From: a virus
Virus record (IMG/VR): IMGVR_UViG_3300009646_000070
DNA: 38,960 nucleotides
Strand: one strand, 5' to 3'
The translations under genes and the position numbers were made by a program. Positions within the stretch are counted from its first letter, which is position 1; the number at the start of each line of letters is the position of its first letter. The notes below the pieces were generated by a model. The model worked only from the letters and a program-made list of their open reading frames with translations, was not told the origin of the DNA and did no database searches. Below, one piece after another: positions 1 through 38,960 of the stretch.

Positions 1-303
1 GCGAGCTACTTGGTGATCTTCGGTATATTCTGCGCAGTTGATCTTTATCATGCAATCCGGGTCTCCGTGGATTGCTTCGGCGATTGACTCTACGGTCAAC
101 GTCTTGCCAACCCCAGTCGGTCCCAAAAGTAAAGAATTAAACATTGGTTTAGACGGGTCTGACAGGCCAACCCACGCAACCTCGAATGACCTGCTAAGAT
201 CATTTAAGGCGTCGTCCTGACCCACTATGCGCTTGAAGAGCAAGTCTTCAAACTTTTGCCGCGCTTTGGTTTTAAGTGTCAGGTCCAGCGGAATGTTAGC
301 CAT
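1..303 (-). CDS. Stand-alone ClpA/ClpB D2-type AAA+ ATPase (N-terminal part; runs off the window edge)
   Basis: Missing from the ORF track. Manual translation from ATG at 303: MANIPLDLTLKTKARQKFEDLLFKRIVGQDDALNDLSRSFEVAWVGLSDPSKPMFNSLLLGPTGVGKTLTVESIAEAIHGDPDCMIKINCAEYTEDHQVAR. This matches the IVGQ..A / LxDPxRP / GPTGVGKT / I.C.EY.E.H.VA signature of the second Clp AAA module, with no N-domain or D1. Confidence 0.85.
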   Translation of the reverse strand, partial: MANIPLDLTLKTKARQKFEDLLFKRIVGQDDALNDLSRSFEVAWVGLSDPSKPMFNSLLLGPTGVGKTLTVESIAEAIHGDPDCMIKINCAEYTEDHQVAR

Positions 304-339
304 TTTTATCCTGTAAATAATGAATAGTAGCTTTAAGAA

Positions 340-1011
340 TTAAAATACTATCCTTAAAACCGGATTATGAATTTTATAGACATAGCAATGTTTCCCCGGC
401 AATTCAATCGAAATCAATTCTCCTTGGTCATACTTTGCTCGAAGTTTTTTCACGAACGGTTTGTAATCCCCATTGTATTTCGTCCTAAGTGCGCGGGAAT
501 GATAAGTCCGTCCGGTTTCGGGGTCTGTGAATCCTCTGTCCTTTCCGCTGAGACCTATATATTCAAAATTGGATGCTTTGTAGATTACACCGCTATGTCC
601 GTGCATCGGGTCAGCATAACTAACAACAATTTTGATTTCAGGCGCATTCTTTTTAATCCAACGCAAGGTATAGCCGATCATGCGGCTTTCAGCGTTTTTC
701 CCCACCGAATCAAGGAAAACTAATCGCCGTAATTCCAGTACCTCTTTTTCGGATTCTCCAAATCTTTTCCAAGCCGTAGTTGAAAATTGACCGTAAACAA
801 CCGCACCGACCAACGCGCCTTTATACGTGGCCGAAAAGCAGAAAGAAATTTTCACCCCATTCAAATTATGTGAGTAATGATGCTGTTCTACAAACATCCG
901 AATATCCGAAAGTTTGCATTGCGCAATTACAAAATCTGTCGCTGAAATTTGGAGCGAAGGAGTCGGAATCGAACCGCTACCTGACTGCTGGTTGACAGTC
1001 TGTCCTACCAT
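340..1011 (-). CDS. Mom-like GNAT-fold protein (putative DNA base-modification enzyme)
   Basis: Motifs FVEQHHYSH, LVGAVVYG, ELRRL, AESRMIG, VVSYADPMHGHSGVIYKASNFEYIG are typical of Mu Mom-like proteins. Start placed at ATG 1011; the track uses TTG 1035. Confidence 0.75.
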   Translation of the reverse strand: MVGQTVNQQSGSGSIPTPSLQISATDFVIAQCKLSDIRMFVEQHHYSHNLNGVKISFCFSATYKGALVGAVVYGQFSTTAWKRFGESEKEVLELRRLVFLDSVGKNAESRMIGYTLRWIKKNAPEIKIVVSYADPMHGHSGVIYKASNFEYIGLSGKDRGFTDPETGRTYHSRALRTKYNGDYKPFVKKLRAKYDQGELISIELPGKHCYVYKIHNPVLRIVF

Positions 1012-1025
1012 TAAACGACCTCCGC
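950..1025 (-). ncRNA. tRNA-like element with 8-nt anticodon loop overlapping the start of the Mom-like gene
   Basis: Minus strand GCGGAGG-TC-GTTTAATGGTAGGAC-A-GACTG-TCAACCAG-CAGTC-AGGT-AGCGG-TTCGATT-CCGACT-CCTTCGC-T-CCA: 7-bp acceptor stem, D arm, anticodon stem, T loop, encoded CCA. Confidence 0.7.
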
Positions 1026-1039
1026 ACTTCTGCAAATTT

Positions 1040-1222
1040 TCATATTTTACCTTCGCACCAACAAGGCATCCATATTAGCCCGTAGTGGGGGCACTTAAAG
1101 TCTTCGTGCTCCCACCACTGACCGCAATTAGGACAACGGTGTGGGTGAAGGGCCGTTCGTTCTTTCTTTACCGGCCCTTCTTTTGCGTCATTTGCTAGCT
1201 TCGCTCGTTTTACTGACGCCAT
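1040..1222 (-). CDS. 60-aa Cys/His-rich putative zinc-binding protein
   Basis: GGAGG 6 nt before the ATG; CPNC...CPH...CWC; overlaps the recA 3' end. Confidence 0.6.
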   Translation of the reverse strand: MASVKRAKLANDAKEGPVKKERTALHPHRCPNCGQWWEHEDFKCPHYGLIWMPCWCEGKI

Positions 1223-2270
1223 CTTTGGCCTCCGTTTGTTTCAGGCGCTCTGTCATGGCTGTGAGAACTTTTTGGTACGTCTCAGTCACAGCCGGGGTAT
1301 TCAAGGTGTCAATGGCGTTGCGCCGTCCTTGACCGAGGCGTTCGTTGTTAAAAGCGTACCATGCGCCCGATTTTTCTACTATACCATACTCCACGGCATT
1401 GTCAAGCAAATTCCCGGTCACGTCCAAACCCCGGTCAAACAGCAGGTCTATTTCAACTTCGCGGAACGGCGTCCCTACTTTGTTCTTTACGGCTTTGATG
1501 CGAGTCCTGTTTCCAATTATTGGAGCATCTTCGCCAGACCCTTCTTTGATTGCGCCGATGCGCCGCATGTCCAGCCGGACAGAGGCATAGAACTTCAAAG
1601 CACGTCCGCCGGTGGTGGTCTCCGGCGAGCCGAACATAACACCAATCTTTTCGCGGATTTGGTTGATAAATATCACGACCGTCTTGCTCTTGTTGATCTT
1701 GCTCCGCAGCATCCGCATAGCCTGTGACATGAGCCTAGCCTGTAAGCCTACGTTGGCATCGCCGATCTCGCCGTCAAGCTCGGCTTGGGGCACCAGTGCG
1801 GCAACGGAGTCTACAACGATCACTCCGAAGGCGGCGGATTCGACAAGCATGTCCAAAATTCCAAGAGCTTCTTCTCCGCTGTCCGGCTGGCTAATCATGA
1901 GAGCTTTAACATTGACTCCGTTTGTCGATGCCCACTTCGGGTCTACGGAGTTTTCTGCGTCGATGTACGCGGCTAGCTCGCCCACAGCTTGTGCAGCGCC
2001 GACAATGTGCAGCGCGAGGGTGGTCTTGCCGCTGGCTTCTGGTCCGAAGATTTCGATGATGCGTCCTCGGGGTACTCCGCCTATACCGAGAAGATCGTGA
2101 TCGACGCTCCAAATGCCGGTAGGTATATGCGGCATCGGTATGCCTAGTTGTCTGGCCATAGAGAAGATCGCTCCCTTGCCGTACTTCTCTTCAACTTTCC
2201 CAAAAACTTGACTGGCTGCTTTCAGCTTGTCCTGTTTGGTTTGCGGTGTTTCGACAGGTACGTCGCTCAT
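1188..2270 (-). CDS. recA: RecA recombinase
   Basis: GRIIEIFGPEASGKTT Walker A, VIVVDSVAALVP, QARLMSQAMR, NQIREKIGVMFGSPETTTGGRALKFYASVRLD. Confidence 0.98.
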   Translation of the reverse strand: MSDVPVETPQTKQDKLKAASQVFGKVEEKYGKGAIFSMARQLGIPMPHIPTGIWSVDHDLLGIGGVPRGRIIEIFGPEASGKTTLALHIVGAAQAVGELAAYIDAENSVDPKWASTNGVNVKALMISQPDSGEEALGILDMLVESAAFGVIVVDSVAALVPQAELDGEIGDANVGLQARLMSQAMRMLRSKINKSKTVVIFINQIREKIGVMFGSPETTTGGRALKFYASVRLDMRRIGAIKEGSGEDAPIIGNRTRIKAVKNKVGTPFREVEIDLLFDRGLDVTGNLLDNAVEYGIVEKSGAWYAFNNERLGQGRRNAIDTLNTPAVTETYQKVLTAMTERLKQTEAKDGVSKTSEASK

Positions 2271-2538
2271 GTTTCTTTTTCTCCGGTTTCAAAAGGTCTT
2301 TAACGAGAGATGTTACAAAATCTCGTATTGCTTCTTCACGAACGTTCTGCGCTCGCATGATCTTGACTTCGTAGGCGTAGTATTCGCAGGCTGTTTGGAA
2401 AAGCAGTTTTGCTAATTCTTGTGTTTTTTTAAAAGAAAAGATTTCTTCAGACAAATCCCCATATTGTGCATGGTCAGGTCCGGGGGTGATGATGTGAAGC
2501 TGGCCGTGCTTGTCAACACGAAACTCAGGAAGAGCCAT
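2191..2538 (-). CDS. Hypothetical protein
   Basis: 115-aa ORF in the co-oriented overlapping gene chain. Confidence 0.55.
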   Translation of the reverse strand: MALPEFRVDKHGQLHIITPGPDHAQYGDLSEEIFSFKKTQELAKLLFQTACEYYAYEVKIMRAQNVREEAIRDFVTSLVKDLLKPEKKKHERRTCRNTANQTGQAESSQSSFWES

Positions 2539-2971
2539 TGCGGGTCGTCCTTTCCGGCCTGTTGTAGGTCTCGCTAAAGTAGTCCTTGATTGGGTAGATG
2601 CCCCGGCGCTTGAAGGCTTCTCCTAGCCGGTCAATCAGAAAGACGTACTTCTGCGTTTCTGGAATGGAAACGCGCACGGTATCTACTAGGTGATAAAATA
2701 ACCGGCGGTGGTGCGGAGGCAACGTGTGTTTTACGGTGAGGTCAACGTCCGTGATGAAATCACTTTGCGTTGGTTTGATTCTTCCCTCAGCGCGGGTAGC
2801 TGGCGACTCTCCCGGATTGCGACCGGGGTTGATCGACGGCACGCATCCTGATATACGCAAGGATTCCTGATAAGGAAAGAATACACCTTCAAACACGCTT
2901 TGCCAGTACGAACGCACTGGCGTCGGCTTTTTTGGCTTAGGCTTGTCTTTGTGTTTACGCAGACGCTTCAT
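2525..2971 (-). CDS. Hypothetical protein
   Basis: 148-aa ORF overlapping both neighbours on the operon strand. Confidence 0.6.
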   Translation of the reverse strand: MKRLRKHKDKPKPKKPTPVRSYWQSVFEGVFFPYQESLRISGCVPSINPGRNPGESPATRAEGRIKPTQSDFITDVDLTVKHTLPPHHRRLFYHLVDTVRVSIPETQKYVFLIDRLGEAFKRRGIYPIKDYFSETYNRPERTTRNGSS

Positions 2972-3398
2972 TGGGGTCTCCTGTCTGAATGACTACGCCA
3001 GTCGCTCCGTTTGGACTCGACGGTGAGGTTGGAAAGATCACGCATTGTAGCAGCCTCAGAAAGTCTATCCAGTTCATCGTGACCATCGGCTCCGTCTTAT
3101 TGCGAGAGTGAATGAGAAGGAGCATGAAAGCACTGTTTTGGTAGACCTCTTTATAATCCTGAAACGTCTTGGCGACGTTTAGATGCTCGACGTTTTTGCA
3201 TTCTATATTGAATGGCAATATCTTACGAGCCGCCGGGCTGAGCATGATGTCGGAAAAGCCTTCTCCGCCTTGCGTAGCCATTGGCCGTGATACGATGTCA
3301 TCAGCCACTAGGCCAAGATTCTTCACAAGCTGTAAAAGATCGAAGGCTACTCGTTTCTGTAGCCTACGGCCTTTTGCTTTGCAACTTGATGTTTTCAT
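2955..3398 (-). CDS. PD-(D/E)XK Holliday-junction resolvase-like nuclease
   Basis: MKTSSCKAKGRRLQKRV...GFSDIMLSPAARKILPFNIECKNVEHLNV; ATG 3398 overlaps the upstream stop (ATGA). Confidence 0.8.
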   Translation of the reverse strand: MKTSSCKAKGRRLQKRVAFDLLQLVKNLGLVADDIVSRPMATQGGEGFSDIMLSPAARKILPFNIECKNVEHLNVAKTFQDYKEVYQNSAFMLLLIHSRNKTEPMVTMNWIDFLRLLQCVIFPTSPSSPNGATGVVIQTGDPNEASA

Positions 3399-3964
3399 GA
3401 ACAACCCTCCGTCCAATTCATGCAAACGTAACACGCTCCGTTGCGAACGGTGATGGCCCCGCAATCTTTGCAGGCTGGCGCGTCTGTAGTTTGTGTAGAA
3501 ATGGTGACGCCTTCAGGGTGCTCAGCGGAGATAAGCATGGCTCCGGCAGATTCGTTTGACGACGGGGGCACAGCCTTTTTATTTTCTTGTTGTTGTGATG
3601 GGGGCTTAAGGAATTTAGAAATAAGCCATCGCCCAACATAGTCCATGGGACTTTTAGCAAATTTTATATCTTGATTTTTCGTCCATCCGCTAGGCTCGAA
3701 CCGTGTGTGAGCGAGCTTGCTGCACAAGTCTTCCAGCGGCACACCGTATTGCAGCGCAAGAGAAGCAACAATGGCAAAACAGTCCATCACGCCTGAGATT
3801 GTTGAACCTTCTTTGGACATGTTAATGAAAAGTTCACCGGGAGTTCCGTCTTCGTATAGACCTACAGTGATGTAGCCTTCGTGACCGGCAATGTCCATCT
3901 TGTGAGTGATGGCTTGACGCTCATTGGGCAGCCTACGGCGTTCTGGCATTGGTTGAGTCCTCAT
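3395..3964 (-). CDS. Stand-alone C-terminal (TSCPD / NrdJb-like) domain of class II ribonucleotide reductase
   Basis: RRRLPNERQAITHK...GYITVGLYEDGTPGELFI.MSKEGST.SG..D.FA...SLALQYGVPLE...RFEPSG...A.S..DY; terminal CxxC...NGACYVC...GCS. Confidence 0.85.
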   Translation of the reverse strand: MRTQPMPERRRLPNERQAITHKMDIAGHEGYITVGLYEDGTPGELFINMSKEGSTISGVMDCFAIVASLALQYGVPLEDLCSKLAHTRFEPSGWTKNQDIKFAKSPMDYVGRWLISKFLKPPSQQQENKKAVPPSSNESAGAMLISAEHPEGVTISTQTTDAPACKDCGAITVRNGACYVCMNWTEGCS

Positions 3965-5922
3965 ATAGATTTGTCCTGTACTTGCGGCTCGACCGGGACG
4001 GCGGAGCCAATCGAAGGAACGCTATCACGTTGACGCATTTCCTCCGGCTTCACTTCACGGACTGTGGACGTACCCCCTTCCATGAATAGTGTCGTAGCTC
4101 CTCCCGGAGAGTACCGGCTCAAGTCTACGCGGGCTAGCATGTATGGCCCAAAGTTCTGTTCCTCCTCGACAAATCCTTCAAACTCATTTGCCTTAATAAC
4201 GCCGACGCGGTTGCGATGCAGGCAGATCATAGCATCAACGTTCTTTTCGATTGCGGCGGAGCCAGAGGCGTGTCGGCTAGCGACGATCTCATTGGCCTCG
4301 GGTCGGCGTGGTTGAATGACTAGAACGATGAACAGCCCAAGTTCCATGGCAGTAGCCTTGATGCGGGCACTGAGGTTGGAGATTTCTTGGGCTTGATGTT
4401 GGATGCTTTTGCACATCAACTGAAGGTTGTCCAGCACCATGAACTTGATTCCGTATCGGCGGACGGCTTGCCGGATTAGGTCAAAAACTTTTTCGGTGTC
4501 CTGCGGGTTAGTCTTTCCAAGCAGCAGGTCTGCCGTTCTTTGGCGCAAGACTTCTCTAGCCTTTTCGGTTGTCTCTTTCGTGTACTGGCTTCGCCCCGGT
4601 GTGTCATCGGTCTGTGTTACGTGGCAAACCCATTTACGAGCGATGCGACGCGGCGGCATCTCGAAGCACAAGAATAATCCCGGCTGATTTAGCTTCACTG
4701 TGAGGTAGTCGAACCAGTTCATGCAGAACGTAGTCTTACCGACCTTGCCCTCCGCAATGACTCCGCATACGTCGCCGTACTCATTTCCCCCGAGCACGAT
4801 GTCCAGCGATTTCCACGGCGTATCAATCGGCGCATCACTGGTCCCACGCTTGTCAATCTCGGCGTCGATCTCGTCCAGCGCCGTGAACATATCAGAGACG
4901 CCCGGCACTTCCAGCGGCTTTGCTTCGCTCTTCAACTGTGCGAAGTCTTCGGCGGTATGCCCGGCCTGAATCCATTCGCCAAGGTCCTTGCCGTCCTGCC
5001 CATCTTTGCGTTTGAAGGCGGGTAGTTTAATCAGCAGGCATTTCTCGATTCCGATGCGCTTGATGATTTCTGCGGCGGCGTCCTGCCCGGCCTTGTCAGA
5101 GTCGTACAAGATGTAGATTTGACGATGTGGGTCCGGCGCTAATGCCCGCTGGTCCCACCATACGTCTAGCCGGTCAATCCACGTAGCTTTCTTCATGTTC
5201 GCGCCGGGCACACCAAGTACATTGTCGTAGCCAAGGCTCATGAGTGAAATGCAATCGGCCTCTCCCTCGACGAGGATTAGCTCCGTGGTGTCGGAGTGAA
5301 TTACATCGGCGTGGTAGATCGGATTTTCGCGGCCTTTGGAGCCAAGGAATCGTGGTTCCTTGCTACCGTCCGGGCGTGTTTCGAGCCTATGCAAGGCACG
5401 CATCTTGGCGTACTGGTAGTTTCCGGCATTGATGTACGGATAGACTAGCCAGCGCCGGGCTTCATTGTTTACGCCTAGCAGAAGGCCGAGCTTCATACGC
5501 TTGATAACGTCCAATGAGAAGCCGCGCTCCGTGACGTAGCGGAATGCCTCGGCGTCATTCAGCAGGCGTTGATGACACTCTTCCAGCGGAGGCAGAGGCA
5601 GCGTTTCTCTTGGAACGGCGTCAAGCATGGAGCGAATTTCTACGCCGGGGATAGTCGCATCGCCTAGCTCTTTCTTGAGGCTTTTTAGCGTTCCTGACCG
5701 TCCGCATACTTTGCAGTCGAAAAGATAGTCCGGCTGGTTTTCCGGGTGGTTGGCGTTGACCTTCGGGTCCGTGCTGACGTAGAAGTGCTGCTCTTTCCCG
5801 CACAGCGGGCAATCAGTTAGAATCTGTGAGTCATTCGAGCACAGCTTGTGAGGCCAGCCCTTCGACTTCACGTAGACTAGCGCCTGAGATTCTTCGACCG
5901 GCATTGGTTCTTCGTAAGGCAT
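3961..5922 (-). CDS. Primase-helicase (Zn finger + TOPRIM + DnaB/T7 gp4-like helicase)
   Basis: N-terminal CPLC...CKVC; TOPRIM LVEGEADC and YDSDKAGQ; Walker A AEGKVGKT; MVLDNLQ; helicase motifs through HRNR. Confidence 0.9.
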   Translation of the reverse strand: MPYEEPMPVEESQALVYVKSKGWPHKLCSNDSQILTDCPLCGKEQHFYVSTDPKVNANHPENQPDYLFDCKVCGRSGTLKSLKKELGDATIPGVEIRSMLDAVPRETLPLPPLEECHQRLLNDAEAFRYVTERGFSLDVIKRMKLGLLLGVNNEARRWLVYPYINAGNYQYAKMRALHRLETRPDGSKEPRFLGSKGRENPIYHADVIHSDTTELILVEGEADCISLMSLGYDNVLGVPGANMKKATWIDRLDVWWDQRALAPDPHRQIYILYDSDKAGQDAAAEIIKRIGIEKCLLIKLPAFKRKDGQDGKDLGEWIQAGHTAEDFAQLKSEAKPLEVPGVSDMFTALDEIDAEIDKRGTSDAPIDTPWKSLDIVLGGNEYGDVCGVIAEGKVGKTTFCMNWFDYLTVKLNQPGLFLCFEMPPRRIARKWVCHVTQTDDTPGRSQYTKETTEKAREVLRQRTADLLLGKTNPQDTEKVFDLIRQAVRRYGIKFMVLDNLQLMCKSIQHQAQEISNLSARIKATAMELGLFIVLVIQPRRPEANEIVASRHASGSAAIEKNVDAMICLHRNRVGVIKANEFEGFVEEEQNFGPYMLARVDLSRYSPGGATTLFMEGGTSTVREVKPEEMRQRDSVPSIGSAVPVEPQVQDKSI

Positions 5923-6116
5923 TACGCTCCTTGGTTTTCAAAGTGTTCATCGCAAAGATGAATGGTTTCGTTTCCAGACTGTACTGTATGGTTCCCGTCT
6001 TTGTCGCATTGTTCGTACTGTGCTCCATTCAAAATGTTGGCCCGGCGCTCCGATGGTAGCGATTGTTGCGAGAAAAAGGTATAGGCTTCCGACCGTAAAT
6101 ACGTTCAACCAGTGGC

Positions 6117-6353
6117 TCATTTGTTTATCCTCAGCCCGAGTTTGCGCCGGAGCTTCCGGCACATGATCTCGAATTTTTCCCTAAGCTCATCGGTCTCGTT
6201 GGCGTAGATCGTGTGCGAGCCGATGCGGATAGCGTAGTGTGGGCCTTTCGGCGGAGCATCCTCAAGACGCGAGGCATACGAAGTAAAGTAGTTCCAGCGT
6301 TCCAAGCTGTTCATTACCGCCACTTGCTTTGCATTAAGACCTAGCAGCGCCAT
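6117..6353 (-). CDS. Hypothetical protein
   Basis: Likely true start MALLGLN (ATG 6353, purine-rich RBS AAGAAGGGGG) within the longer track ORF. Confidence 0.55.
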   Translation of the reverse strand: MALLGLNAKQVAVMNSLERWNYFTSYASRLEDAPPKGPHYAIRIGSHTIYANETDELREKFEIMCRKLRRKLGLRINK

Positions 6354-6457
6354 TGGACCCCCTTCTTTACCAGTAGAGGCCGGTGTTACCCGGCCCCACC
6401 CGGCTCCGCGTCGGCGTGACGAAGCATACACCCCAATCTTGCCCGTCGAAACCGTAA

Positions 6458-6586
6458 CAGGCCCACAATAATCAGCCATAATTTCCCTACGGTCATGGCA
6501 CGATGTTGTCTGTATACGCCTTGCTTTGCAACACACGTCTAAGAACTTGCCTAACAACTAGGGTATGGCTGATTATGGTGGACCTG
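6458..6586 (-). ncRNA. Predicted rod-shaped structured RNA closed by a 22-bp stem, directly downstream of the tmRNA
   Basis: 6565-6586 and 6458-6479 are inverted repeats (20/22); inner pairings CCCTA/TAGGG, GTTGT/ACAAC and a TTGC-AAA-GCAA hairpin. Confidence 0.45.
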
Positions 6587-6925
6587 CGGAGGCGGTGAAC
6601 GCCGTCCATTAAACTCGGTAGGGGAGTCCTTCGACTCCCCATCCTTGTATGCAAACTACGCATTTGCGTAAAGCACCTTCGTGTTTTTCGCAGTTAGTTT
6701 TGAGAGTTGATTTCGGAAGTCTCCCACTCCCGGCTCAAATAAGCGCCGTTTCCTCTTACCCCGGTCGATGCCATTATACCCCCGTATGGTGGAGGTAGAG
6801 AGAATCGAACTCTCGTGTCGTTGTATAGTCATACGGCCTGTTTATGAGCGTACTTTATAATAGCTCTCGGCGGACCAGAACGCCGGGCTACTGCCAGTAC
6901 CAAGGGGCCTCACGGCCTCCACCAT
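6576..6925 (-). ncRNA. ssrA: Circularly permuted (two-piece) tmRNA; tag AKNTKVLYANA*
   Basis: Acceptor piece ends GAGAG-TTCGATT-CTCTC-TACCTCC-A-CCA (3' end 6787). It is followed by TAC and then the coding-piece 5' end GGGGGTA-TAATGGCATCGAC (6783). The acceptor stem has G3:U70 and A73. PK1 (GGGAG/CTTCC, GGGAG/CTCTC) precedes TAACT-GCG; tag frame 6691-6656. Outer ends are approximate. Confidence 0.9.
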
Positions 6926-6938
6926 CTGATCTACCTAC

Positions 6939-6967
6939 AGGATAACACAACCCCTTGCTCAAGTCAA
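6939..6967 (-). promoter_or_regulatory. Sigma70-type promoter for the tmRNA
   Basis: TTGACT-N17-TATCCT with TG upstream of the -10. Confidence 0.75.
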
Positions 6968-8637
6968 GACTTTCTTAAAACTTTTGAAAGAGCAATTTGA
7001 GCCATTCCTTTAGTTATCCCTTGTGGAATAGGTATTCTAAATCTCCGTAAAAGTCTAAGTTGTGCAAGCGTAGCTTCATCTTTATGCCAACGCGCCTCTC
7101 GTCTCACCAGTGTCATTTCTTCGGGGCAAAGCAATCTTACAAATTCTTCAGCGATTCGGAGAGCTTCTGGCAAATCATTGATGTTATGTTCGTCAACATG
7201 ATTTATTTTTTCGCCCAATTGCCCACTTACATGCCATTTCTGTACAAGGTCTTCATACACATCTAGCCTACCGCTTTTCAAATATAGCATGTAATGGCCG
7301 TCTGTAGACTTATGCCACTGTAACTTTGATGCTCCAAGAATTTCTTCTGCCCATTTGAAAGAAAACAAATCGACGCTTACCGCGTAGCTTCTGAGCTTCA
7401 ACAGGTCTTGTGCGTCTTTCAGGTTGGCGTTCGGATGCTCTTCTTGAACCTTGTTGAAATAGTCCAGCGCCGCTGTTACTGTCCGCCCTTGCATGTCCAT
7501 GCGTTCCGACATACCGAAGAGTTTGGGGACTGTGATGAGCGAGTGCTTCGTAGTGGCGTCCACAACGTCCAGTAAGATGCAGTCTTCCTTTTTAATAGGC
7601 GTATTGTCGGCTCTGGCTTCAAGCAGATTATTGAGACCGTCCGGGATGCGCGTGCCCCGGCCTGTGCATTGGACGTAGAGGAGTTGGGACTTGGTTGGCC
7701 GGGCCATGACGATGCAGCCGATGTGCCAATCGTCGTATCCTTCGGTGAGGACGGCGCAGTTGCATAGAACTTTAATGGTTCCATTTCGCAGCGCCATAAG
7801 TTTAAAGGCCCGGTTGACATCCTCTCCCCATACGGCAGCCGCCGCGATTCCATGGGCTTGGAAAACAGCCGCCATTTGTTGAGAATGGCTAATTCCGACG
7901 CAGAAAACCAAGGTAGGTCGTCCTTGCGCTTTTTCGAGCCAGTGCTTGACGACAAGCTCATTCCGCTGAGAGTTGTTAACAGCATTTTCCAATTCATCTG
8001 TAGCAAAGTCGCCAGCGCGGGTATGTACTCCATCCAGCGATTGATCTGTTGTAATCTTGTAGCCTCGGAGGTTGACGAGCCACCCTTGTTTGATGGCATC
8101 GAGAATGCCCATCTGGTAAGTGACCTCTGAAAACACTTCGGCAAGGCCCTTTCCATCCGCACGATTAGGCGTAGCGGTAACTCCAACATGTAGGATGTGG
8201 CTCGTGTCGGCCAGCACTCCGAAGTACTGGTAAATGGTTTGGTAACTGTCTGCGATTGCATGATGAGCCTCGTCTGTGACTATGATTCCAAAGTCTTCCG
8301 GCCTCAGTGCTTGCAAGCGGTTTGAATTCGCCCGGCTGAGTGTGGGCACGCTACCGACTACAATCTGCGAATTGTTGTCGTCGCGCAGATAACCCATCTC
8401 AATTGCCACTGACAATTCAGGATTCCATTTCTTGATCTTGTCTGCGGCCTGCTGCGCAAGCTCCTCCCTATGCACTAGAACTAACATACGCTTATTTGGT
8501 ATCAGTCGGGGAAGATTCGCAAAAACTACAGTCTTACCGACGCCGGTAGGCATGGTAACCAATTGACGCTTCACGCCTAAATACCATTTGTTAGTGATCG
8601 CTTGGAGGGCATCGACTTGGTACGGACGCAGTTTCAT
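6964..8637 (-). CDS. SF2 DEAD/DEAH-box helicase (SSL2/Irc3-like)
   Basis: MKLRPYQ Q-motif, MPTGVGKT, LVHREELAQQ, VTDEAHH, GVTATPNRADG, LTEGYD, QCTGRGTR. Confidence 0.93.
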   Translation of the reverse strand: MKLRPYQVDALQAITNKWYLGVKRQLVTMPTGVGKTVVFANLPRLIPNKRMLVLVHREELAQQAADKIKKWNPELSVAIEMGYLRDDNNSQIVVGSVPTLSRANSNRLQALRPEDFGIIVTDEAHHAIADSYQTIYQYFGVLADTSHILHVGVTATPNRADGKGLAEVFSEVTYQMGILDAIKQGWLVNLRGYKITTDQSLDGVHTRAGDFATDELENAVNNSQRNELVVKHWLEKAQGRPTLVFCVGISHSQQMAAVFQAHGIAAAAVWGEDVNRAFKLMALRNGTIKVLCNCAVLTEGYDDWHIGCIVMARPTKSQLLYVQCTGRGTRIPDGLNNLLEARADNTPIKKEDCILLDVVDATTKHSLITVPKLFGMSERMDMQGRTVTAALDYFNKVQEEHPNANLKDAQDLLKLRSYAVSVDLFSFKWAEEILGASKLQWHKSTDGHYMLYLKSGRLDVYEDLVQKWHVSGQLGEKINHVDEHNINDLPEALRIAEEFVRLLCPEEMTLVRREARWHKDEATLAQLRLLRRFRIPIPQGITKGMAQIALSKVLRKS

Positions 8638-9038
8638 CAATGTCTCTTGTAAGGTTTGGGATAGCTGAGGATTTCTACTCTGACCCATGCGAGGCCAGCG
8701 TCTACAAAGTCTAGCTTCTTTGCTGCGGCCTGAGAAATGTCGAGCATCCTTCGGGCTACGTAAGGACCACGATCATTGATGCGCAGGTTAACGCTTTTGC
8801 CATTTCCAAGATTCGTAACACGAATTATAGTACCGAATGGCAGTGTCAGATTCGCGGCAGTCGTCACGTTACGGTTGAAGTGTTCCCCGTTCGCAGTTTC
8901 GTTGCCTTGAAATTCTTGCCCGTACCAACTTGCTCGGCTAACAGTGTAAGGCGGCGGAGGAAAGTATTCCTTCGTATCAGACTTGGAGGGCGCACCAAGT
9001 AAGATGATGAAGGCAATGATTGTGAGCCTCAGCTTCAT
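8637..9038 (-). CDS. rlpA: RlpA-like (DPBB) lytic transglycosylase with signal peptide
   Basis: ASWYG.EFQG.ETANGE.F...TAA..TLPFGT..RVTNL.NGKSV..RINDRGPY...R.LD.S.AAA.KL; hydrophobic N-terminus. Confidence 0.9.
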   Translation of the reverse strand: MKLRLTIIAFIILLGAPSKSDTKEYFPPPPYTVSRASWYGQEFQGNETANGEHFNRNVTTAANLTLPFGTIIRVTNLGNGKSVNLRINDRGPYVARRMLDISQAAAKKLDFVDAGLAWVRVEILSYPKPYKRH

Positions 9039-9325
9039 ATATGGACCGAGTGTACCACAACTCCGTCCTTTATCCAAGAAAAAATTACAATCCCATTTGC
9101 GTTGCCCACGATCATGCGTTTGTGAGAATGAACTAATTCGTGATCTCGTAGACAAAGAGTAATGAGGTTGCTGGCATCGTCGGTGCTGCCTTTACGGGAG
9201 CGAAAAACGATGTGGTGAACATGCAGTGTGTTCCTTCGACCACAGAGCCTACAGCGCCAGCCGTCGCGTTGCAGCACTTCTTTGCATCGGGTTTTGTATT
9301 CATCCGGTGGAAGGCGATTTTCCAT
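9035..9325 (-). CDS. HNH endonuclease
   Basis: VLQRDGWRCRLCG...LHVHHIVFRS...NLITLC..DHELVH. Confidence 0.9.
   Translation of the reverse strand: MENRLPPDEYKTRCKEVLQRDGWRCRLCGRRNTLHVHHIVFRSRKGSTDDASNLITLCLRDHELVHSHKRMIVGNANGIVIFSWIKDGVVVHSVHI
9049..9077 (-). promoter_or_regulatory. Sigma70-type promoter upstream of rlpA
   Basis: TTGGAT-N17-TACACT with extended TG. Confidence 0.55.
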
Positions 9326-9746
9326 GCTCCCCTTTGATGAGATACTGATAGAGAAAGTTTTCAAGAGTCACGACCAGACCTTCCTCTATCTTAGAAACGA
9401 ACACATCTTCAAGTTCCTTGGGGTCGGTCTTCATCTTGTAGGCATAGTGTGCTAGCCCTTGGTAGCCTTCACATAACTCAGCAAGCAAGACGTGTAAGAC
9501 TTCGTGAGCGGCGGCGCTTTCAATTTCTGCGAGGATCGGTTTGCGAACCCATTTCTTGCTGATAGAAAAGTGCGCCGTGCGCGTCGTTGTGTTGACGTAG
9601 ACATGGGCAGAGGCTTTTCCAAGCGCCTTGGACCCACAGCCAACGATGTAATTCTTGATGCCGAACCGGGCGAGCCATTTGCTTACGTACTTTTCAAACT
9701 GCTTTACCTCGCGCTCTCCGATTCGGTACTCTTTCTCCGCAGCCAT
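9300..9746 (-). CDS. Putative HEXXH metallopeptidase-like protein
   Basis: AAAHEVLHVLLAE motif with a downstream EE. Confidence 0.55.
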   Translation of the reverse strand: MAAEKEYRIGEREVKQFEKYVSKWLARFGIKNYIVGCGSKALGKASAHVYVNTTTRTAHFSISKKWVRKPILAEIESAAAHEVLHVLLAELCEGYQGLAHYAYKMKTDPKELEDVFVSKIEEGLVVTLENFLYQYLIKGEHGKSPSTG

Positions 9747-9750
9747 TGGG

Positions 9751-11100
9751 TCACCCTATGATGATCTTAGCTAGCCTCTGCCAGTCCTCTTCGGTTGCGC
9801 CGAAGCCCCGGATGGCTAGGTTGGTGCGGGCAGCAGGTTGGAGCAAGATATTTCCGATGTTTGTGTTTGCAGCCGCACTCATGATCTTGTTGGCGCGTTG
9901 CTCGTCGTGATTGCAGAAGTGGTTGTAGATTTCCTCCACGGTATCGCCCTTGCCTTTGGTGATGACTTCTACATTACCAACGAAAGGTTCTGGCTCCGGC
10001 TCTTCTTCAACCGGCGCTGGCTCCGGCGGACCGGGAGCAATCACTTCTACTTCCAGCGCGAGGGGAGGCTGTACACCGACAATCTCGGCCTCCATTACGT
10101 CGCCAGACGGAGTAGACGTTATCAGTTCCTCGGCCACTTCAACGTCCGACTTTGGAACGATCTCAGCGTCGATTGGCTCCGTGGGCGGCAGCACGACTGG
10201 TTTAGGCGCAGGCTCCGGCTTGTCACTCAACTCTTCCTTGAGAGCTTCCAGCTTCTCTTGGAAAGTGCCCCACTTGATGTCGGCGGTAGGTTCCTTGGCG
10301 CTGTCTGCATATTGCGGAGGAGCTTCGTTGGACACTGGCGCAGGGGTGGCTTCGAGCGACTGCACACTTTGCGCTAACGTAGCTTCGATCTCAGCCACGT
10401 TGACTTCGATAGGTGCGGCAGGCAGAGCTTTTTGCTCCGGCTCGACCGGGACGCCTTGCTCCGGCTCGTGGTTCCCGGCTAGGTAGTCGGCGCAGATTAG
10501 CTCGATGGCTTTGCCGATAGAGATTTCAATCGGGTTTCCCTCGGAGTCAACTGTGTCGCCGTGCTCAGCCCGGCATAGCTCGATAGCCTCTTCGATGCTT
10601 TCCTTGCATGACGAGGTAACTTTGATCGTCATGTAGACGAAAGTGTCGATCTTCTCATTCCCGGCCTTGAGCTTCTGGACATTGATGCGAACGTCTTCCA
10701 GCGACATCTCTTCGCCGTTCTTGTCCGGGATGCACGCTTTCACCAGTTCCTTGATCTGAGCCTTGTGTTTCTTCGGATCTAAGCTCACGATTTCACGGAG
10801 CTTGCTCAGCTTGCATTGCTCCAACTTCTCACGGGGGATGTTCAACTTCTTCCCGGTCTCGACGATCTTGATAAGGTAATACGCGGCCCGTTCGCTCATG
10901 TCAAGGCCGGACTGGTCAATCCACTCGCCGAAGTTCTTGAAGCCCCAATTCAGATGGTAGCCTCCGTCTCTGATCTCGGCGAGCAATTCTCCCAAATCAA
11001 AAAACCGACCTGTGATGTTCTTGCGAATCTCTTCGATCTTTTGGCGCACAGTTTCAATGTGCTTGGGAGTTGCTTTCACGATCTTCGTTTCTTCTGCCAT
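9751..11100 (-). CDS. Hypothetical protein with helical N-domain and Pro/Glu-rich linker
   Basis: 449-aa ORF with RBS GAGGG; N-terminal LGELLAEIRD...FGEWI...SERAAYYLIKI resembles phage DUF3102-type DNA-binding regions. Confidence 0.75.
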   Translation of the reverse strand: MAEETKIVKATPKHIETVRQKIEEIRKNITGRFFDLGELLAEIRDGGYHLNWGFKNFGEWIDQSGLDMSERAAYYLIKIVETGKKLNIPREKLEQCKLSKLREIVSLDPKKHKAQIKELVKACIPDKNGEEMSLEDVRINVQKLKAGNEKIDTFVYMTIKVTSSCKESIEEAIELCRAEHGDTVDSEGNPIEISIGKAIELICADYLAGNHEPEQGVPVEPEQKALPAAPIEVNVAEIEATLAQSVQSLEATPAPVSNEAPPQYADSAKEPTADIKWGTFQEKLEALKEELSDKPEPAPKPVVLPPTEPIDAEIVPKSDVEVAEELITSTPSGDVMEAEIVGVQPPLALEVEVIAPGPPEPAPVEEEPEPEPFVGNVEVITKGKGDTVEEIYNHFCNHDEQRANKIMSAAANTNIGNILLQPAARTNLAIRGFGATEEDWQRLAKIIIG

Positions 11101-11196
11101 GTGATTTCCCTCTTTTGTTGGGATGCCGGGCGCATGAATGCCTCATGAGCTACCGATTAACACCCGGCTCCGAAAGCTACGCCACGGATTGGCGCG

Positions 11197-12078
11197 TCAG
11201 AATGGTACGTCTTCGTCAACGATCTCGGATTGCGCCGTTGGCACGGCAGGCTGAGACCCTTCGGTCACAGGTTGCGCGTCGATCACGGTGTCTTCCTCAG
11301 CGCCAACTTCAGGCGCATTAGCCAGAGCGTCGCGTGACTTGACTAGCTCTTGGTACAGTGGCCCAAACTCGCCAATGTTGCGGACCCGCATCGGGTTCTT
11401 AAACAGAACCACGTAGTAGGTTCCTTTGGCGTCGGTGATCTTCTTGAGGGTCATCTCAGTGGTGAAGTCGTAGATGCCAGTCTTGATGCCGTCTGACAGC
11501 GACTTCTGCGCGAGGCGCATGATCGCTTTCAGCAAGGTCTTGACCGGCGTAACGCTTCGCCCGCCGAAGGTGATGATAAAGGGCAGCCCGGTGGTGCGCT
11601 CCACAAATAGGACACGTGCTTTTTCTTTGCACTCCGGCGGCTTGCGTGTCTTGGCGAATACCTTCCACATCAAGTCACCGTACTTGCAATTCTTGCACAG
11701 TTCGCTTTGCGGTTGCGCAGCATTGACCGCTGGACGGTAGCCGTCATTGGACCGACAGATAGGGTCCGCTCCGAATATCGGCTTGCCAGTGTCAGGGTCG
11801 TTGGGGAACAGCACGCGGGGTCCGGGTGAGGTTTGAATGCGCAGAGGAACAATCTGCAAGGTGGTATACTCCTGCCCTGTGATTGTGTCCTTGAACGTAC
11901 CGGGGTGGGCCTCTTCGTCTCGCGTAGTGGCCTGCACCATGACCATCGTGGCCGGTGTCACTACGGCGTCCTCGAAGCCTTCCAAGTCGCTCACTTGGGT
12001 TGTAGGATCGAACGTGGCCAAGCCAGTTGGCGCATCGCTTGGGGGTTTTTCTTGATACTTTTGAAGTTCTTCATTCAT
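11197..12078 (-). CDS. Putative phage single-stranded DNA-binding protein
   Basis: Acidic tail ending IVDEDVPF; RBS GAGG before MNEE; located in the replication module. Confidence 0.6.
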   Translation of the reverse strand: MNEELQKYQEKPPSDAPTGLATFDPTTQVSDLEGFEDAVVTPATMVMVQATTRDEEAHPGTFKDTITGQEYTTLQIVPLRIQTSPGPRVLFPNDPDTGKPIFGADPICRSNDGYRPAVNAAQPQSELCKNCKYGDLMWKVFAKTRKPPECKEKARVLFVERTTGLPFIITFGGRSVTPVKTLLKAIMRLAQKSLSDGIKTGIYDFTTEMTLKKITDAKGTYYVVLFKNPMRVRNIGEFGPLYQELVKSRDALANAPEVGAEEDTVIDAQPVTEGSQPAVPTAQSEIVDEDVPF

Positions 12079-12122
12079 AGGTTTTGTCCTCGTTTGTTGT
12101 GGCAAAGTTGCCATTCCCTTCC

Positions 12123-12151
12123 AGTATGACACAGGCTACCGGGAAAGTCAA
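12123..12151 (-). promoter_or_regulatory. Sigma70-type promoter
   Basis: TTGACT-N17-CATACT with extended TG. Confidence 0.6.
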
Positions 12152-12154
12152 GTA

Positions 12155-12370
12155 CTAAATTTGAAGCAAAGAATAGGCGGCTTGATACGCAACCCAGCCT
12201 TTCACGGTGACCTCGTATTGATTAAGGGGTCCGCCATTGTATGATTCCTTTGGGCGCAAGAAGCCAGCGTTAATCATCTTTCGTACAATCACTTTCTCCC
12301 CGGCCTCATTGAATCCGTAGCTTGGCTGGTGACGCAGGCAAAGAACAACAGCACGTTCTTCTGGTTTCAT
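12155..12370 (-). CDS. Hypothetical protein
   Basis: RBS AGGAGG before MKPEER. Confidence 0.65.
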   Translation of the reverse strand: MKPEERAVVLCLRHQPSYGFNEAGEKVIVRKMINAGFLRPKESYNGGPLNQYEVTVKGWVAYQAAYSLLQI

Positions 12371-12378
12371 AGGTCCTC

Positions 12379-12534
12379 CTATAAAGTGACAACGATGGTT
12401 AGGCCCACTGCAAGGAGCCAGTACAGGCCGTGCTTCCAATCCCCGCCGATGAAGTAGCGTACCTAGGCCATGATAGATAACACGGCCAAGGTGACCAGGA
12501 ATAATCGCGGAGAGACGTGGTTAATAATTTTCAT
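12379..12534 (-). pseudogene. Small two-helix membrane protein gene with an in-frame amber codon
   Basis: MKIINHVSPRLFLVTLAVLSIMA*(TAG 12465-12463)VRYFIGGDWKHGLYWLLAVGLTIVVTL*; the start overlaps the upstream gene end and the stop overlaps the downstream RBS. Confidence 0.55.
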
Positions 12535-12730
12535 CCATCCTCTTCAGCTTAGCTTGCAGTTTTTCTACACGATGTTCGATACGAGAAACCCATACAGTAC
12601 CAGAACGTTTCCATCCATGTGTCTCCCAAAAACAGGCCTCGTGTAGCCTAGCTTTCAGGCGCTCACGCCTGACGTAGTTTTTGATGATGGCCAACAGCGC
12701 ATTCTGCGTTAGGGGTTTAGACTTCGTCAT
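12521..12730 (-). CDS. Hypothetical protein
   Basis: RBS GGAG before MTKSKPL; overlaps the RNA ligase end. Confidence 0.55.
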   Translation of the reverse strand: MTKSKPLTQNALLAIIKNYVRRERLKARLHEACFWETHGWKRSGTVWVSRIEHRVEKLQAKLKRMDENY

Positions 12731-13949
12731 TGGACTCCTCCGCGTGATAGGTGCCCTGTGAGAAGAATTCTGCCCGCGCCGGACGCAGTATCTTCCAAAT
12801 AACTTTGGCGTAGTCCTTTCCATCGTACATCAAAAACAGTACAGGCGCTAGGAATATCATTTCGGGGCCTTCCGCCGGATGCTGCATCAACACCTGCTGT
12901 TTGAAAAACTCGGCCACGGCCTTGCGATTCCAATCTCCCCGGCTTCCGGCGATGCGAGCTAGCGCGATGCTCTCCTGCTCGATGTACTTGAACATCAGCG
13001 TGTAATATGCAATCTTGCCGGTCAGCCATTCGGTGAACTCAGGCGGAGTGAACGGAGTCAACGAGGCAACATCAATAGTCTTGCCTTGGCTCAGCGTCTC
13101 CCACACATCACGGTTCGTCATCCCAAACATCGCCCGGTGACTCAGCTTGTAGTTCTCGAACTTGATTTTGACGCGCAGAGGAGCCTTGTGAGGAATCGCC
13201 AGCGACCAGTTCAAAGGTTCCGACTCCTTCAATCGGATGTAGCCTCCGTGCGAAAGGAATTTAGCTACGTATCCTTCGCGGTTTTTGTCGTTCTCTTCCG
13301 CACACTGTGCAACAGTCTTGGTAAACAGGGGCACGAGTTCCAGACCGAAGTATCGTCCGTTGTCGAACGCCATTTCTTCGTAGGCCAACTCTTCGCCGGT
13401 CTCTTTGTAAATCACTGCGAAGAGCACCAGAGACTCGCGTTTGCCGTAGTCTACTACGATCTGGTTGCCCGGCATGATGATCTCCACCAGCAACGTTTGA
13501 TGGCGCGGCATCTGGAAGCAGGGCAGAGCTTGCAGGAAGGCAGTAGCCCACTTCGCTTGCTCGCTGTCGAAGGACCCGCGAGTCGCCACTTCCGGCGGAT
13601 TGTCCTTGTACTGGAAAATGACGCCCATGCTTCCGTCCATCTTCTCGGTGATCTCGATCTTGTTCTTGAGAGGATTCAACGGAAGGTTGTCCAGCATCGT
13701 CTCCGGGTAGCGCGTATCATTGATGTTGAAGAAGGCTTCCATTGGCCGGGCCACGATCTCCCCGGTCTCCCGGTCCACAATCAAACCACGGCAGCGGCGG
13801 AGCGTAACATCGTCATGCGTCTTCGTCATCGCTTCGCTCGTATAGTTGTATATGTCTAAAGGCCATTTGGGATGAGGGCGTTTAGAAACAAGCCCGTTAG
13901 AAACTCCTCCTTCTAGCTCATTTGCATCGACATATTGATTAAGTAGCAT
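12717..13949 (-). CDS. RNA ligase, T4 Rnl1-like
   Basis: RCRGLIVD...IVARP..AFFN, motif I TEKMDGS, ATRGSF.SEQA, EII.P.NQIVVDYG, EGYV, RVKIK..NY; RBS GGAGG before MLLNQ. Confidence 0.9.
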   Translation of the reverse strand: MLLNQYVDANELEGGVSNGLVSKRPHPKWPLDIYNYTSEAMTKTHDDVTLRRCRGLIVDRETGEIVARPMEAFFNINDTRYPETMLDNLPLNPLKNKIEITEKMDGSMGVIFQYKDNPPEVATRGSFDSEQAKWATAFLQALPCFQMPRHQTLLVEIIMPGNQIVVDYGKRESLVLFAVIYKETGEELAYEEMAFDNGRYFGLELVPLFTKTVAQCAEENDKNREGYVAKFLSHGGYIRLKESEPLNWSLAIPHKAPLRVKIKFENYKLSHRAMFGMTNRDVWETLSQGKTIDVASLTPFTPPEFTEWLTGKIAYYTLMFKYIEQESIALARIAGSRGDWNRKAVAEFFKQQVLMQHPAEGPEMIFLAPVLFLMYDGKDYAKVIWKILRPARAEFFSQGTYHAEESNDEV

Positions 13950-14334
13950 GTAACCTCCGAAGATGCAATGCACGTTTCTTCCATTGATGATTCCAACATA
14001 GAGTTTGAAGCCCTTTTTGACGCTCTCTATGGAAGAGCCAAGAATACAACTTCGAGCCATGCATTTGGCCTTTGCGTCGTTGGTATGCGCCATCGTTGTT
14101 GACATGATCTAATGTCAACATATCTAAATCGATTTGGCTACATCCACGCCAACAACATTTTGCTTCTCCGTCCTTTCCGTAACGAGCTAGAACAATGTTC
14201 TTTGTTTGTCGCTGGTGTCTGAAGTTTATTCGGCAGCGAGAGGCTTTTCCTTTAGATGTTCGGAGATATTTTTTCTGTGCGGCTTTTCCTTTAATGCCAC
14301 CATTGTATTTTCTAACTGTTTCTTTTCTGTTCAT
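13939..14334 (-). CDS. HNH-like endonuclease, family A copy 1
   Basis: KCCWRGC...DLDMLTLDHVNNDG...LQTLCWNHQWKK; AT-rich. Confidence 0.75.
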   Translation of the reverse strand: MNRKETVRKYNGGIKGKAAQKKYLRTSKGKASRCRINFRHQRQTKNIVLARYGKDGEAKCCWRGCSQIDLDMLTLDHVNNDGAYQRRKGQMHGSKLYSWLFHRERQKGLQTLCWNHQWKKRALHLRRLHAT

Positions 14335-14397
14335 TGTTATACATTCTCCGATTTTAGTCCTTACCTTTGAAGGCGTGATTGGAATTTCTAAAGAGTC

Positions 14398-14643
14398 TTA
14401 CCCCTCCCAACCAAGTTCCCGCGCTTTCTGAATAGCATTCCCGTAGCCGTAGTTGGCTAGAAAAGTCAGCTTGTGCTTTGCCAAAAACTGAATGGCGCTG
14501 GCAAACAGGCAAAGGTCGTCAACAGTAAAAGCGTAAAGCTTCGAGAAGTCGCCGGACGGAGAAGAGACTTCGTAGCTCCACAGGCTGTCTACGCCTTGCC
14601 GGGCAGACTTCGTGATTGCAATTTGTTGCAAGTTACCATTCAT
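14398..14643 (-). CDS. Hypothetical protein
   Basis: ATG 14643 overlaps the upstream stop (ATGA). Confidence 0.5.
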   Translation of the reverse strand: MNGNLQQIAITKSARQGVDSLWSYEVSSPSGDFSKLYAFTVDDLCLFASAIQFLAKHKLTFLANYGYGNAIQKARELGWEG

Positions 14644-14843
14644 GATCGTACTCTCCGACAGGATAGACTTTGACTCCCTCGGCTCGCCAGACCCGTCCAG
14701 TTCCACTCTTTGATGACGGAGTAAGTCAGGTTTTTGAGAGTGAGAGGGAACCTCAGCTTCCCGAAAGTGGGCGAGGTCTTTTCCATGTCTCGCTCATAGA
14801 GGGTTTCGATTTTGTGGTACTCAGTCTTGTTTGCGTTGAACAT
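14640..14843 (-). pseudogene. N-terminal fragment resembling phage Rnl2-family RNA ligases
   Basis: TEYHKIETLYERD...LKNLTYSVIKEWNWT, then diverges where the EKxDG motif would be expected and stops after 67 aa. Confidence 0.5.
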
Positions 14844-14967
14844 CTTTGGCTCCGTTGATAAATTTACGATAACCTTTGTGGGTAATGCAAATGCAAAGAA
14901 CTATGTACGCCAACCCAAAGACAAGTACAGCGTACATAAGTCGTGGGTGAAGTGTAAGCCAATTCAT
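14821..14967 (-). CDS. 48-aa membrane peptide
   Basis: MNWLTLHPRLMYAVLVFGLAYIVLCICITHKGYRKFINGAKDVQRKQD*; ATGA overlap with the upstream gene. Confidence 0.5.
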   Translation of the reverse strand: MNWLTLHPRLMYAVLVFGLAYIVLCICITHKGYRKFINGAKDVQRKQD

Positions 14968-15137
14968 TTCTTTTTAGCTCCGGCAAGACTGGCCTCTCGG
15001 CTCTTCTTCAATTCCTCCGCCAGCGCCGGGCAAGTGGCGGCGTGATTCTGCTTTTCAAGGGCATACTTCTTCCGCGTCAAATCTCCACGATGGAGATTGA
15101 AGTTGCCGCAAGAGCATCGGTATCCGTACTTGGCCAT
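14964..15137 (-). CDS. 57-aa hypothetical protein
   Basis: MAKYGYRCSCGNFNLHRG...HAATCPALAEELKKSREASLAGAKKK*; RBS GGAG; fills the gap between neighbours. Confidence 0.55.
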   Translation of the reverse strand: MAKYGYRCSCGNFNLHRGDLTRKKYALEKQNHAATCPALAEELKKSREASLAGAKKK

Positions 15138-15142
15138 TCTAG

Positions 15143-16330
15143 TTAGTCTCCTTCGATTGGAATTTCGTCTTTCTCCGTTTCGACCTTGGCGCGTTCTTCG
15201 CCGCGCTGTGCGCAGATGACATCACAAAACTTCTTTACCGGGCAGTACGTGTCACATTTCCAAAGCTGCATTTCTACTGAGGGCAGCGGTGGTACTTCTC
15301 CGTGATCGAATGCCCGGAAGAGGATCGTCGCTTTATCGACCACGAATTTGTAAACTTCGTCCAAGTCCAACAGCCTAACATCAGGCACAGCGTATGTCAA
15401 GCGATATTTTGTTTTGTGGGAAAGCTGGTAATCGTTAGGGTCGTTGCTTCCCCGGCGCTTCCCGCGCTTGACCACGACATCATCGCGTTCATTGAGCACT
15501 TCGCGGCTTACTTCGCTGCTGTACGTCTTTGGCTCGGAGGCTAGCCACGGCGTTTGTTCAACCATGGTTGCTCCAGTTCCTATGATTTGCATCATAGAAA
15601 GATAATATGCTTTGATTCTTTTGACTTGGAAAGGTACGTAAGTATCTCGCTGGCCCACAGGCCAACCGCGCTCTGCCAGCAGCCGGTAAATGTTGAACTG
15701 TATTTCATGCTCTGGCTTCACCCCGTACTTGCCGATGTACGGCAGGCCCTTATCCGCCATCGTTTTGTAGTCGATGATCTCTTGTGCCGCCCGGCGGATA
15801 ACGTCTAGGGTCCCATGAATCCAGCGTTCTTTTCCGTCGATCACCCCGAGAGACATTTCATATTCGACTTCTGATTCCCAATCAGGAACGTGGTATTGCT
15901 CAGGAAGCAGGTTCGCCAATTGCAGCAAATTGGCCTCCGCTTCCAGCCATAGGCGCATCACCTTGGGGTTAATCATTTCGGCCTTAGTGAGGCGCAGCAA
16001 GTACCTGCCCATGTCATCCACTAGCCCACGGAAGTCCGGGTTTTCAAGGATGGTATGCAAGAGCGTCCCACGGATGCTGTACCACGATGTAGGCGGCTCC
16101 TGATACCAGTTCTCAGTTCTTTCCAGATACAACTCGCGTAGACAGCCAAGAAGTGATGTGACGCTAATATAATCGCCTACGTGTTTTTCTGTCCACGCCT
16201 TGTTTGCGATGTGGACTAGAACACTGGCCGGGACGCATTGGCGTTCCGCTCCGCATTCACGCAAACAAAATTGACTTTCAAATGTGTGGTACTCTTCTCG
16301 TGAGGGGCACTTATTCCCGAGCTTTGGCAC
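15143..16330 (-). CDS. Cas4/RecB-like PD-(D/E)XK exonuclease
   Basis: SVTSLLGCLRELY, GTLLH, HGTLD...IIDYKT, QFNIY, C-terminal CDTYCPVKKFC; GTG start with RBS GGAG. Confidence 0.8.
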   Translation of the reverse strand: MPKLGNKCPSREEYHTFESQFCLRECGAERQCVPASVLVHIANKAWTEKHVGDYISVTSLLGCLRELYLERTENWYQEPPTSWYSIRGTLLHTILENPDFRGLVDDMGRYLLRLTKAEMINPKVMRLWLEAEANLLQLANLLPEQYHVPDWESEVEYEMSLGVIDGKERWIHGTLDVIRRAAQEIIDYKTMADKGLPYIGKYGVKPEHEIQFNIYRLLAERGWPVGQRDTYVPFQVKRIKAYYLSMMQIIGTGATMVEQTPWLASEPKTYSSEVSREVLNERDDVVVKRGKRRGSNDPNDYQLSHKTKYRLTYAVPDVRLLDLDEVYKFVVDKATILFRAFDHGEVPPLPSVEMQLWKCDTYCPVKKFCDVICAQRGEERAKVETEKDEIPIEGD

Positions 16331-16685
16331 GTTGTTTTCTCCTGCATTCCTTAATTCTTTTCTTCCATTGATGATTCCAGCACAGGGTTTGAAACCCATT
16401 AGGAAAGTTATGGGATTTTATCCATTTGTAAAGATGATATTTTACAAATTTTCTATGCTTAGCACCATCATTATTGATATGGTCAAGAGTAAGCATGTCT
16501 AAATCTATTACGTTACACTTTGGCCAACAGCATTTAGATTGCTTATTTTTGCCATAAAAAGTCAAAACGATTTTTTTTATTTTTTGTTGATAAAGGCACT
16601 CTCTAAGTTGGCGTGTTCTTTTGCCTTTTTCGGATTGGTCATAGCGTTTTTTAGACGCTATTCGTGCAGCCGTTCCCCACGGCAT
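16311..16685 (-). CDS. HNH-like endonuclease, family A copy 2
   Basis: KCCWPKC...DLDMLTLDHINNDG...FQTLCWNHQWKK; paralogue of 13939-14334; very AT-rich. Confidence 0.75.
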   Translation of the reverse strand: MPWGTAARIASKKRYDQSEKGKRTRQLRECLYQQKIKKIVLTFYGKNKQSKCCWPKCNVIDLDMLTLDHINNDGAKHRKFVKYHLYKWIKSHNFPNGFQTLCWNHQWKKRIKECRRKQRAKARE

Positions 16686-17064
16686 GGGTAATCTCCTCGT
16701 CTTCCGCAAACTCTGAGTCAGCCGGGTTGCCCGTAGAGACAAAACAGGCTCTATTTTCAAACGATGAATACAGCGCGTGACTGTGGGGGATAGATTGCCC
16801 ATCCCACGACGCAGATGAAGTAAAGGCCGAACCCTTCGCCAATCTATGAATGGCTCTTTCAAAATAGATGTTGTGAACGAAGTAGGTTTCCACGCAAACC
16901 AAGTTTTCTGGCTTGCCTGTATGGTCGTCTAGGCGCTTGATTTTTGCTACGTCATTCTTCGTCGCGCACTCTATGCAGAGTGTAGCGCCCGGCAACGCTC
17001 TGAGCCGTGCGGATGAAATGTGATTCCCGCAAGGACACAGAGGAATCATAAGATCATAATCCAT
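16651..17064 (-). CDS. TraR/DksA C4 zinc-finger protein with C-terminal extension
   Basis: CPCGNHISSARLRALPGATLCIECA matches the DksA/TraR C4 finger pattern. Confidence 0.7.
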   Translation of the reverse strand: MDYDLMIPLCPCGNHISSARLRALPGATLCIECATKNDVAKIKRLDDHTGKPENLVCVETYFVHNIYFERAIHRLAKGSAFTSSASWDGQSIPHSHALYSSFENRACFVSTGNPADSEFAEDEEITHAVGNGCTNSV

Positions 17065-17356
17065 TAGTGTTCCTTTCCGCCGTACCAGCCGGTACGTGCA
17101 TTTGAATCCACGAGGGCGTCGCTTCCCAAGCAATCGCTGTGCGCCCGTTCTTTGTCTTGCGAGTGAGTGAGGAGTTTCGGACCTCGCCCTTTGCGCGTAG
17201 CTCAGCCCGGCGGGTCCGCAAGCTCGAAGGTGTGATGTGATCTTTCGTCCAGAGTTGCCAGCGTGTTAGCAACTCGTCGTCGGTTAGAGGACCGAAGGTT
17301 TTCAAGATTTGAAGGATGCGTGCTTGAACTGGCGTTAGATTTCCCTTACCCATGTA
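17054..17356 (-). CDS. Winged-helix DNA-binding protein
   Basis: ILQILKTFGPLTDDEL...SSLRTRRAELRAKGEV...TKNGRTAIAW. Confidence 0.7.
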   Translation of the reverse strand, partial: YMGKGNLTPVQARILQILKTFGPLTDDELLTRWQLWTKDHITPSSLRTRRAELRAKGEVRNSSLTRKTKNGRTAIAWEATPSWIQMHVPAGTAERNTNGL

Positions 17357-17396
17357 GCCTCCAATAAAGTAATCAGGGAAGGTCGGCAAGACACAA

Positions 17397-17468
17397 GCTG
17401 CTCGGCAGGGATCGAACCTCCGAGTTCGGCCCTGTGGACCGGAACTCTACCGCTGAGTTACGTGTGGC
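17397..17468 (-). pseudogene. Degenerate tRNA
   Basis: D arm TAACTCAGCGGTAGAGT and T arm GGAGGTTCGATCCCT present; acceptor strands do not pair, no CCA, anticodon loop irregular. Confidence 0.55.
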
Positions 17469-17540
17469 ATGGCCGCTGGCTTGCCTTGTACTTCGGCGAA
17501 ACCAGAATCCAAGGCAGTTATGCCTTGCCGACCTTCCCCG

Positions 17541-17891
17541 TTACCGTCTCAAAGACTGCGGAGGGCCTATCGGGCCTCCGACCAAATCGAAAAAAGCGGC
17601 CAACAGCGAAGGTGCTCCGAACAGGTCAACCAAGACCTTGATTGTGCCAATGTGTTTGCACACTTTGCGCTGAGGCCATTCCCGGAAATGGAAGTCCGGG
17701 CAAGAGCACAGATATTCGTTGTTGTCGGTGCCGTAGGTGAAAGGCAGAGTCAGACGTGTGGTGACCACGTATTCCTTCTCGGGGTCCGATTGCGAAGTCA
17801 CGTAGAAAATCTGTGAATACCGCACGGGACCCAGCTTCTTTGTGGTTCTGACTTCCATGCCGTTGAGTGAAAGAACTTTTGTTTTGTCCAT
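17541..17891 (-). CDS. SWIM zinc-finger protein
   Basis: YLCSCPDF...CKHI. Confidence 0.75.
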   Translation of the reverse strand: MDKTKVLSLNGMEVRTTKKLGPVRYSQIFYVTSQSDPEKEYVVTTRLTLPFTYGTDNNEYLCSCPDFHFREWPQRKVCKHIGTIKVLVDLFGAPSLLAAFFDLVGGPIGPPQSLRR

Positions 17892-17928
17892 GTCGTTGTC
17901 CTTTTTCGTTAAATCATTTCCAGCTTCC

Positions 17929-17957
17929 AGACTAACATAATTCAGGCCAACTGTCAA
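17929..17957 (-). promoter_or_regulatory. Sigma70-type promoter
   Basis: TTGACA-N17-TAGTCT with extended TG. Confidence 0.65.
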
Positions 17958-17966
17958 GCGAAAAGT

Positions 17967-18278
17967 TTAGGCGGGCCTTTTGAGCAAGTAACCCAGTGCT
18001 CGGGTTAATTCTGGCGAAGTCCTAGCCTTACGACGCTGGCTTTTTTGAATTTGTTGAGTGAGGAATTGAAGAGGCCGGTCGTAGAATTTCGCCGGTACAG
18101 ACTCAGGCAATTTGGAATGCAGAACTGCGTCAGTCCACGAGAGGTATAACGGAGTCCTGCTTCCCTTTGCAGCAAACGAAAGACCGTCAGCCGTAAGTGT
18201 GACAATGATCGGTCCTTCAAGAATGCGCAAAGAGATTTCACGTCGAAGTTTCTTTTCTCCGTTCAACTTCGCTGGCAT
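17967..18278 (-). CDS. Hypothetical protein
   Basis: 103-aa ORF with RBS GAGGAG. Confidence 0.65.
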   Translation of the reverse strand: MPAKLNGEKKLRREISLRILEGPIIVTLTADGLSFAAKGSRTPLYLSWTDAVLHSKLPESVPAKFYDRPLQFLTQQIQKSQRRKARTSPELTRALGYLLKRPA

Positions 18279-18439
18279 TGTTCATCTCCTCGAATTTAAT
18301 TTCAAAAGACGCATGACGTTGTAGGCGTCCTCCACGCCTCGTTATCCTTCGCTGGCAGGCACTTCTTCCTTACTACTCTGCTGAGCATTGATGTGATCTC
18401 CCTCAGTCGGTCCAACGACTCCGGCCATGCGTCTTGTCT

Positions 18440-18513
18440 TGGTTTCCGGGGCTGGACTCGAACCAACGTTCTCAGGTTCAAAGCCTGATGTCCTACCATT
18501 GGACGACCCGGAA
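18440..18513 (-). tRNA. tRNA-Gln(UUG)
   Basis: TTCCGGG/CCCGGAA acceptor, TCAGG-CT-TTG-AA-CCTGA, TTCGAGT loop, CCA. Confidence 0.93.
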
Positions 18514-18518
18514 AAAAT

Positions 18519-18605
18519 TGGTGGGGTGTAGTGGAGTCGAACCACCTGCCCACAAGTGAGCACGGGTTTACAGCCCGCCCTAGTCGCCAGTGCCAGTCAC
18601 ACCCC
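18519..18605 (-). tRNA. tRNA-Tyr(GUA)
   Basis: GGGGTGT/ACACCCC, GCGGG-CT-GTA-AA-CCCGT, long variable arm, CCA. Confidence 0.93.
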
Positions 18606-18616
18606 GAAAAAGAAAG

Positions 18617-18923
18617 TGCTGAGGGTAGATGGAGTCGAACCACCACAGAGGCTAGGCGCTGTACACACGGAGCTAGCCTCCATCCGCTTTTATTGCTACT
18701 GGATTTCACAAGGTTCCTGCCTCGCCTCAGCGCATAACTGGCGGCTTCGAGGAATGGGATTCGAGACCCACTATACGAAACAATTACCGGGCTTAATCCG
18801 GCACGTAACCGCATACCGAACGCAACTGCGTTGTGCCTATCCACAAGGCGCTCCAAGGATTTGAGGTCTTACGTCTATCAGTAGCCTATTTAGCGTTGCA
18901 TCTGCCGATTCTGCCATACCCCC
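18617..18923 (-). ncRNA. tRNA-Leu-like 5' and 3' ends bracketing a large structured insert (RNA-A)
   Basis: 5' GGGGGTA-TG-GCAGAATCGGCAGATGC (Leu-type D arm) pairs with 3' TACCCTC-A after the T arm GGTGG-TTCGACT-CCATC; ~230 nt lie between them. Confidence 0.6.
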
Positions 18924-18931
18924 GAAAAGGT

Positions 18932-19065
18932 TTTGGGGAAAGATGAGTGGTGAGGATTTCGCTTTCGGTTTCGTCCCGGCCTATCCTCTAGGGCTAGGGC
19001 GAAGCTGCGCCGTTGATTCGAGCCTAAGCGATGTCTTGCCCGTACGGGCCTCACCTTCCCCCAAA
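18932..19065 (-). ncRNA. Structured RNA between tRNAs; candidate YrlA-type Y RNA
   Basis: 11-bp closing stem TTTGGGGGAAG/CTTTCCCCAAA plus GTGAGG/CCTCAC; a T-like loop GGCTCGAATC precedes a GGCG/CGCC hairpin and a D-like TAGCCCTAGAGGATAGGC. Confidence 0.45.
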
Positions 19066-19067
19066 CT

Positions 19068-19152
19068 TGGTGGCGATAGAGGGAGTCGAACCCACACGGT
19101 TTTACCCACTGGTTTTTGAAACCAGCGCGTCTGCCAGTTCCACCATATCGCC
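19068..19152 (-). tRNA. tRNA-Leu(CAA)
   Basis: GGCGATA/TATCGCC, CTGGT-TT-CAA-AA-ACCAG, variable arm, CCA. Confidence 0.95.
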
Positions 19153-19161
19153 TGAAAGATT

Positions 19162-19244
19162 TGGTACGGGGAGAGGGCATCGAACCCCCATGGTTGCCCA
19201 CTGGTTTCTAAGACCAGCGCGTCTGCCAATTCCGCCATCCCCGC
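19162..19244 (-). tRNA. tRNA-Leu(UAG)
   Basis: GCGGGGA/TCCCCGT, CTGGT-CT-TAG-AA-ACCAG, CCA. Confidence 0.95.
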
Positions 19245-19246
19245 AC

Positions 19247-19503
19247 ACGAGAACATTCGGCAGAGTATCGTTACTCTTTTCTCGCAGTTCCTACCGGATT
19301 TGAAAAAAGAGAGTATGGATTTCACTTTGTTCCTGCCTACGCCTAGCCCGCATGGGGTTCGGACCCATGTTCCTGCGGTATATTCTGCCCGCAGTGTGCT
19401 TCCTGCATCGCCGGTTTGCCCCGGCTAGCCTATGTCTACACTAGCGGTAAGGTTTCGGTCTTACGTCTCTCACACTTTTTGATACTCTGCCGAATGCTCT
19501 CGT
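19247..19503 (-). ncRNA. Structured RNA closed by 23-bp inverted repeats (RNA-B), paralogous to the RNA-A insert
   Basis: IRs 19247-19269 / 19481-19503 (22/23); shares a 12/12 and a 20/23 motif with RNA-A; internal tRNA-like fold at 19343-19428. Confidence 0.6.
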
Positions 19504-19581
19504 TCTGTGGCAGCCAGGCGGCCGCCTGAGAGGCAAGCTCAAAACAGAGCTGACGGAAGCTCTCGATAGTAAGCCAATTGA

Positions 19582-19788
19582 TCATTGACCAGAAAGCTTG
19601 CGTATGGTCTCGCCGTAGTCCCTGACGGCACGGCTGACTGCCTCTGCGACAACTGGATTCCGACGCTCTGGAATGCCCGGGATGGTCAGGGTGGCGATTA
19701 TTGGATCTGCGTAGAATTGATACTTCAAGGCCACCTCACCGCCCACAGTGATTTCGAATCGCTCAATCTTTCTTATTCTTATTTCCAT
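19582..19788 (-). CDS. Hypothetical protein
   Basis: RBS GGAGAGG before MEIRIRK. Confidence 0.6.
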   Translation of the reverse strand: MEIRIRKIERFEITVGGEVALKYQFYADPIIATLTIPGIPERRNPVVAEAVSRAVRDYGETIRKLSGQ

Positions 19789-20101
19789 CGCCCTCTCCTT
19801 CGTTGGCTTGGTTATCCTACTCCTCCAGCAACTCGGAAATCCTCTTTCTCTCAATCCACTTAAACCCAGCATAGCTCGTCACTAAAGCGATGTCCACGTC
19901 TCCGCCCGCGGTTTTTGAAGTTGCGACGATCATAACTTCCCATGTTACCATACCTCCAATCCCTTGTCAACTGGTTTTTTTTGGGCGGTCGGAGTCGGAT
20001 ACTCCGAAACAGCAGCCTCGCATCGGCCAACGCTTTACGTGGCCTTCGCCTGCAAGTCCATCGCATCTGCTGTCAGCTTGCAGCCTCCGCCCAAATCTAT
20101 T

Positions 20102-20176
20102 TGGTGCGCCCGGATGGATTTGAACCACCGGCTTCCTGCTTGTAGGGCAGGCACTCTTCCGCTGAGTTACGAGCGC
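20102..20176 (-). tRNA. tRNA-Val(UAC)
   Basis: GCGCTCG/CGGGCGC, CCTGC-CC-TAC-AA-GCAGG, CCA. Confidence 0.92.
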
Positions 20177-20177
20177 A

Positions 20178-20271
20178 TGGCGGAAGGTGCTGGATTTGAA
20201 CCAGCGGGTCCCTTTGAGGGGGACCAACGGTTTAGCAAACCGCCGCATTCGACCATCTCTGCCAACCTTCC
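20178..20271 (-). tRNA. tRNA-Ser(GCU)
   Basis: GGAAGGT/ACCTTCC, GCGGT-TT-GCT-AA-ACCGT, long variable arm, G73, CCA. Confidence 0.95.
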
Positions 20272-20277
20272 GTAAAC

Positions 20278-20349
20278 CGCGCAGTGCGGGAGTCGAACCC
20301 GCCAGTAACGGCTTTGCAGGCCGTTGCCTAGCCGATTGGCTTCCTGCGC
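20278..20349 (-). tRNA. tRNA-Cys(GCA), atypical
   Basis: ACGGC-CT-GCA-AA-GCCGT with canonical arms; G7-A66 mismatch, G discriminator, no encoded CCA. Confidence 0.75.
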
Positions 20350-21389
20350 GTAGTGAACGCCACATTTCGTTTCGGACGCTCGGGAGCGTGAGCCAAATTT
20401 TCAAGCGGCACTCGCTCGATAGGAATGTTCTGAATAGCCGGACCGGGCACGTTCAAACGTCCGGTAGGGCTAGGAGCGTCCATGTCCAACTTGCTACGCC
20501 AGCCAAGGAAGATTGCATGACGTGGTTTAACCTTGGCACCATGTGGAAAGTGTTTGTACTTCATGATGCGACCGTTGTAGGCCAGTGGGTTCGCTTGCAG
20601 TTCTTTCCACATCTTGCGTCGCTGGCGCATCGTGAATCCGACGCCGACCTCGAACTCGACTTTGCTCTTGCAATCACGTACTAGAAACCGGCCAAGCAAA
20701 GGCAGAGGCACCTTACCAGCTTTGGACAGGGACCTCTTCGTATGGCCGAGGGCGTTCTTGAACGCAGCATTGGCGTTGTGATAGAGGGGTAGAAAATCAT
20801 AGACCTCGGCGTCTGCGTCAACAAACCTCTTCACCTTTAGCAGCCAGCCTTCCCGCTCTGTTGACCGGCCATGCTTGTACGGACCTTGCGGGTCCCGGAT
20901 CATCACGCCCTCGCCGCCATGGGCTAGAACGTCTTTCTCGAAGGCCCGCAACTCAGCCACACAGAATACGAGGGTCTGGCGGACAGCTTTAACACTGAAA
21001 GACAACGGACCCATAGCAGTAACAGCATAGCAATAATCTTCGTACCGTTGCTCGAAAGGCTTGTCCTCTACCTTGTCGAATACGTAAAAGTCAACGTCTG
21101 CGCCACGGGAATCATGTTCACTCATGACGATGGAAAGCGTGAGGCAGTAGCAATCCTTTGCATTCGGGTCGCCGTAAATAAGCTCTCCGTCCAGACCCGG
21201 CTCTGCCCTGCGAAGTTTTTCCTGCACAAATTCGTTCGGAATCAGATTCATACTGCGACTCATAACAACCGAGGCAGTATTATCTTCCTTGTGAATAAAC
21301 GCACGAATCCCGTCCAGCTTCACAGAGGCATAGACCGGGTAGCGTAACTTTTTCACATTGCTTGTCTGTGTTGCCAACATCACCTGCAT
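20328..21389 (-). CDS. ATP-dependent DNA ligase
   Basis: ASVKLDGIRA (motif I), LDGEL, FYVFD, GGEGVMIR, LLKVK, OB-fold VGVGFT, KYK...KPRHAIF. Confidence 0.93.
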   Translation of the reverse strand: MQVMLATQTSNVKKLRYPVYASVKLDGIRAFIHKEDNTASVVMSRSMNLIPNEFVQEKLRRAEPGLDGELIYGDPNAKDCYCLTLSIVMSEHDSRGADVDFYVFDKVEDKPFEQRYEDYCYAVTAMGPLSFSVKAVRQTLVFCVAELRAFEKDVLAHGGEGVMIRDPQGPYKHGRSTEREGWLLKVKRFVDADAEVYDFLPLYHNANAAFKNALGHTKRSLSKAGKVPLPLLGRFLVRDCKSKVEFEVGVGFTMRQRRKMWKELQANPLAYNGRIMKYKHFPHGAKVKPRHAIFLGWRSKLDMDAPSPTGRLNVPGPAIQNIPIERVPLENLAHAPERPKRNVAFTTRRKPIG

Positions 21390-21398
21390 ACTTCCTCC

Positions 21399-21554
21399 CT
21401 ATGCGGTCCGGCGGCCGTCACGAAGCCAGAAGGTGCGCCGGGCAATCTGTTTTTGCACTTCCGGGTCATTCTCTTTTAGGATGACTTGCAGCAGCTTTTC
21501 CGCAAACTCATCCTCTACAACTTTCACTGCGCGAACCCATTCAGTCAGCAGCAT
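21399..21554 (-). CDS. 51-aa hypothetical protein
   Basis: MLLTEWVRAVKVVEDEFAEKLLQVILKENDPEVQKQIARRTFWLRDGRRTA*; bridges its neighbours. Confidence 0.5.
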   Translation of the reverse strand: MLLTEWVRAVKVVEDEFAEKLLQVILKENDPEVQKQIARRTFWLRDGRRTA

Positions 21555-22287
21555 AACCGCTCCTCTCTTTCGCGTGCGTCATATGGTAGCCATGGCAAAG
21601 GTTGCAGGGATACACTCGGAAAATGATGCCGTGTTCCTTTCCTTGGCGCTCAGCGGCGCTCTCTGCTTCGTGGCGCGTCGAATACCGCATCTTACTTCGG
21701 CATGACTTCCACTGCAAATAGGCGCGTGATTTCATCCCTCTCCAACATTCGGGAAGAGTGATGGTCAACTTTCGACCCCGGCGCACATAAGCGCGTTTTT
21801 GAATGGCGTCCAGAGTCGCCCGCTCCAAATGGCCGTTCCATTGTTCCAGACCTTCCTTGCACATTTCCACGATTTCCCGGACCTCATCCTCGAGCGGCGC
21901 ATCCTTGGAAGTGATGCCGAGGGCGTAAACGGCGTAGCCGAGGGCTTCGCCGCGTGATGCACACTTGGGCTGTGATTCTTTCCCGTACTGAATCAGAGTT
22001 TCGAGGGCGCAACGGGCCACGTCACGCGGATTGTAGGCCGGCCCTTTCCCATCGACCGCCGCGGGCAGCAATTCCCATTCTCTGCGGTAGTTCATGACCG
22101 CATCAATATGTTTGCAGGCCATTCCCAAACCTTGCAGCCGGGCGACCCAATGCGGGCAAGAGCAATGCCAGTTTCCTTGCCTGTCCATAGCCACGATGTA
22201 AGGCGGAAGGTCGGTGTTTCGGAAACTGTCAACCGAGTACCGCTCCATCCAACCCAATCGAATGCTCGAATTTAATTTTCTAATCAT
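21541..22287 (-). CDS. SWIM-domain protein with C-terminal CxxC-H module (possible internal start at MKSRAY)
   Basis: WHCSCPHW...CKHID; C-terminal YPCNLCHGYHMT; internal RBS GGAGAGGG before MKSRAY. Confidence 0.7.
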   Translation of the reverse strand: MIRKLNSSIRLGWMERYSVDSFRNTDLPPYIVAMDRQGNWHCSCPHWVARLQGLGMACKHIDAVMNYRREWELLPAAVDGKGPAYNPRDVARCALETLIQYGKESQPKCASRGEALGYAVYALGITSKDAPLEDEVREIVEMCKEGLEQWNGHLERATLDAIQKRAYVRRGRKLTITLPECWRGMKSRAYLQWKSCRSKMRYSTRHEAESAAERQGKEHGIIFRVYPCNLCHGYHMTHAKERSGYAAD

Positions 22288-22327
22288 GGTGGTAGGGCCT
22301 CCCAGCCCTAGACTTTTTCATTCTAAT

Positions 22328-22356
22328 AGAATAGCGCAAACGCATACGCTTGTCAA
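22328..22356 (-). promoter_or_regulatory. Sigma70-type promoter
   Basis: TTGACA-N17-TATTCT. Confidence 0.7.
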
Positions 22357-22392
22357 ACAGAATTTCACTCTGCATGTAACAGACCTCGACGG

Positions 22393-22677
22393 ATGGCCAA
22401 GTGGTCAAGGTCTGTAGCCCACATAGTGAAGCCTGCCATGGTTTTTCAAGAGCCACAACTTTCTCCCGTACCGGATACGCGCTTTCAGTGCCGTCCCGGG
22501 CCTTTACCAAAAGTAGGCTACGGAATTGACCGAATAGATTCCGCCAAAGGTTATACATTTGGCAACATCCGACCTTGTTGTAAAGTTTGTAACTTCGCAA
22601 AAAACAACCTTTCAGAAAATGCTTTTCAAGATTGGATTGTCAGAGTTTACAAACATTGGGCTTCCGTTCCTCGTTAA
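22393..22677 (+). CDS. HNH endonuclease, family B copy 1 (antisense to the operon, N-terminus degenerate)
   Basis: GIDRIDSAKGYTFGNIRPCCKVCNFAK. Confidence 0.65.
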   Translation: MAKWSRSVAHIVKPAMVFQEPQLSPVPDTRFQCRPGPLPKVGYGIDRIDSAKGYTFGNIRPCCKVCNFAKNNLSENAFQDWIVRVYKHWASVPR

Positions 22678-22953
22678 TTAACTGCTAGTCCGCTCCGTTT
22701 TCACCAACAGCTTATAAGCGAACCAAAGCGGCTCTTGCGCTGCCAAAGTTTCCGCAACAGTTCGTGTATGAAGTATGATGCACTCAGCATTCAAATGGCC
22801 AAGGGCATTGAGAACGATGTTCTTCCCGCCTCTGAAAAGTAGATTGACCCATTCTTCCTTTTCTTTTTGATCTTCAAGAAAAGGGTTACGTGCCCATTCT
22901 TCAAATTGCTCAATTTCCTTTTTGAGCCTATCAAACTTCGATTCAATACTCAT
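22678..22953 (-). CDS. Hypothetical protein
   Basis: 91-aa ORF with RBS GAGGA. Confidence 0.6.
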   Translation of the reverse strand: MSIESKFDRLKKEIEQFEEWARNPFLEDQKEKEEWVNLLFRGGKNIVLNALGHLNAECIILHTRTVAETLAAQEPLWFAYKLLVKTERTSS

Positions 22954-23242
22954 TTCATCCTCTTTTTCTGCGCAGTTCTAAGTAAATCAGGAACAATAAT
23001 GCAATGACGGCGCAAAGTAGATTTTCCATCGTTTTCTCCCTTCGCAGAACACTCGACTGTGCCGAATGCTCTGCGAAGCCGGGGGAGTTAAGTTGTCCCC
23101 CGACTTCCTATTAAAATGTGAAAGAGAAAAAAGGTTAATTTTAATTCTTCATGGGCGCACCCCTTTCTTTTTTCTGTTAAAATTGTGTCTCAATTGGAGT
23201 AAAGTTTGTTAGCCGGGTGGAATCACCCCCTTTCTAGTTTGG

Positions 23243-23746
23243 TTACTCGTTCAACATGCAATCATGCAAATCGTAGTAATGCTCTTCAGCGCGAGCCATC
23301 ACACGTTCTGCGCACGGATCGCAGTATGCGTCATCTTCCGACGTGTTGAAATCCTCGTACCACAGGCCGTCATAGAAATAACCAGCCACGATGCGGGTGT
23401 AGCAGTGCTGGCAGATGCGAGGCTCCTGAATCAGGATGCTGCAATAATCGCAATAGTCGCCGTTGTTCTGGCAGGTGCATCCATTCGGAAACATCTCGGC
23501 GGCCATGCTGGAGTTGTCCCACAGGGCCATTTCATCGCTGCCACAGTACGGGCAAACGAAGTACCACGCATCATCAAAGTCCTGAGTCTCAACGACGCCA
23601 TGCAGCAACACATGCTTGGCATCGCGGTAAAAGAAAACGGTGTTGCACACTTTGCAGCGTGCGCTGCATTTGCACTCATTGTGATCGTGCAGGCCATGCT
23701 TGCAATTGCATTCAAGTTTACAAGGAACTGCATATAAACTTCTCAT
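23243..23746 (-). CDS. Cys-rich protein with multiple CxxC motifs
   Basis: CNCKH, CSARCKVC, CPYCG, CTC...CDYC, CQHC, CDPC; ATG overlaps the upstream TAA. Confidence 0.7.
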   Translation of the reverse strand: MRSLYAVPCKLECNCKHGLHDHNECKCSARCKVCNTVFFYRDAKHVLLHGVVETQDFDDAWYFVCPYCGSDEMALWDNSSMAAEMFPNGCTCQNNGDYCDYCSILIQEPRICQHCYTRIVAGYFYDGLWYEDFNTSEDDAYCDPCAERVMARAEEHYYDLHDCMLNE

Positions 23747-23964
23747 TAAGCTCTCCCGGCGCTAGCCGCCAATTGTTTGAATTGAAACGCACGTCCCTCT
23801 TGAACAGTGCGGGGCATATAGAATGCCTTGTTTTTCTGCGCTATTTCGTAGGAAGGAAACAACACCGTTCGATCTTGACCGGCTGGAATCCTTTCAACGA
23901 AAGGCTCCACATCGCTCAAGCTCACGTTCCGAAAATCCTTTGCAGTCAGATTAGGTTTCAACAT
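23746..23964 (-). CDS. Hypothetical protein
   Basis: RBS GAGGAGG before MLKPNL, immediately after twister 1. Confidence 0.65.
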   Translation of the reverse strand: MLKPNLTAKDFRNVSLSDVEPFVERIPAGQDRTVLFPSYEIAQKNKAFYMPRTVQEGRAFQFKQLAASAGRA

Positions 23965-23981
23965 GATGCCTCCTCGCGGGA

Positions 23982-24062
23982 CCGGGCTTACAACCGGCCT
24001 GCCGCATTGCAGCACTCATAGACTAAGACATGCTAGCCGGTGTATGAATGCTGTGTTCTGCG
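23982..24062 (-). ncRNA. Twister ribozyme 1 (permuted, P1 closed as a hairpin)
   Basis: CGCA-GA-ACA-[P1 hairpin]-CAA-TGCG-GC-AG-GCCGG-T-TGT-AAG-CCCGG; T1 ACA/TGT. Confidence 0.85.
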
Positions 24063-24296
24063 TTACTTGCGAGGTTTTAAGAAGATGATGTACAGTTCAT
24101 AGAATGATAAAGCTACAACTAATACTATTAACCACCCTTGAACTGTAATACAGTCATTAAAAAAATCATTGGTTGTAAACAAATGATGATGATAGCGCCA
24201 CAACCATGTTTGTACCCAGTCTAAGAATGTTATGATTGTATTCTCGATTGGGAAAGTCTCGTGAAGCCAGTCCAAAAAGTTTATGATATAATTCAT
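24063..24296 (-). CDS. Small membrane protein
   Basis: C-terminal hydrophobic helix WLIVLVVALSFYELYIIF; lies between twisters 2 and 1. Confidence 0.65.
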   Translation of the reverse strand: MNYIINFLDWLHETFPIENTIITFLDWVQTWLWRYHHHLFTTNDFFNDCITVQGWLIVLVVALSFYELYIIFLKPRK

Positions 24297-24320
24297 TGTA
24301 CCCTCTCATGAAGAGCGTGG

Positions 24321-24378
24321 CCGGGCTTACAACCGGCCTGCCGCATTAAACCCGCACAGTATGCGGGTTCCGTCTGCG
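24321..24378 (-). ncRNA. Twister ribozyme 2 (T1 pseudoknot mismatched)
   Basis: CGCA-GA-CGG-AACCCGCA-TACTG-TGCGGGTT-TAA-TGCG-GC-AG-GCCGG-T-TGT-AAG-CCCGG. Confidence 0.75.
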
Positions 24379-25011
24379 TTAATGGATATAATATGATACA
24401 TTCTTAACTGTGTTTGACCAGCAAGCACGGCATGTATCACAACGTCCACCTTGATTGGGAGCCGGACATGCAAAGCCGATAGGAGCGGAATAACGCTGTA
24501 CAGTAGAGGTTGTTAATTGAGTAAGGCCCTTTGGCTTGCAACCATGATCTATGATATAAGCTGACAACCGGATTGTCAGGTTAGTAGGGATTGTTCCACC
24601 CTCAGCAAGAAATTTTCTCACTACATTAAACTCCTTGGTGGGCATCCAATGCTGGCACCAAGGGGTTGCATTAACAAGAGAAATTATCTGCCGTAGATGT
24701 GCTACGCTCTGAAGATCGCCTGCATCATGCCATCTAAAGTACGACTTGCCTTTTAACATTGTAACCATAGCCTCTTGCCATTGTGGATGCTGAAGTGCTT
24801 TCAATTTGAAAGCACGAAAAGGATCAACATTTTTTGCAAAAGCTTTTGCATAGCCCTTCCTTGCATAGCAATGAGCGCAAGGCGAGTTAGGATTACTGCG
24901 GAGAGTTTTTCCCACATGGCAGGAATCACAGGGCAGTGTGTATGACCCGCACGGCAACTTATTGTTAACGTAAATCTTTCCTACAATCTTTTCAGCTTGT
25001 TTCTTAGTCAT
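24379..25011 (-). CDS. Phage GP88-like Cys-rich protein
   Basis: C..C.VG..L...PNSPC..CYARKG, FRWHD.GDLQS, HWMPTKE, NLTIRLS, CPAP.QGG.C..CRACW; RBS AGGAGG. Confidence 0.8.
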   Translation of the reverse strand: MTKKQAEKIVGKIYVNNKLPCGSYTLPCDSCHVGKTLRSNPNSPCAHCYARKGYAKAFAKNVDPFRAFKLKALQHPQWQEAMVTMLKGKSYFRWHDAGDLQSVAHLRQIISLVNATPWCQHWMPTKEFNVVRKFLAEGGTIPTNLTIRLSAYIIDHGCKPKGLTQLTTSTVQRYSAPIGFACPAPNQGGRCDTCRACWSNTVKNVSYYIH

Positions 25012-25025
25012 GTTCCTCCTAATTG

Positions 25026-25106
25026 CCGGGCTTACAACCGGCCTGCCGCATTACAACACTCATAGACTAGGACACGCTAGCCAGTGTATAGATACTGTGT
25101 TCTGCG
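25026..25106 (-). ncRNA. Twister ribozyme 3
   Basis: CGCA-GA-ACA-[P1]-TAA-TGCG-GC-AG-GCCGG-T-TGT-AAG-CCCGG. Confidence 0.87.
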
Positions 25107-25110
25107 AATG

Positions 25111-25431
25111 CTAATCCCACCAAAGACGAAGTTTTCCACCAATTATGTTGTATTCATCTTCCCCAAGCTCGTGTTCTTCAATAGAGTTTGGTTCGACATA
25201 AACACACACACTGTATTCGCGGGCAAGCAAAACGTCGCCTTTGATGCGTCCTAACAAGTCCGCTGTAAAGTTGTTATAGCCATCCGGGACAGCCTTTGCC
25301 ATGATCTTAACTGCCACGTCGGACGGCACACTTTGAAATGCACGAAAATGAAGATTACGTGTTTCTTCAGTATATGCAGCAATTACTTCATCTGCCACAG
25401 TTTTGTACTTATTTGGTATCCTTGTAACCAT
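25111..25431 (-). CDS. Hypothetical phage protein
   Basis: RBS GGAGGTG; ends LRLWWD; lies between twisters 4 and 3. Confidence 0.7.
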   Translation of the reverse strand: MVTRIPNKYKTVADEVIAAYTEETRNLHFRAFQSVPSDVAVKIMAKAVPDGYNNFTADLLGRIKGDVLLAREYSVCVYVEPNSIEEHELGEDEYNIIGGKLRLWWD

Positions 25432-25448
25432 GTATCACCTCCGCGTAG

Positions 25449-25533
25449 CCGGGCTTGTAACCGGCTTGCCGCATTATCGCACCCGCCATGAATTATACGC
25501 CTAGTAGTAGAGGCTAAGGTGCGTCACTCTGCG
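25449..25533 (-). ncRNA. Twister ribozyme 4
   Basis: CGCA-GA-GTG-[P1 CGCACC/GGTGCG]-TAA-TGCG-GC-AA-GCCGG-T-TAC-AAG-CCCGG. Confidence 0.87.
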
Positions 25534-25544
25534 AACTCTATGAC

Positions 25545-25670
25545 TTACTTAGTATATTTCTTCCCTGTCTCTGCAAATATTTCGCCTCTCAGGGTTGCTT
25601 CATCGAAACGTGGATACTGGCAGGGAAATGCTTTCGTTCTCCATGTATCCTTTGTTGTATCTGTTTTCAT
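25545..25670 (-). CDS. 41-aa hypothetical protein
   Basis: MKTDTTKDTWRTKAFPCQYPRFDEATLRGEIFAETGKKYTK*; only ORF between twisters 5 and 4. Confidence 0.5.
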   Translation of the reverse strand: MKTDTTKDTWRTKAFPCQYPRFDEATLRGEIFAETGKKYTK

Positions 25671-25691
25671 AAATCACCCTATGATACGTGG

Positions 25692-25771
25692 CCGGGCTTG
25701 TCACCGGCCTGCCGCATTAAGGCGGGGCATACCGCAACATCTTGTATGCCGGACTCCGCCTTGACTCTGCG
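25692..25771 (-). ncRNA. Twister ribozyme 5
   Basis: CGCA-GA-GTC-[P1 AGGCGG/CCGCCT]-TAA-TGCG-GC-AG-GCCGG-T-GAC-AAG-CCCGG. Confidence 0.88.
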
Positions 25772-25842
25772 CTATTTCCGAATCTCCAACAGCGTGCCAT
25801 CGGGTCCAAATCGACCGCGATACAATCGTGGCCGGGCATAGG

Positions 25843-26166
25843 CTACCTCACTTTCACCACGATGCCGTTCTTCAATTCGGCCTGCGCATACCACGTATGC
25901 GCCGCAGGAGGATACGTTCCGCTATACGTTGGTGGTTGCGGCCGGGCTGCCCAATAGTGTGGACCTTCCAAGCAAGTCGTGCCTTCAGTTGGTTCGTTGC
26001 CACCAAATGGTCCGGGCTGATAGATGCGCACAGGACGCGCCAGTGCAGCTTCGGGGCCAACAGTAAGAGCAAACACCGGATCGGCGATTGCTTTCAAATG
26101 ATCGTTCCAGTTTTTCACGGCTTCCTTGAGTTGCTTTTTCGTTTTGAAATTGATTGTAGTATACAC
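25843..26166 (-). CDS. Conserved-looking phage hypothetical protein
   Basis: GTG start, RBS GAGGT; YTTINFKTKKQLKEAV...YQPGPFG...LEGPHY...HTWYAQA.LKNG.VVKV. Confidence 0.7.
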   Translation of the reverse strand: MYTTINFKTKKQLKEAVKNWNDHLKAIADPVFALTVGPEAALARPVRIYQPGPFGGNEPTEGTTCLEGPHYWAARPQPPTYSGTYPPAAHTWYAQAELKNGIVVKVR

Positions 26167-26191
26167 GGGCCACCTCAGCGGTTTTAAATTG

Positions 26192-26249
26192 CCGGGCTTC
26201 GGACCGGCTAGCCGCATTAGACCCGCACAGTATGCGGGTGCCGTCTGCG
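26192..26249 (-). ncRNA. Twister ribozyme 6
   Basis: CGCA-GA-CGG-C-ACCCGCA-TACTG-TGCGGGT-C-TAA-TGCG-GC-TA-GCCGG-T-CCG-AAG-CCCGG; T1 CGG/CCG. Confidence 0.88.
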
Positions 26250-26279
26250 ATGTTCAAAGGCGCGATTGGAATTTCTAAG

Positions 26280-26474
26280 CTAATTATTGGTTCGAATTGC
26301 GCTCAATGTTCGCGTGATCTCACGCGCCTGTACGTTTTCCAACAACTTAACGGAAGCACTGACTATTCCAATCTCGCGCATGGTATTTTTTGCGCTAAAT
26401 TTACTGCGCAGCATCATGTTAAGTCGTTGAATTTGCATCTTTTCTTCTGGACTAAGAACTGGTTTGTTTTTCAT
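26280..26474 (-). CDS. Hypothetical protein
   Basis: RBS GGAG before MKNKPVL. Confidence 0.55.
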   Translation of the reverse strand: MKNKPVLSPEEKMQIQRLNMMLRSKFSAKNTMREIGIVSASVKLLENVQAREITRTLSAIRTNN

Positions 26475-27484
26475 AAAGTCTCCGTTACTTCTTAGCGTTT
26501 CGCACGCCATGAATTGCAGCCGCCCGCCGTTGCAATTGTACCGGCTACTAAAGCAGAGATAATCACACCGTCATGTAAGTCGCTCGCAGCATTGGAGTTA
26601 TGTGGTCATCGTCCCACCCGGACTGACTAGCTCCAATGCTCTGAGCGACCGACATTGGAAATATCGGCCACCCAAACTCTTTTATGCACGCATCTAAGGT
26701 GTTTTTCCTTAGCGGTAACTCAGGATGGCCTGTAGCGTTCCTTCCTCGTTTGTTCCCTTCCACTCTTGCCTACTCTATTCGGTTGTCTCTCCGAAATACA
26801 CTCAGCAAGTCGTGGGGTTCAGTCTAACCAACGGAAGATTGCACCATCATGGTATTTGTTTTTCCGAGTTCTTTGGGTTCTCACTCCCGTCTTTCTCTTT
26901 CAATTGCCTGTGAGTTTTTCTTTCTGGCCTTGGTTGCTCGCCCTATCTCAGTTCAGGTATCACGGGGGTCGCTGCTTTCTCGTATTTCGTTCCTTAGCTA
27001 GCTTCCGCTCCCCGTTTTTCTTTGAAGGGCTTCTTCCTCCGCTTTCTTCCGCTGGCTTTCTCAAACACCCTTTACTACTGCATTCCGCCTGCCAATGTGT
27101 GCAATTATATGGGCAAGTCGTTGATATAGAAAGAAATATATTGTTTGCCGGTCGGCCAGCAGGAACGTAATCACATAAGGCCCCGGCCTGTGTGTGGGTT
27201 TCCCCTCACTGGAATGTTACCGTTCGGGTATATTTGTCCATATATTTGCATGGCGAGCCGGGAATGTTCCCGCTCGGGAGCCGGGGATTGTCAATGTAGG
27301 CCAGACGCTTTCTGTTACTGCCCTACTTAGTCTAGCCTCTCGGCTGTTTAAATTCAATAGGTTATCCTGTGGAAATGGGAGGCTAGGACAGCCTCTAATA
27401 GTGACCTTTTGTTTCCAATGCTATTTATTGAGTTAGGTATAATAACTATATTTGCTTTGTTTTGTTTAAGATAAAAAATAGTGC

Positions 27485-27513
27485 TTGACATTGGATTAAA
27501 TCTGATGTAAACT
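27485..27513 (+). promoter_or_regulatory. Sigma70-type promoter at the strand switch
   Basis: TTGACA-N17-TAAACT downstream of an AT-rich tract. Confidence 0.7.
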
Positions 27514-27857
27514 AGCCTTTACGACGCCAAACGTAATGACCAAAGAGTATTACTAAGTCTTTGACTGTAACTCATAGTAATGACTGAGTTTAGCAACGAA
27601 TTAACTCTGTCTTGCTACGTAAGTGACTGTGCCTGCTAGGTTTAACTATGTCAGACAGCATCATGCGTCGTTTTATACACTTACCACTATCCTATACTGA
27701 TACGGTACAGGATACGAGCAGGATCTGGCTGAGTTCGGCGCTTGACCTGCCTATGCAATTGCAAACTCAGTCAACTCCGGCATTCCTGCGCCGGCCGGAA
27801 CTAAGGGACCGAAAGACTTCTAACTTTGGCAGTCGGATTGCAGGTTAGTATGGTACT

Positions 27858-28178
27858 ATGATGAAAAAGATGAAAAACACACAGATCGAATATAAAGAAA
27901 CAGTTCAAAGAATCAAACAAGCGGGCCTTTACCATTTTCGGCCCCTTGCACCCCGGGAATTAGGCTCTCTAGAGTATATAGACCTACGAAACGACCCGCA
28001 ATCCGTGAAGGTAGGCGACCGTGTTTATTGCACTGTCTCTGCTTGCTATGGATGGTCTACGGTTGTAGAAGTCAAGGGCCACGGTAATGGGCTGCGCGTC
28101 AAGACGGACTCTTTTAGAGGTTGGGGCTACGGGCACAACTTCACCCGTAAGCCCCCAGAGTATATGACTAAGGGCTAA
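27858..28178 (+). CDS. Hypothetical protein
   Basis: 106-aa ORF; VKVGDRVYC...G.STVVEV resembles an SH3/KOW-like barrel. Confidence 0.6.
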   Translation: MMKKMKNTQIEYKETVQRIKQAGLYHFRPLAPRELGSLEYIDLRNDPQSVKVGDRVYCTVSACYGWSTVVEVKGHGNGLRVKTDSFRGWGYGHNFTRKPPEYMTKG

Positions 28179-28345
28179 CAAAGGTCCGCCGCGCGCTGGG
28201 GTTTAGCTATCCCGAAAGTGGCACGTTTTGATTCTAACTAGGGGGTGGGGCCTTCACCATTTTCGGCCCCTTGCCTGAGTAAGGGTGAAACCACCCAGTG
28301 TGGTCTTCTGCACAGTGTGAGGAATCGCTCACCTGAAGGAGTATA

Positions 28346-28633
28346 ATGTCTAATAAACTAGTCAGTCTAAAGGAGATATTGTCCAGTCCGGCCTTGCGTC
28401 GCAAGATTATGATGCGGGCTATGCGTCGCGAGATTATGGTGCGGGCTATTGTTGCGACACAGGCTAGGGAGGGCATTGTAACTACGTTGGCTCAGGCTGA
28501 GGCAGCTTACGATAAAGTTCAATTACAATTGACTGCAAAGCCTTTCGACACACCGGCCTGTGAAGGCGACGGCTTTACCGAGAGACAAGCCACCATTACC
28601 TCCGAGGCAGCCAATGAGAAGCCAAGTATATAG
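28346..28633 (+). CDS. Hypothetical protein
   Basis: RBS AAGGAG before MSNKLV. Confidence 0.6.
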   Translation: MSNKLVSLKEILSSPALRRKIMMRAMRREIMVRAIVATQAREGIVTTLAQAEAAYDKVQLQLTAKPFDTPACEGDGFTERQATITSEAANEKPSI

Positions 28634-28880
28634 TTTTGCTGGAGTTATCTGGCTCACGCTGCTGTCTAAATGGGAAGCCATGTTGTTTTTGGCTATCCTA
28701 CATCGTCTGGCGACGCACAACGCACGCTAGGCCCCTCCACGCCTCACGGCGACCCCTTCTAATCGCTTTCCCCGCCAGTTTGCACAATGAGCAGCCGCCC
28801 CGGAAAAGCCGTAGTCTTCCAGTGAGAGACAGAGCCGGGGAGCGGAGTCATGCGTCGATTGCTCCGGCCATTCTACGCAA

Positions 28881-29280
28881 GCTAGCCAGCCTTTACAACG
28901 TCATGCGGAGTCAGGCGTAGCTATAGCGCCAGTATCATACATAAACCACGTCAGAACAACGTAATGCGTCGTATGGCGTCGTCGCCGGGCGTGCTTGACA
29001 TTATTTGTCATAGTCATACTTCCTAGCCTAACGCCAGACGTAGCAGGGCTACATCGCTCCATTCAGCAGCGTAATTACATCATTTTACAGCGTTTACAAC
29101 GTCTGGCGTCAGCGATGCACGCATCGCCGTCGTCGAACGGCGTCATGCGTCGTATGTCGTCGTCCGGCGACGTGGCCATCGCTTAGCCTACACACGCTCT
29201 ATGTCTACGCTCACCGGCGGCGCAAGGCAACGCATGACGTTGTAAGTACCTCGTAATGCGTCGTTTACGCTGGCTAGACA
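28881..29280. repeat. Non-coding CG-rich region with nested inverted and direct repeats
   Basis: 15-bp perfect IR 28893-28907/29231-29245; direct repeats ATGCGTCGTATG(G/T)CGTCGTC at 28964 and 29145; CGTAATGCGTCGT at 28960 and 29252. Confidence 0.7.
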
Positions 29281-29943
29281 CTTTGTGTCACTGGCAACGT
29301 ATGGCGTCGGGGCGGGCCCTACTTTGTGACACTTTGGGGCACCACCGGCGGGGATTCCTACCCCTATGACATTTTTGGTCAGTGCCGCCCGGCGGACTGC
29401 CATACTCATACTACGCAAGACGTAGCAAAAACGTTGTCCAACATGGGTCCCATCCATAGCAAAAATTACATCATGATATTCCCTAACGCAAAATCCCCCG
29501 ACTGAGGGGGTTATGTCGAACGCTGTATACTTCGCCTGCGGAGCCAAGAACTGCACACTAAACCTGAGAGGTTTATCGAGCAGGAACACTTTAGGGGCCC
29601 CTTTCCCGGCGATCCCTGCCACGCAGAGCGACGCCGGACGTTGCAGCCTACGTCCATGGGTCCCATGCGCAGAAAAAACGAAGTACGGCGCTGTCCTAAC
29701 GCCGGATGACTGCTTTGTCAACCTTAGACGGGGAGATTGTCAACTTATAGCTGATATAACAGACAGCCGTAGGAAATTGCACGAAATGACTGTTATGATG
29801 GGCATTCCTTCTCACTGGTAGGGGGGGGGTTCCTTCTCCGGGGAGCCGAAGGGTGGGAGAATCTGCTTATTGTGTGCGGGTATAACAAACAGACCCGGCG
29901 CGGGCGCTTGTTTCAGCTTTTCAGCGTTTGGTGAAATTAAGTA

Positions 29944-29972
29944 TTGACTCTTTTTCCGTTGTATGATAAGCT
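29944..29972 (+). promoter_or_regulatory. Sigma70-type promoter
   Basis: TTGACT-N17-TAAGCT with extended TG. Confidence 0.65.
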
Positions 29973-30068
29973 GGGGGAGTATATAAAATTGGGACTTATA
30001 TACATGACTCCCTCACGTTGAAAACAAAGGAAATTTGGCAAGCGAATCACCTACAAGGAGTTGACCGC

Positions 30069-30236
30069 ATGAACAAAAAATCTCAGGACTCAATATTTCA
30101 TATCTCCTGCCCCCATTGTGGCGAAGCGTTATTGGCTCACTGCGATGGCTCCGAACTTGTTCTTGAAGTTCGCTATGAAGTTGAACGTCCCACGTCGGCC
30201 AAAGCCAATAAGCCGAAGAAAGCGACAAAGGGTTAA
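30069..30236 (+). CDS. Small zinc-ribbon protein (element cargo)
   Basis: RBS AAGGAG; HISCPHCGEALLAHC. Confidence 0.6.
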   Translation: MNKKSQDSIFHISCPHCGEALLAHCDGSELVLEVRYEVERPTSAKANKPKKATKG

Positions 30237-30239
30237 GCG

Positions 30240-30362
30240 ATGAAAAAAGTTCCGCCTGTGTTGGACCGTATAACAGACGTTGTTCTAGCCTATCATCCGA
30301 AGCGAAAGGCAAAAACGAACAATCCGAAAAAGAGGAAAAATGCGACACGTCGTAGCTCTTAG
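30240..30362 (+). CDS. 40-aa basic peptide (element cargo)
   Basis: MKKVPPVLDRITDVVLAYHPKRKAKTNNPKKRKNATRRSS*; similar short ORFs are recalled downstream of IS1595-family transposases (unverified). Confidence 0.5.
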   Translation: MKKVPPVLDRITDVVLAYHPKRKAKTNNPKKRKNATRRSS

Positions 30363-31056
30363 TGGAGGGAAGGACAGCACAGCAATGGCCCTGCTTTTGG
30401 CCGAAGTTGAGCCGAGAGATTACACATACGTCTGCACTCCTACAGGCAACGAGCCTCCTGAAATGTTTGAGCACTGGCTTAACCTTGGTCGCATCCTCGG
30501 AAAGCCGCTCCTTCCCATAATTGGGGGAACGCTTGTTGGACTCATTGAAAAACAGATGGCTCTCCCGAACTGGTGGCAAAGGTGGTGTACTCGACTTCTC
30601 AAGATCGAACCTTACGCAGCTTGGCTCTCCAAACAAGGCGAATGTACATCTTACGTCGGGATTCGCGCCGACGAGCCTGACAGGGAAGGCGGGGATTACC
30701 TTGACATTCCTGGCGTGATTATGGACTTCCCTTTGAAGCGTTTGGGTTGTGGATTGAGGGAAGTCTTGGCTATCAATCAACGCCACGGAGTGACTATCCC
30801 CAAGAGAACGGATTGCGACCTCTGCTTCTTCCAAAGGCTTATCGAGTGGTGGGAATTTTGGAAGCGCAATCCGCTTGGATGGGCTGAAGGTGAGCGGCTC
30901 GAAAAGCTCACTGGTCACAGCTTCCGCTCGCCAGGAAGAGATACCTGGCCCGCTTCTGTGGAGGGACTGAGGCTGAGATTTGAGGCAGGCGACATTCCAA
31001 AGGACACAAGGCGCGACCCGCTCAATGAAATGAAGTGTCGCGTGTGTCGGTTGTAA
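30340..31056 (+). CDS. PAPS-reductase-family (PP-loop) protein (element cargo)
   Basis: VVALSGGKDSTAM PP-loop, TGNEPPE, RWCTRLLKIEP, YVGIRADE, RTDC..CFFQ. Confidence 0.85.
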   Translation: MRHVVALSGGKDSTAMALLLAEVEPRDYTYVCTPTGNEPPEMFEHWLNLGRILGKPLLPIIGGTLVGLIEKQMALPNWWQRWCTRLLKIEPYAAWLSKQGECTSYVGIRADEPDREGGDYLDIPGVIMDFPLKRLGCGLREVLAINQRHGVTIPKRTDCDLCFFQRLIEWWEFWKRNPLGWAEGERLEKLTGHSFRSPGRDTWPASVEGLRLRFEAGDIPKDTRRDPLNEMKCRVCRL

Positions 31057-31138
31057 AGCGAGCAAATCGGCCTTATGGATGCTAGTCTCAAGCACGGGAG
31101 TCATGTATATAAGTCCCATAAAATTCAAGGAGGCTGAA

Positions 31139-31516
31139 ATGAAGAAGATTTTCAGATCACTTTTGTTGGGGGCTTTGTTGGCGTTCGAGACTACCGCCGT
31201 CATCATCGCCGCCGGGGGATACACCGCCACCAAGCAATTTACGCTGACCGTCGTGGCTCCGCTGGTTATTTCCAATGTTTCACCGTTGCCTGAGGCTGTA
31301 GCGGCTCAAACCTACTCCGTAACCTTCACTGCCAGCGGAGGGATTCCGCCTTACGTCTGGTCCGTTACTACCGGCTCTACACTGCCTGCTGGATTAACTC
31401 TTACTTCGGGCGGAGTTCTGAGTGGGATGCCGACTACTGCCGGGACCTATACGTTCTCAATTACTGTCACAGACGGCTCCAATCAGAAAGCACAGTTTAA
31501 AATCGTAGGCCAGTGA
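31139..31516 (+). CDS. Secreted He_PIG/Ig-like domain protein
   Basis: Signal-like N-terminus; YSVTFTASGGIPPYVWSVTTGSTLPAGLTL...LSGMPTTAGTYTFSITVTD. Confidence 0.85.
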   Translation: MKKIFRSLLLGALLAFETTAVIIAAGGYTATKQFTLTVVAPLVISNVSPLPEAVAAQTYSVTFTASGGIPPYVWSVTTGSTLPAGLTLTSGGVLSGMPTTAGTYTFSITVTDGSNQKAQFKIVGQ

Positions 31517-31797
31517 TGAGATTATTTACAATAATCTTGTTGGCGTCGGTTTTGTTAATAGAGACATTAGGTGGGTCCGCAAAGATTCTGCCTAGTGTCT
31601 CTATCACTACTTCATCGCTGCCTGTCGCTGTAGAAAGCAAACCTTATAGATTTCAGTTAACTGCGACTGGCTGCCGTGGGCCGTGTGTGTGGAGAATCTC
31701 TGGACTGCCAAATGGACTTGTTGCAAGCTACTCGGGACTTATTCAAGGCACTCCAATAGTCTCAGGCAAATTCGTTGTAACGGTGTCAGTACGATGA
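31513..31797 (+). CDS. Secreted He_PIG/Ig-like domain protein
   Basis: Signal-like N-terminus; SITTSSLP.A...PY.FQLTATG...W.ISGLPNGL...G.I.GTP. Confidence 0.8.
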   Translation: MMRLFTIILLASVLLIETLGGSAKILPSVSITTSSLPVAVESKPYRFQLTATGCRGPCVWRISGLPNGLVASYSGLIQGTPIVSGKFVVTVSVR

Positions 31798-32123
31798 AAA
31801 AGATACTCCTGCTTTTTTTACTGCTGTGCTTTCGGCCGTCTGTGGCTGCAACAACAACGGCGTCTTTTCAGCTAGTCGTTGTGCACAATGTGCAGTTGTC
31901 ATGGACTCAGAGCAACAGCCCCAATCTCATAGGTTACAATGTCTATCGTGGTTTACAATCAGGAAAAGAAACCCTCTACTATAAGATAGGCGTCGGAGCA
32001 GGCTGGACGGATACGTATGTAGACAGCTACACAACGTACTTCTATTATCTTACCGCAGTTGATTCTTCCTCCCAAGAAAGCGTACCCTCCAATGAAACCT
32101 CTGCGACCGTGCCCGGACCTTAA
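31794..32123 (+). CDS. Secreted fibronectin type III-like protein
   Basis: Signal peptide MKKILLLFLLLC; VQLSW...GYNVYRG...TDT...TTYFYYLTAVDSS.QES..SNE. Confidence 0.8.
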   Translation: MKKILLLFLLLCFRPSVAATTTASFQLVVVHNVQLSWTQSNSPNLIGYNVYRGLQSGKETLYYKIGVGAGWTDTYVDSYTTYFYYLTAVDSSSQESVPSNETSATVPGP

Positions 32124-32139
32124 CCAGTGAAGATTCTTC

Positions 32140-32168
32140 TTGACACGCGGGGATGTATATAGTACACT
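32140..32168 (+). promoter_or_regulatory. Sigma70-type promoter
   Basis: TTGACA-N17-TACACT, 7 nt before ATG 32176. Confidence 0.65.
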
Positions 32169-32175
32169 GGAAGGT

Positions 32176-32391
32176 ATGAATAGGGATGCGGCTAACACGC
32201 AAGCTGCTCAAGCCAAAAAAGCAAAGGCTACAGGTAAGACCGTCCTAACGATGAGGGAAAGGAATGCCCGTGAAGTAGACCGTTGGCCGCAATGGATGAA
32301 GGGCGGAGAAGGACGCAGCCCGGTTTCCAGTGATGTTCTTCCCGACCCTCCGCCGGAGGAGTTCGATTCCCCGTTGCAAGGGGCATTATGA
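32176..32391 (+). CDS. Hypothetical protein (possibly leaderless)
   Basis: ATG at the predicted transcription start. Confidence 0.5.
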   Translation: MNRDAANTQAAQAKKAKATGKTVLTMRERNAREVDRWPQWMKGGEGRSPVSSDVLPDPPPEEFDSPLQGAL

Positions 32392-32519
32392 ATTTCTCTT
32401 TTTGTGAGACCATAACCGCCGTAGCCCTCGGGCACTGGCATATCCGCATCCTGACCGCTGGGTGTTGTAGCTTGCAAAGTATGCAGTGAGGAATATCTAA
32501 AACTTCAAAGGAGATCACA

Positions 32520-33362
32520 ATGAACATCAATCTAAACGAGAATTTGAACGAGACGATCCGCCGGGGAAACCCTGCGGACTTCCGGGTCAGTCTAAGGGCG
32601 ATTGCTTATCAGGGCGACACCTTGGGGTGGTGCGGAATACCGGACCGTTACGCCGTGGTGCGCAACGACAATGACATGGCCCTTTCAATCGTCTCCGACC
32701 GTTATACCGTGGTCGAGCATCAAGACATCTTGGACGCAGTGCAATCGGCCATCTTCAATCTCGGCATGAATCGCGTGCCTTCCGGCGTCTTTGTGGACAG
32801 AGGCGGAGCGCGGATGCGGGCCTTGTACAAGTTTCCCTATTTGTCGCGGGTCATCTGCCGGGCGCAGTCTGACGCCATCTGCCCCTGCATCAAGATCGAG
32901 AACACCTATGACGGGTCCTCGCGGGTGAGTGTACATATTGGTGCATTCCGCTTCGTTTGCACGAATCTGGCTGTAGGCGGAGGCGGAGTGTTCGCTGGCG
33001 GATTCATGTCGATTCACGTTGGCAAGATCGACGTGAAGGAAGTCGGCCAGCAGTTGCAGAATTACCTGAGCGGGTTTGAACAGATCGTCGAGACTTACCG
33101 GCGCTGGTTCAATCAATCCTTGCTTTTTTGGGATGATCTGGCGGGCTGCGATACACTGAGCCTCTCTCTTGACGCTGTACCGAAGAAACACAAAGAGGCT
33201 ATCATCAAGCGCGTGCCGACGAAGGCCACGGTCTATGACGCATTCAACGCCGCCACGGACTACGCCACGCACCAATGCCGGACTGCCCGCGTAGCCTTCG
33301 AGCTTCTCAGCCGCATCAATAGCGGATTCCAAAAGACGTTTCCGGAGGCATCAAGGTTATAA
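32520..33362 (+). CDS. DUF932-family phage/plasmid protein
   Basis: AVVRNDND..LSIVSDRYTVV.H.D, N.YDGSS.V....GAFRFVCTN, HVG; RBS AAGGAG. Confidence 0.85.
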   Translation: MNINLNENLNETIRRGNPADFRVSLRAIAYQGDTLGWCGIPDRYAVVRNDNDMALSIVSDRYTVVEHQDILDAVQSAIFNLGMNRVPSGVFVDRGGARMRALYKFPYLSRVICRAQSDAICPCIKIENTYDGSSRVSVHIGAFRFVCTNLAVGGGGVFAGGFMSIHVGKIDVKEVGQQLQNYLSGFEQIVETYRRWFNQSLLFWDDLAGCDTLSLSLDAVPKKHKEAIIKRVPTKATVYDAFNAATDYATHQCRTARVAFELLSRINSGFQKTFPEASRL

Positions 33363-33490
33363 ATTGCCGGTTAGTTTGCCGGTTATTTGACCGCTTGTTT
33401 GTCAGACCTATCCATGTGTAACAGATAGGCTTAGTCGAAATGTTCCCGTGAAAATGTCCGGTTAAATGACCACTTGGTTTGCAGGTGAAT

Positions 33491-33565
33491 TGGAGCGTGT
33501 GGCGGGACTCGAACCCGGCCTCTTCAGTTTGGAAGACTGAGGCACAACCTCTATACCACGCCCAC
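33491..33565 (-). tRNA. tRNA-Gly(UCC) with two acceptor-stem mismatches
   Basis: TCAGT-CT-TCC-AA-ACTGA, T arm, U73-CCA; 5' GTGGGCG vs 3' CACACGC gives G4-A69 and C6-A67 mismatches. Confidence 0.75.
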
Positions 33566-33688
33566 TTACTTGTGGAGTTGCCAGCGAAGATACTTCAACT
33601 TGAGCATGACGAGGATCACACGCAAGTCGGTGAAGTCGATGCACACTTTTAGCCAGATCAAGCGGAGATAAAGACGAATACTTTCCAT
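33566..33688 (-). CDS. 40-aa hypothetical peptide
   Basis: MESIRLYLRLIWLKVCIDFTDLRVILVMLKLKYLRWQLHK*. Confidence 0.35.
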   Translation of the reverse strand: MESIRLYLRLIWLKVCIDFTDLRVILVMLKLKYLRWQLHK

Positions 33689-33743
33689 CAGTCACCTAGT
33701 CTTCCGGCGTCATCGTGATCGTTGCAACAAGTTATGGTCGGCT

Positions 33744-33893
33744 TCAGCGGCAAGGGCTGGCCTGTGCTGCCGGACGCTCGCGGTCGGGGCATACTATGGT
33801 GAGGAAACGTTCGAGGTTTTCAAAGCGTTCTCTGAGAGCTTCGAGAACCTGTGTCTGCTCTTTCGTTACTTCCGTGAATCCGAAATCTGACAT
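33744..33893 (-). CDS. Short ORF resembling the first half of Acb2/Tad1-type helical hairpin proteins
   Basis: FTEVTKEQTQVLEALRERFENLERFLTIVCPDRER, then diverges and stops; RBS GGAGGA. Confidence 0.4.
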   Translation of the reverse strand: MSDFGFTEVTKEQTQVLEALRERFENLERFLTIVCPDRERPAAQASPCR

Positions 33894-33909
33894 ACGATCC
33901 TCCGAAAAT

Positions 33910-33984
33910 TGGTCAGGGCTGAGGGAGTCGAACCCCCGACCTCGTGGTCCCAAGCCACGCGCCATACCGCTTGGCTAAGCCCTG
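33910..33984 (-). tRNA. tRNA-Pro(UGG)
   Basis: CAGGGCT/AGCCCTG, CGTGG-CT-TGG-GA-CCACG, CCA. Confidence 0.93.
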
Positions 33985-34213
33985 TTATTATACTGGATGA
34001 GAGCGCATCCTAAAGTACACAATTCCTACGACTGCACATGCACAGAAGAATGCTCCCAAACTTGCTCCTGCTAAAGCAATTACCACGGGTTCTCCTATCG
34101 CAGTAGTCTATCTAACTCTGCCAAGGTCAGCTTTTCAAGCGGCGACCCGGCGACCCGGCGCTGAGGTCAAGCCCGCGTCTGTCGGCCTCCCGCCTCTCTT
34201 TCCATCAACCTAC

Positions 34214-34242
34214 AGATTACCATACCCTTCGGCGTATGTCAA
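34214..34242 (-). promoter_or_regulatory. Sigma70-type promoter
   Basis: TTGACA-N17-TAATCT with extended TG. Confidence 0.7.
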
Positions 34243-34507
34243 GCCTTTTCTGTGGTGTGACTGCAAGCCTTTTGTGCTGTGCGGATGCAAGTCTTTCCTG
34301 TTCATTTTTCTCGGATGTTCACACATAATGAACGTTCATGGGTGCGTGAACGCCGGACGATGCATGAACACGCAAGAGCTTTGCAAGTCAGGTTTTGACG
34401 AAGTTAGCGTTGTCTGGCTTCGTAAGACTAAGTAAAGACAGTATGTTAGCTACCTACTGACTCATATATTACCTAGTCTGGTATTTCGCTTTGCGTCGTT
34501 AAAGGCC

Positions 34508-34536
34508 AGTTTACTCCTTTTTTAGCCCGTTGTCAA
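34508..34536 (-). promoter_or_regulatory. Sigma70-type promoter
   Basis: TTGACA-N17-TAAACT. Confidence 0.65.
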
Positions 34537-34800
34537 GCAAAAAGTGAAGGTGTGCCAAAGAAAAACTATATTTGCTTTAGATTCATGGGTATGCCCGGAA
34601 AACAGTAGGATAGGAACCCCGATTTATGGAATAATACATAGAGAGAAGAAACGAAAGTGGTTGTACACAAGGGAAGCAAGAGAATCAGGGAAACCAAGGT
34701 AATCAATTTCAGTTGCAGTTGAACGATCCCCAGCCTACTGTGCCGGGATGAGCAAGGGAGCCGCAGGCAGTGATGCTTTGCGGCTCTTTCGGTTTTTCAT

Positions 34801-34876
34801 GGGCTTGTAGCTTAATCGGGAGAGCACCTGCCTTGCACGCAGGGGGTTGCAGGTTCGATGCCTGTCGGGTCCACCA
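34801..34876 (+). tRNA. tRNA-Ala(UGC)
   Basis: GGGCTTG/CGGGTCC with G3:U70, CCTGC-CT-TGC-AC-GCAGG, A73-CCA. Confidence 0.93.
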
Positions 34877-34900
34877 ATCTTGAGTAAAGGTGCGTATGCT

Positions 34901-35233
34901 TTGACACACGAGCAAAATGTACGGTATCAAGAAAAAGCGCGATACGCGGCTTTGTCTCACTACGGTCCAAACGGTGTAGCTAAATGTTCTTGGCCGGGAT
35001 GTGAAATTTGTGATACCGATATGCTTGTAGTGGGCCATGGGAACGGTCAAGGAAAAGCAGACAGATTAAAACGTACTGGTCATTCTTTAGGTTGGAGACT
35101 GTGTGTGGCTTTACGAAGGGAAGGATACCCTTCTGGCTATCATACGATATGTGAAAATCACAACAGAAAAGAAGAGCGTGAAAGACTTAGAAAGTTTTGG
35201 ATTGAAAAAAATTCAACTGCACAGTGTGCGTAG
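34901..35233 (+). CDS. HNH-like endonuclease, family A copy 3 (diverged)
   Basis: ALSHYG...KCSWPGC..CDTDMLVVGHGNGQG...YHTICENHN; the DH of the paralogues is GH here; start uncertain. Confidence 0.6.
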   Translation: MTHEQNVRYQEKARYAALSHYGPNGVAKCSWPGCEICDTDMLVVGHGNGQGKADRLKRTGHSLGWRLCVALRREGYPSGYHTICENHNRKEERERLRKFWIEKNSTAQCA

Positions 35234-35940
35234 GAGAAGTCGTGGGAAGTTCATTTTGGAAGAAGGTCGATGAAATTCTCCTAGCTGTTGTGCTGTTAGT
35301 CGCCTGTGTCGTCGGCGTCAAGCTGTACTTCGTTCTGGACAACACCGATAAAGCAGTGTCACACCTTGACACAGTTGTTTCACAAGTTAGTACTACGGTC
35401 GCCGGTATTGCTAAAATCGAAGACACGGCGGCTGAGAGTCAGCGTCACATGCAAGCACAGACGCTTGAGGCTCTGAAGAATGCGAAGGAAACTCTTCACG
35501 GCCTGAATAAGACTGTGGCTACCCTCAACACGGATGTCATTCCGAGCCTGAATGCTAAGGCCGGGAAGGTCCTCGACACTAGCAATCAATTGCTAGCCGA
35601 CACGAACAAGAACCTAGCGAAGTTGACGGACACAACTGCGAAGTCACTGGAAGAAACACAGACTCTCGTAGAGGCTACAACGAAGAGCGTTAAGACGGCC
35701 AATGATCTTTTGGGCGATCCTGTAATGATTGGGAACCTACGGCAGGCGTCGGTAGACTTGAAAACTTCGATGACGCATTTGCCTCCGATCATGTCCGATT
35801 TGGAAGCAGAACAGCACGATGTGCGCGGGTATGTTCATCATCTGACCCGCCCAGCATCGTCAGCGATGGTTGCCATCAACTTCACACTGAAACAGGTTGA
35901 GACAATCGGTGGTGCGGCACTTGGGGTATTATCGAAATGA
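35224..35940 (+). CDS. Membrane-anchored coiled-coil protein
   Basis: N-terminal TM helix ILLAVVLLVACVVGVKLYFV followed by heptad-rich Thr/Ala helices. Confidence 0.75.
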   Translation: MCVGEVVGSSFWKKVDEILLAVVLLVACVVGVKLYFVLDNTDKAVSHLDTVVSQVSTTVAGIAKIEDTAAESQRHMQAQTLEALKNAKETLHGLNKTVATLNTDVIPSLNAKAGKVLDTSNQLLADTNKNLAKLTDTTAKSLEETQTLVEATTKSVKTANDLLGDPVMIGNLRQASVDLKTSMTHLPPIMSDLEAEQHDVRGYVHHLTRPASSAMVAINFTLKQVETIGGAALGVLSK

Positions 35941-36185
35941 CGCCGCTTGAGTTTTTGCACAGCAAATGGTCCGACTTGATTATGTTGTTCATCCTCTTGA
36001 TTGGGATAGCCATTTGCGTGTTTAACCCCGTCAACAAGGACATCGGACGGGATTTGTACACCGCAGGCATGTTGGGCTTCGGTGGAGGCCGGGTCATCCA
36101 TCACTATACGAACGGTAATGGAAATGGCAACGGCAACGGGAACGGCACAGTGAGTTCTGAAGAGAATCCAAAAAAGGAGCAGTAA
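35937..36185 (+). CDS. Small two-TM membrane protein with a (GN)n tail (holin-like topology)
   Basis: Two hydrophobic segments, then NGNGNGNGNG and a charged C-terminus. Confidence 0.65.
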   Translation: MTPLEFLHSKWSDLIMLFILLIGIAICVFNPVNKDIGRDLYTAGMLGFGGGRVIHHYTNGNGNGNGNGNGTVSSEENPKKEQ

Positions 36186-36189
36186 AACA

Positions 36190-36618
36190 ATGGGTATCCT
36201 GAGTTCAGCGAAGTCGGTGTTCGAGAAAGTCGGAGCCGAAATTGAGAAGTTGTTTGGAGGGTCAGCGTCGGTCGAGCAGAAGGTGCAAGCCACCATTACT
36301 TTCGTGGCCCCTCTGGTCAATACGGTTGTGGTTTTGGCGGACCCAGCGATTGCGCCCACGGTCGCAAAGGTCATCTCCACGGTACAGGCGGACCTTGCGT
36401 TGGTGTCAACGGTTGTGCAGGGAGCGACTCCTGCGCCCGGCAGTTCTGCGGCTACCACAGCAACGACTGCTTTGAACAGCGTCAAGACGAACCTGTCTGA
36501 GTTGCTGACTGACTCCGGCGTGAAGAACTCTGCCAACTTCAGCAAGATCAGCGCGGCGGTCAATCTCATCATTGCCGAAGTTGAGGCAGTGTTGAGCGGC
36601 CTATCGGCGAAGAAGTAA
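36190..36618 (+). CDS. Ala/Val/Ser-rich hypothetical protein
   Basis: RBS AAGGAG; 142 aa. Confidence 0.75.
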   Translation: MGILSSAKSVFEKVGAEIEKLFGGSASVEQKVQATITFVAPLVNTVVVLADPAIAPTVAKVISTVQADLALVSTVVQGATPAPGSSAATTATTALNSVKTNLSELLTDSGVKNSANFSKISAAVNLIIAEVEAVLSGLSAKK

Positions 36619-36700
36619 GATCGCCTGTTAACCAGTTACCAAACGGTGAGCCTCTCTCAGATGGGCAGAGGCTCCCCAACTTTCCTTGGAGTGTGCGTTC

Positions 36701-38308
36701 GTGGCGAAGGAATTGACGTTTGGAAAAGATGCACGTAATAGGATGCTCATTGGCATCAATGCAGTAGCTAGGCTAGTCTCGGCTACTATTGGTCCTAAAG
36801 GTAGATGCATTGTAGTTGAGCGGGTTGTGACTAATCCTGCTACGAAAGAAGTTGTAAAGCTGTCACCAGTGACTACAAAAGATGGGGTGTCTGTTGCGAG
36901 AGCCATTTCACTTCCAAATGCTACAGAAAATTTAGGCTGTGATCTTATTCGAGAAGCAGCCCTTCGTACAGTGCAAGAGGCGGGTGATGGCACCACTGCC
37001 AGCGTCATACTTTCTCAGGCAATTATTTCTGAGGGGATGAAGGCGCTGGAAAAAGGAGCCAGTCCGGTTTTCCTACGGTCAGGGATTGACAAGGCTACTG
37101 CGAAGATAGTTCAACAACTCGCGCAGATGTCAACGCGCTATGACGGCATGGGTCTGGATGTAGCCCGCATCGCGGCGAATGGCGATGAAGAAGTTGCTAA
37201 GATTGTAACTGAAGCCTTACAAATGGCTGGTAAGAACGGCATCGTTAGCGTCGATAGTTCGCGCACAGACAAGACGCACATCGAGTTTTCTGCCGGGATG
37301 AGATTTGATTCCGGGTTTCGGCATCCTGATTTCATTACGGATTTTTCACGAAATGAGTGCGTTCTTGAAAATCCGTTTATACTCTTGCACGAGCGCCGCA
37401 TTCAGAGCATTGGAAAGATAGAGCCTTTGCTCGCCGCAGTAGCTCAGGCAGGCCGTTCGATCCTCATTCTATCAGAGGAATTTGAATTGCCGGTAATGGC
37501 GCTGTTATTACAGAATCGCGCTGTGCTGCGCTCGTGCGTCGTAACAGCACCTTGGTATGGTGAGCGCCGGAGAGATTTTCTTTCTGACTTAGCAGCCTTT
37601 ACAGGTGGCATTAGTATTGTAGAAGAACTTGGTCTTGATCTGTCTAAATGCGACTTGAGTGTCCTTGGACAGGCCGAGCGCGTCGTGGTGACGCGAACTA
37701 ATACCACGATCATCAAGGGTAAGAGCAAGGGCAATGAGTTGGCGCAGCGAATCGAATCGCTTTCCAGCGCCATTGCTTCGACGGAGAATCCTTACGACAA
37801 GGAAATTCTGGCTGAGAGGTTAGCGAAGTTGGATGGAGGTGTGGCCGTTATTAAAATAGGCGCTCCAACGGAATCTGAGGCTAAGGAAAAAAGAGATAGA
37901 ACGGAAGACGCCGTGTTGAGTGTGAAATGTGCTCAGGAAGACGGCACAGTTCCGGGAGGAGGAATTGCTCTTTTACGTTGTCAAGAGAGTGTAAATTTCT
38001 CGGGTGAAAAACTACACAATGAAGAGCTTGTTGGAATAGGCATTGTTTTTCATGCTCTTGAGGCTCCATTAAAGCAGATTTTGGAAAACGGCGGTTACAA
38101 TGTCAAGGATACGATGAAGTGCCTTAAAGGGCGGGCAGATTCAATTGGCTTTGATGCTTTGTCTGGCGAAGTTGTTGACATGCGGGACAAAGGCATAATG
38201 GATGCTTCAAAGGTTGTCAAACAAGCACTTATCAATGCAGCTAGCCTTGCTGGCACATTTTTGACTGTGGCAGGAAGCATCGTTAATTTGGAGGCAAAGG
38301 GTGCGTAA
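36701..38308 (+). CDS. groEL: Chaperonin GroEL (phage type)
   Basis: AKELTFG, TIGPKGR, TKDGVSVA, AGDGTTAS, GM.FD.G, ERLAKL.GGVAVIK.GA.TE.E.KE, VPGGG.AL, G..D..KV...AL.NAAS.A; no GGM tail. Confidence 0.97.
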   Translation: MAKELTFGKDARNRMLIGINAVARLVSATIGPKGRCIVVERVVTNPATKEVVKLSPVTTKDGVSVARAISLPNATENLGCDLIREAALRTVQEAGDGTTASVILSQAIISEGMKALEKGASPVFLRSGIDKATAKIVQQLAQMSTRYDGMGLDVARIAANGDEEVAKIVTEALQMAGKNGIVSVDSSRTDKTHIEFSAGMRFDSGFRHPDFITDFSRNECVLENPFILLHERRIQSIGKIEPLLAAVAQAGRSILILSEEFELPVMALLLQNRAVLRSCVVTAPWYGERRRDFLSDLAAFTGGISIVEELGLDLSKCDLSVLGQAERVVVTRTNTTIIKGKSKGNELAQRIESLSSAIASTENPYDKEILAERLAKLDGGVAVIKIGAPTESEAKEKRDRTEDAVLSVKCAQEDGTVPGGGIALLRCQESVNFSGEKLHNEELVGIGIVFHALEAPLKQILENGGYNVKDTMKCLKGRADSIGFDALSGEVVDMRDKGIMDASKVVKQALINAASLAGTFLTVAGSIVNLEAKGA

Positions 38309-38696
38309 AATTAACGATGGATTAGCTTCTGGTCAAAGATGGCGTAAAAAATATCCAGAACGCTATCGTGAGTCGGCTAGATTAACAAATCGAAAACGTT
38401 GTAGAACAACTTATGGCCGTTATCAAACGCTGAAAGGCAGCGCTAAGCGTAATAACCTTGTTCTTACAATTGTTTACTAAGAATATATTATATTAGTTAA
38501 TCAACCGTGTTATTATTGTGGAGGACAGCTTCCTGAGACGGGGTATGGTCTTGATCGTATCAATTCTGATATTGGTTATGTGCAGGGCAACCTTCGTCCT
38601 TGCTGTGCAAAATGTAACACCGCAAAAAATGACATGACGGAGACAGAGTTTAGAGAATGGTCTCTTCGATTGTTTAATCATTGGAGTAGCAAATGA
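38301..38696 (+). pseudogene. HNH endonuclease, family B copy 2, with an in-frame ochre codon
   Basis: GTG 38301 frame: ...NNLVLTIVY*(TAA 38478-38480)EYIILVNQPCYYCGGQLPETGYGLDRINSDIGYVQGNLRPCCAKCNTAK...HWSSK*. Confidence 0.8.
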
Positions 38697-38953
38697 GGGT
38701 TGGGCGTGATAAAGTTCTAGTTGTTAGGGAAGCACCTTCTTCAAAGACAAAATCAGGACTTTTCGATGTCCCGGACGCCGCACGGGAAAAACCAGATTTT
38801 GGAGAAGTAATTGCAGTTGGTGTGGATGTTTCTGACTGGGCTATTGGAGATAAGATAATCTTTCCGAAATGGTCAGGCTTCGCAACTAGCCTACCGGACG
38901 ACGACCGTGATCTTCTGATTCTGTTTGCCACAGAGATTTGGGCGGCAGTGTAA
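38693..38953 (+). CDS. groES: Co-chaperonin GroES
   Basis: DKVLVVRE....KTKSGLF.VPD.A.EKP..GEVIAVG...GDKIIF.KW.G...EIWA. Confidence 0.92.
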   Translation: MRVGRDKVLVVREAPSSKTKSGLFDVPDAAREKPDFGEVIAVGVDVSDWAIGDKIIFPKWSGFATSLPDDDRDLLILFATEIWAAV

Positions 38954-38960
38954 TGAAGAA

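Follow-up and report, generated by a model that had tools for sequence, protein, structure and literature searches.

The window is a 38,960-nt stretch of DNA from a virus (IMG/VR record IMGVR_UViG_3300009646_000070), and the locus described here is read from its minus strand and centred on a gene of the Mom family (Table 1). The encoded protein scores 137.6 bits against the Pfam Mom profile (PF25680, cut-off 27.1), covering profile positions 2-186 of 202, and matches Mom of phage Mu (PDB 8bv8) with an E value of 5e-12. In an alignment whose Mu Mom numbers were deduced from the delta-10 crystal construct, six of the seven residues that are essential in Mu Mom (H58, Y59, R111, S124, D149 and Y159) have identical counterparts in the window enzyme, and the seventh, R151, is replaced by Met. 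Directly upstream lies an ORF for a 60-aa Zn-ribbon-like protein. A 10-codon uORF begins in the ATGA at the stop of that ORF and ends in a TAA that overlaps ATG 1011 (TAATG), in every respect as the initial annotation had described it; the uORF is out of frame with the position at which the genes of the relatives start, namely an in-frame ATG 4-19 nt ahead of G1. The same annotation had placed a 76-nt cloverleaf over the start region of the Mom-like ORF, with the ATG in the D loop. Both statements are borne out: the ORF belongs to Pfam Mom, ATG 1011-1009 falls in the D loop, and the Mom domain begins 5 codons past the CCA of the cloverleaf, which takes up the first twenty-odd codons of the gene. 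Scans for promoters and terminators near the element gave only background levels.

Table 1. Features of the Mom-like locus in the window
Feature	Position	Strand	Basis or remark
tRNA-Gly-like cloverleaf, 76 nt, encoded CCA	950..1025	(-)	sequence, relaxed ARAGORN, Rfam tRNA 20.5 bits, R1 77 bits, family covariation
Acceptor stem, 5' strand GCGGAGG	1019..1025	(-)	sequence; G1, C2, G3 belong to the GlyRS identity set
D-loop AUG (AAUGGUA), in the reading frame of the Mom domain	1009..1011	(-)	sequence; sole possible start in L179, L186, L209
Anticodon-like arm GACUG-UCAACCAG-CAGUC	983..1000	(-)	sequence, relaxed ARAGORN, family loop counts
T arm AGCGG-UUCGAUU-CCG[A]CU, bulged A at 963	961..978	(-)	sequence; translated S-G-S-I-P-T
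Acceptor stem, 3' strand CCUUCGC, discriminator U73 (953), CCA (952-950)	950..960	(-)	sequence; translated P-S-L-Q
Mom-family gene, frame open from TTG 1035, ATG 1011, stop 342-340	340..1035	(-)	Pfam Mom, Mu Mom 8bv8 match
10-codon uORF MKICRSAEVV, ATG 1043	1011..1043	(-)	good SD (GAAGG) 6 nt before its ATG
60-aa Zn-ribbon-like ORF, directly upstream of the Mom-like gene	1040..1222	(-)	Pfam Zn_ribbon_3, E 0.008, below cut-off

The cloverleaf is real, as judged from the minus-strand sequence, from ARAGORN run with relaxed thresholds and from its covarying relatives. It consists of a 7-bp acceptor stem (GCGGAGG/CCUUCGC), a D arm GUUU-AAUGGUA-GGAC, an anticodon-like arm, a variable region of 4 nt and a T arm. 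The bulge previously reported in the T stem is a single A that can be read from the sequence, and the frame across the T loop does read G-S-I-P-T. The anticodon loop of 8 nt proposed at the outset can be drawn on a stem of 5 bp; the arm is better drawn with 6 bp, closed by a U.G pair, and a 6-nt loop CAACCA, since the two end bases of the 8-nt loop covary as an additional pair in 45 of 57 copies. ARAGORN, one of the checks proposed by the initial annotation, misses the element at default settings and with relaxed thresholds returns tRNA-?(Val|Gly)(aacc), 76 nt, at exactly 950-1025. Against the Rfam tRNA model (RF00005) the score is 20.5 bits (E 0.12), short of the gathering score of 29, and against the family model R1, of which the window copy is a seed member, it is 77 bits, the best copies reaching 92. 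Folding, the other check proposed, had a mixed outcome: the cloverleaf can be drawn from the sequence, and its single-sequence folding energy is ordinary (z about -1) and hence uninformative, as is normal for tRNAs. That the element goes beyond chance follows from the covariation of its relatives and not from single-sequence scores. The 7-nt anticodon loop, U33 (an A occupies the position) and regular 5-bp T stem of ordinary tRNAs are lacking, and with its missing U33 and its 77 bits the window copy ranks with the more deviant members of its family. It does possess the features that define a Mom-embedded tRNA-Gly-like element, namely a cloverleaf of about 76 nt in a Mom gene, an NCC in a small apical loop and a bulged T stem.

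The identity set of bacterial GlyRS comprises U73, G1-C72, C2-G71, G3-C70, C35 and C36 (PMC9976931). The window copy has all six, with C35 and C36 at 991-990. In the family, pairs 1-3 of the acceptor stem do not vary (GCG/CGC), whereas pairs 4-7 change freely and covary. The apical loop contains NCC in 79/79 copies; among those with an 8-nt loop C35 is found in 57/57 and C36 in 55/57. The discriminator is U73 in 76/79, and the CCA is encoded in 40 of the 43 N-type copies. A Trp-like CCA anticodon was ruled out, the conserved triplet being NCC followed by A37. Loop sizes in the minimum-energy folds range from 3 to 11 nt and only two of 79 copies have a loop of 7 nt. T-stem base pairs set the affinity for EF-Tu (PMC3239215), and the position of C50-G64, a pair read by Thermus GlyRS (PMC9976931), adjoins the bulge. 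By its nucleotides, the element is a look-alike of a glycine tRNA with the full GlyRS identity set, and by the same reading the parts that would face the ribosome and EF-Tu, the anticodon arm and the T stem, are deformed.

A DNA pattern on the T arm alone gathered 84 distinct copies from contigs of uncultured phages. Apart from the window copy, 77 of 83 overlap or abut a Mom-family gene. In-frame ORFs downstream of the element belong to Pfam Mom in 43/46 cases and those upstream in 20/20, as do the ORFs abutting the remaining copies in 14/17. About 40% of the copies lie at or beyond the 3' end of the Mom gene, and the same RNA occurs untranslated, free-standing and at Mom 3' ends. The bulged T stem recurs in copies reached through the protein alone (L039, L082-L085, L093 and L103). 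In a model-fitted alignment of 83 distinct sequences, 97.8% of the paired cells are paired, 16 of 21 pairs show double changes and 462 cells are compensatory; all four stems covary, with a covariation score of 0.646 versus 0.16 for shuffled controls and no more than 0.137 when the partners are slid. The search for covariation among homologues recommended in the initial annotation was thus answered by strong compensatory changes in every stem, and the encoded peptide varies at the places where the stems covary. This compensation extends across lineages whose proteins are only 15-40% identical, and the 5' in-frame arrangement spans 16 protein clusters at 50% identity. The four-stem cloverleaf is kept by compensatory changes, as expected of a tRNA, and by sequence comparison the element is a member of a phage family of cloverleaf RNAs that is widespread and subject to structural selection. 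A remnant of an attP or other integration site was considered and rejected, since the copies have full length, show compensatory changes where they diverge and are located mid-genome.

Most Mom genes lack the element, which was found in 1/79 and 6/80 loci ascertained by Mom. It is absent from the Mom genes of Corynebacterium phage Darwin, Vibrio phage EniLVp02 and Enterococcus phage Ef6.1, which carry short N-extensions, and blastn of a consensus-like copy against cultured phages gave no match. In bacterial genomes the T-arm pattern yields mostly chance matches, with only about 4 true copies among 121.

Copies located before Mom are always in frame with it. The frame used contains a stop in one of 46 copies, the other two frames in 39/46 and 40/46, and the equivalent frame of free-standing copies in 8/18. 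An in-frame start lies 4-25 nt ahead of G1 in 40 of 46 copies, and most N-type copies have their start and Shine-Dalgarno sequence outside the fold; a conserved start 3' of the element was sought among the copies and none was found. In the window, AUG 1011 is the likeliest start codon. A Shine-Dalgarno-like GGAGG (1023-1019) in the acceptor strand precedes it by 7 nt, and therefore both signals are located within the fold. At least three other lineages (L179, L186 and L209) have no possible start but the D-loop AUG, and in L186 and L209 the layout GGAGG/GGAGA-7 nt-AUG is the same as in the window. Hence a fold-versus-translate switch is plausible. The initial annotation had proposed a translational or processing switch, and to this extent the proposal stands: the signals are inside the fold and excision of the tRNA would remove the start of the mRNA. 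What it missed is the glycine identity, the Mom-linked family and the chemistry of Gly-tRNAGly.

Mu Mom moves glycine from Gly-tRNAGly onto the N6 of adenine in dsDNA (Silva 2026, PMC13219725). It accepts all host tRNAGly isoacceptors and rejects Gly-tRNAAla, and Mom enzymes bind the acceptor end of tRNAGly, where recognition at least partly takes place (PMC13219725). Taking into account that Mu Mom draws its glycine from Gly-tRNAGly, we read the element as a private glycine carrier of the enzyme. We propose, with a probability of about 0.6, that it is a non-decoding glycine tRNA placed within the 5' end of a Mom-type gene and serving that enzyme. In the model, RNase P would cleave part of the transcripts at G1, with trimming to the CCA. 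The released carrier would be glycylated by the host GlyRS, and the Mom-like enzyme would take the glycyl group from a carrier that EF-Tu and the ribosome could not reach. The remaining transcripts would stay intact and yield the enzyme, translation starting at the D-loop AUG 1011 or at TTG 1035 and running across the tRNA sequence. Since GGAGG and AUG are inside the fold, folding or processing and translation would exclude each other. This exclusion would also restrain the expression of a potentially toxic enzyme. That the transcript is bifunctional in this strict sense, with the same 76 nt either matured to a glycine carrier or translated as the enzyme N-terminus and the switch setting the ratio of carrier to enzyme, is a more tentative proposal, to which we give slightly less than even odds.

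Several observations speak against a carrier. The element is below the Rfam tRNA threshold, the window copy has A in place of U33, and the bulge in its T stem and the altered shape of its anticodon arm might interfere with RNase P, the CCA end or GlyRS. The phage contains a canonical tRNA-Gly(UCC) at 33491-33565 (ARAGORN) and Mu Mom uses all isoacceptors, therefore a private carrier is not strictly needed. Besides, most Mom genes do without the element, the window enzyme has Met at the position of R151, which is essential in Mu Mom, and release of the tRNA destroys its own mRNA.

The strongest competitor, though an unlikely one, is a tRNA mimic that acts only in cis, being neither released nor charged, and that controls the Mom-like mRNA by sequestering the Shine-Dalgarno sequence and AUG, by exposing it to destruction by RNase P, or as an operator for the Mom-like protein or GlyRS. 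Such mimicry has a precedent in the thrS operator, which mimics tRNA-Thr. The location of GGAGG and AUG 1011 inside the fold and the repeated D-loop starts of L179, L186 and L209 speak for a mimic; autoregulation is conceivable given the binding of Mom enzymes to the acceptor end of tRNAGly, and Mu mom is translationally controlled, as cited in PMC13219725. However, the roughly 40% of copies at or after the Mom 3' end are unable to occlude a start, and in most N-type copies the start and Shine-Dalgarno sequence are outside the fold. The strictness of C35, C36, U73 and the encoded CCA is also more in keeping with recognition by a synthetase and with a free 3' end than with an operator. Considerably less probable is an evolutionary relic, in which a tRNA-Gly gene captured at the Mom 5' end would now be a tolerated N-terminal peptide with a fold of no present function. 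The open frame with an upstream start in most copies and the deviant character of the window copy (no U33, 77 versus up to 92 bits) count in favour of a relic, but compensatory changes hold four stems across lineages with proteins 15-40% identical, the peptide varies where the stems covary, and the same RNA is also found untranslated, free-standing and at 3' ends.

A role in translation, either as an ordinary tRNA-Gly or as the quadruplet-decoding tRNA (+1 frameshift suppressor, anticodon AACC) suggested by the initial annotation, is very improbable. Relaxed ARAGORN does report a four-base anticodon aacc, and the phage has ten other tRNA genes. The +1 frameshift suppressors, for instance those of the sufD type, have 8-nt anticodon loops and retain U33, a regular T stem and the ability to work with EF-Tu. 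The likeness to them is limited to the 8-nt loop obtained when the stem is drawn with 5 pairs; the extra bases form the covarying sixth pair (45/57), which leaves a 6-nt loop, and loop size varies from 3 to 11 nt with 7 nt in only 2/79 copies. Moreover, the window copy has A in place of U33, the bulge is in the stem that governs EF-Tu affinity (PMC3239215), and the tight linkage to Mom genes would be left unexplained. We attach equally little weight to an annotation artefact, whereby the ORF enters an independent tRNA pseudogene by chance and the true start is an internal Met (MFVEQHHY), as in the 185-aa form P0001 given by gene callers. That Met is conserved in no homologue and is preceded by a conserved helix that is part of the Pfam domain; the frame is open in 45/46 copies while the others are stopped in 39-40/46, and no out-of-frame upstream copy was seen.

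Mu Mom shares with the window enzyme the PF25680 domain and six active-site equivalents, and differs by its R151, where the window enzyme has Met, by its use of host tRNAGly with no tRNA in or beside mom, and by its regulation through Com. In com-mom control the zinc finger of Com opens a hairpin that hides the mom start. The window resembles it in having an RNA structure over the Shine-Dalgarno sequence and start of a Mom gene and a 60-aa Zn-ribbon-like ORF directly upstream and translationally coupled. The structure is, in contrast to the simple hairpin of Mu, a whole tRNA with synthetase identity elements, and the Zn-ribbon ORF does not resemble Com in sequence. A homologue of this ORF was sought beside the Mom genes of the relatives and none was found; a Com-like partner was therefore rejected for the window gene, the parallel with Mu Com is unsupported, and membership of the ORF in the system is doubtful on present sequence comparisons.

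The non-proteogenic tRNAGly isoacceptors of Staphylococcus aureus, which feed FmhB, FemA and FemB (Rietmeyer et al. 2021, PMC7826273), offer a functional analogy. They are charged by the normal GlyRS and reserved for a tRNA-dependent transferase, and changes in their D and T arms weaken their use by EF-Tu and the ribosome; the same is predicted by analogy for the window element. The staphylococcal tRNAs differ in being separate genes outside the coding sequence of the enzyme, with regular cloverleaves, 7-nt loops and an unrelated lineage, and the acceptor substrate is peptidoglycan, versus DNA for Mom.

Mom was shown to be a tRNA-dependent DNA aminoacyl transferase in 2026, and a host tRNA was assumed as the glycine source (PMC13219725). 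If the proposed carrier exists, many phages would bring their own glycine donor, kept from protein synthesis, which would add a second natural example of partitioned tRNAGly pools to that of the staphylococcal Fem system. The carrier would also be the first to be encoded within the reading frame of its enzyme, with one sequence shared by a tRNA gene and the enzyme it serves, and a compact case of overlapping RNA and protein coding with a fold-or-translate switch. Such a carrier would provide a ready minimal substrate for the biochemistry of Mom-type enzymes, and would account for "pseudo-tRNA" calls as well as for N-termini of tRNA origin (..VEQ..GGSIPT..) that are taken for spurious by annotation filters.

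A tRNA-Gly-like locus embedded in a mom homologue has been in print since 2011, without a function. McMurdie et al. (2011, PMC3146451) described a 76-bp tRNA-Gly-like 'pseudo-tRNA' within the leading 150 bp of the mom homologue carried by Dehalococcoides ssrA genomic islands, in 16 near-identical island copies from one genus, and proposed no function for it. It resembles the window element in being an equally long cloverleaf within the 5' end of a Mom homologue, with an NCC anticodon in an undersized loop, of the kind usually dismissed by annotation pipelines. The window element differs in residing in a tRNA-rich phage and in a different Mom clade, in having the start codon in the D loop, and in belonging to a set of at least 84 diverse copies that includes 5' as well as 3' architectures. 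A copy from a Dehalococcoidia MAG (L282) has the bulged T arm and the in-frame position found in the window.

The 76-nt element with encoded CCA reported by the initial annotation at 950-1025 (-) is present in the sequence, and so are its 8-nt loop and its bulged T stem. ATG 1011 lies inside the D loop and the T loop, read from the sequence, translates as GSIPT. The 10-codon uORF likewise runs from ATG 1043, whose ATGA overlaps the stop of ORF 1040-1222, to a TAATG on ATG 1011, and the Mom-like ORF 340-1035 encodes a Pfam Mom protein (137.6 bits). Standard detection of the element was poor: the Rfam tRNA model gave 20.5 bits, under the threshold of 29, and ARAGORN, a check that had been suggested, did find it, at relaxed thresholds only, as tRNA-?(Val|Gly)(aacc). 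The folding energy of the window element was not unusual.

Parts of the window element and further features of the window
Feature	Sequence	Position	Strand	Basis
Acceptor 5' strand and linker	GCGGAGG-UC	within 950-1025	-	sequence reading
D arm	GUUU-AAUGGUA-GGAC-A	within 950-1025	-	sequence reading
Anticodon-like arm	GACUG-UCAACCAG-CAGUC	within 950-1025	-	sequence reading
Variable region	AGGU	within 950-1025	-	sequence reading
T arm, bulged A	AGCGG-UUCGAUU-CCG[A]CU	within 950-1025	-	sequence reading
Acceptor 3' strand, discriminator, CCA	CCUUCGC-U-CCA	within 950-1025	-	sequence reading
Sigma-70-like site, upstream TG	TTGACA-16-TATAGT	1378-1405	-	11/12
Weak partial match, model positions 8-65		17404-17460	-	R1, 16.9 bits
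Canonical tRNA-Gly(UCC)		33491-33565	-	R1, only 31 bits
Nine other regular tRNA genes		18440-20350, 33910-33984, 34801-34876		

The relatives of the element show that it is not a chance resemblance. An N-terminal extension, M..CGDSS.VEQ....FQ.DGGSIPTSPLQ/H, occurs in 33 of the best 120 protein homologues and is the tRNA read in one fixed frame, with VEQ as the D arm, GSIP as the T loop and LQ as the U-CCA end; the short homologues begin 0-2 residues ahead of the same conserved helix. Loci reached via the protein alone (L039, L082-L085, L093, L103) carry this cloverleaf too, with the bulged A in the T stem. An independent DNA search of IMG/VR contigs with the bulged T arm only (pattern GGCGGTNNNATTCCGACC) returned at least 120 rows, from which one tape-measure-like coding false positive was dropped. 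The T-arm matches listed and the protein-derived copies amount to at least 84 distinct cloverleaves, from which the covariance model R1 was built. In its alignment A4 (83 distinct rows), which is fitted to the model and has its T arm fixed by the search pattern, standard pairs fill 97.8% of pair cells, 16 of 21 pairs show double-sided changes, and the covariation score is 0.646 versus 0.160 for column shuffles and at most 0.137 for slid partners. Copies were collected only if the acceptor paired and began with GCG, which left out just a handful such as L217 (GCC), L282 and L298; the unselected D and anticodon stems show double changes at 4/4 and 5/5 pairs. The nucleotide-level cloverleaf covariation that had been put forward as a test is borne out, with 462 compensatory cells. 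L282 (Dehalococcoidia MAG) and L298 (Terriglobia MAG) are in-frame 5'-embedded copies with U1-A72 instead of G1-C72, and therefore this first identity pair is not universal; the 3' end of L282 is CCG instead of CCA.

The T-arm search pattern carries no information on neighbouring genes. Among the at least 84 copies, 46 overlap an ORF in frame at its 5' end, and 43 of these ORFs are Pfam Mom; 20 overlap one in frame at its 3' end, and there every ORF is Mom. For the other 18 copies, 14 of 17 abutting upstream ORFs are Mom, and none of the ORFs 3' of these "free" copies is. No copy upstream of Mom but out of frame was seen among those collected. Since the hosts of the 5'-embedded copies form 16 clusters at 50% identity, this arrangement is old or repeatedly selected. 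The majority of Mom genes lack the element, which occurs in only 1/79 and 6/80 Mom-ascertained loci. In the second architecture (L176, L185, L190, L194, L200, L214, L215, L229-L231, L234, L247, L248, L251-L254, L256, L271, L275) the Mom ORF reads through an element at its 3' end and acquires the C-terminus ..PYPKR..S..S....Q...GGAIPT..L; in 14 further copies Mom terminates at a stop codon placed on the opening bases of the element. Only about half of the 3'-end-type copies encode CCA. One protein with the tRNA-coded N-extension, P0044 (382 aa), has an extra Pfam PF16786 domain fused to Mom.

The frame statistics contradict the idea that the overlap of element and gene is an annotation artefact. 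The frame continuing into Mom is interrupted by a stop in 1 of 46 5'-embedded copies (L193, really of the 3' type), the other two frames in 39 and 40 of the 46, and the same frame in 8/18 free-standing copies. An in-frame ATG precedes G1 by 4-19 nt in 30/46, with a GTG or TTG at most 25 nt ahead in 10 more, while no conserved start was found 3' of the element in the homologues and 5'-embedded copies compared. Translation through the element is therefore well supported. The Pfam Mom domain starts 5 codons past the CCA, and the 185-aa gene call P0001 is probably too short. The start layout of the window is a variant within the family: a good SD precedes ATG 1043, which is out of frame; TTG 1035, at the position usual in the family, is in frame with poor SD spacing; and the D-loop AUG 1011 stands 7 nt past the acceptor-strand GGAGG. 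The D-loop AUG is the only possible start in L179, L186 and L209, because stop codons lie just ahead of G1, as is a D-loop GUG in L278, and L186 and L209 have the GGAGA/GGAGG-7 nt-AUG layout in common. Hence AUG 1011 is favoured as the start of the Mom-like gene, with ribosomes arriving either directly or through termination-reinitiation. Folding of the cloverleaf buries this AUG together with its SD.

In the copies, collected with the GCG-start requirement, acceptor pairs 1-3 are invariant (G-C, C-G, G-C) and pairs 4-7 vary freely. U occupies the discriminator position in 76/79, 40/43 5'-embedded copies encode CCA, and all 79 apical loops contain NCC, as UCC (63), ACC (14, the window copy among them) or CCC (2). 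These conserved positions are precisely those that experiments have defined as the glycine identity set of bacteria, U73, G1-C72, C2-G71, G3-C70, C35 and C36 (Giege and Eriani 2023, PMC9976931). The decoding apparatus is deformed. Drawn with a 5-bp stem, the loop has 8 nt in 57 copies, and in 45 of these the two bases at its ends pair with each other (U-A 20, C-G 18, U.G 6), so that the arm is better drawn as 6 bp with a 6-nt loop; MFE loops of 7 nt occur in only 2/79. The 8-nt loop of the window is thus a family trait and not the quadruplet anticodon once suggested. As described in PMC3239215, T-stem base pairs set EF-Tu affinity; the conserved bulge sits in this stem and would weaken EF-Tu binding.

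Silva et al. 2026 (PMC13219725) showed that Mu Mom takes glycine from Gly-tRNAGly and attaches it to N6 of adenine in dsDNA, after which the product rearranges on the base to carbamoylmethyl-adenine. It accepts all three E. coli tRNAGly isoacceptors and does not use Gly-tRNAAla (PMC13219725), which means that its recognition also involves tRNAGly features close to the 3' end. Aligned with Mu Mom (8bv8, E 5e-12), the window protein keeps the equivalents of H58, Y59, R111, S124, D149 and Y159, with Met at R151, a residue essential in Mu Mom (PMC13219725). The window clade reads ADP-x-HGH (343-1011 (-)) versus ADE-R-CGR in Mu Mom, with an invariant His two residues past this Met. Judging from these residues, its catalytic arrangement or product may differ from that of Mu Mom.

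Sequence comparison favours the reading that the element is a private glycine carrier for the Mom-type enzyme. In the proposed model, host GlyRS would charge the element and the Mom-type enzyme would recognise it, the element being poorly adapted to use by EF-Tu and the ribosome. Its release, by a cut at G1 and freeing of the CCA end, would sever the start from the coding region, so that each transcript would yield either carrier or enzyme. The non-proteogenic tRNAGly of S. aureus (PMC7826273) would be an analogous case. The main rival is a purely cis-regulatory mimic of a tRNA. Copies at the 3' end are unable to occlude a start, and that CCA and the nucleotides of synthetase identity are conserved also speaks against a mimic. 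Covariation that persists among deeply diverged copies contradicts a functionless relic. Loop geometry, the T-stem bulge and the linkage to Mom contradict a tRNA used in decoding, quadruplet or otherwise.

In Dehalococcoides ssrA islands, the mom homologue contains within its first 150 bp a conserved 76-bp tRNA-Gly-like locus with a DCC anticodon in a loop of 5 nt, for which the authors suggested no function (McMurdie et al. 2011, PMC3146451). The copy L282, from a genome scan, compares with that locus; it is in frame with Mom, and its T arm carries the same bulge. Phage-encoded or embedded tRNAs are not mentioned by Silva 2026 (PMC13219725), and our literature search found no paper joining the embedded tRNA-Gly-like locus with Mom glycyl transfer. 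A tRNA-dependent transferase with a reserved tRNA is already known; new here is a putative carrier embedded in the reading frame of its enzyme.

Directly upstream of the Mom-like gene, and with coupling through ATGA, ORF 1040-1222 (-) encodes a Com-sized protein of 60 aa (CPNC...CPH...CWC); it gave a sub-threshold Zn-ribbon match only, and no homologue adjoins the Mom genes of the relatives. The near-consensus sigma-70-like site falls within the 3' portion of recA, some 155 nt ahead of this ORF, in a region where such sites occur at background level. At L034 and L036, weak R1 matches (1184-1260 (+), 26.8 bits) about 740 nt upstream of a Mom without embedded element may represent a separate tRNA near Mom. 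The weak R1 match in the window, near the tRNA cluster, may be a tRNA fragment. Since the window also has the canonical tRNA-Gly(UCC), this genome has two glycine tRNAs, of which the embedded element is the deformed one.

Follow-up and report, generated by a model that had tools for sequence, protein, structure and literature searches.

A 38,960-nt stretch of viral DNA (IMG/VR record IMGVR_UViG_3300009646_000070; hereafter the window) carries on its minus strand, at positions 6849-6617, what is probably a functional phage tmRNA gene of the permuted, short-spacer type (copy 1), which lies inside an older tmRNA locus and is followed downstream by a decayed copy (copy 2). The permuted tmRNA model of Rfam (RF04321, tmRNA_permuted) matches 6849-6656 (-) over its full length (model positions 1-213) with 64.8 bits, above the cut-off of 47 (E 2e-10). 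This search had been proposed as a check by the original prediction, which had recognized a phage-encoded circularly permuted tmRNA in the letters of the DNA, and the reading is borne out by the score, by the order of the elements in the sequence and by an agreeing fold. Within the gene, the T arm and the 3′ acceptor strand with its CCA precede the 5′ strand with the D-region analogue (6814-6764; sequence and RF04321 alignment), which is the permuted order.

Copy 1 is located wholly on the minus strand and can be divided into two pieces. The acceptor piece (6849-6787), delimited by the RF04321 alignment, the fold and covariation in 11 permuted tmRNAs, comprises the 5′ strands of the P2 helices (GCUCA, 6849-6845, and GCCGU, 6837-6833), a T arm read from the sequence (GAGAG-TTCGATT-CTCTC, 6814-6798), the 3′ acceptor strand TACCTCC (6797-6791), A73 at 6790 and the CCA at 6789-6787. 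An intervening segment of three nucleotides, TAC (6786-6784), separates it from the coding piece (6783-6617; RF04321 and sub-threshold RF01850 alignments, and fold), which contains the 5′ strand GGGGGTA (6783-6777), the D-region analogue TAATGGCATCGAC (6776-6764), the 3′ strands of P2 (ACGGC, 6749-6745, and UGAGC, 6737-6733), PK1 (6732-6702), the tag frame, a stop-codon hairpin (6667-6651) and a terminal hairpin (6640-6621). The 3-nt TAC between a CCA ending at 6787 and GGGGGTA was thus read correctly at the outset, as it is seen in the sequence and the acceptor-pairing script returns the same spacer of 3 nt, with all seven acceptor pairs formed between GGGGGUA and UACCUCC. The predicted 7-bp stem with the G3:U70 pair and A73 is likewise confirmed by script and sequence, and the G:U pair is invariant in 11 genes. 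What closes this stem is, however, a loop of seven nucleotides (ACCA plus UAC) and not one of three, as had been assumed. The extent originally given (6576-6967, with a length of about 350 nt) also needs correction, since 6616-6576 belongs to the second, degenerate permuted tmRNA, and position 6576, at which that interval ended, is the CCA of copy 2.

The inter-piece helices ACGGC/GCCGT and TGAGC/GCTCA that had been proposed are recovered both by the structure line of RF04321, which pairs GCUCA with UGAGC and GCCG with CGGC as the P2 helices, and by the fold. Among the lineage-specific Rfam models, the betaproteobacterial one (RF01850) fits copy 1 best, yet its 35.8 bits stay below the cut-off of 84, so that copy 1, which can be aligned over the whole of this model, is described here as similar in architecture and is not filed as a member. 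The minimum free energy (MFE) structure of 6851-6615 has -77.7 kcal/mol (z -3.97), a value reached by none of 200 shuffled sequences, and this unconstrained fold contains the acceptor stem, the T arm, P2, the PK1 hairpin, the stop-codon hairpin and the terminal hairpin, with the stop codon placed in the loop of a GCAAA/UUUGC stem. Acceptor, T-arm and P2 pairs covary in 11 short-spacer permuted tmRNAs, in which G3:U70 does not change; in P2, for example, GCUCA/UGAGC of the window is replaced by GCUCG/CGAGC in the phage locus L083. The earlier claim that PK1 is present holds for its hairpin, CGGGAG/CUUCCG, which is predicted by the fold, while the pairing of its loop with downstream sequence (GGGAG/CUCUC) was picked out by eye and is a candidate; at the same place the related locus L041 has GGAAA/UUUCC, a covariation that was also noted by eye. 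When the RNA is notionally cut, cofolding predicts a two-piece duplex with 25 intermolecular pairs, which is favored over the isolated pieces by 17.5 kcal/mol.

The tag frame extends from GCG 6691 to TAG 6656 and encodes, in 11 codons followed by the stop, AKNTKVLYANA. It is aligned to the tag region of RF04321, in agreement with the resumption at GCG that had been proposed, and it ends in ANA, compared with the usual AA. The tag appears homologous to the one that ARAGORN calls in L041 (ANTKVMYATA), from which it differs by three synonymous changes, two conservative replacements (L/M and N/T) and the insertion or deletion of one codon. As the changes are mostly synonymous or conservative, they suggest that the tag peptide is under selection, with the proviso that eleven codons are few.

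ARAGORN in tmRNA mode, the other program named for checking the prediction, did not call copy 1 in the window, while it did call L041, L083, L077, L079, L075 and L059. The length of the spacer was considered as a reason for this miss and was ruled out by a control in which the spacer of a bacterial gene (from a Rhodocyclaceae MAG) was cut stepwise from 4 to 0 nt: all shortened versions were still called, down to 0 nt, so that, judged from this bacterial gene, spacer length is not the cause of the missed call. Neither the tmRNA locus nor a beta-type phage tmRNA gave a match by blastn against 50,697 GenBank phage records, and a scan of IMG/VR for the exact acceptor stem of copy 1 found none.

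A pattern scan of IMG/VR for CCACCA followed by a gap and a 5′ strand returned permuted tmRNAs of beta type whose spacers measure 4, 5 and 6 nt, some of them in clearly phage-like contigs with genes for endolysin, PhoH and HNH endonucleases and with tRNA arrays. A second IMG/VR scan, restricted to gaps of 0-3 nt, yielded ten loci, for which the true spacers were taken from acceptor pairing: 0 nt in L075 and L078, 1 nt in L076, L080 and L082, and 3 nt in L074 (TAC), L077 and L081 (TGA), L079 (TGA) and L083 (TGC). Of the ten, eight are recognized by ARAGORN as permuted tmRNAs and given plausible tags; L077 and L079 are flanked by genes for portal protein, terminase and head protease. The uniqueness that had been implied for the 3-nt spacer does not hold, as phage contigs contain spacers of 0, 1, 3, 4 and 5 nt; its length of 3 nt is a feature that members of a phage lineage have in common, rather than a peculiarity of this one gene. 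Among the matches listed, which form a biased sample of at least 106 distinct genes, the spacers fall into a short group of about 0-8 nt, with maxima at 4 and 5 nt, and a long group of about 25-33 nt. Several further candidates (L016, L025, L033 and most of L046-L064) were discarded, since they proved to be standard tmRNAs, cyanobacterial genes without an encoded CCA, or fortuitous hits in coding DNA. In L075 (6941-7101), and also in L078, the CCA is joined straight to G1, with CAGCUCC-ACCA directly followed by GGGGCUG, and the ARAGORN tag of L075 is ANDAVYELAA; in such 0-nt genes one cleavage by RNase P would suffice to generate the two mature ends. In L083, a viral contig of 23.6 kb, 27 tRNA genes (4651-7912) are located directly downstream of the permuted tmRNA with the 3-nt spacer.

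Among bacteria, each species was represented by one genome and scanned with a pattern that demanded GGGG and AWTGG and hence was not exhaustive; the only true spacers no longer than 4 nt came from Rhodocyclaceae/Propionivibrio, and each of these measured exactly 4 nt. In three Rhodocyclaceae genomes the gene with the 4-nt spacer is the sole tmRNA gene found (RF01850, 200-220 bits), and no standard tmRNA in these genomes reaches the cut-off, from which it follows that a 4-nt spacer is evidently workable.

Downstream of copy 1, a permissive search with RF04321 gave a weak second match at 6633-6420 (-) (19.5 bits, E 0.095), which, together with the comparison to L041, outlines a relic permuted tmRNA at 6633-6410 (-). 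It has a short T-like hairpin (6603-6591), a 3′ strand CAGGUCC (6586-6580) and ACCA (6579-6576), then a rod-shaped spacer of 111 nt (6575-6465), the 5′ strand GGGCCUG (6464-6458), a D-region UUACGGUUUCGAC (6457-6445) and the 3′ strand of P2. Its acceptor stem has 7 bp with G3:U70, and the same acceptor pair occurs unchanged in L083, in L157 and in the 96-kb relative L040. In the fold, the spacer of 111 nt adopts the shape of a long and almost perfectly paired rod, which continues the acceptor stem by way of ACCA; a BLAST search with this rod (6465-6575) gave no second copy, either within the window or in the loci that were compared. PK1 and the tag are deleted at 6410/6409, the junction at which L041 has 81 extra nucleotides with both elements. 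A one-piece tmRNA assembled from the 5′ strand of copy 1 and the 3′ strand of copy 2 was also considered and was rejected, as these strands are not complementary.

The origin of this arrangement can be read from L041 and L042, two loci from peat metagenomes whose helicase is 90% identical to that of the window. The segment 6466-6410 of the window (5′ strand, D-region and 3′ strand of P2) matches, with 91% identity, the 5′ half of the tmRNA that is intact in L041, and 6409-6115, that is all of the downstream sequence, shares 93% identity with L041, with collinear flanks. Between these blocks L041 has a single, clean, permuted tmRNA (RF04321, 79.6 bits) with a canonical T arm and a hairpin spacer of 25 nt, and where L041 has 97 nt the window has 401 (6867-6467). 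The shared blocks and the single intact gene of L041 indicate that copy 2 corresponds to the resident tmRNA gene of this phage group. By this comparison, copy 2 appears to be the decayed resident gene, with its T arm altered and its coding part lost, and copy 1 appears to be an insertion that separates this older gene from its leader. The tandem layout is seen in one metagenome contig, and the flanks examined of L043 (a 62% helicase relative), L044 and L045 contain no tmRNA.

A promoter of its own had been postulated for the gene, and a consensus scan indeed finds a sigma70-like promoter at 6967-6939 (-) (TTGACT, 17 nt, TATCCT, with a TG before the -10 box). L041 keeps a promoter at the same site (TTGACT-17-TATACT), within a block of 91% identity, and the -10 box of the window is the weaker of the two. 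The promoter is followed by a structured leader (6935-6868, -) that is conserved in L041 (BLAST of 6968-6868 against L041 6393-6493, 91%; folds) and is inherited from the older tmRNA gene. At the other end of the locus, a 3′ hairpin (GGCCGG-GUAACA-CCGGCC) and the tail CUCUACUGG of the ancestral tmRNA gene are preserved at 6409-6370 (-), with 93% identity to L041 from 6729 onward; the tail can pair with the leader segment GGUGGAGGCC (6923-6914), and this long-range helix is seen in a fold of 571 nt. The leader has a further complementarity. Its segment AUGGUGGAGG (6925-6916) is a perfect 10-nt complement of CCUCCACCAU (6795-6786), the 3′ acceptor strand and CCA of copy 1, and is also complementary over 7-8 nt to the corresponding part of copy 2 and of L041. 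The pairing of the overlapping GGUGGAGGCC with the 3′ tail, at GGCCUCUACU (6372-6381), is an alternative to this and can enclose both copies.

The first protein gene downstream is an ORF of 78 codons (6353-6117, -) with a strong ribosome-binding site, which is conserved in L041 and matches no Pfam family; the mechanical ORF of 146 aa at 6117-6557 overstates it. Directly upstream of the tmRNA lies an SF2 helicase gene, and the window as a whole represents a phage replication module with a RecA/UvsX-like protein, a primase-helicase, a PD-(D/E)XK nuclease, a DNA ligase, GroEL and ten tRNAs. The same module, with its tRNA arrays and tmRNA, includes a T4 Rnl1-like RNA ligase (PF09511, phrog_562; 12717-14105, -), which suggests a capacity for tRNA repair. 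Four matches to type-P5 twister ribozymes, above the Rfam cut-off, are found between small genes at 24321-26249 (-). In L041, about 1.2 kb with small ORFs (5169-6392) that is absent from the window separates the helicase gene from the tmRNA promoter. A more distant relative, with a helicase 42% identical to that of the window, is a complete 96-kb virus with terminal repeats and a permuted tmRNA of its own. The absence of smpB from the window, as noted originally, was confirmed with Pfam in 20 window ORFs, and no SmpB is found in this 96-kb relative (G001) either; the SmpB of the host is the presumed partner.

Several other explanations of the locus were weighed against a working copy 1. The RNA could stay uncut at its tiny spacer, with the CCA buried in the loop and unchargeable, and act as a decoy, titrating the SmpB of the host and thereby inhibiting host trans-translation. 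The very short spacer and the 72 CDS-less permuted forms present in the database (PMC11915505) would fit such a role, but a decoy needs no tag frame, PK1 or stop-codon hairpin, all of which are kept, with a tag that evolves conservatively; moreover, a 7-nt loop is sterically ordinary, and processing must occur in bacteria in which a gene with a 4-nt spacer is the sole tmRNA gene found, which makes this explanation unlikely. It is very unlikely that copy 1 is a recent non-functional acquisition or a decaying copy in a phage that relies on the tmRNA of its host: the missed ARAGORN call, the odd tag ending, the weak -10 box and the low lineage-specific Rfam score would be expected from such a gene, but every helix and identity element is intact, and comparison with L083 and L041 reveals compensatory changes by which pairing is preserved in P2, in PK1 and in the acceptor stem.

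For the region downstream of copy 1, the decayed resident gene has to be compared with two further possibilities. The segment 6633-6410 might be a working part, either as a tRNA-like domain without coding region that modulates SmpB, or, in the shape of a rod, as an RNase III site or a passenger RNA by which the 3′ end of copy 1 is set. Its perfect acceptor stem with G3:U70 and ACCA, the strong rod formed by the 111-nt spacer and the replacement of the T arm by a tidy 4-bp hairpin rather than by scrambled sequence lend this some appeal, and it is regarded as a possibility, albeit a doubtful one, given that the segment no longer has the canonical T arm or the P2 pairing next to it, both of which are retained in L041, L083, L157 and L040, that PK1 and the tag are cleanly deleted, that RF04321 scores just 19.5 bits and that no second genome has the same form. 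An artefact of metagenome assembly, by which two strain variants were joined, could be suspected from the occurrence of the tandem in one contig and from the single gene of the relative with the 90% identical helicase; however, the two copies are too different for collapsed or expanded strain variants, copy 2 has features of its own (the 111-nt spacer and the 81-nt deletion) and the flanks are collinear with L041, so that this origin is highly improbable.

Two-piece tmRNAs of phages have been documented before, and 53 of 133 unique phage tmRNA structures are permuted (PMC9004378). The OM43 phage Melnitz and the pelagimyophages resemble the present case as lytic phages with a complete permuted ssrA and without smpB, while these phages are marine and their tmRNAs, of the alpha type, are associated with a glutamine riboswitch, and spacer length is not discussed in that study (PMC9004378); the window differs by its soil setting, its 3-nt spacer and the adjoining relic copy. 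By sequence, the closest relative of copy 1 in acceptor piece and P2 is L083 (IMGVR_UViG_3300036766_000125), which shares the 3-nt spacer (TGC, compared with TAC in the window), the compact body and the phage context, but has an acceptor stem, GGGCCUG/CAGGUCC, that differs from GGGGGUA/UACCUCC of the window in four pairs, fully compensatory, and a tag of 27 residues that ends in MAA. L041 and L042 correspond to the window in locus, promoter, leader and downstream gene, have a homologous tag and are orthologous to copy 2, whereas they possess a single intact gene with a 25-nt hairpin spacer, no copy 1, and PK1 and tag retained. The two-piece tmRNAs of Rhodocyclaceae/Propionivibrio (RF01850; L056, L059 and L065) are likewise permuted and compact, with a 4-nt spacer, a terminal hairpin and G3:U70, but they are chromosomal and the sole tmRNA gene found, score 200-220 bits with RF01850 as opposed to 35.8 for the window, and carry the tag ANDERFALAA. 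Forms of tmRNA that lack the CDS or consist of the tRNA-like domain only are also known (PMC11915505; PMC4131195). Copy 2, with an Ala-type acceptor stem and a D-region analogue but no tag frame, resembles such forms, examples of which are that of mycobacteriophage DS6A and the 72 database entries labeled "permuted, no CDS" (PMC4131195; PMC11915505); it differs from them in that the canonical T arm is missing as well and in that it is, by comparison with L041, a deletion derivative and not a conserved form.

Permuted tmRNA genes are generally matured by cleavage into two pieces by tRNA-processing enzymes (PMC11915505), and a corresponding route can be proposed for copy 1. Transcription from the promoter at 6967-6939 would generate a long precursor, in which the segment formed by T arm, 3′ strand and ACCA would pair with the downstream 5′ strand to give the 7-bp stem and its 7-nt ACCAUAC loop. 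RNase P of the host would then cut 5′ of G6783 and host 3′ exonucleases would trim UAC back to the CCA, with the acceptor and coding pieces held together by the acceptor stem and the P2 helices. AlaRS would presumably charge the RNA through G3:U70 and A73, and with SmpB and EF-Tu of the host it could enter stalled ribosomes, on which resumption at GCG 6691 would add AKNTKVLYANA. A more far-reaching interpretation, which is offered only tentatively, is that the phage genes with spacers of 0-3 nt (3 nt in the window, L083, L077, L079 and L074, 1 nt in L076 and L080, 0 nt in L075) represent an undescribed variant of maturation with one RNase P cut and trimming of no more than 3 nt, that the gene of the window has been caught replacing a resident gene with a long spacer, and that the leftover domain and rod are perhaps kept as a processing site or as a modulator of SmpB.

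The current understanding of tmRNA is not overturned by the locus, which adds an example from a soil phage to the known two-piece tmRNAs of phages. The tandem, in which one gene is intact and the other gutted, would provide, together with a relative that retains the older gene only, a snapshot of tmRNA replacement in a phage genome, and the zero-length spacers make it a testable question whether RNase P can cleave an RNA in which the 3′ CCA tail itself serves as the 5′ leader.

Follow-up and report, generated by a model that had tools for sequence, protein, structure and literature searches.

A free-standing RNA in a phage tRNA operon, closed by a 23-bp stem, and its diverged paralogue in a tRNA-shaped carrier

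Background

The tRNA gene cluster of phage T4 contains two further stable RNAs of around 120-140 nt, species 1 and species 2 (rnaC, rnaD), which are co-transcribed with the tRNAs and matured by the tRNA-processing machinery; the roles of these RNAs have been open since T4. To our knowledge, they do not occur as two paralogues in different scaffolds. Long duplexes formed by the sequences flanking a stable RNA are known as the RNase III stems of rRNAs, and in the engineered tRNA scaffolds of Ponchon et al. the carrier reportedly supplies maturation and stability to its cargo.

The RNA described here (RNA-B) is situated in a virus sequence of 38,960 nt (IMG/VR record IMGVR_UViG_3300009646_000070; this whole analysed stretch is referred to as the window). 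Likened by description alone, it resembles T4 species 1 and 2, i.e., a small RNA without assigned function that is encoded among phage tRNA genes, and it lies within the tRNA array in the same orientation; it differs from them in its terminal duplex of 23 bp and in having a paralogue in a second scaffold. As in the rRNA stems, a duplex of more than 20 bp is predicted to form from its 5' and 3' flanks inside a polycistronic transcript, whereas one strand of RNA-B doubles as the leader of the next tRNA. The carrier of the paralogue (RNA-A) resembles engineered tRNA scaffolds and tmRNA in combining a tRNA body, with its processing signals and nuclease protection, with a foreign module; unlike in these, the same module is borne by RNA-B without a tRNA body, and the mRNA-like part of tmRNA has no counterpart. 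This hairpin-borne twin of a tRNA-scaffolded module is what is new here.

Theta (HDV-like) ribozymes also adjoin phage tRNAs (PMC10879173). Like these and the twister-P5 copies of the window, the module appears to be a compact structured RNA in phage transcripts, tied to RNA processing; unlike theta ribozymes, it matches no ribozyme model, is nested without the double pseudoknot of HDV, and offers no cleavage site that could be named.

Organization of the tRNA operon

The phage encodes RecA, a Mom-like protein, a primase/helicase, a helicase, an Rnl1-family RNA ligase, a PD-(D/E)XK nuclease, an ATP-dependent DNA ligase, and GroEL; the RNAs of the window include a permuted tmRNA (6656-6849), four Rfam-level twister-P5 ribozymes, and ten tRNAs. 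Its nearest cultured relatives according to the primase/helicase (34-37% identity) are phages of Tunturiibacter (Acidobacteriota), and genes identical to its own are found on many peat-metagenome contigs.

On the minus strand, the DNA ligase is followed by tRNA-Cys, tRNA-Ser, tRNA-Val, a hairpin spacer of 127 nt, a promoter-like site, a 68-codon ORF with a strong Shine-Dalgarno sequence, RNA-B (19503-19247), tRNA-Leu(UAG), tRNA-Leu(CAA), a spacer (spacer C), RNA-A (18923-18620), tRNA-Tyr, and tRNA-Gln. Promoter-like site, small ORF, RNA-B, and seven tRNAs are thus all located on one strand.

19942-19970, minus strand: promoter-like site TTGACA-17-TG-n-TAACAT (10/12 match, extended -10)

The hairpin spacer (19975-20101, minus strand, following tRNA-Val) is predicted to fold into a long branched hairpin GGGCGG...CCGCCC, after which there is an A-run; it is situated just upstream of the promoter-like site and is kept on contigs without the Cys-Ser-Val cassette. 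This cassette is present or absent within one species (contigs L154-L163 compared to window positions 18300-20350), the tRNA island being modular; for the region upstream of the 68-codon ORF, two versions of its start exist among the contigs.

Terminal stem and position of RNA-B

19247-19503, minus strand: RNA-B, whole element (23-bp closing stem and interior)
19481-19503, minus strand: 5' arm of the terminal stem, an inverted repeat inside a 49-codon ORF
19247-19269, minus strand: 3' arm of the terminal stem; doubles as conserved leader of the first tRNA
19162-19244, minus strand: tRNA-Leu(UAG), directly downstream of RNA-B

The two arms of RNA-B are 23 nt long each, 96% complementary, and 211 nt apart. 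The 22/23 inverted repeats given for its ends in the original prediction are correctly placed, and the stem is even complete at the RNA level: the single mismatch of the DNA is a G-U pair in the minus-strand RNA (23/23 paired) and a C-A on the plus strand. All 23 pairs are contiguous in both the MFE fold and the centroid. The predicted fold of the minus strand (-105.6 kcal/mol, z -7.6, mostly due to the 23-bp stem) is more stable than that of the plus strand (-97.3 kcal/mol, z -6.6). Concerning processing, the flanks are predicted to form an uninterrupted duplex of at least around 20 bp, as in stems of the RNase III type.

The downstream arm stops, as had been noted, just before tRNA-Leu(UAG), with 2 nt between the end of the arm (19247) and the start of the tRNA (19244). 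In sister phages without RNA-B, the same 25-nt leader (87-89% identical) directly precedes tRNA-Tyr (sister phage L010, 11321-11347). To judge from this comparison, the 3' arm is an ancestral tRNA leader, so that the 5' arm would have been matched to an existing processing site and would not represent a transposon end. Near-perfect 23-bp inverted repeats spaced by 211 bp, together with another insertion bounded by terminal inverted repeats (TIRs) at 29990-31118, might suggest an element acting at the DNA level, be it a miniature inverted-repeat transposon (MITE) or a site of recombination or replication with 23-bp TIRs. We regard this as very improbable: the 3' repeat pre-exists as tRNA leader in relatives without the element, a target-site duplication and further copies were not found, the arms are unrelated to the other TIRs, the mismatch is a G-U on the transcribed strand, and the paralogue in RNA-A possesses no such repeats.

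The 5' arm lies inside an ORF of 49 codons (19436-19585, minus strand), which shares an ATGA with the stop of the 68-codon ORF and extends across the arm as far as the core of RNA-B. If this ORF (read from 19585 to 19436) were translated, coding would have shaped the 5' part of the sequence. The open frame with its ATGA coupling and its prediction by gene callers on most contigs agree with such an explanation, but there are 0 homologues among 1.84 billion representatives, the ORF covers the first third of the element alone, and a block within it is conserved at 12/12 positions in RNA-A, where no frame exists; we consider it the least credible of the alternatives. For ORF103 and the 68-codon ORF, as for the 49-codon ORF, no family was found beyond this phage group.

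Interior of RNA-B and insert of RNA-A

18620-18923, minus strand: RNA-A, tRNA-shaped and of Leu type, with the paralogous core (18695-18885) on its anticodon stem
19457-19468, minus strand: conserved block AGACGUAAGACC, 12/12 compared to 18865-18876, including the 5' strand of a small hairpin
19428-19433, minus strand: conserved AUAGGC, found with its order kept at 18835-18840 in RNA-A and at 18979-18984 in spacer C
19316-19338, minus strand: conserved 3' block AGGCAGGAAC-NNN-GUGAAAUCCA, 20/23 compared to 18700-18722, running into the 3' strand of stem P1 (19312-19317)

By sequence comparison, the interior of RNA-B (a module of around 165 nt) is a diverged paralogue of the insert of RNA-A (around 190 nt). 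Their local alignment reaches a score of 39, compared to 16.4 +/- 2.4 in 300 dinucleotide shuffles (z=9.3), and they have 11 8-mers in common where 0.6 are expected. The motif AGACGTAAGACC is identical at 12/12 positions in both RNAs (15/16 including its flanks), and ATAGGC, a CCGG/CCGG hairpin, and a hairpin GGGTC(T)CGAA(T/C)CCCAT are found in the same order. The interior blocks that are identical comprise 12, 10, and 10 nt; the remainder has diverged to a near-random background. The original prediction of a free-standing, diverged paralogue of the RNA-A insert is therefore well supported by the alignment and by the order of the shared blocks; the 12/12 block, the 20/23 block, ATAGGC, and the T-like hairpin were all recovered in both copies, and every feature described for 19247-19503 was found at its coordinates.

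The motif GCAGGAAC occurs three times on the minus strand in 39 kb, always inside RNA-A or RNA-B; together with GAAAUCC it is almost confined to these RNAs in the window, and both recur in an additional 3' hairpin of RNA-B. This recurrence hints at what may be a repeated recognition element.

The shared blocks also bear on the question whether RNA-B is a cis-acting processing or insulator element alone, which would separate the mRNA of the small ORF from the tRNA precursor and block exonucleases, its interior being functionless. Its situation between the ORF and the first tRNA, the use of the tRNA leader as 3' arm, the occurrence of other long stems in intergenic spacers, and the concentration of most of the thermodynamic signal in the stem all accord with this. 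It leaves unexplained, however, why blocks of 12, 10, and 10 nt are identical to RNA-A amid divergence and why the same interior is found within a tRNA-like body, and the sister phages, which have this leader too, process their tRNAs from it with no RNA-B present; we therefore consider it unlikely.

Helices of the module

19471-19476, minus strand: 5' strand AGUGUG of the inner closing stem P1, pairing with CAUACU (19312-19317)
19447-19464, minus strand: small hairpin GUAAG...CUUAC; an AAG...CUU hairpin is possible in RNA-A, RNA-B, and spacer C
19410-19425, minus strand: hairpin GCCGG-loop-CCGGC; CCGG-loop-CCGG in RNA-A (18787-18801), with the stem kept and different loops
19373-19394, minus strand: B-specific hairpin CUGCGG/CCGCAG in the MFE fold and the centroid, absent from RNA-A
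19351-19369, minus strand: T-arm-like hairpin CAUGGG-UCCGAAC-CCCAUG, matching RNA-A 18755-18770
19274-19313, minus strand: B-specific 3' hairpin with a loop repeating AAAUCC and AGGAAC

The module is predicted to form a nested multi-helix junction. Its best-supported helix is P1 (GCUACUG/CAGUAGC in RNA-A, AGUGUG/CAUACU in RNA-B). In both RNAs, P1 occupies an equivalent position among the conserved blocks, adjoining A(U/G)AGACG on its 5' side and GAAAUC on its 3' side, and it covaries between them: by direct reading, 4/6 aligned pairs have changed in both strands without loss of pairing, two of which are also counted in the consensus fold. This consensus fold, based on a MAFFT alignment of the two copies, is informative for the closing stem alone. 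A lower stem beneath the T-like hairpin likewise differs while remaining paired (GUUUCG/CGAAGC in RNA-A, CCGCA/UGCGG in RNA-B), but in RNA-B it competes with the B-specific hairpin at 19373-19394, whose 3' strand can instead pair with the UGCGG following the T-like hairpin. The AAG/CUU, CCGG, and T-like hairpins are neutral with regard to pairing because their sequence itself is conserved. At position 19357, 6/11 contigs of the same phage possess a U, which results in the loop UCCGAAU, as in RNA-A.

Compared to shuffled sequences, the interior of RNA-B without its terminal stem is modestly more stable (z=-2.4), whereas the core of RNA-A is not (z=-1.1), and several helices of the module are ambiguous, with alternative pairings such as UGGGU with AUCCA and GACC with GGUC. 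The claim that the helices differ in sequence and stay paired thus applies to P1 and to the lower stem under the T-like hairpin, the others being conserved, lineage-specific, or ambiguous; that of conserved loops on variable helices is partly borne out, with covariation confined to one or two helices and two copies. Judged from sequence and predicted folds, RNA-B appears to be a genuine paralogous RNA element, oriented with transcription, whose outer stem is well defined and whose inner stem covaries; the structural statistics are thin.

RNA-A and known RNA classes

RNA-A retains acceptor, D, variable, and T arms and carries the foreign module on its anticodon stem (ACGCU/AGCGG), from which an internal loop (6x6, rich in A) leads to the module. 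In a population variant (18896 A>C), the A-G mismatch at 27-43 becomes a C-G pair, and this restored pair supports the anticodon-stem pairing. The variable arm (18648-18681, minus strand) is unusually large, with a 9-bp stem GGAGGCUAG/CCUAGCCUC and a loop of 16 nt; ARAGORN can take this loop as an alternative strand of the anticodon arm. In intron mode, ARAGORN parses RNA-A as tRNA-Thr(UGU) with an intron of 224 nt. We judge this parse to be an artefact: its loop UGUGUAC has G33, 27-43 is A-C or C-C, and it requires an unpaired variable region of 11 nt in a body of class II type.

In size (around 200-250 nt) and anticodon-arm position, RNA-A is comparable to the group I introns in the anticodon loops of bacterial and phage tRNAs. 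Unlike self-splicing introns, the module has ends that are paired to one another; removal of the module leaves a loop AAAUAAA without U33, i.e., no usable anticodon loop; and RNA-B possesses no exons. A group I intron (RF00028) gave no model match at E<=10, neither P1/IGS nor P7 nor omega-G could be assigned, and no guide complementary to the 5' flank was seen in RNA-A; group II introns or their domain V were not matched either, the element measuring just around 165-260 nt. The description of the RNA-A part as an insert in the sense of an intron is accordingly doubtful.

Searches with Rfam in 18400-19800 recovered, at the gathering threshold as well as at E<=10, the tRNAs alone, while twisters and tmRNA were detected elsewhere in the window; the original prediction that no known class can be assigned agrees with this. 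Small self-cleaving ribozymes (twister, hammerhead, HDV-like, pistol, hatchet, twister-sister) did not match at E<=10 in this region, and the hammerhead core CUGANGA is not present (the sequence has UGA-N-AG). No tRNA (RF00005) was matched within 19247-19503, the T-arm-like hairpin being the single resemblance. Y RNA/YrlA, tmRNA, RNase P RNA, 6S, SRP, and GOLLD/ROOL gave no model match either, the sole tmRNA being that at 6656-6849. For a retron ncRNA, repeats are present, but family scans of around 40 ORFs of the window revealed no reverse transcriptase. Inspection of the sequence itself likewise led us to reject a hammerhead, an HDV-like ribozyme, RNase P RNA, SRP RNA, Y RNA, and a retron. 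A resemblance to two stretches of the VS ribozyme, in reversed order, was discounted. A complementarity of UAAGACC to the anticodon arm of tRNA-Leu(UAG), over 7 nt, is within chance.

A new intron-like or self-cleaving RNA, the RNA-A copy of which would be removed to mature the tRNA (possibly with rejoining by the Rnl1-type ligase) and which would exist as a free-standing ribozyme in RNA-B, is suggested by the completeness of the tRNA body, by the many twister ribozymes used by the phage and the RNA ligase it encodes, by invariant junction strands as found in small ribozymes, and by the ARAGORN parse with its 224-nt intron. We nevertheless rate it as rather unlikely, since the group I, group II, and small-ribozyme models that failed to match come from a search in which the twisters of the window were detected, the loop left by excision and the parse itself are unsuitable as described above, the variant at 18896 favours the non-intron pairing, RNA-B is without exons, and a polynucleotide kinase was not found in family scans of the ORFs of the window.

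Distribution among related phages

Among the contigs of this phage type, 11/11 that span the site carry RNA-B, with one polymorphic loop position; they originate from several studies. One of these contigs (L160) possesses RNA-B and is without tRNA-Leu(CAA), spacer C, RNA-A, tRNA-Tyr, and tRNA-Gln; with these five RNA genes deleted, it joins tRNA-Leu(UAG) directly to the region upstream of ORF103. Sister phages (ligase 86% identical) have neither RNA-A nor RNA-B nor spacer C; as they do without both RNAs, RNA-A and RNA-B are dispensable.

Concerning more distant relatives, a blastn search (distant mode) with 18606-19510 as the query matched, among 50,697 records of GenBank phages, tRNA-Leu genes only. 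Exact-motif scans for the 3' block yielded 1 chance match in a coding region in IMG/VR, 51 matches in JGI metagenomes (0 with the 5' block), and 23 in GTDB genomes with similarity confined to the motif; two-block patterns with gaps of 85-175 nt found one coding-gene family or nothing in IMG/VR, and the 5' block plus ATAGGC gave 4 chance matches. An nhmmer profile of both copies recovered the same phage alone among 149 loci, including 80 ligase neighbourhoods from IMG/VR, and a ligase search of IMG/VR found no close relative. The collection searches need exact motifs or close similarity, so that distant relatives could be missed, and the contigs of this phage itself were missing from the results of the motif scans, which may have left out look-alikes as well. 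A covariance model of RNA-B alone does not recover RNA-A; together with the reliance on exact motifs, this means that the absence of distant relatives is not proven. Instead of the structured RNA family that had been proposed, the module so far appears to be an orphan of one phage species, as blastn, motif scans, and profile search provided no homologue outside it.

It could also be a non-functional remnant, with both copies representing decaying duplicates of one spacer in a recombining island and the stems being by-products. The strong polymorphism of the island (cassettes present or absent, spacer C exchanged), the sister phages without both RNAs, the failure to find homologues outside, and the weak z-scores of the interior folds fit this explanation. 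Neutral decay, however, should not leave perfect blocks of 10-12 nt in a near-random background, nor preserve a stem through 4 double changes or a 23/23 duplex, and RNA-B is invariant, apart from one loop site, on 11 contigs from several studies; such an origin is thus not likely in our opinion. If the module is inert, the locus would show recombination in tRNA islands creating structured-looking spacers.

Possible role of the module

The reading that we favour, tentatively and at somewhat less than even confidence, is that RNA-B is an accessory stable non-coding RNA of a phage from peat soil, a cargo displayed from two scaffolds and cut from a promoter-driven tRNA operon. RNA-B would be transcribed from the promoter at around 19970 together with the 68-codon ORF and the tRNA array. 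The 23-bp duplex, linking the sequence after the ORF to the leader of tRNA-Leu(UAG), would act as a processing and protection stem of the type cut by RNase III around rRNAs, and cleavage by RNase P at the 5' end of tRNA-Leu(UAG), 2 nt downstream, would free the 3' side. The functional unit would be the inner module of around 165 nt, comprising a multi-helix junction, a closing stem of 6-7 bp, invariant joining strands, and the T-loop-like hairpin, while the paralogous module of around 190 nt would be displayed in the second scaffold, the anticodon arm of RNA-A. The module would most likely act as an RNA in trans, as a binder or decoy that, e.g., binds or titrates a host or phage factor in a tRNA-centred conflict.

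Since the same module occurs in a stem and in a tRNA body, the module itself may be taken as the functional cargo, with the carriers supplying maturation and stability. This cargo reading is suggested by the paralogy (z=9.3) with its ordered invariant blocks and by the maintenance of P1 through double changes; by a terminal stem that is fully paired solely in the minus-strand RNA, the strand that folds better; by the operon setting and by stems of 21-23 bp enclosing other structured RNAs (17376-17538, 6458-6586); by the full tRNA body of RNA-A with its 27-43 variant and the presence of RNA-B on 11/11 contigs; and by the near-confinement of GCAGGAAC and GAAAUCC to these RNAs. It is weakened by the fact that selection on structure is read from two copies, with interior z-scores of -2.4 (RNA-B) and -1.1 (RNA-A), as well as by ambiguous helices, by sister phages without both RNAs, and by the 49-codon ORF over the 5' arm.

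One module on two unrelated carriers in one operon would make the cargo separable from the scaffold and singles out the part that deserves testing. Should the module bind or cut something, phage-host conflict would include a new kind of RNA tool, and scaffolded RNA expression would have a precedent in nature.

Spacer C and further stem-closed elements

18926-19067, minus strand: spacer C between tRNA-Leu(CAA) and RNA-A, with a possible miniature relative at 18935-19062

Spacer C possesses an outer stem GGGGGAA/UUUCCCC, an inner stem GGUGAGG/CCUCACC, and a hairpin CCCGUACGGG, and carries CAAGAC, AUAGGC, and GCGAAAUC in the same order as RNA-A and RNA-B; its sequence similarity to them alone is not significant (z 1.4-1.9). 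On three contigs, this spacer of 142 nt is exchanged for one of 85 nt, C' (contig L156, 3269-3353), which keeps the stems and has an interior of just CAAG-GAUACGC-GGAAC-UGG-UGGCAAUC. As far as can be read from the sequence, this interior looks like the junction motifs of RNA-A and RNA-B minus the side hairpins.

The module might even represent a functional class of RNA that is new, being a ribozyme or else binding a tRNA-directed host factor with high affinity, which phages would carry on interchangeable natural scaffolds; these would be the tRNA body, the long stem of RNase III type, and perhaps also the short stems in C and C', and the junction strands AGACGUAAGACC, AUAGGC, GCAGGAAC, and GUGAAAUCC would form the active site. 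We consider so far-reaching an explanation rather improbable; if true, it would provide a natural counterpart of engineered RNA scaffolds.

Further long stems are found in intergenic regions of the window. An element at 17372-17542 (minus strand) has repeat arms of 21 nt (17376-17396/17518-17538), around 27 pairs in the MFE fold, and a z-score of -7.3; it encloses a degenerate tRNA-like sequence (20.4 bits with the tRNA model, below threshold, and not called by ARAGORN) and is spanned by an aligned block common to the window and the sister phage L010. An inverted repeat of 23 nt (6458-6480/6564-6586, 91% complementary) is located a short way downstream of the gene for the permuted tmRNA (minus strand), has 83 nt between its arms, and may be another processing stem. 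In 26573-26655, an intergenic inverted repeat of 28 nt (82% complementary, 27 nt between the arms) adjoins a twister-rich segment.

In the sister phage L010 (11297-11347 and 11511-11590), a direct repeat ACAAGACGCATGG flanks the tRNA-Tyr/Gln pair, which is also situated within an imperfect inverted repeat, with TACTCTGCCGAATG as leader and GCTCAGCAGAGTA as trailer. From its sequence, this inverted repeat suggests an older processing stem around the whole tRNA array; the trailer also occurs in the window (18370-18445).

Follow-up and report, generated by a model that had tools for sequence, protein, structure and literature searches.

Self-cleaving ribozymes between genes

The twister class of self-cleaving ribozymes was reportedly described by Roth et al. 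in 2014. Twister cleavage leaves a 5′-OH and a 2′,3′-cyclic phosphate, as is established for the class, and the class has no known cofactor. The glmS ribozyme requires a metabolite cofactor and destabilises its mRNA; according to a study of this destabilisation, RNase J1 reportedly degrades the 5′-OH product in Bacillus. In Tornado, an engineered system for circular RNA expression, twister-flanked RNA is joined by RtcB, and a designed stem brings the ends together. What purpose self-cleaving ribozymes other than glmS serve in bacteria and phages is described as largely elusive; for hammerhead and twister, a part in the processing of polycistronic RNA has been suggested (PMC6765202). Clustered hammerheads flank single prophage genes or short gene blocks, and ideas of single-gene mRNAs and of circular RNAs were raised for them (Perreault et al., 2011; PMC3088659).

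The window analysed here, a whole stretch of 38,960 bases from an uncultured phage, carries type-P5 twisters (Rfam RF02684, clan CL00120) in the six spacers that separate seven small genes. As in the hammerhead arrays, several coding-strand ribozymes lie between small, variable phage genes. Unlike those arrays, the ribozymes are predicted twisters, and a single class fills six consecutive spacers with one copy each. Clusters of Twister-P5 also occur in the IMG/VR contigs L005, L012, L035, L045, and L071, with 4–7 copies per 2–4 kb stretch, and complete IMG/VR phage genomes hold 4–7 clustered twisters. These clusters share with the present one their co-orientation with small ORFs and, often, direct abutment on the upstream stop codon. 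The phages that carry them are unrelated, and the sole shared protein is a GP88 homologue near twisters in L046. Their T1 pseudoknot is mostly GUG/CAC, whereas four different pairs occur in the window. The array is real, but arrays of this kind are known and are found in many phages. The original prediction, which was not aware of a described gene-by-gene array, does not stand on this point, given the hammerhead arrays (PMC3088659) and the IMG/VR phages with 4–7 twisters.

The locus leaves the question of ribozyme purpose as before, yet it is a good test bed, with an abundant phage, a fixed six-copy array, and expected fragments of defined size. One copy, tw2, is probably weakened by nature and could act as an internal control, and comparison is possible with population alleles and with diverged relatives that have twisters at matching junctions. 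The array also holds concrete footprints of exchange between ribozyme copies, which bear on the gain and loss of small genes in phage early regions.

Six type-P5 twisters on the coding strand

All six twisters lie on the minus strand, which is the coding strand. From the highest coordinate downwards, tw6 (26192..26249) has the T1 triplets CGG/CCG and a predicted cut at 26219/26218, and it scores 52.2 bits with RF02684 and 61.7 bits with our own model, R1. In tw5 (25692..25771), which has a long P1, T1 is GUC/GAC and the cut is predicted at 25719/25718 (43.0 and 51.6 bits, respectively). A long P1 is also present in tw4 (25449..25533; predicted cut 25476/25475; 52.3 and 57.0 bits), whose T1, GUG/UAC, includes one G·U. 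The P1 of tw3 (25026..25106; T1 ACA/UGU; predicted cut 25053/25052; 32.1 and 43.2 bits) is long and weaker, with a weak base. The chimeric tw2 (24321..24378) has a nominal cut at 24348/24347 and a mismatched T1 (CGG vs. UGU); its RF02684 score of 55.2 bits ignores the mismatch, as this covariance model scores no pseudoknots. Finally, tw1 (23982..24062) combines a long P1 with T1 ACA/UGU and a predicted cut at 24009/24008 (37.0 and 47.9 bits).

All six copies are called Twister-P5 by Rfam cmscan, with E-values from 1.5e-9 to 1.3e-3. Four (tw2, tw4, tw5, and tw6) reach the RF02684 gathering threshold of 37.6 bits, and tw1 and tw3 fall just below it because of their long P1 inserts (44-nt P1 regions). 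Such inserts, of 44–48 nt, are found in four of the six copies. With R1, every copy scores between 43 and 67 bits, and the same model finds no seventh twister over the 38,960 bases. Other ribozyme classes are absent from the window at gathering thresholds and from positions 20000–30000 at E-values up to 1. The sequence AAGCCCGG occurs 8 times against 1.3 expected, and AATGCGGC occurs 8 times against 1.9 expected; neither count is reached in any shuffle.

Each element starts with CGCAGA, a 3-nt T1 strand, and the P1 hairpin, followed by a variable base, the conserved AA, UGCG, and GC. Its 3′ part consists of a 2-nt linker, GCCGG-U, the 3-nt T1 partner, AAGC, and CCGG. The conserved core words are complete in all six copies, and each folds P2 (CGCA/UGCG), a closed P1 hairpin by the cut site, and P4 with its AAGC loop word. 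Core words, helices, closed P1 hairpin, both pseudoknots, and the cut site 5′ of the conserved AA are those of type-P5 twisters, with scores of 32–55 bits. The differences from the type are the long P1 inserts of four copies and the mismatched T1 of tw2, and cleavage is predicted here. The original prediction of six twisters in this layout on the coding strand is borne out by both cmscan and the core words. Its six predicted cut sites were also placed correctly and agree with the positions of AATGCGGC.

The P1 sequences vary among copies yet pair. T1 is paired in five of the six copies through four distinct triplet pairs (ACA/UGU twice, GUG/UAC, GUC/GAC, and CGG/CCG), and T2 is GC/GC throughout, formed by the GC after P2 and the GC of AAGC. 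The T1 triplets had been listed correctly as covarying, with the unpaired second copy left unmentioned. When 26 twisters are aligned, T1 pairing reaches 97% and both sides vary at all three pairs; the unpaired T1 cells come from tw2 only. The overall covariation score for these 26 twisters is 0.364; shuffles give 0.108, with none of 500 matching the observed value, and slid controls give no more than 0.125. Sequence, structure, and covariation together make these elements genuine members of the family.

Genes of the array

The window contains RecA, a primase-helicase, DNA and RNA ligases, Mom, and GroEL as markers of its phage context, along with 10 tRNAs and a tmRNA. The array belongs to a leftward operon of small genes that is probably early. 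Proteins of this phage turn up in over 120 indexed blocks of public assemblies, which indicates that the phage is abundant. Samples that contain it include JGI 3300018025, 3300018026, and 3300009519 and the ENA assemblies ERZ27249xxx–ERZ27250xxx. A blastn search with positions 22000–28000 against GenBank phages gave no match, and a search of IMG/VR via the DNA ligase found no relatives.

Gene A (26280..26474, minus strand, as are all genes below; 64 aa) lies upstream of tw6. It is an ORF with a ribosome-binding site, is called in public contigs, and has no Pfam or PHROG match. Gene B (25843..26166; 107 aa) begins with a GTG start 25 nt past tw6 and is separated from tw5 by a 71-nt gap. Its homologue in L130 (32%) directly precedes a twister and a homologue of gene D. 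Between tw5 and tw4 lies ORF C (25545..25670; 41 aa), which is putatively coding. It is listed in one public gene call (L134) and absent from the others, and L130 has no such unit between its B and D homologues. The claim that the six spacers are consecutive holds if this 41-codon ORF counts as a gene.

Gene D (25111..25431; 106 aa), with tw4 and tw3 on either side, encodes a conserved orphan protein with nine homologues. Searches for its function in Pfam, PHROG, and Atlas returned nothing. Its AlphaFold2 model has a mean pLDDT of 92.6 and no clear fold match: Foldseek against PDB and BFVD gives nothing at E ≤ 0.001, and the best Z in VIA-align is only 4.0. Gene E (24379..25011; 210 aa) belongs to the Pfam GP88 family (PF17338, E 2.7e-23) and has 206 homologues. 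Its stop codon directly adjoins tw2, as does that of gene F (24063..24296; 77 aa) with tw1. Gene G (23746..23964; 72 aa) starts 17 nt past tw1.

Conservation and exchange between copies

Many metagenome samples yield near-identical contigs, at least 22 of which have the same gene order, and in the 10 contigs compared, the array sequence is invariant except in tw1. The diverged relatives L124, L130, and L128 have twisters at matching junctions on both sides of their D homologues (~60–70% identical proteins), so that the junctions of tw4 and tw3 are each occupied in all three. These twisters have compensatory P4 helices, and T2 in L128 and L130 is a compensatory AC/GU instead of GC/GC. Whole units differ as well: L130 is without unit C, and L124 is without an E-F-G block. 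Neither the nearest GP88 relative for which context exists (L110, 58%) nor the remotest homologue of D (L129, 39%) has ribozymes beside it, which means that the array is not bound to these genes.

Copy tw2 is a chimera. Its 5′ half is identical to tw6 at 29 of 31 positions, its 3′ half is identical to tw1 and tw3 at 27 of 27, and the junction falls in the shared core. In the resulting T1, two positions fail to pair and the third is a wobble. For natural twisters whose T1 pseudoknot has two imperfections, the mean cleaved fraction is 0.55, compared with 0.76 (PMC11662667). Judged by its mismatched T1, tw2 is probably a poor cutter, in which case E and F may partly stay together as one 1,044-nt unit.

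The tw1 and tw3 copies are ~95% identical direct repeats on either side of E-tw2-F. Three population alleles of tw1 occur, and the base before its cut is C in the window and U in most other contigs. In eight of 10 contigs, the 3′ part of tw1 is identical to that of tw3, which indicates gene conversion. Half of the variable sites in 6.3 kb (12 of 24) fall within 23997–24135. Of the five polymorphic sites of tw1, two are changes from G-C to G·U, two fall at unpaired bases of P1, and one is the base that precedes the cut; all pairs are kept and the core bases are untouched.

Transcript processing and its alternatives

The most likely role of the array, with a probability of about 80%, is co-transcriptional cutting of the early polycistronic RNA into mostly single-gene units. 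The spacers, of 82–172 nt, are mostly occupied by a ribozyme and a ribosome-binding site, all ribozymes point the same way as the genes, and the spacers have no more promoter or terminator matches than shuffles do. As RNA polymerase passes a spacer, the ribozyme would fold (P2, P1, P4, T1, and T2) and cut itself 5′ of the conserved AA. The predicted units measure 500 (B), 243 (C), 423 (D), 705 (E), and 339 nt (F), and the remaining piece, headed by gene G, would continue uncut through G, H, and onward. Each unit would begin with a 5′-OH and a 27-nt leader with the P4 hairpin, 14–25 nt before the next start codon. It would end in the P1 hairpin and a 2′,3′-cyclic phosphate, 0–71 nt past the stop codon (0–11 nt for C to F). 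We infer cleavage in vivo, this end chemistry, and an effect on expression at the locus. Each small gene would thereby be uncoupled from its neighbours in expression and decay.

As with glmS, cleavage would leave a 5′-OH on the downstream coding RNA, an end that sets the fate of that RNA; its effect on stability depends on the host. Unmasking of ribosome-binding sites was considered as a purpose of cleavage and rejected. Between –15 and +3, processed and unprocessed RNA have nearly equal mean unpaired probabilities in all six units, so no translational benefit is visible.

The conditional form of processing, in which translation of the upstream gene sets the fraction cut at each junction, seems to us a rather slim prospect. 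A terminating ribosome would cover the 5′ strands of P2 and T1, and the stop codon lies 0 nt from tw1 and tw2, 4 nt from tw3, and 11 nt from tw4. The D homologues of L124, L128, and L130 end in a TAG that overlaps the first ribozyme bases (P2), and stop codons likewise abut ribozymes in L071, L012, and L005. This argument is purely positional, however, and tight packing alone accounts for the abutment; for tw5 and tw6, the distances to the stop codon are 71 and 30 nt. A main selected role at the DNA level, with RNA cleavage secondary, is marginally less probable again. The conserved 27–81 nt repeats would then be portable homology that serves the swap, gain, and loss of gene units in a variable early region. 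The chimeric tw2 with its junction in the core, the conversion of tw1 toward tw3, the clustering of variable sites around tw1, the direct repeats around E-tw2-F, and the units missing in L130 and L124 are consistent with such exchange. However, the compensatory changes in P1, P4, T1, and T2 point to selection on the RNA fold rather than on DNA identity, and same-junction twisters of relatives share little sequence outside the core. In addition, the 22 contigs include no rearranged or deletion variant, among them none without E-F, the right border of the E-F-G block does not fall at a twister, and no integrase-type gene is present among the scanned ORFs. Since the pairs covary, we reject a DNA-only repeat of integron or MITE type as the main reading. 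The suggestion that the repeats make the genes exchangeable cassettes is supported in part, by the chimera, the conversion, and the unit-wise differences of relatives beside twisters.

The units might also be joined into circular, translatable mRNAs, either by a host RtcB-type ligase or, where the core can be restored in full from both ends of a unit, by the twister reverse reaction. Twister product ends are RtcB substrates (PMC8782182), and the RNA between two of the present ribozymes would carry the same 5′-OH and 2′,3′-cyclic phosphate as in Tornado; if circles form, the array would be nature's equivalent of the circular RNA systems engineered from twisters. We nevertheless find this outcome hard to credit. 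Among the 40 ORFs scanned in the window (Pfam and PHROGs), there is no RtcB or Pnkp-like protein, and motif checks of the ORFs adjoining the RNA ligase gave neither. That enzyme, the only RNA ligase among the scanned ORFs, is T4 Rnl1-like and requires a 5′-phosphate and a 3′-OH. For the hammerhead arrays, circular or spliced products were sought and none was detected (Perreault et al., 2011; PMC3088659). In units B, C, D, and E, the terminal T1 strands do not match each other. The proposal that each unit could circularise is left unsupported by the ligase content of the window and by these ends. Co-transcriptional processing stays the preferred reading, and the best candidates for a circle, itself a long shot, would be F and uncut E-F. 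Only in these can the ends pair as a twister core: unit F starts with the 3′ half of tw2, identical to tw1 at 27 of 27 positions, and ends with the 5′ half of tw1, so that its ends, like those of uncut E-F, form an exact nicked copy of tw1.

Six Twister-P5 ribozymes between phage genes

The element layout of the original prediction is borne out: six twister elements lie on the minus strand at 23982-26249, and Rfam 15 places all of them in Twister-P5 (RF02684; gathering threshold 37.6 bits). Numbered against the direction of transcription, these are tw6 (26192-26249, 52.2 bits), tw5 (25692-25771, 43.0 bits), tw4 (25449-25533, 52.3 bits), tw3 (25026-25106, 32.1 bits), tw2 (24321-24378, 55.2 bits), and tw1 (23982-24062, 37.0 bits). 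The two copies just below gathering, tw1 and tw3, both carry a 44-nt P1. With our own covariance model, R1, built from 26 short-P1 twisters (alignment A2), all six copies score 43-67 bits, and no further twister was found in the 38,960 nt searched. The two core words occur eight times each in the window, against 1.3 and 1.9 by chance. Every copy yields the predicted fold of P2, P1 hairpin, and P4, and the six cuts proposed earlier agree with the positions of the conserved AA-initial word.

All genes of the array region are on the minus strand, in the transcript order A, tw6, B, tw5, C, tw4, D, tw3, E, tw2, F, tw1, G, H (A-H being successive genes). Spacers measure 82-172 nt. The upstream stop codon precedes the ribozyme by 0-71 nt (0 nt at tw1 and tw2, 4 nt at tw3), and the next start codon follows it by 14-25 nt, with a clear Shine-Dalgarno sequence between. 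Only gene E belongs to a family, Pfam GP88; searches of Pfam and PHROG found none for the other array genes, which are orphans. Promoter-like and terminator-like matches around the array are no more numerous than in shuffles. Because genes for DNA ligase, tRNAs, a T4 Rnl1-like RNA ligase, a nuclease, helicases, a primase-helicase, and RecA follow downstream on the same strand, the array stands at the start of a long unit running leftward in a large phage, whose longest public contigs reach 92,932 bases.

Other features of the region were noted. The end of gene B is overlapped by a 40-codon ORF in another frame (25772-25894, minus strand), whose stop lies exactly where tw5 begins, 71 nt beyond the stop called for gene B; this could reflect a frameshift, a small overlapping gene, or chance. 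Protein D (25111-25431, minus strand) is modeled by AlphaFold2 as three helices and a beta sheet (mean pLDDT 92.6, pTM 0.85), with a conserved RxWWD motif at its C-terminal end; comparison with PDB and BFVD gave no clear match (best VIA-align Z 4.0). A permuted tmRNA (Rfam, 64.8 bits) and ten ARAGORN tRNA genes, none of the ten with a suppressor anticodon, are located at 6656-6849 (minus strand), 18440-20350, and 33491-34876.

Pseudoknots and sequence exchange

T2 is GC/GC in all six copies. The T1 covariation originally described holds for five of them, which pair through four different triplet pairs, but not for tw2, where CGG faces UGU unpaired. When 26 twisters from the window and from viral contigs are aligned, pairing in T1 reaches 97%, all three pairs show both-side changes, and tw2 is the sole source of unpaired cells; the whole structure has a covariation score of 0.364, compared with 0.108 for shuffles and at most 0.125 for slid controls. 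By sequence comparison, tw2 is a chimera of a tw6-like 5′ half (29/31 identical) and a tw1/tw3-type 3′ half (27/27 identical to both). High-throughput measurements on natural twisters showed pseudoknots to tolerate imperfection least of all elements, and in the 3-bp pseudoknot the mean cleaved fraction falls from 0.76 to 0.55 with two imperfections and is 0.28 with three (PMC11662667). Given these fractions, tw2 is probably weakened rather than dead.

This phage is frequent in public assemblies (140 indexed blocks contain protein D and 122 contain protein G). Ten contigs, 99.7-99.8% identical, keep all six ribozymes, and tw2-tw6 are invariant among them. Half of the variable sites (12 of 24 in 6.3 kb) are concentrated in 23997-24135, the end of gene F plus tw1, and three alleles of tw1 occur. 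Four sites in the 3′ part of tw1 carry the tw3 base in eight contigs, pointing to gene conversion by tw3 sequence. Each of the five variable tw1 sites either turns a G-C pair into G.U, lies at an unpaired P1 position, or is the base preceding the cut; two contigs carry a P4 C-to-U change. At 24081-24135 (minus strand), the 3′ end of gene F adjoining tw1, the window differs from all ten contigs at seven clustered positions, and the segment looks like a short imported tract.

Diverged relatives and known arrays

Homologues of protein D in three viral contigs, L124 (about 70% identical), L130 (63%), and L128 (about 60%), are each flanked by a twister on both sides. These twisters differ in their P1 hairpins, carry P4 helices with compensatory changes, and have T2 changed from GC/GC to AC/GU; the RNA fold has thus been kept at equivalent gene junctions despite drifting sequence. 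Gene content varies by whole units: L130 has B′, twister, D′ without unit C, and L124 has D′, twister, H′, twister without E, F, and G. The earlier proposal of exchangeable cassettes thus gains partial support from signs of recombination: the chimeric tw2, the converted tw1, and gene differences that fall by whole units. These footprints are part of the value added here. In these relatives, the downstream twister shares its first bases with the TAG stop of the D homologue (UAGCAGAG; L124:553-560, L130:1443-1450, L128:1790-1797), an overlap that appears to reduce P2 to 3 bp. In another contig, L005, several ORFs terminate in a TGA made of the T1 triplet GUG plus A.

The claim that such a gene-by-gene array was undescribed fails against published hammerhead arrays and twister clusters in IMG/VR. 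In 2011, Perreault et al. (PMC3088659) reported prophages in which single genes or short gene blocks are flanked by multiple hammerheads, whereas here twisters occupy such spacers. According to a 2019 review (PMC6765202), self-cleaving ribozymes of bacteria are often found near one another and in the neighborhood of phage genes, and both hammerhead and twister have been proposed to process polycistronic transcripts. An IMG/VR scan with the twister 3′ core pattern returned 108 contigs; as scanned, L005 and L035 hold six Twister-P5 copies each, and L045, L012, and L071 four or five. Complete 45-50 kb phage genomes carry five to seven copies in a single 3-4 kb cluster, often abutting or overlapping the upstream stop codon. 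The L012 contig (G003:C1:15208-18086), a complete 44.9-kb genome with terminal repeats, has seven copies above threshold and one weak match in 2.9 kb, a denser cluster than the window's. The window's array is real and well conserved; both its ribozyme class and its type of arrangement are already known. Besides the recombination footprints, it adds a well-sampled natural system in which the role of ribozyme arrays can be tested.

Probable processing of the transcript

The family membership, placement, and conservation of the six twisters are established observations; as the best reading, we infer co-transcriptional self-cleavage of a polycistronic RNA, with cleavage in vivo and an effect on expression. 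Cutting would release units B-F of 500, 243, 423, 705, and 339 nt, each beginning with a 5′-OH and the P4 hairpin and ending with the P1 hairpin and a cyclic phosphate. No sign of a ribosome-binding site freed by cleavage was found in the array units. Whether the 5′-OH stabilizes or destabilizes the message depends on the host.

Joining of these ends into circular RNAs is very improbable. The ends of unit F, and likewise of an uncut E-F unit, together make an exact nicked tw1, but in units B, C, D, and E the T1 strands at the two ends are mismatched. Moreover, neither RtcB nor Pnkp was found among the 40 ORFs of the window that were scanned, the RNA ligase encoded there belongs to a type requiring 5′-phosphate and 3′-OH ends, and circular products sought from hammerhead arrays were not seen (Perreault et al., 2011; PMC3088659). 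The ligase itself (462 aa; Pfam RNA_lig_T4_1, PHROG 562) is encoded on the array's strand about 10 kb downstream, at 12717-14105.

In a T4-like phage with Gp23 (contigs L111-L114, e.g. L111:7260-10639), the homologue of gene E in the GP88 family (about 41% identity) directly follows an RNA ligase gene (PHA02142/RNA_ligase) and lies near an AAA_33 kinase. This adjacency is a hint of a possible link between GP88 and RNA repair genes; no ribozyme was found in L111 or L114. The unrelated viral contig L046 encodes a GP88 homologue (5441-6040, 28% identical to gene E) with two twisters 1.4-2.3 kb upstream of it, at 3107-3161 and 3990-4050, and GP88 may therefore be one gene class that tends to occur near ribozymes.

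Follow-up and report, generated by a model that had tools for sequence, protein, structure and literature searches.

The element at positions 29991-31117 is a new member of two known kinds, the IS1595 family of insertion sequences (IS) and the mobile insertion cassettes, and its identity and origin as a non-autonomous derivative of a passenger-carrying IS1595-family IS are assigned a probability of about 0.9. It lies within a stretch of 38,960 nt that forms part of a large phage genome, the source being described as a peat-soil phage; the whole of this stretch is referred to here as the window. The fuller explanation, in which the IS1595-derived cassette is moved in trans, occupies the leader of a phage promoter and carries a PP-loop cargo gene, is considered very probable as a whole. 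An internal deletion removed the IS promoter together with all transposase codons but the last 11, and a small accessory ORF, split by an in-frame stop, was retained along with the passenger gene. Transposase would be supplied in trans by a same-ended copy, either one residing in the host chromosome or one brought by a co-infecting phage, and the cassette would have inserted at an AT-rich 8-mer located a few bases past a phage promoter and just before the ribosome-binding site (RBS) of an Ig-domain module, with its cargo transcribed from that promoter along with the Ig genes. The cargo protein, in turn, would act in sulfur transfer, adenylating a nucleic-acid substrate, or would interfere with host phosphorothioate-based defence.

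The ends of the element are sharply defined. Perfect 22-bp terminal inverted repeats, an exact AT-rich 8-bp target-site duplication and an insertion of 1127 bp had been claimed in the earlier note, and all of these were confirmed by repeat and flank scans. The two arms of the inverted repeat GGGACTTATATACATGACTCCC are complementary at 22 of 22 positions, reaching 23 nt when the adjoining T/A is counted in; searches of the window allowing 3 and then 6 mismatches turned up no further copy of the 22-mer, and no inverted repeat of this kind appeared in 100 shuffles. The flanks, ATAAAATT, are repeated directly and not invertedly, which is the pattern expected of a target-site duplication, and when the whole window was scanned for matching 8-bp flanks spaced 1127 apart, a single position out of 37,817 had them, namely that of the element itself. 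The interior of the element is similar to its surroundings in base composition. The perfect repeats and the perfect duplication argue for a recent insertion event. The features of the element and of its site, together with the contents of related elements, are collected in Table 1.

Table 1. Features of the cassette and its insertion site (window coordinates), followed by the cargo or passenger genes of sister elements with the same ends
Feature	Position	Strand	Remarks
Left terminal inverted repeat	29991..30012	+	22 bp; 22-mer also in 36 IMG/VR and 8 MAG loci
Right terminal inverted repeat	31096..31117	-	22 bp
Target-site duplication, left copy	29983..29990	.	exact 8 bp, directly outside the left end
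Target-site duplication, right copy	31118..31125	.	exact 8 bp, directly outside the right end
Conserved left-end segment up to the deletion junction	29991..30034	+	44 nt; common to the L005/L035 element
Transposase-gene remnant GKRITYKELTA and stop	30037..30072	+	last 11 codons; tblastn
Cys-rich ORF, 55 aa	30069..30236	+	ATG overlaps the transposase stop (ATGA); ends TAA
Basic ORF, 40 aa, motif LDRITDVVLAYHPK	30240..30362	+	homologues directly after transposase genes
Cargo, 238-aa PP-loop ATP pyrophosphatase, SspD-like	30340..31056	+	Pfam PAPS_reduct, phrog_424, PADLOC SspD
Promoter-like site TTGACT-N17-TAAGCT, TG before it	29944..29972	+	one of 12 matches to TTGACW-N16-18-TANNNT
RBS AAGGAGG and first Ig-domain (He_PIG) gene	31127..31516	+	Pfam; ATG at 31139; interrupted module
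Accessory module: promoter-like site, cassette and three Ig-type genes	29937..32123	+	missing from related phages
Transposase-less sister L034			N6/N4 DNA methylase
Transposase-less sister L025			phrog_799 methyltransferase
Transposase-less sister L018			XF1762/Mom-like protein
Transposase-less sister L011			phrog_12600
Transposase-less sisters L002, L015			small ORFs
Transposase-less sister L005/L035			second, divergent PAPS-reductase-like gene between the same 44-nt ends
Transposase-bearing L021			SspD/PptA-like passenger gene
Transposase-bearing L024			passenger phrog_984
Transposase-bearing L003, L044			passenger phrog_1273
Transposase-bearing L009			passenger DUF6874

The same ends bound a whole family of elements. 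The exact 22-mer was found at 36 phage loci in IMG/VR and on 8 bacterial MAG contigs, and at most of the IMG/VR loci it is accompanied, at a distance of 0.3-2.6 kb, by an inverted second copy with 0-4 mismatches. Loci at which both ends are present are usually flanked by exact 8-bp direct repeats; the 17 exact 8-bp duplications have a G+C content of 15% in genomes of about 50% G+C, indicating that the elements prefer AT-rich targets. A transposase of about 306 aa (68-100% identity) is encoded in full length at 12 of the loci and in broken form at several others, and the sister transposases match the DDE_Tnp_IS1595 domain (PF12762, 2e-45), the Zn_ribbon_IS1595 domain (PF12760, 2e-10) and the NCBIfam model NF033547 (206 bits, cutoff 75). 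With these matches, the same 22-bp ends and 8-bp duplications around IS1595 transposases place the element in the IS1595 family, as the earlier note had supposed. Transposase genes bounded by the same ends, with 0-3 mismatches, were identified at L009, L014, L021, L004, L019, L003, L041 and L044, and since same-ended elements encode IS1595 transposases, autonomous partners exist. The transposase-less sisters that share these ends are between 305 and 1139 bp long. The search for an autonomous partner and for other cargo in genomes, which the earlier note had recommended, found both among the same-ended elements.

The MAG contigs that carry these ends belong to Terriglobia, Solibacteraceae, Bryobacteraceae, Casimicrobiaceae and others, and the genes on them are ordinary chromosomal ones, including a LeuA-type synthase, MFS and AcrB transporters and a Ser/Thr kinase. 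One Terriglobia MAG, recovered from a peat site, includes three contigs that start or stop at an IS end, as is expected of a multi-copy IS. From the occurrence of sister cassettes at many sites and of autonomous copies with identical ends, we infer that the window element may be mobilised in trans.

The internal anatomy of the element is best read against these relatives. At its two ends, over the first 44 nt and the last ~45 nt, the window element agrees with the L005/L035 cassette and with another contig recovered from two peat runs, in which the left 44-nt segment is also found; the interiors differ. The left end of L005 continues into TTGACT-17-TACTAT, an RBS and the first ~30 transposase codons, all of which are missing from the window element. 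The remnant of the gene was detected by tblastn at relaxed settings, with 9 of 10 or 8 of 11 residues identical to the C-termini of five family transposases, and it was the sole exception to the lack of transposase homology elsewhere in the window by tblastn. The description of the element as transposase-less and non-autonomous accordingly stands, just the last 11 transposase codons being left within it. As a separate observation, 34 nt of the remnant recur in other contigs from the same samples.

Downstream of the remnant, traces of a further family feature are preserved. In the autonomous copies, an ATG overlapping the transposase stop opens a small basic ORF marked by the motif LDxIxDxVLxYxPKPK, and homologues of this ORF lie directly 3' of the transposase gene at L021, L024, L037, L047, L033, L003, L032, L041 and L019. 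In the window, the small accessory ORF consists of the Cys-rich front of 55 aa, a TAA stop at 30234 that is in frame with the 40-aa basic ORF following it, and the conserved tail at 30240-30362. Pfam gave weak zinc-ribbon hints for the Cys-rich ORF and no family match, and neither Pfam nor NCBIfam contained a match to the small basic ORF. A long antisense ORF was rejected as a gene, its translation being of low complexity and antisense-like in character, and the resident homologues of the cargo do not keep this frame open.

Two relatives of the cargo gene document the transposase-bearing form. The closest of them, L083 (93% aa identity), has a transposase 3' end and the small ORF directly upstream of the cargo, which identifies it as such a form. 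At L047, a cargo relative with 75% identity stands beside a frameshifted transposase and three IS ends, and on inspection the point at which L047 diverges from the window coincides with the exact start of a right IS end in L047. Taken together, the shared ends, the lost IS promoter, the 11-codon remnant and the forms seen at L083 and L047 indicate that the window cassette is a deletion derivative of a passenger-carrying IS.

The phage genes of the window include those for a UvsX-like recombinase, a primase-helicase, a helicase, DNA and RNA ligases, an exonuclease, GroEL and a DUF932 protein. Where 1.3 matches to the motif TTGACW-N16-18-TANNNT would be expected in the window, there are 12. Their strand follows the direction of the local genes, and most of the 12 have in common a second element, TATG(G/T)TA..CT; the sites at 29944-29972 and 32140-32168 are both among them. 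A generic sigma-70 scan made no call at 29944 and none inside the element. The target-site duplication begins 11 bp past the promoter-like site, and its right copy ends 1-2 bp short of the RBS AAGGAGG (31127-31133). The position between a promoter and the RBS of the Ig operon, proposed in the earlier note, is thus upheld by the recurrence of the motif and by the RBS and ATG directly after the right duplication. All ORFs of the cassette run in the same direction as the Ig genes. Because the cassette has no promoter of its own and no terminator-like site was called inside it, transcription of the cargo probably starts at the phage promoter, and on these sequence features its co-transcription is regarded as somewhat better than an even chance.

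Comparison with related phages places the insertion within an accessory module. In L078 and L079, whose flanks share 82-94% nucleotide identity with the window, 9 nt stand in place of 29937-32123 (~2.2 kb), so that the promoter-like site, the cassette and the three Ig-type genes are all missing together. Three-gene Ig modules of other phages (65-73% aa identity) have short upstream spacers and no cassette. These comparisons are consistent with an insertion into an accessory module and do not constitute an exact empty site. The empty-site phage alleles called for in the earlier note were accordingly not recovered, the nearest findings being relatives that lack the whole promoter-cassette-Ig module and distant Ig modules free of a cassette. 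Exact flank searches of IMG/VR and the JGI metagenome collection returned no match, filled or empty, INPHARED phages gave no DNA match to the region, and the DUF932 neighbour had no close relative in IMG/VR. A 90%-identical DUF932 relative was noted on a 7.1-kb contig, the gene table of which lists no 238-aa gene upstream; this is a hint.

The persistence of the cassette bears on the strongest alternative, according to which the element arrived by transposition and is now a stably inherited gene block, immobile in this phage lineage. The stretch recurs in almost identical form in 20 metagenome runs from peat and wetland, dated 2017-2020, and all 20 runs in which it occurs contain nearly all of its sampled words, those of the cassette included. 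The presence of the cassette in every one of these runs over four years, with no contig lacking it, speaks for fixation, as does the in-frame stop that breaks the small accessory ORF. Contigs from four peat runs likewise contain none that skips the element; contigs, however, drop rare variants, so that an empty allele could be missed and its absence is weak evidence. Against fixation there are also the perfect inverted repeats and duplication, which argue for a recent event, and the transposases with identical 22-bp ends in phages and on chromosomal contigs of soil and peat MAGs. Loss of mobility in this lineage is therefore a serious possibility, held at somewhat below even odds.

The cargo of the cassette belongs to a large family of PP-loop proteins. 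The 238-aa ORF matches Pfam PAPS_reduct at 31 bits (threshold 22.5) and phrog_424 at 2e-27, the latter annotated in PHROG as 'auxiliary metabolic gene'. Among the PADLOC models, which carry no curated cutoff, the best match is SspD (6.7e-37), extending over cargo residues 2-191 and model positions 1-202 of 277, followed by DndC (1.6e-4) and BrxP (1.7e-3). NCBIfam gave sub-threshold matches, among them TIGR03183 DndC at 17 bits against a cutoff of 290, and none of its CysH models matched the cargo at E <= 0.01. At E <= 0.001 the 90% clusters contain 4,875 relatives, and clustering at 50% leaves 1,011 representatives. Conserved throughout an alignment of 34 members are SGGKDS (cargo residues 8-13), E38, C83, K88, D111, C159xxC162 and C233xxC236, including five Cys. 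The profile built from these 34 members matched PptA (PDB 21fy_C) at 1.4e-23 and CysH-type PDB chains at 3e-5 to 3e-3; the profile was needed, the search of PDB sequences with the single cargo sequence having returned chance-level matches. The sister cargo of L021 matched chain C of 21fy at 1e-31. No paper on PptA or PDB 21fy was found in the literature.

The predicted structure agrees with this assignment at the level of the superfamily. The AlphaFold (AF2) model of the cargo, with a pLDDT of 93, has the PP-loop ATP-pyrophosphatase fold, and in Foldseek PAPS reductase, LarE, NcsA/TtuA and GMP synthase all scored a TM of ~0.5, a placement valid for the superfamily; MnmA/TrmU and QueC-type enzymes were also among the fold matches, with TM values similar to that of PAPS reductase. 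PDB 21fy was absent from the Foldseek matches, the library comprising entries up to April 2026. Since the folds of NcsA, TtuA, MnmA/TrmU, LarE and QueC-type enzymes fit about as well as PAPS reductase, the cargo might instead modify RNA or a nucleotide, by TtuA/NcsA-type tRNA thiolation or another adenylation-dependent base modification. By sequence, however, the cargo is far nearer to SspD than to any tRNA thiolase, and the corresponding slot of sister cassettes holds DNA methyltransferases and a Mom-like gene, so that an RNA- or nucleotide-modifying role is judged unlikely.

Much less probable still is a CysH-type PAPS/APS reductase serving as an auxiliary sulfur-assimilation enzyme that boosts host sulfate reduction. 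The Pfam PAPS_reduct match and the PHROG label would suit such a role, but the family profile matches CysH at about 3e-5 to 3e-3 compared with 1.4e-23 for PptA, in addition to the SspD match at 6.7e-37. CysH possesses a C-terminal Cys-Gly-Leu-His motif, and the conserved set C83, C159xxC162 and C233xxC236 lacks it. A resident copy of the gene (L045), moreover, lies among genes for DnaB, a methylase, SNF2 and VRR-NUC. A grouping with housekeeping CysH, which by the earlier note would have weakened the modification idea, is not seen in these comparisons. Finally, although the arms would make a 22-bp duplex on a read-through transcript, the interpretation of the repeats as a regulatory or recombination feature (an invertible segment, an operator pair or a long hairpin) can practically be discarded, given that the flanks are direct and not inverted and that the same ends bound IS1595 transposases and unrelated cargo at many unrelated sites, every one of them flanked by an 8-bp duplication of its own.

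The family of the cargo gene is also found outside the IS lineage. Resident homologues with 45-74% aa identity occur at 23 IMG/VR loci that have no IS ends or transposase within ~3.5 kb, and at L045, a Logan contig and the sole resident copy whose neighbours were read, the replication-type neighbours named above were observed. On the evidence of these sequences, the cargo is a normally resident phage gene that was picked up by the IS lineage. The lack of IS ends around resident copies and the location of L045 among replication genes suggest that the cargo may serve a routine phage nucleic-acid function and not counter-defence. A 2026 paper (PMC13551039) presents phage PAPS reductases as homologues of DndC/SspD that are located in anti-defence operons, and cites a report that evasion of Dnd is promoted by a phage PAPS reductase (Piel et al. 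2022, as cited in PMC13551039). A check of the genes of the cassette revealed no SspA, SspB, SspC or Dnd partners. That the cargo acts in anti-defence or in a phosphorothioate-related process is a tentative proposal, with chances short of even.

At the level of the lineage, a broader and rather doubtful proposal is that IS1595 elements of soil and peat bacteria (Acidobacteriota and others) and their phages might act as a shuttle for nucleic-acid-modification and counter-defence genes, with transposases from the host or from co-infecting phages placing promoter-less cassettes of a single gene into AT-rich leaders downstream of phage promoters. The cargo list attached to this proposal comprises three divergent PP-loop/PAPS-reductase lineages, DNA methyltransferases and a Mom-like gene. 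Two further features of the lineage, both undescribed, were recorded alongside it, namely the conserved small ORF of basic character that is coupled to the transposase gene, and a frame on the antisense strand that is free of stops from end to end.

Phage genomes are generally considered poor in insertion sequences. Here, elements of one IS1595 lineage, identical in their ends, are found in dozens of uncultured phages as well as in bacterial chromosomes, repeatedly carrying phage cargo of the nucleic-acid-modification type. If the cassettes move in trans during infection, phages could swap single accessory or counter-defence genes by this means, besides recombination. The identical ends in phage and MAG contigs would furthermore give a host link for uncultured peat phages, and the SspD-like cargo represents a tractable candidate for the role of stand-alone phage PAPS-reductase homologues. 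No relevant paper on IS1595 cassettes in phages was found in the literature.

Several known systems can be set beside the element. Among the proteins related to the cargo, SspD (of SspABCD-SspE) and DndC share with it the PP-loop SGGxDS ATP-pyrophosphatase core and conserved Cys; the cargo differs from them in standing alone in a cassette, in its length of 238 aa against 277 model positions, and in the weakness of the DndC match (1.6e-4). Among proteins of solved structure, PptA (PDB 21fy chain C) comes closest to the cargo family in sequence (1.4e-23); its P-loop, SCGAPS, is nearer to that of the L021 cargo than to the SGGKDS of the window. The anti-defence phage PAPS reductases of PMC13551039 resemble the cargo, by their description in that source, in being phage-encoded, DndC/SspD-like and located in variable regions; the paper makes no mention of carriage by an IS-derived cassette.

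With regard to the carrier, the autonomous sisters resemble the passenger-carrying IS1595-family elements, or 'transporter IS', which were reportedly described by Siguier, Gagnevin and Chandler in 2009. The likeness comprises the 8-bp duplications, the short inverted repeats, the passengers inside the ends and, in the autonomous sisters, a transposase with zinc-ribbon and DDE domains; the differences are that the window copy has no transposase and that the small basic ORF following the sister transposase genes matches no described family. Mobile insertion cassettes (MICs) form an ISfinder class exemplified by MIC231, derived from IS231 of Bacillus cereus. The window element has the features of a MIC, with IS ends and a target duplication around passenger genes, no transposase gene and, as predicted here, dependence on a transposase acting in trans. 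It differs in deriving from IS1595 and not from IS4, in residing in a phage genome with phage-type cargo, and in keeping a transposase remnant together with the accessory ORF of its family.

The cassette, a transposase-less IS1595-family derivative carrying an SspD-like PP-loop ATP pyrophosphatase gene as its cargo, contains a reading frame of 363 codons on the strand opposite to the cargo that spans the entire element. The translation of this antisense frame opens with MTPV..., from an ATG located within the right inverted repeat, and on entering the left repeat the frame meets a stop at the very first codon; comparable end-to-end antisense frames are also present at five other loci (L009, L014, L019, L002, and L015). 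The codons TTA, CTA, and TCA are entirely absent from the cargo, compared with a frequency of 2.4% in the other genes of the window. Among the transposase genes of the family, defined by the same 22-bp ends, 10 of 12 have no stop in the same antisense frame, versus 6-16 stops in the other two, and the resident cargo homologues, phage copies without these ends, contain 1-8 stops in the corresponding frame. Either codon bias or selection may underlie this stop-free frame.

Directly 3' of the transposase gene, all autonomous copies examined carry a small basic ORF whose product contains the motif LDxIxDxVLxYxPKPK, commonly joined to the transposase gene through an ATGA overlap; searches of Pfam and NCBIfam returned no family match for this ORF. 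The positions of this and the other features are listed in the table.

Positions of reading frames, sequence motifs, and element ends in the window and at related loci
Feature	Locus	Position
Antisense ORF	Window	30013-31104 (minus)
Small basic ORF (among others)	Window	30240-30362
	L021	1680-1796
	L037	1514-1663
	L024	7261-7452
	L032	6309-6515
Tandem elements	L011	477-1956
	L047	4760-5154
Sister cassette	L005	1425-2587
	L035	
Abutting ends	L042	4747-4786
372-aa ORF	L026	1653-2771
Promoter-like motif (among the 12 sites)	Window	1378, 6939, 17929, 19942, 27485, 29944, 32140, 34214
G run	Window	29820-29829
Ig-domain module with promoter-like site	Window	29937-32123
First Ig-domain protein	Window	31103-31516

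Other observations concern the family ends at related loci. At L011 and L047, two family elements lie in tandem, separated by one 8-bp target copy that serves both (CTATATTG and TTTCAAAA), which suggests either reuse of the same target or insertion beside an existing end. At L005 and L035, and also in metagenome runs X11 and X19, a sister cassette that shares the 44-nt ends is flanked by inverted rather than direct sequences (CGCGAAAAAATG / CATTTTTTCGCG), reflecting either a palindromic site or a location within another repeat. In a Gemmatimonadota MAG (L042), a right end without its last 4 nt adjoins a complete left end near the contig end; an end-to-end junction and a nested insertion are both possible, as is an artefact of assembly. 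Finally, a 372-aa ORF adjoins one copy of the 22-mer at L026, and its N-terminus, judged by eye only, looks like TnpB/OrfB of IS605-type elements.

With regard to the surroundings of the cassette, the promoter-like motif TTGACW-N16-18-TANNNT occurs 12 times in the window, against 1.3 matches expected, in the same orientation as the neighbouring genes and often accompanied by TATG(G/T)TA..CT. The length of a nearby G run differs among peat samples, with one additional G in one run and three fewer bases in another. In public gene calls, the first Ig-domain protein begins at an ATG within the right inverted repeat, and the repeat therefore provides a start codon that reads outward and shares the frame of the gene downstream; the public-data version of this protein, found in 32 contigs, comprises 137 aa (MYISPIKF...). 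The entire Ig-domain module, together with its promoter-like site, is missing from two related phage contigs, in which 9 nt stand in its place, and the module behaves like a moron-type accessory block.
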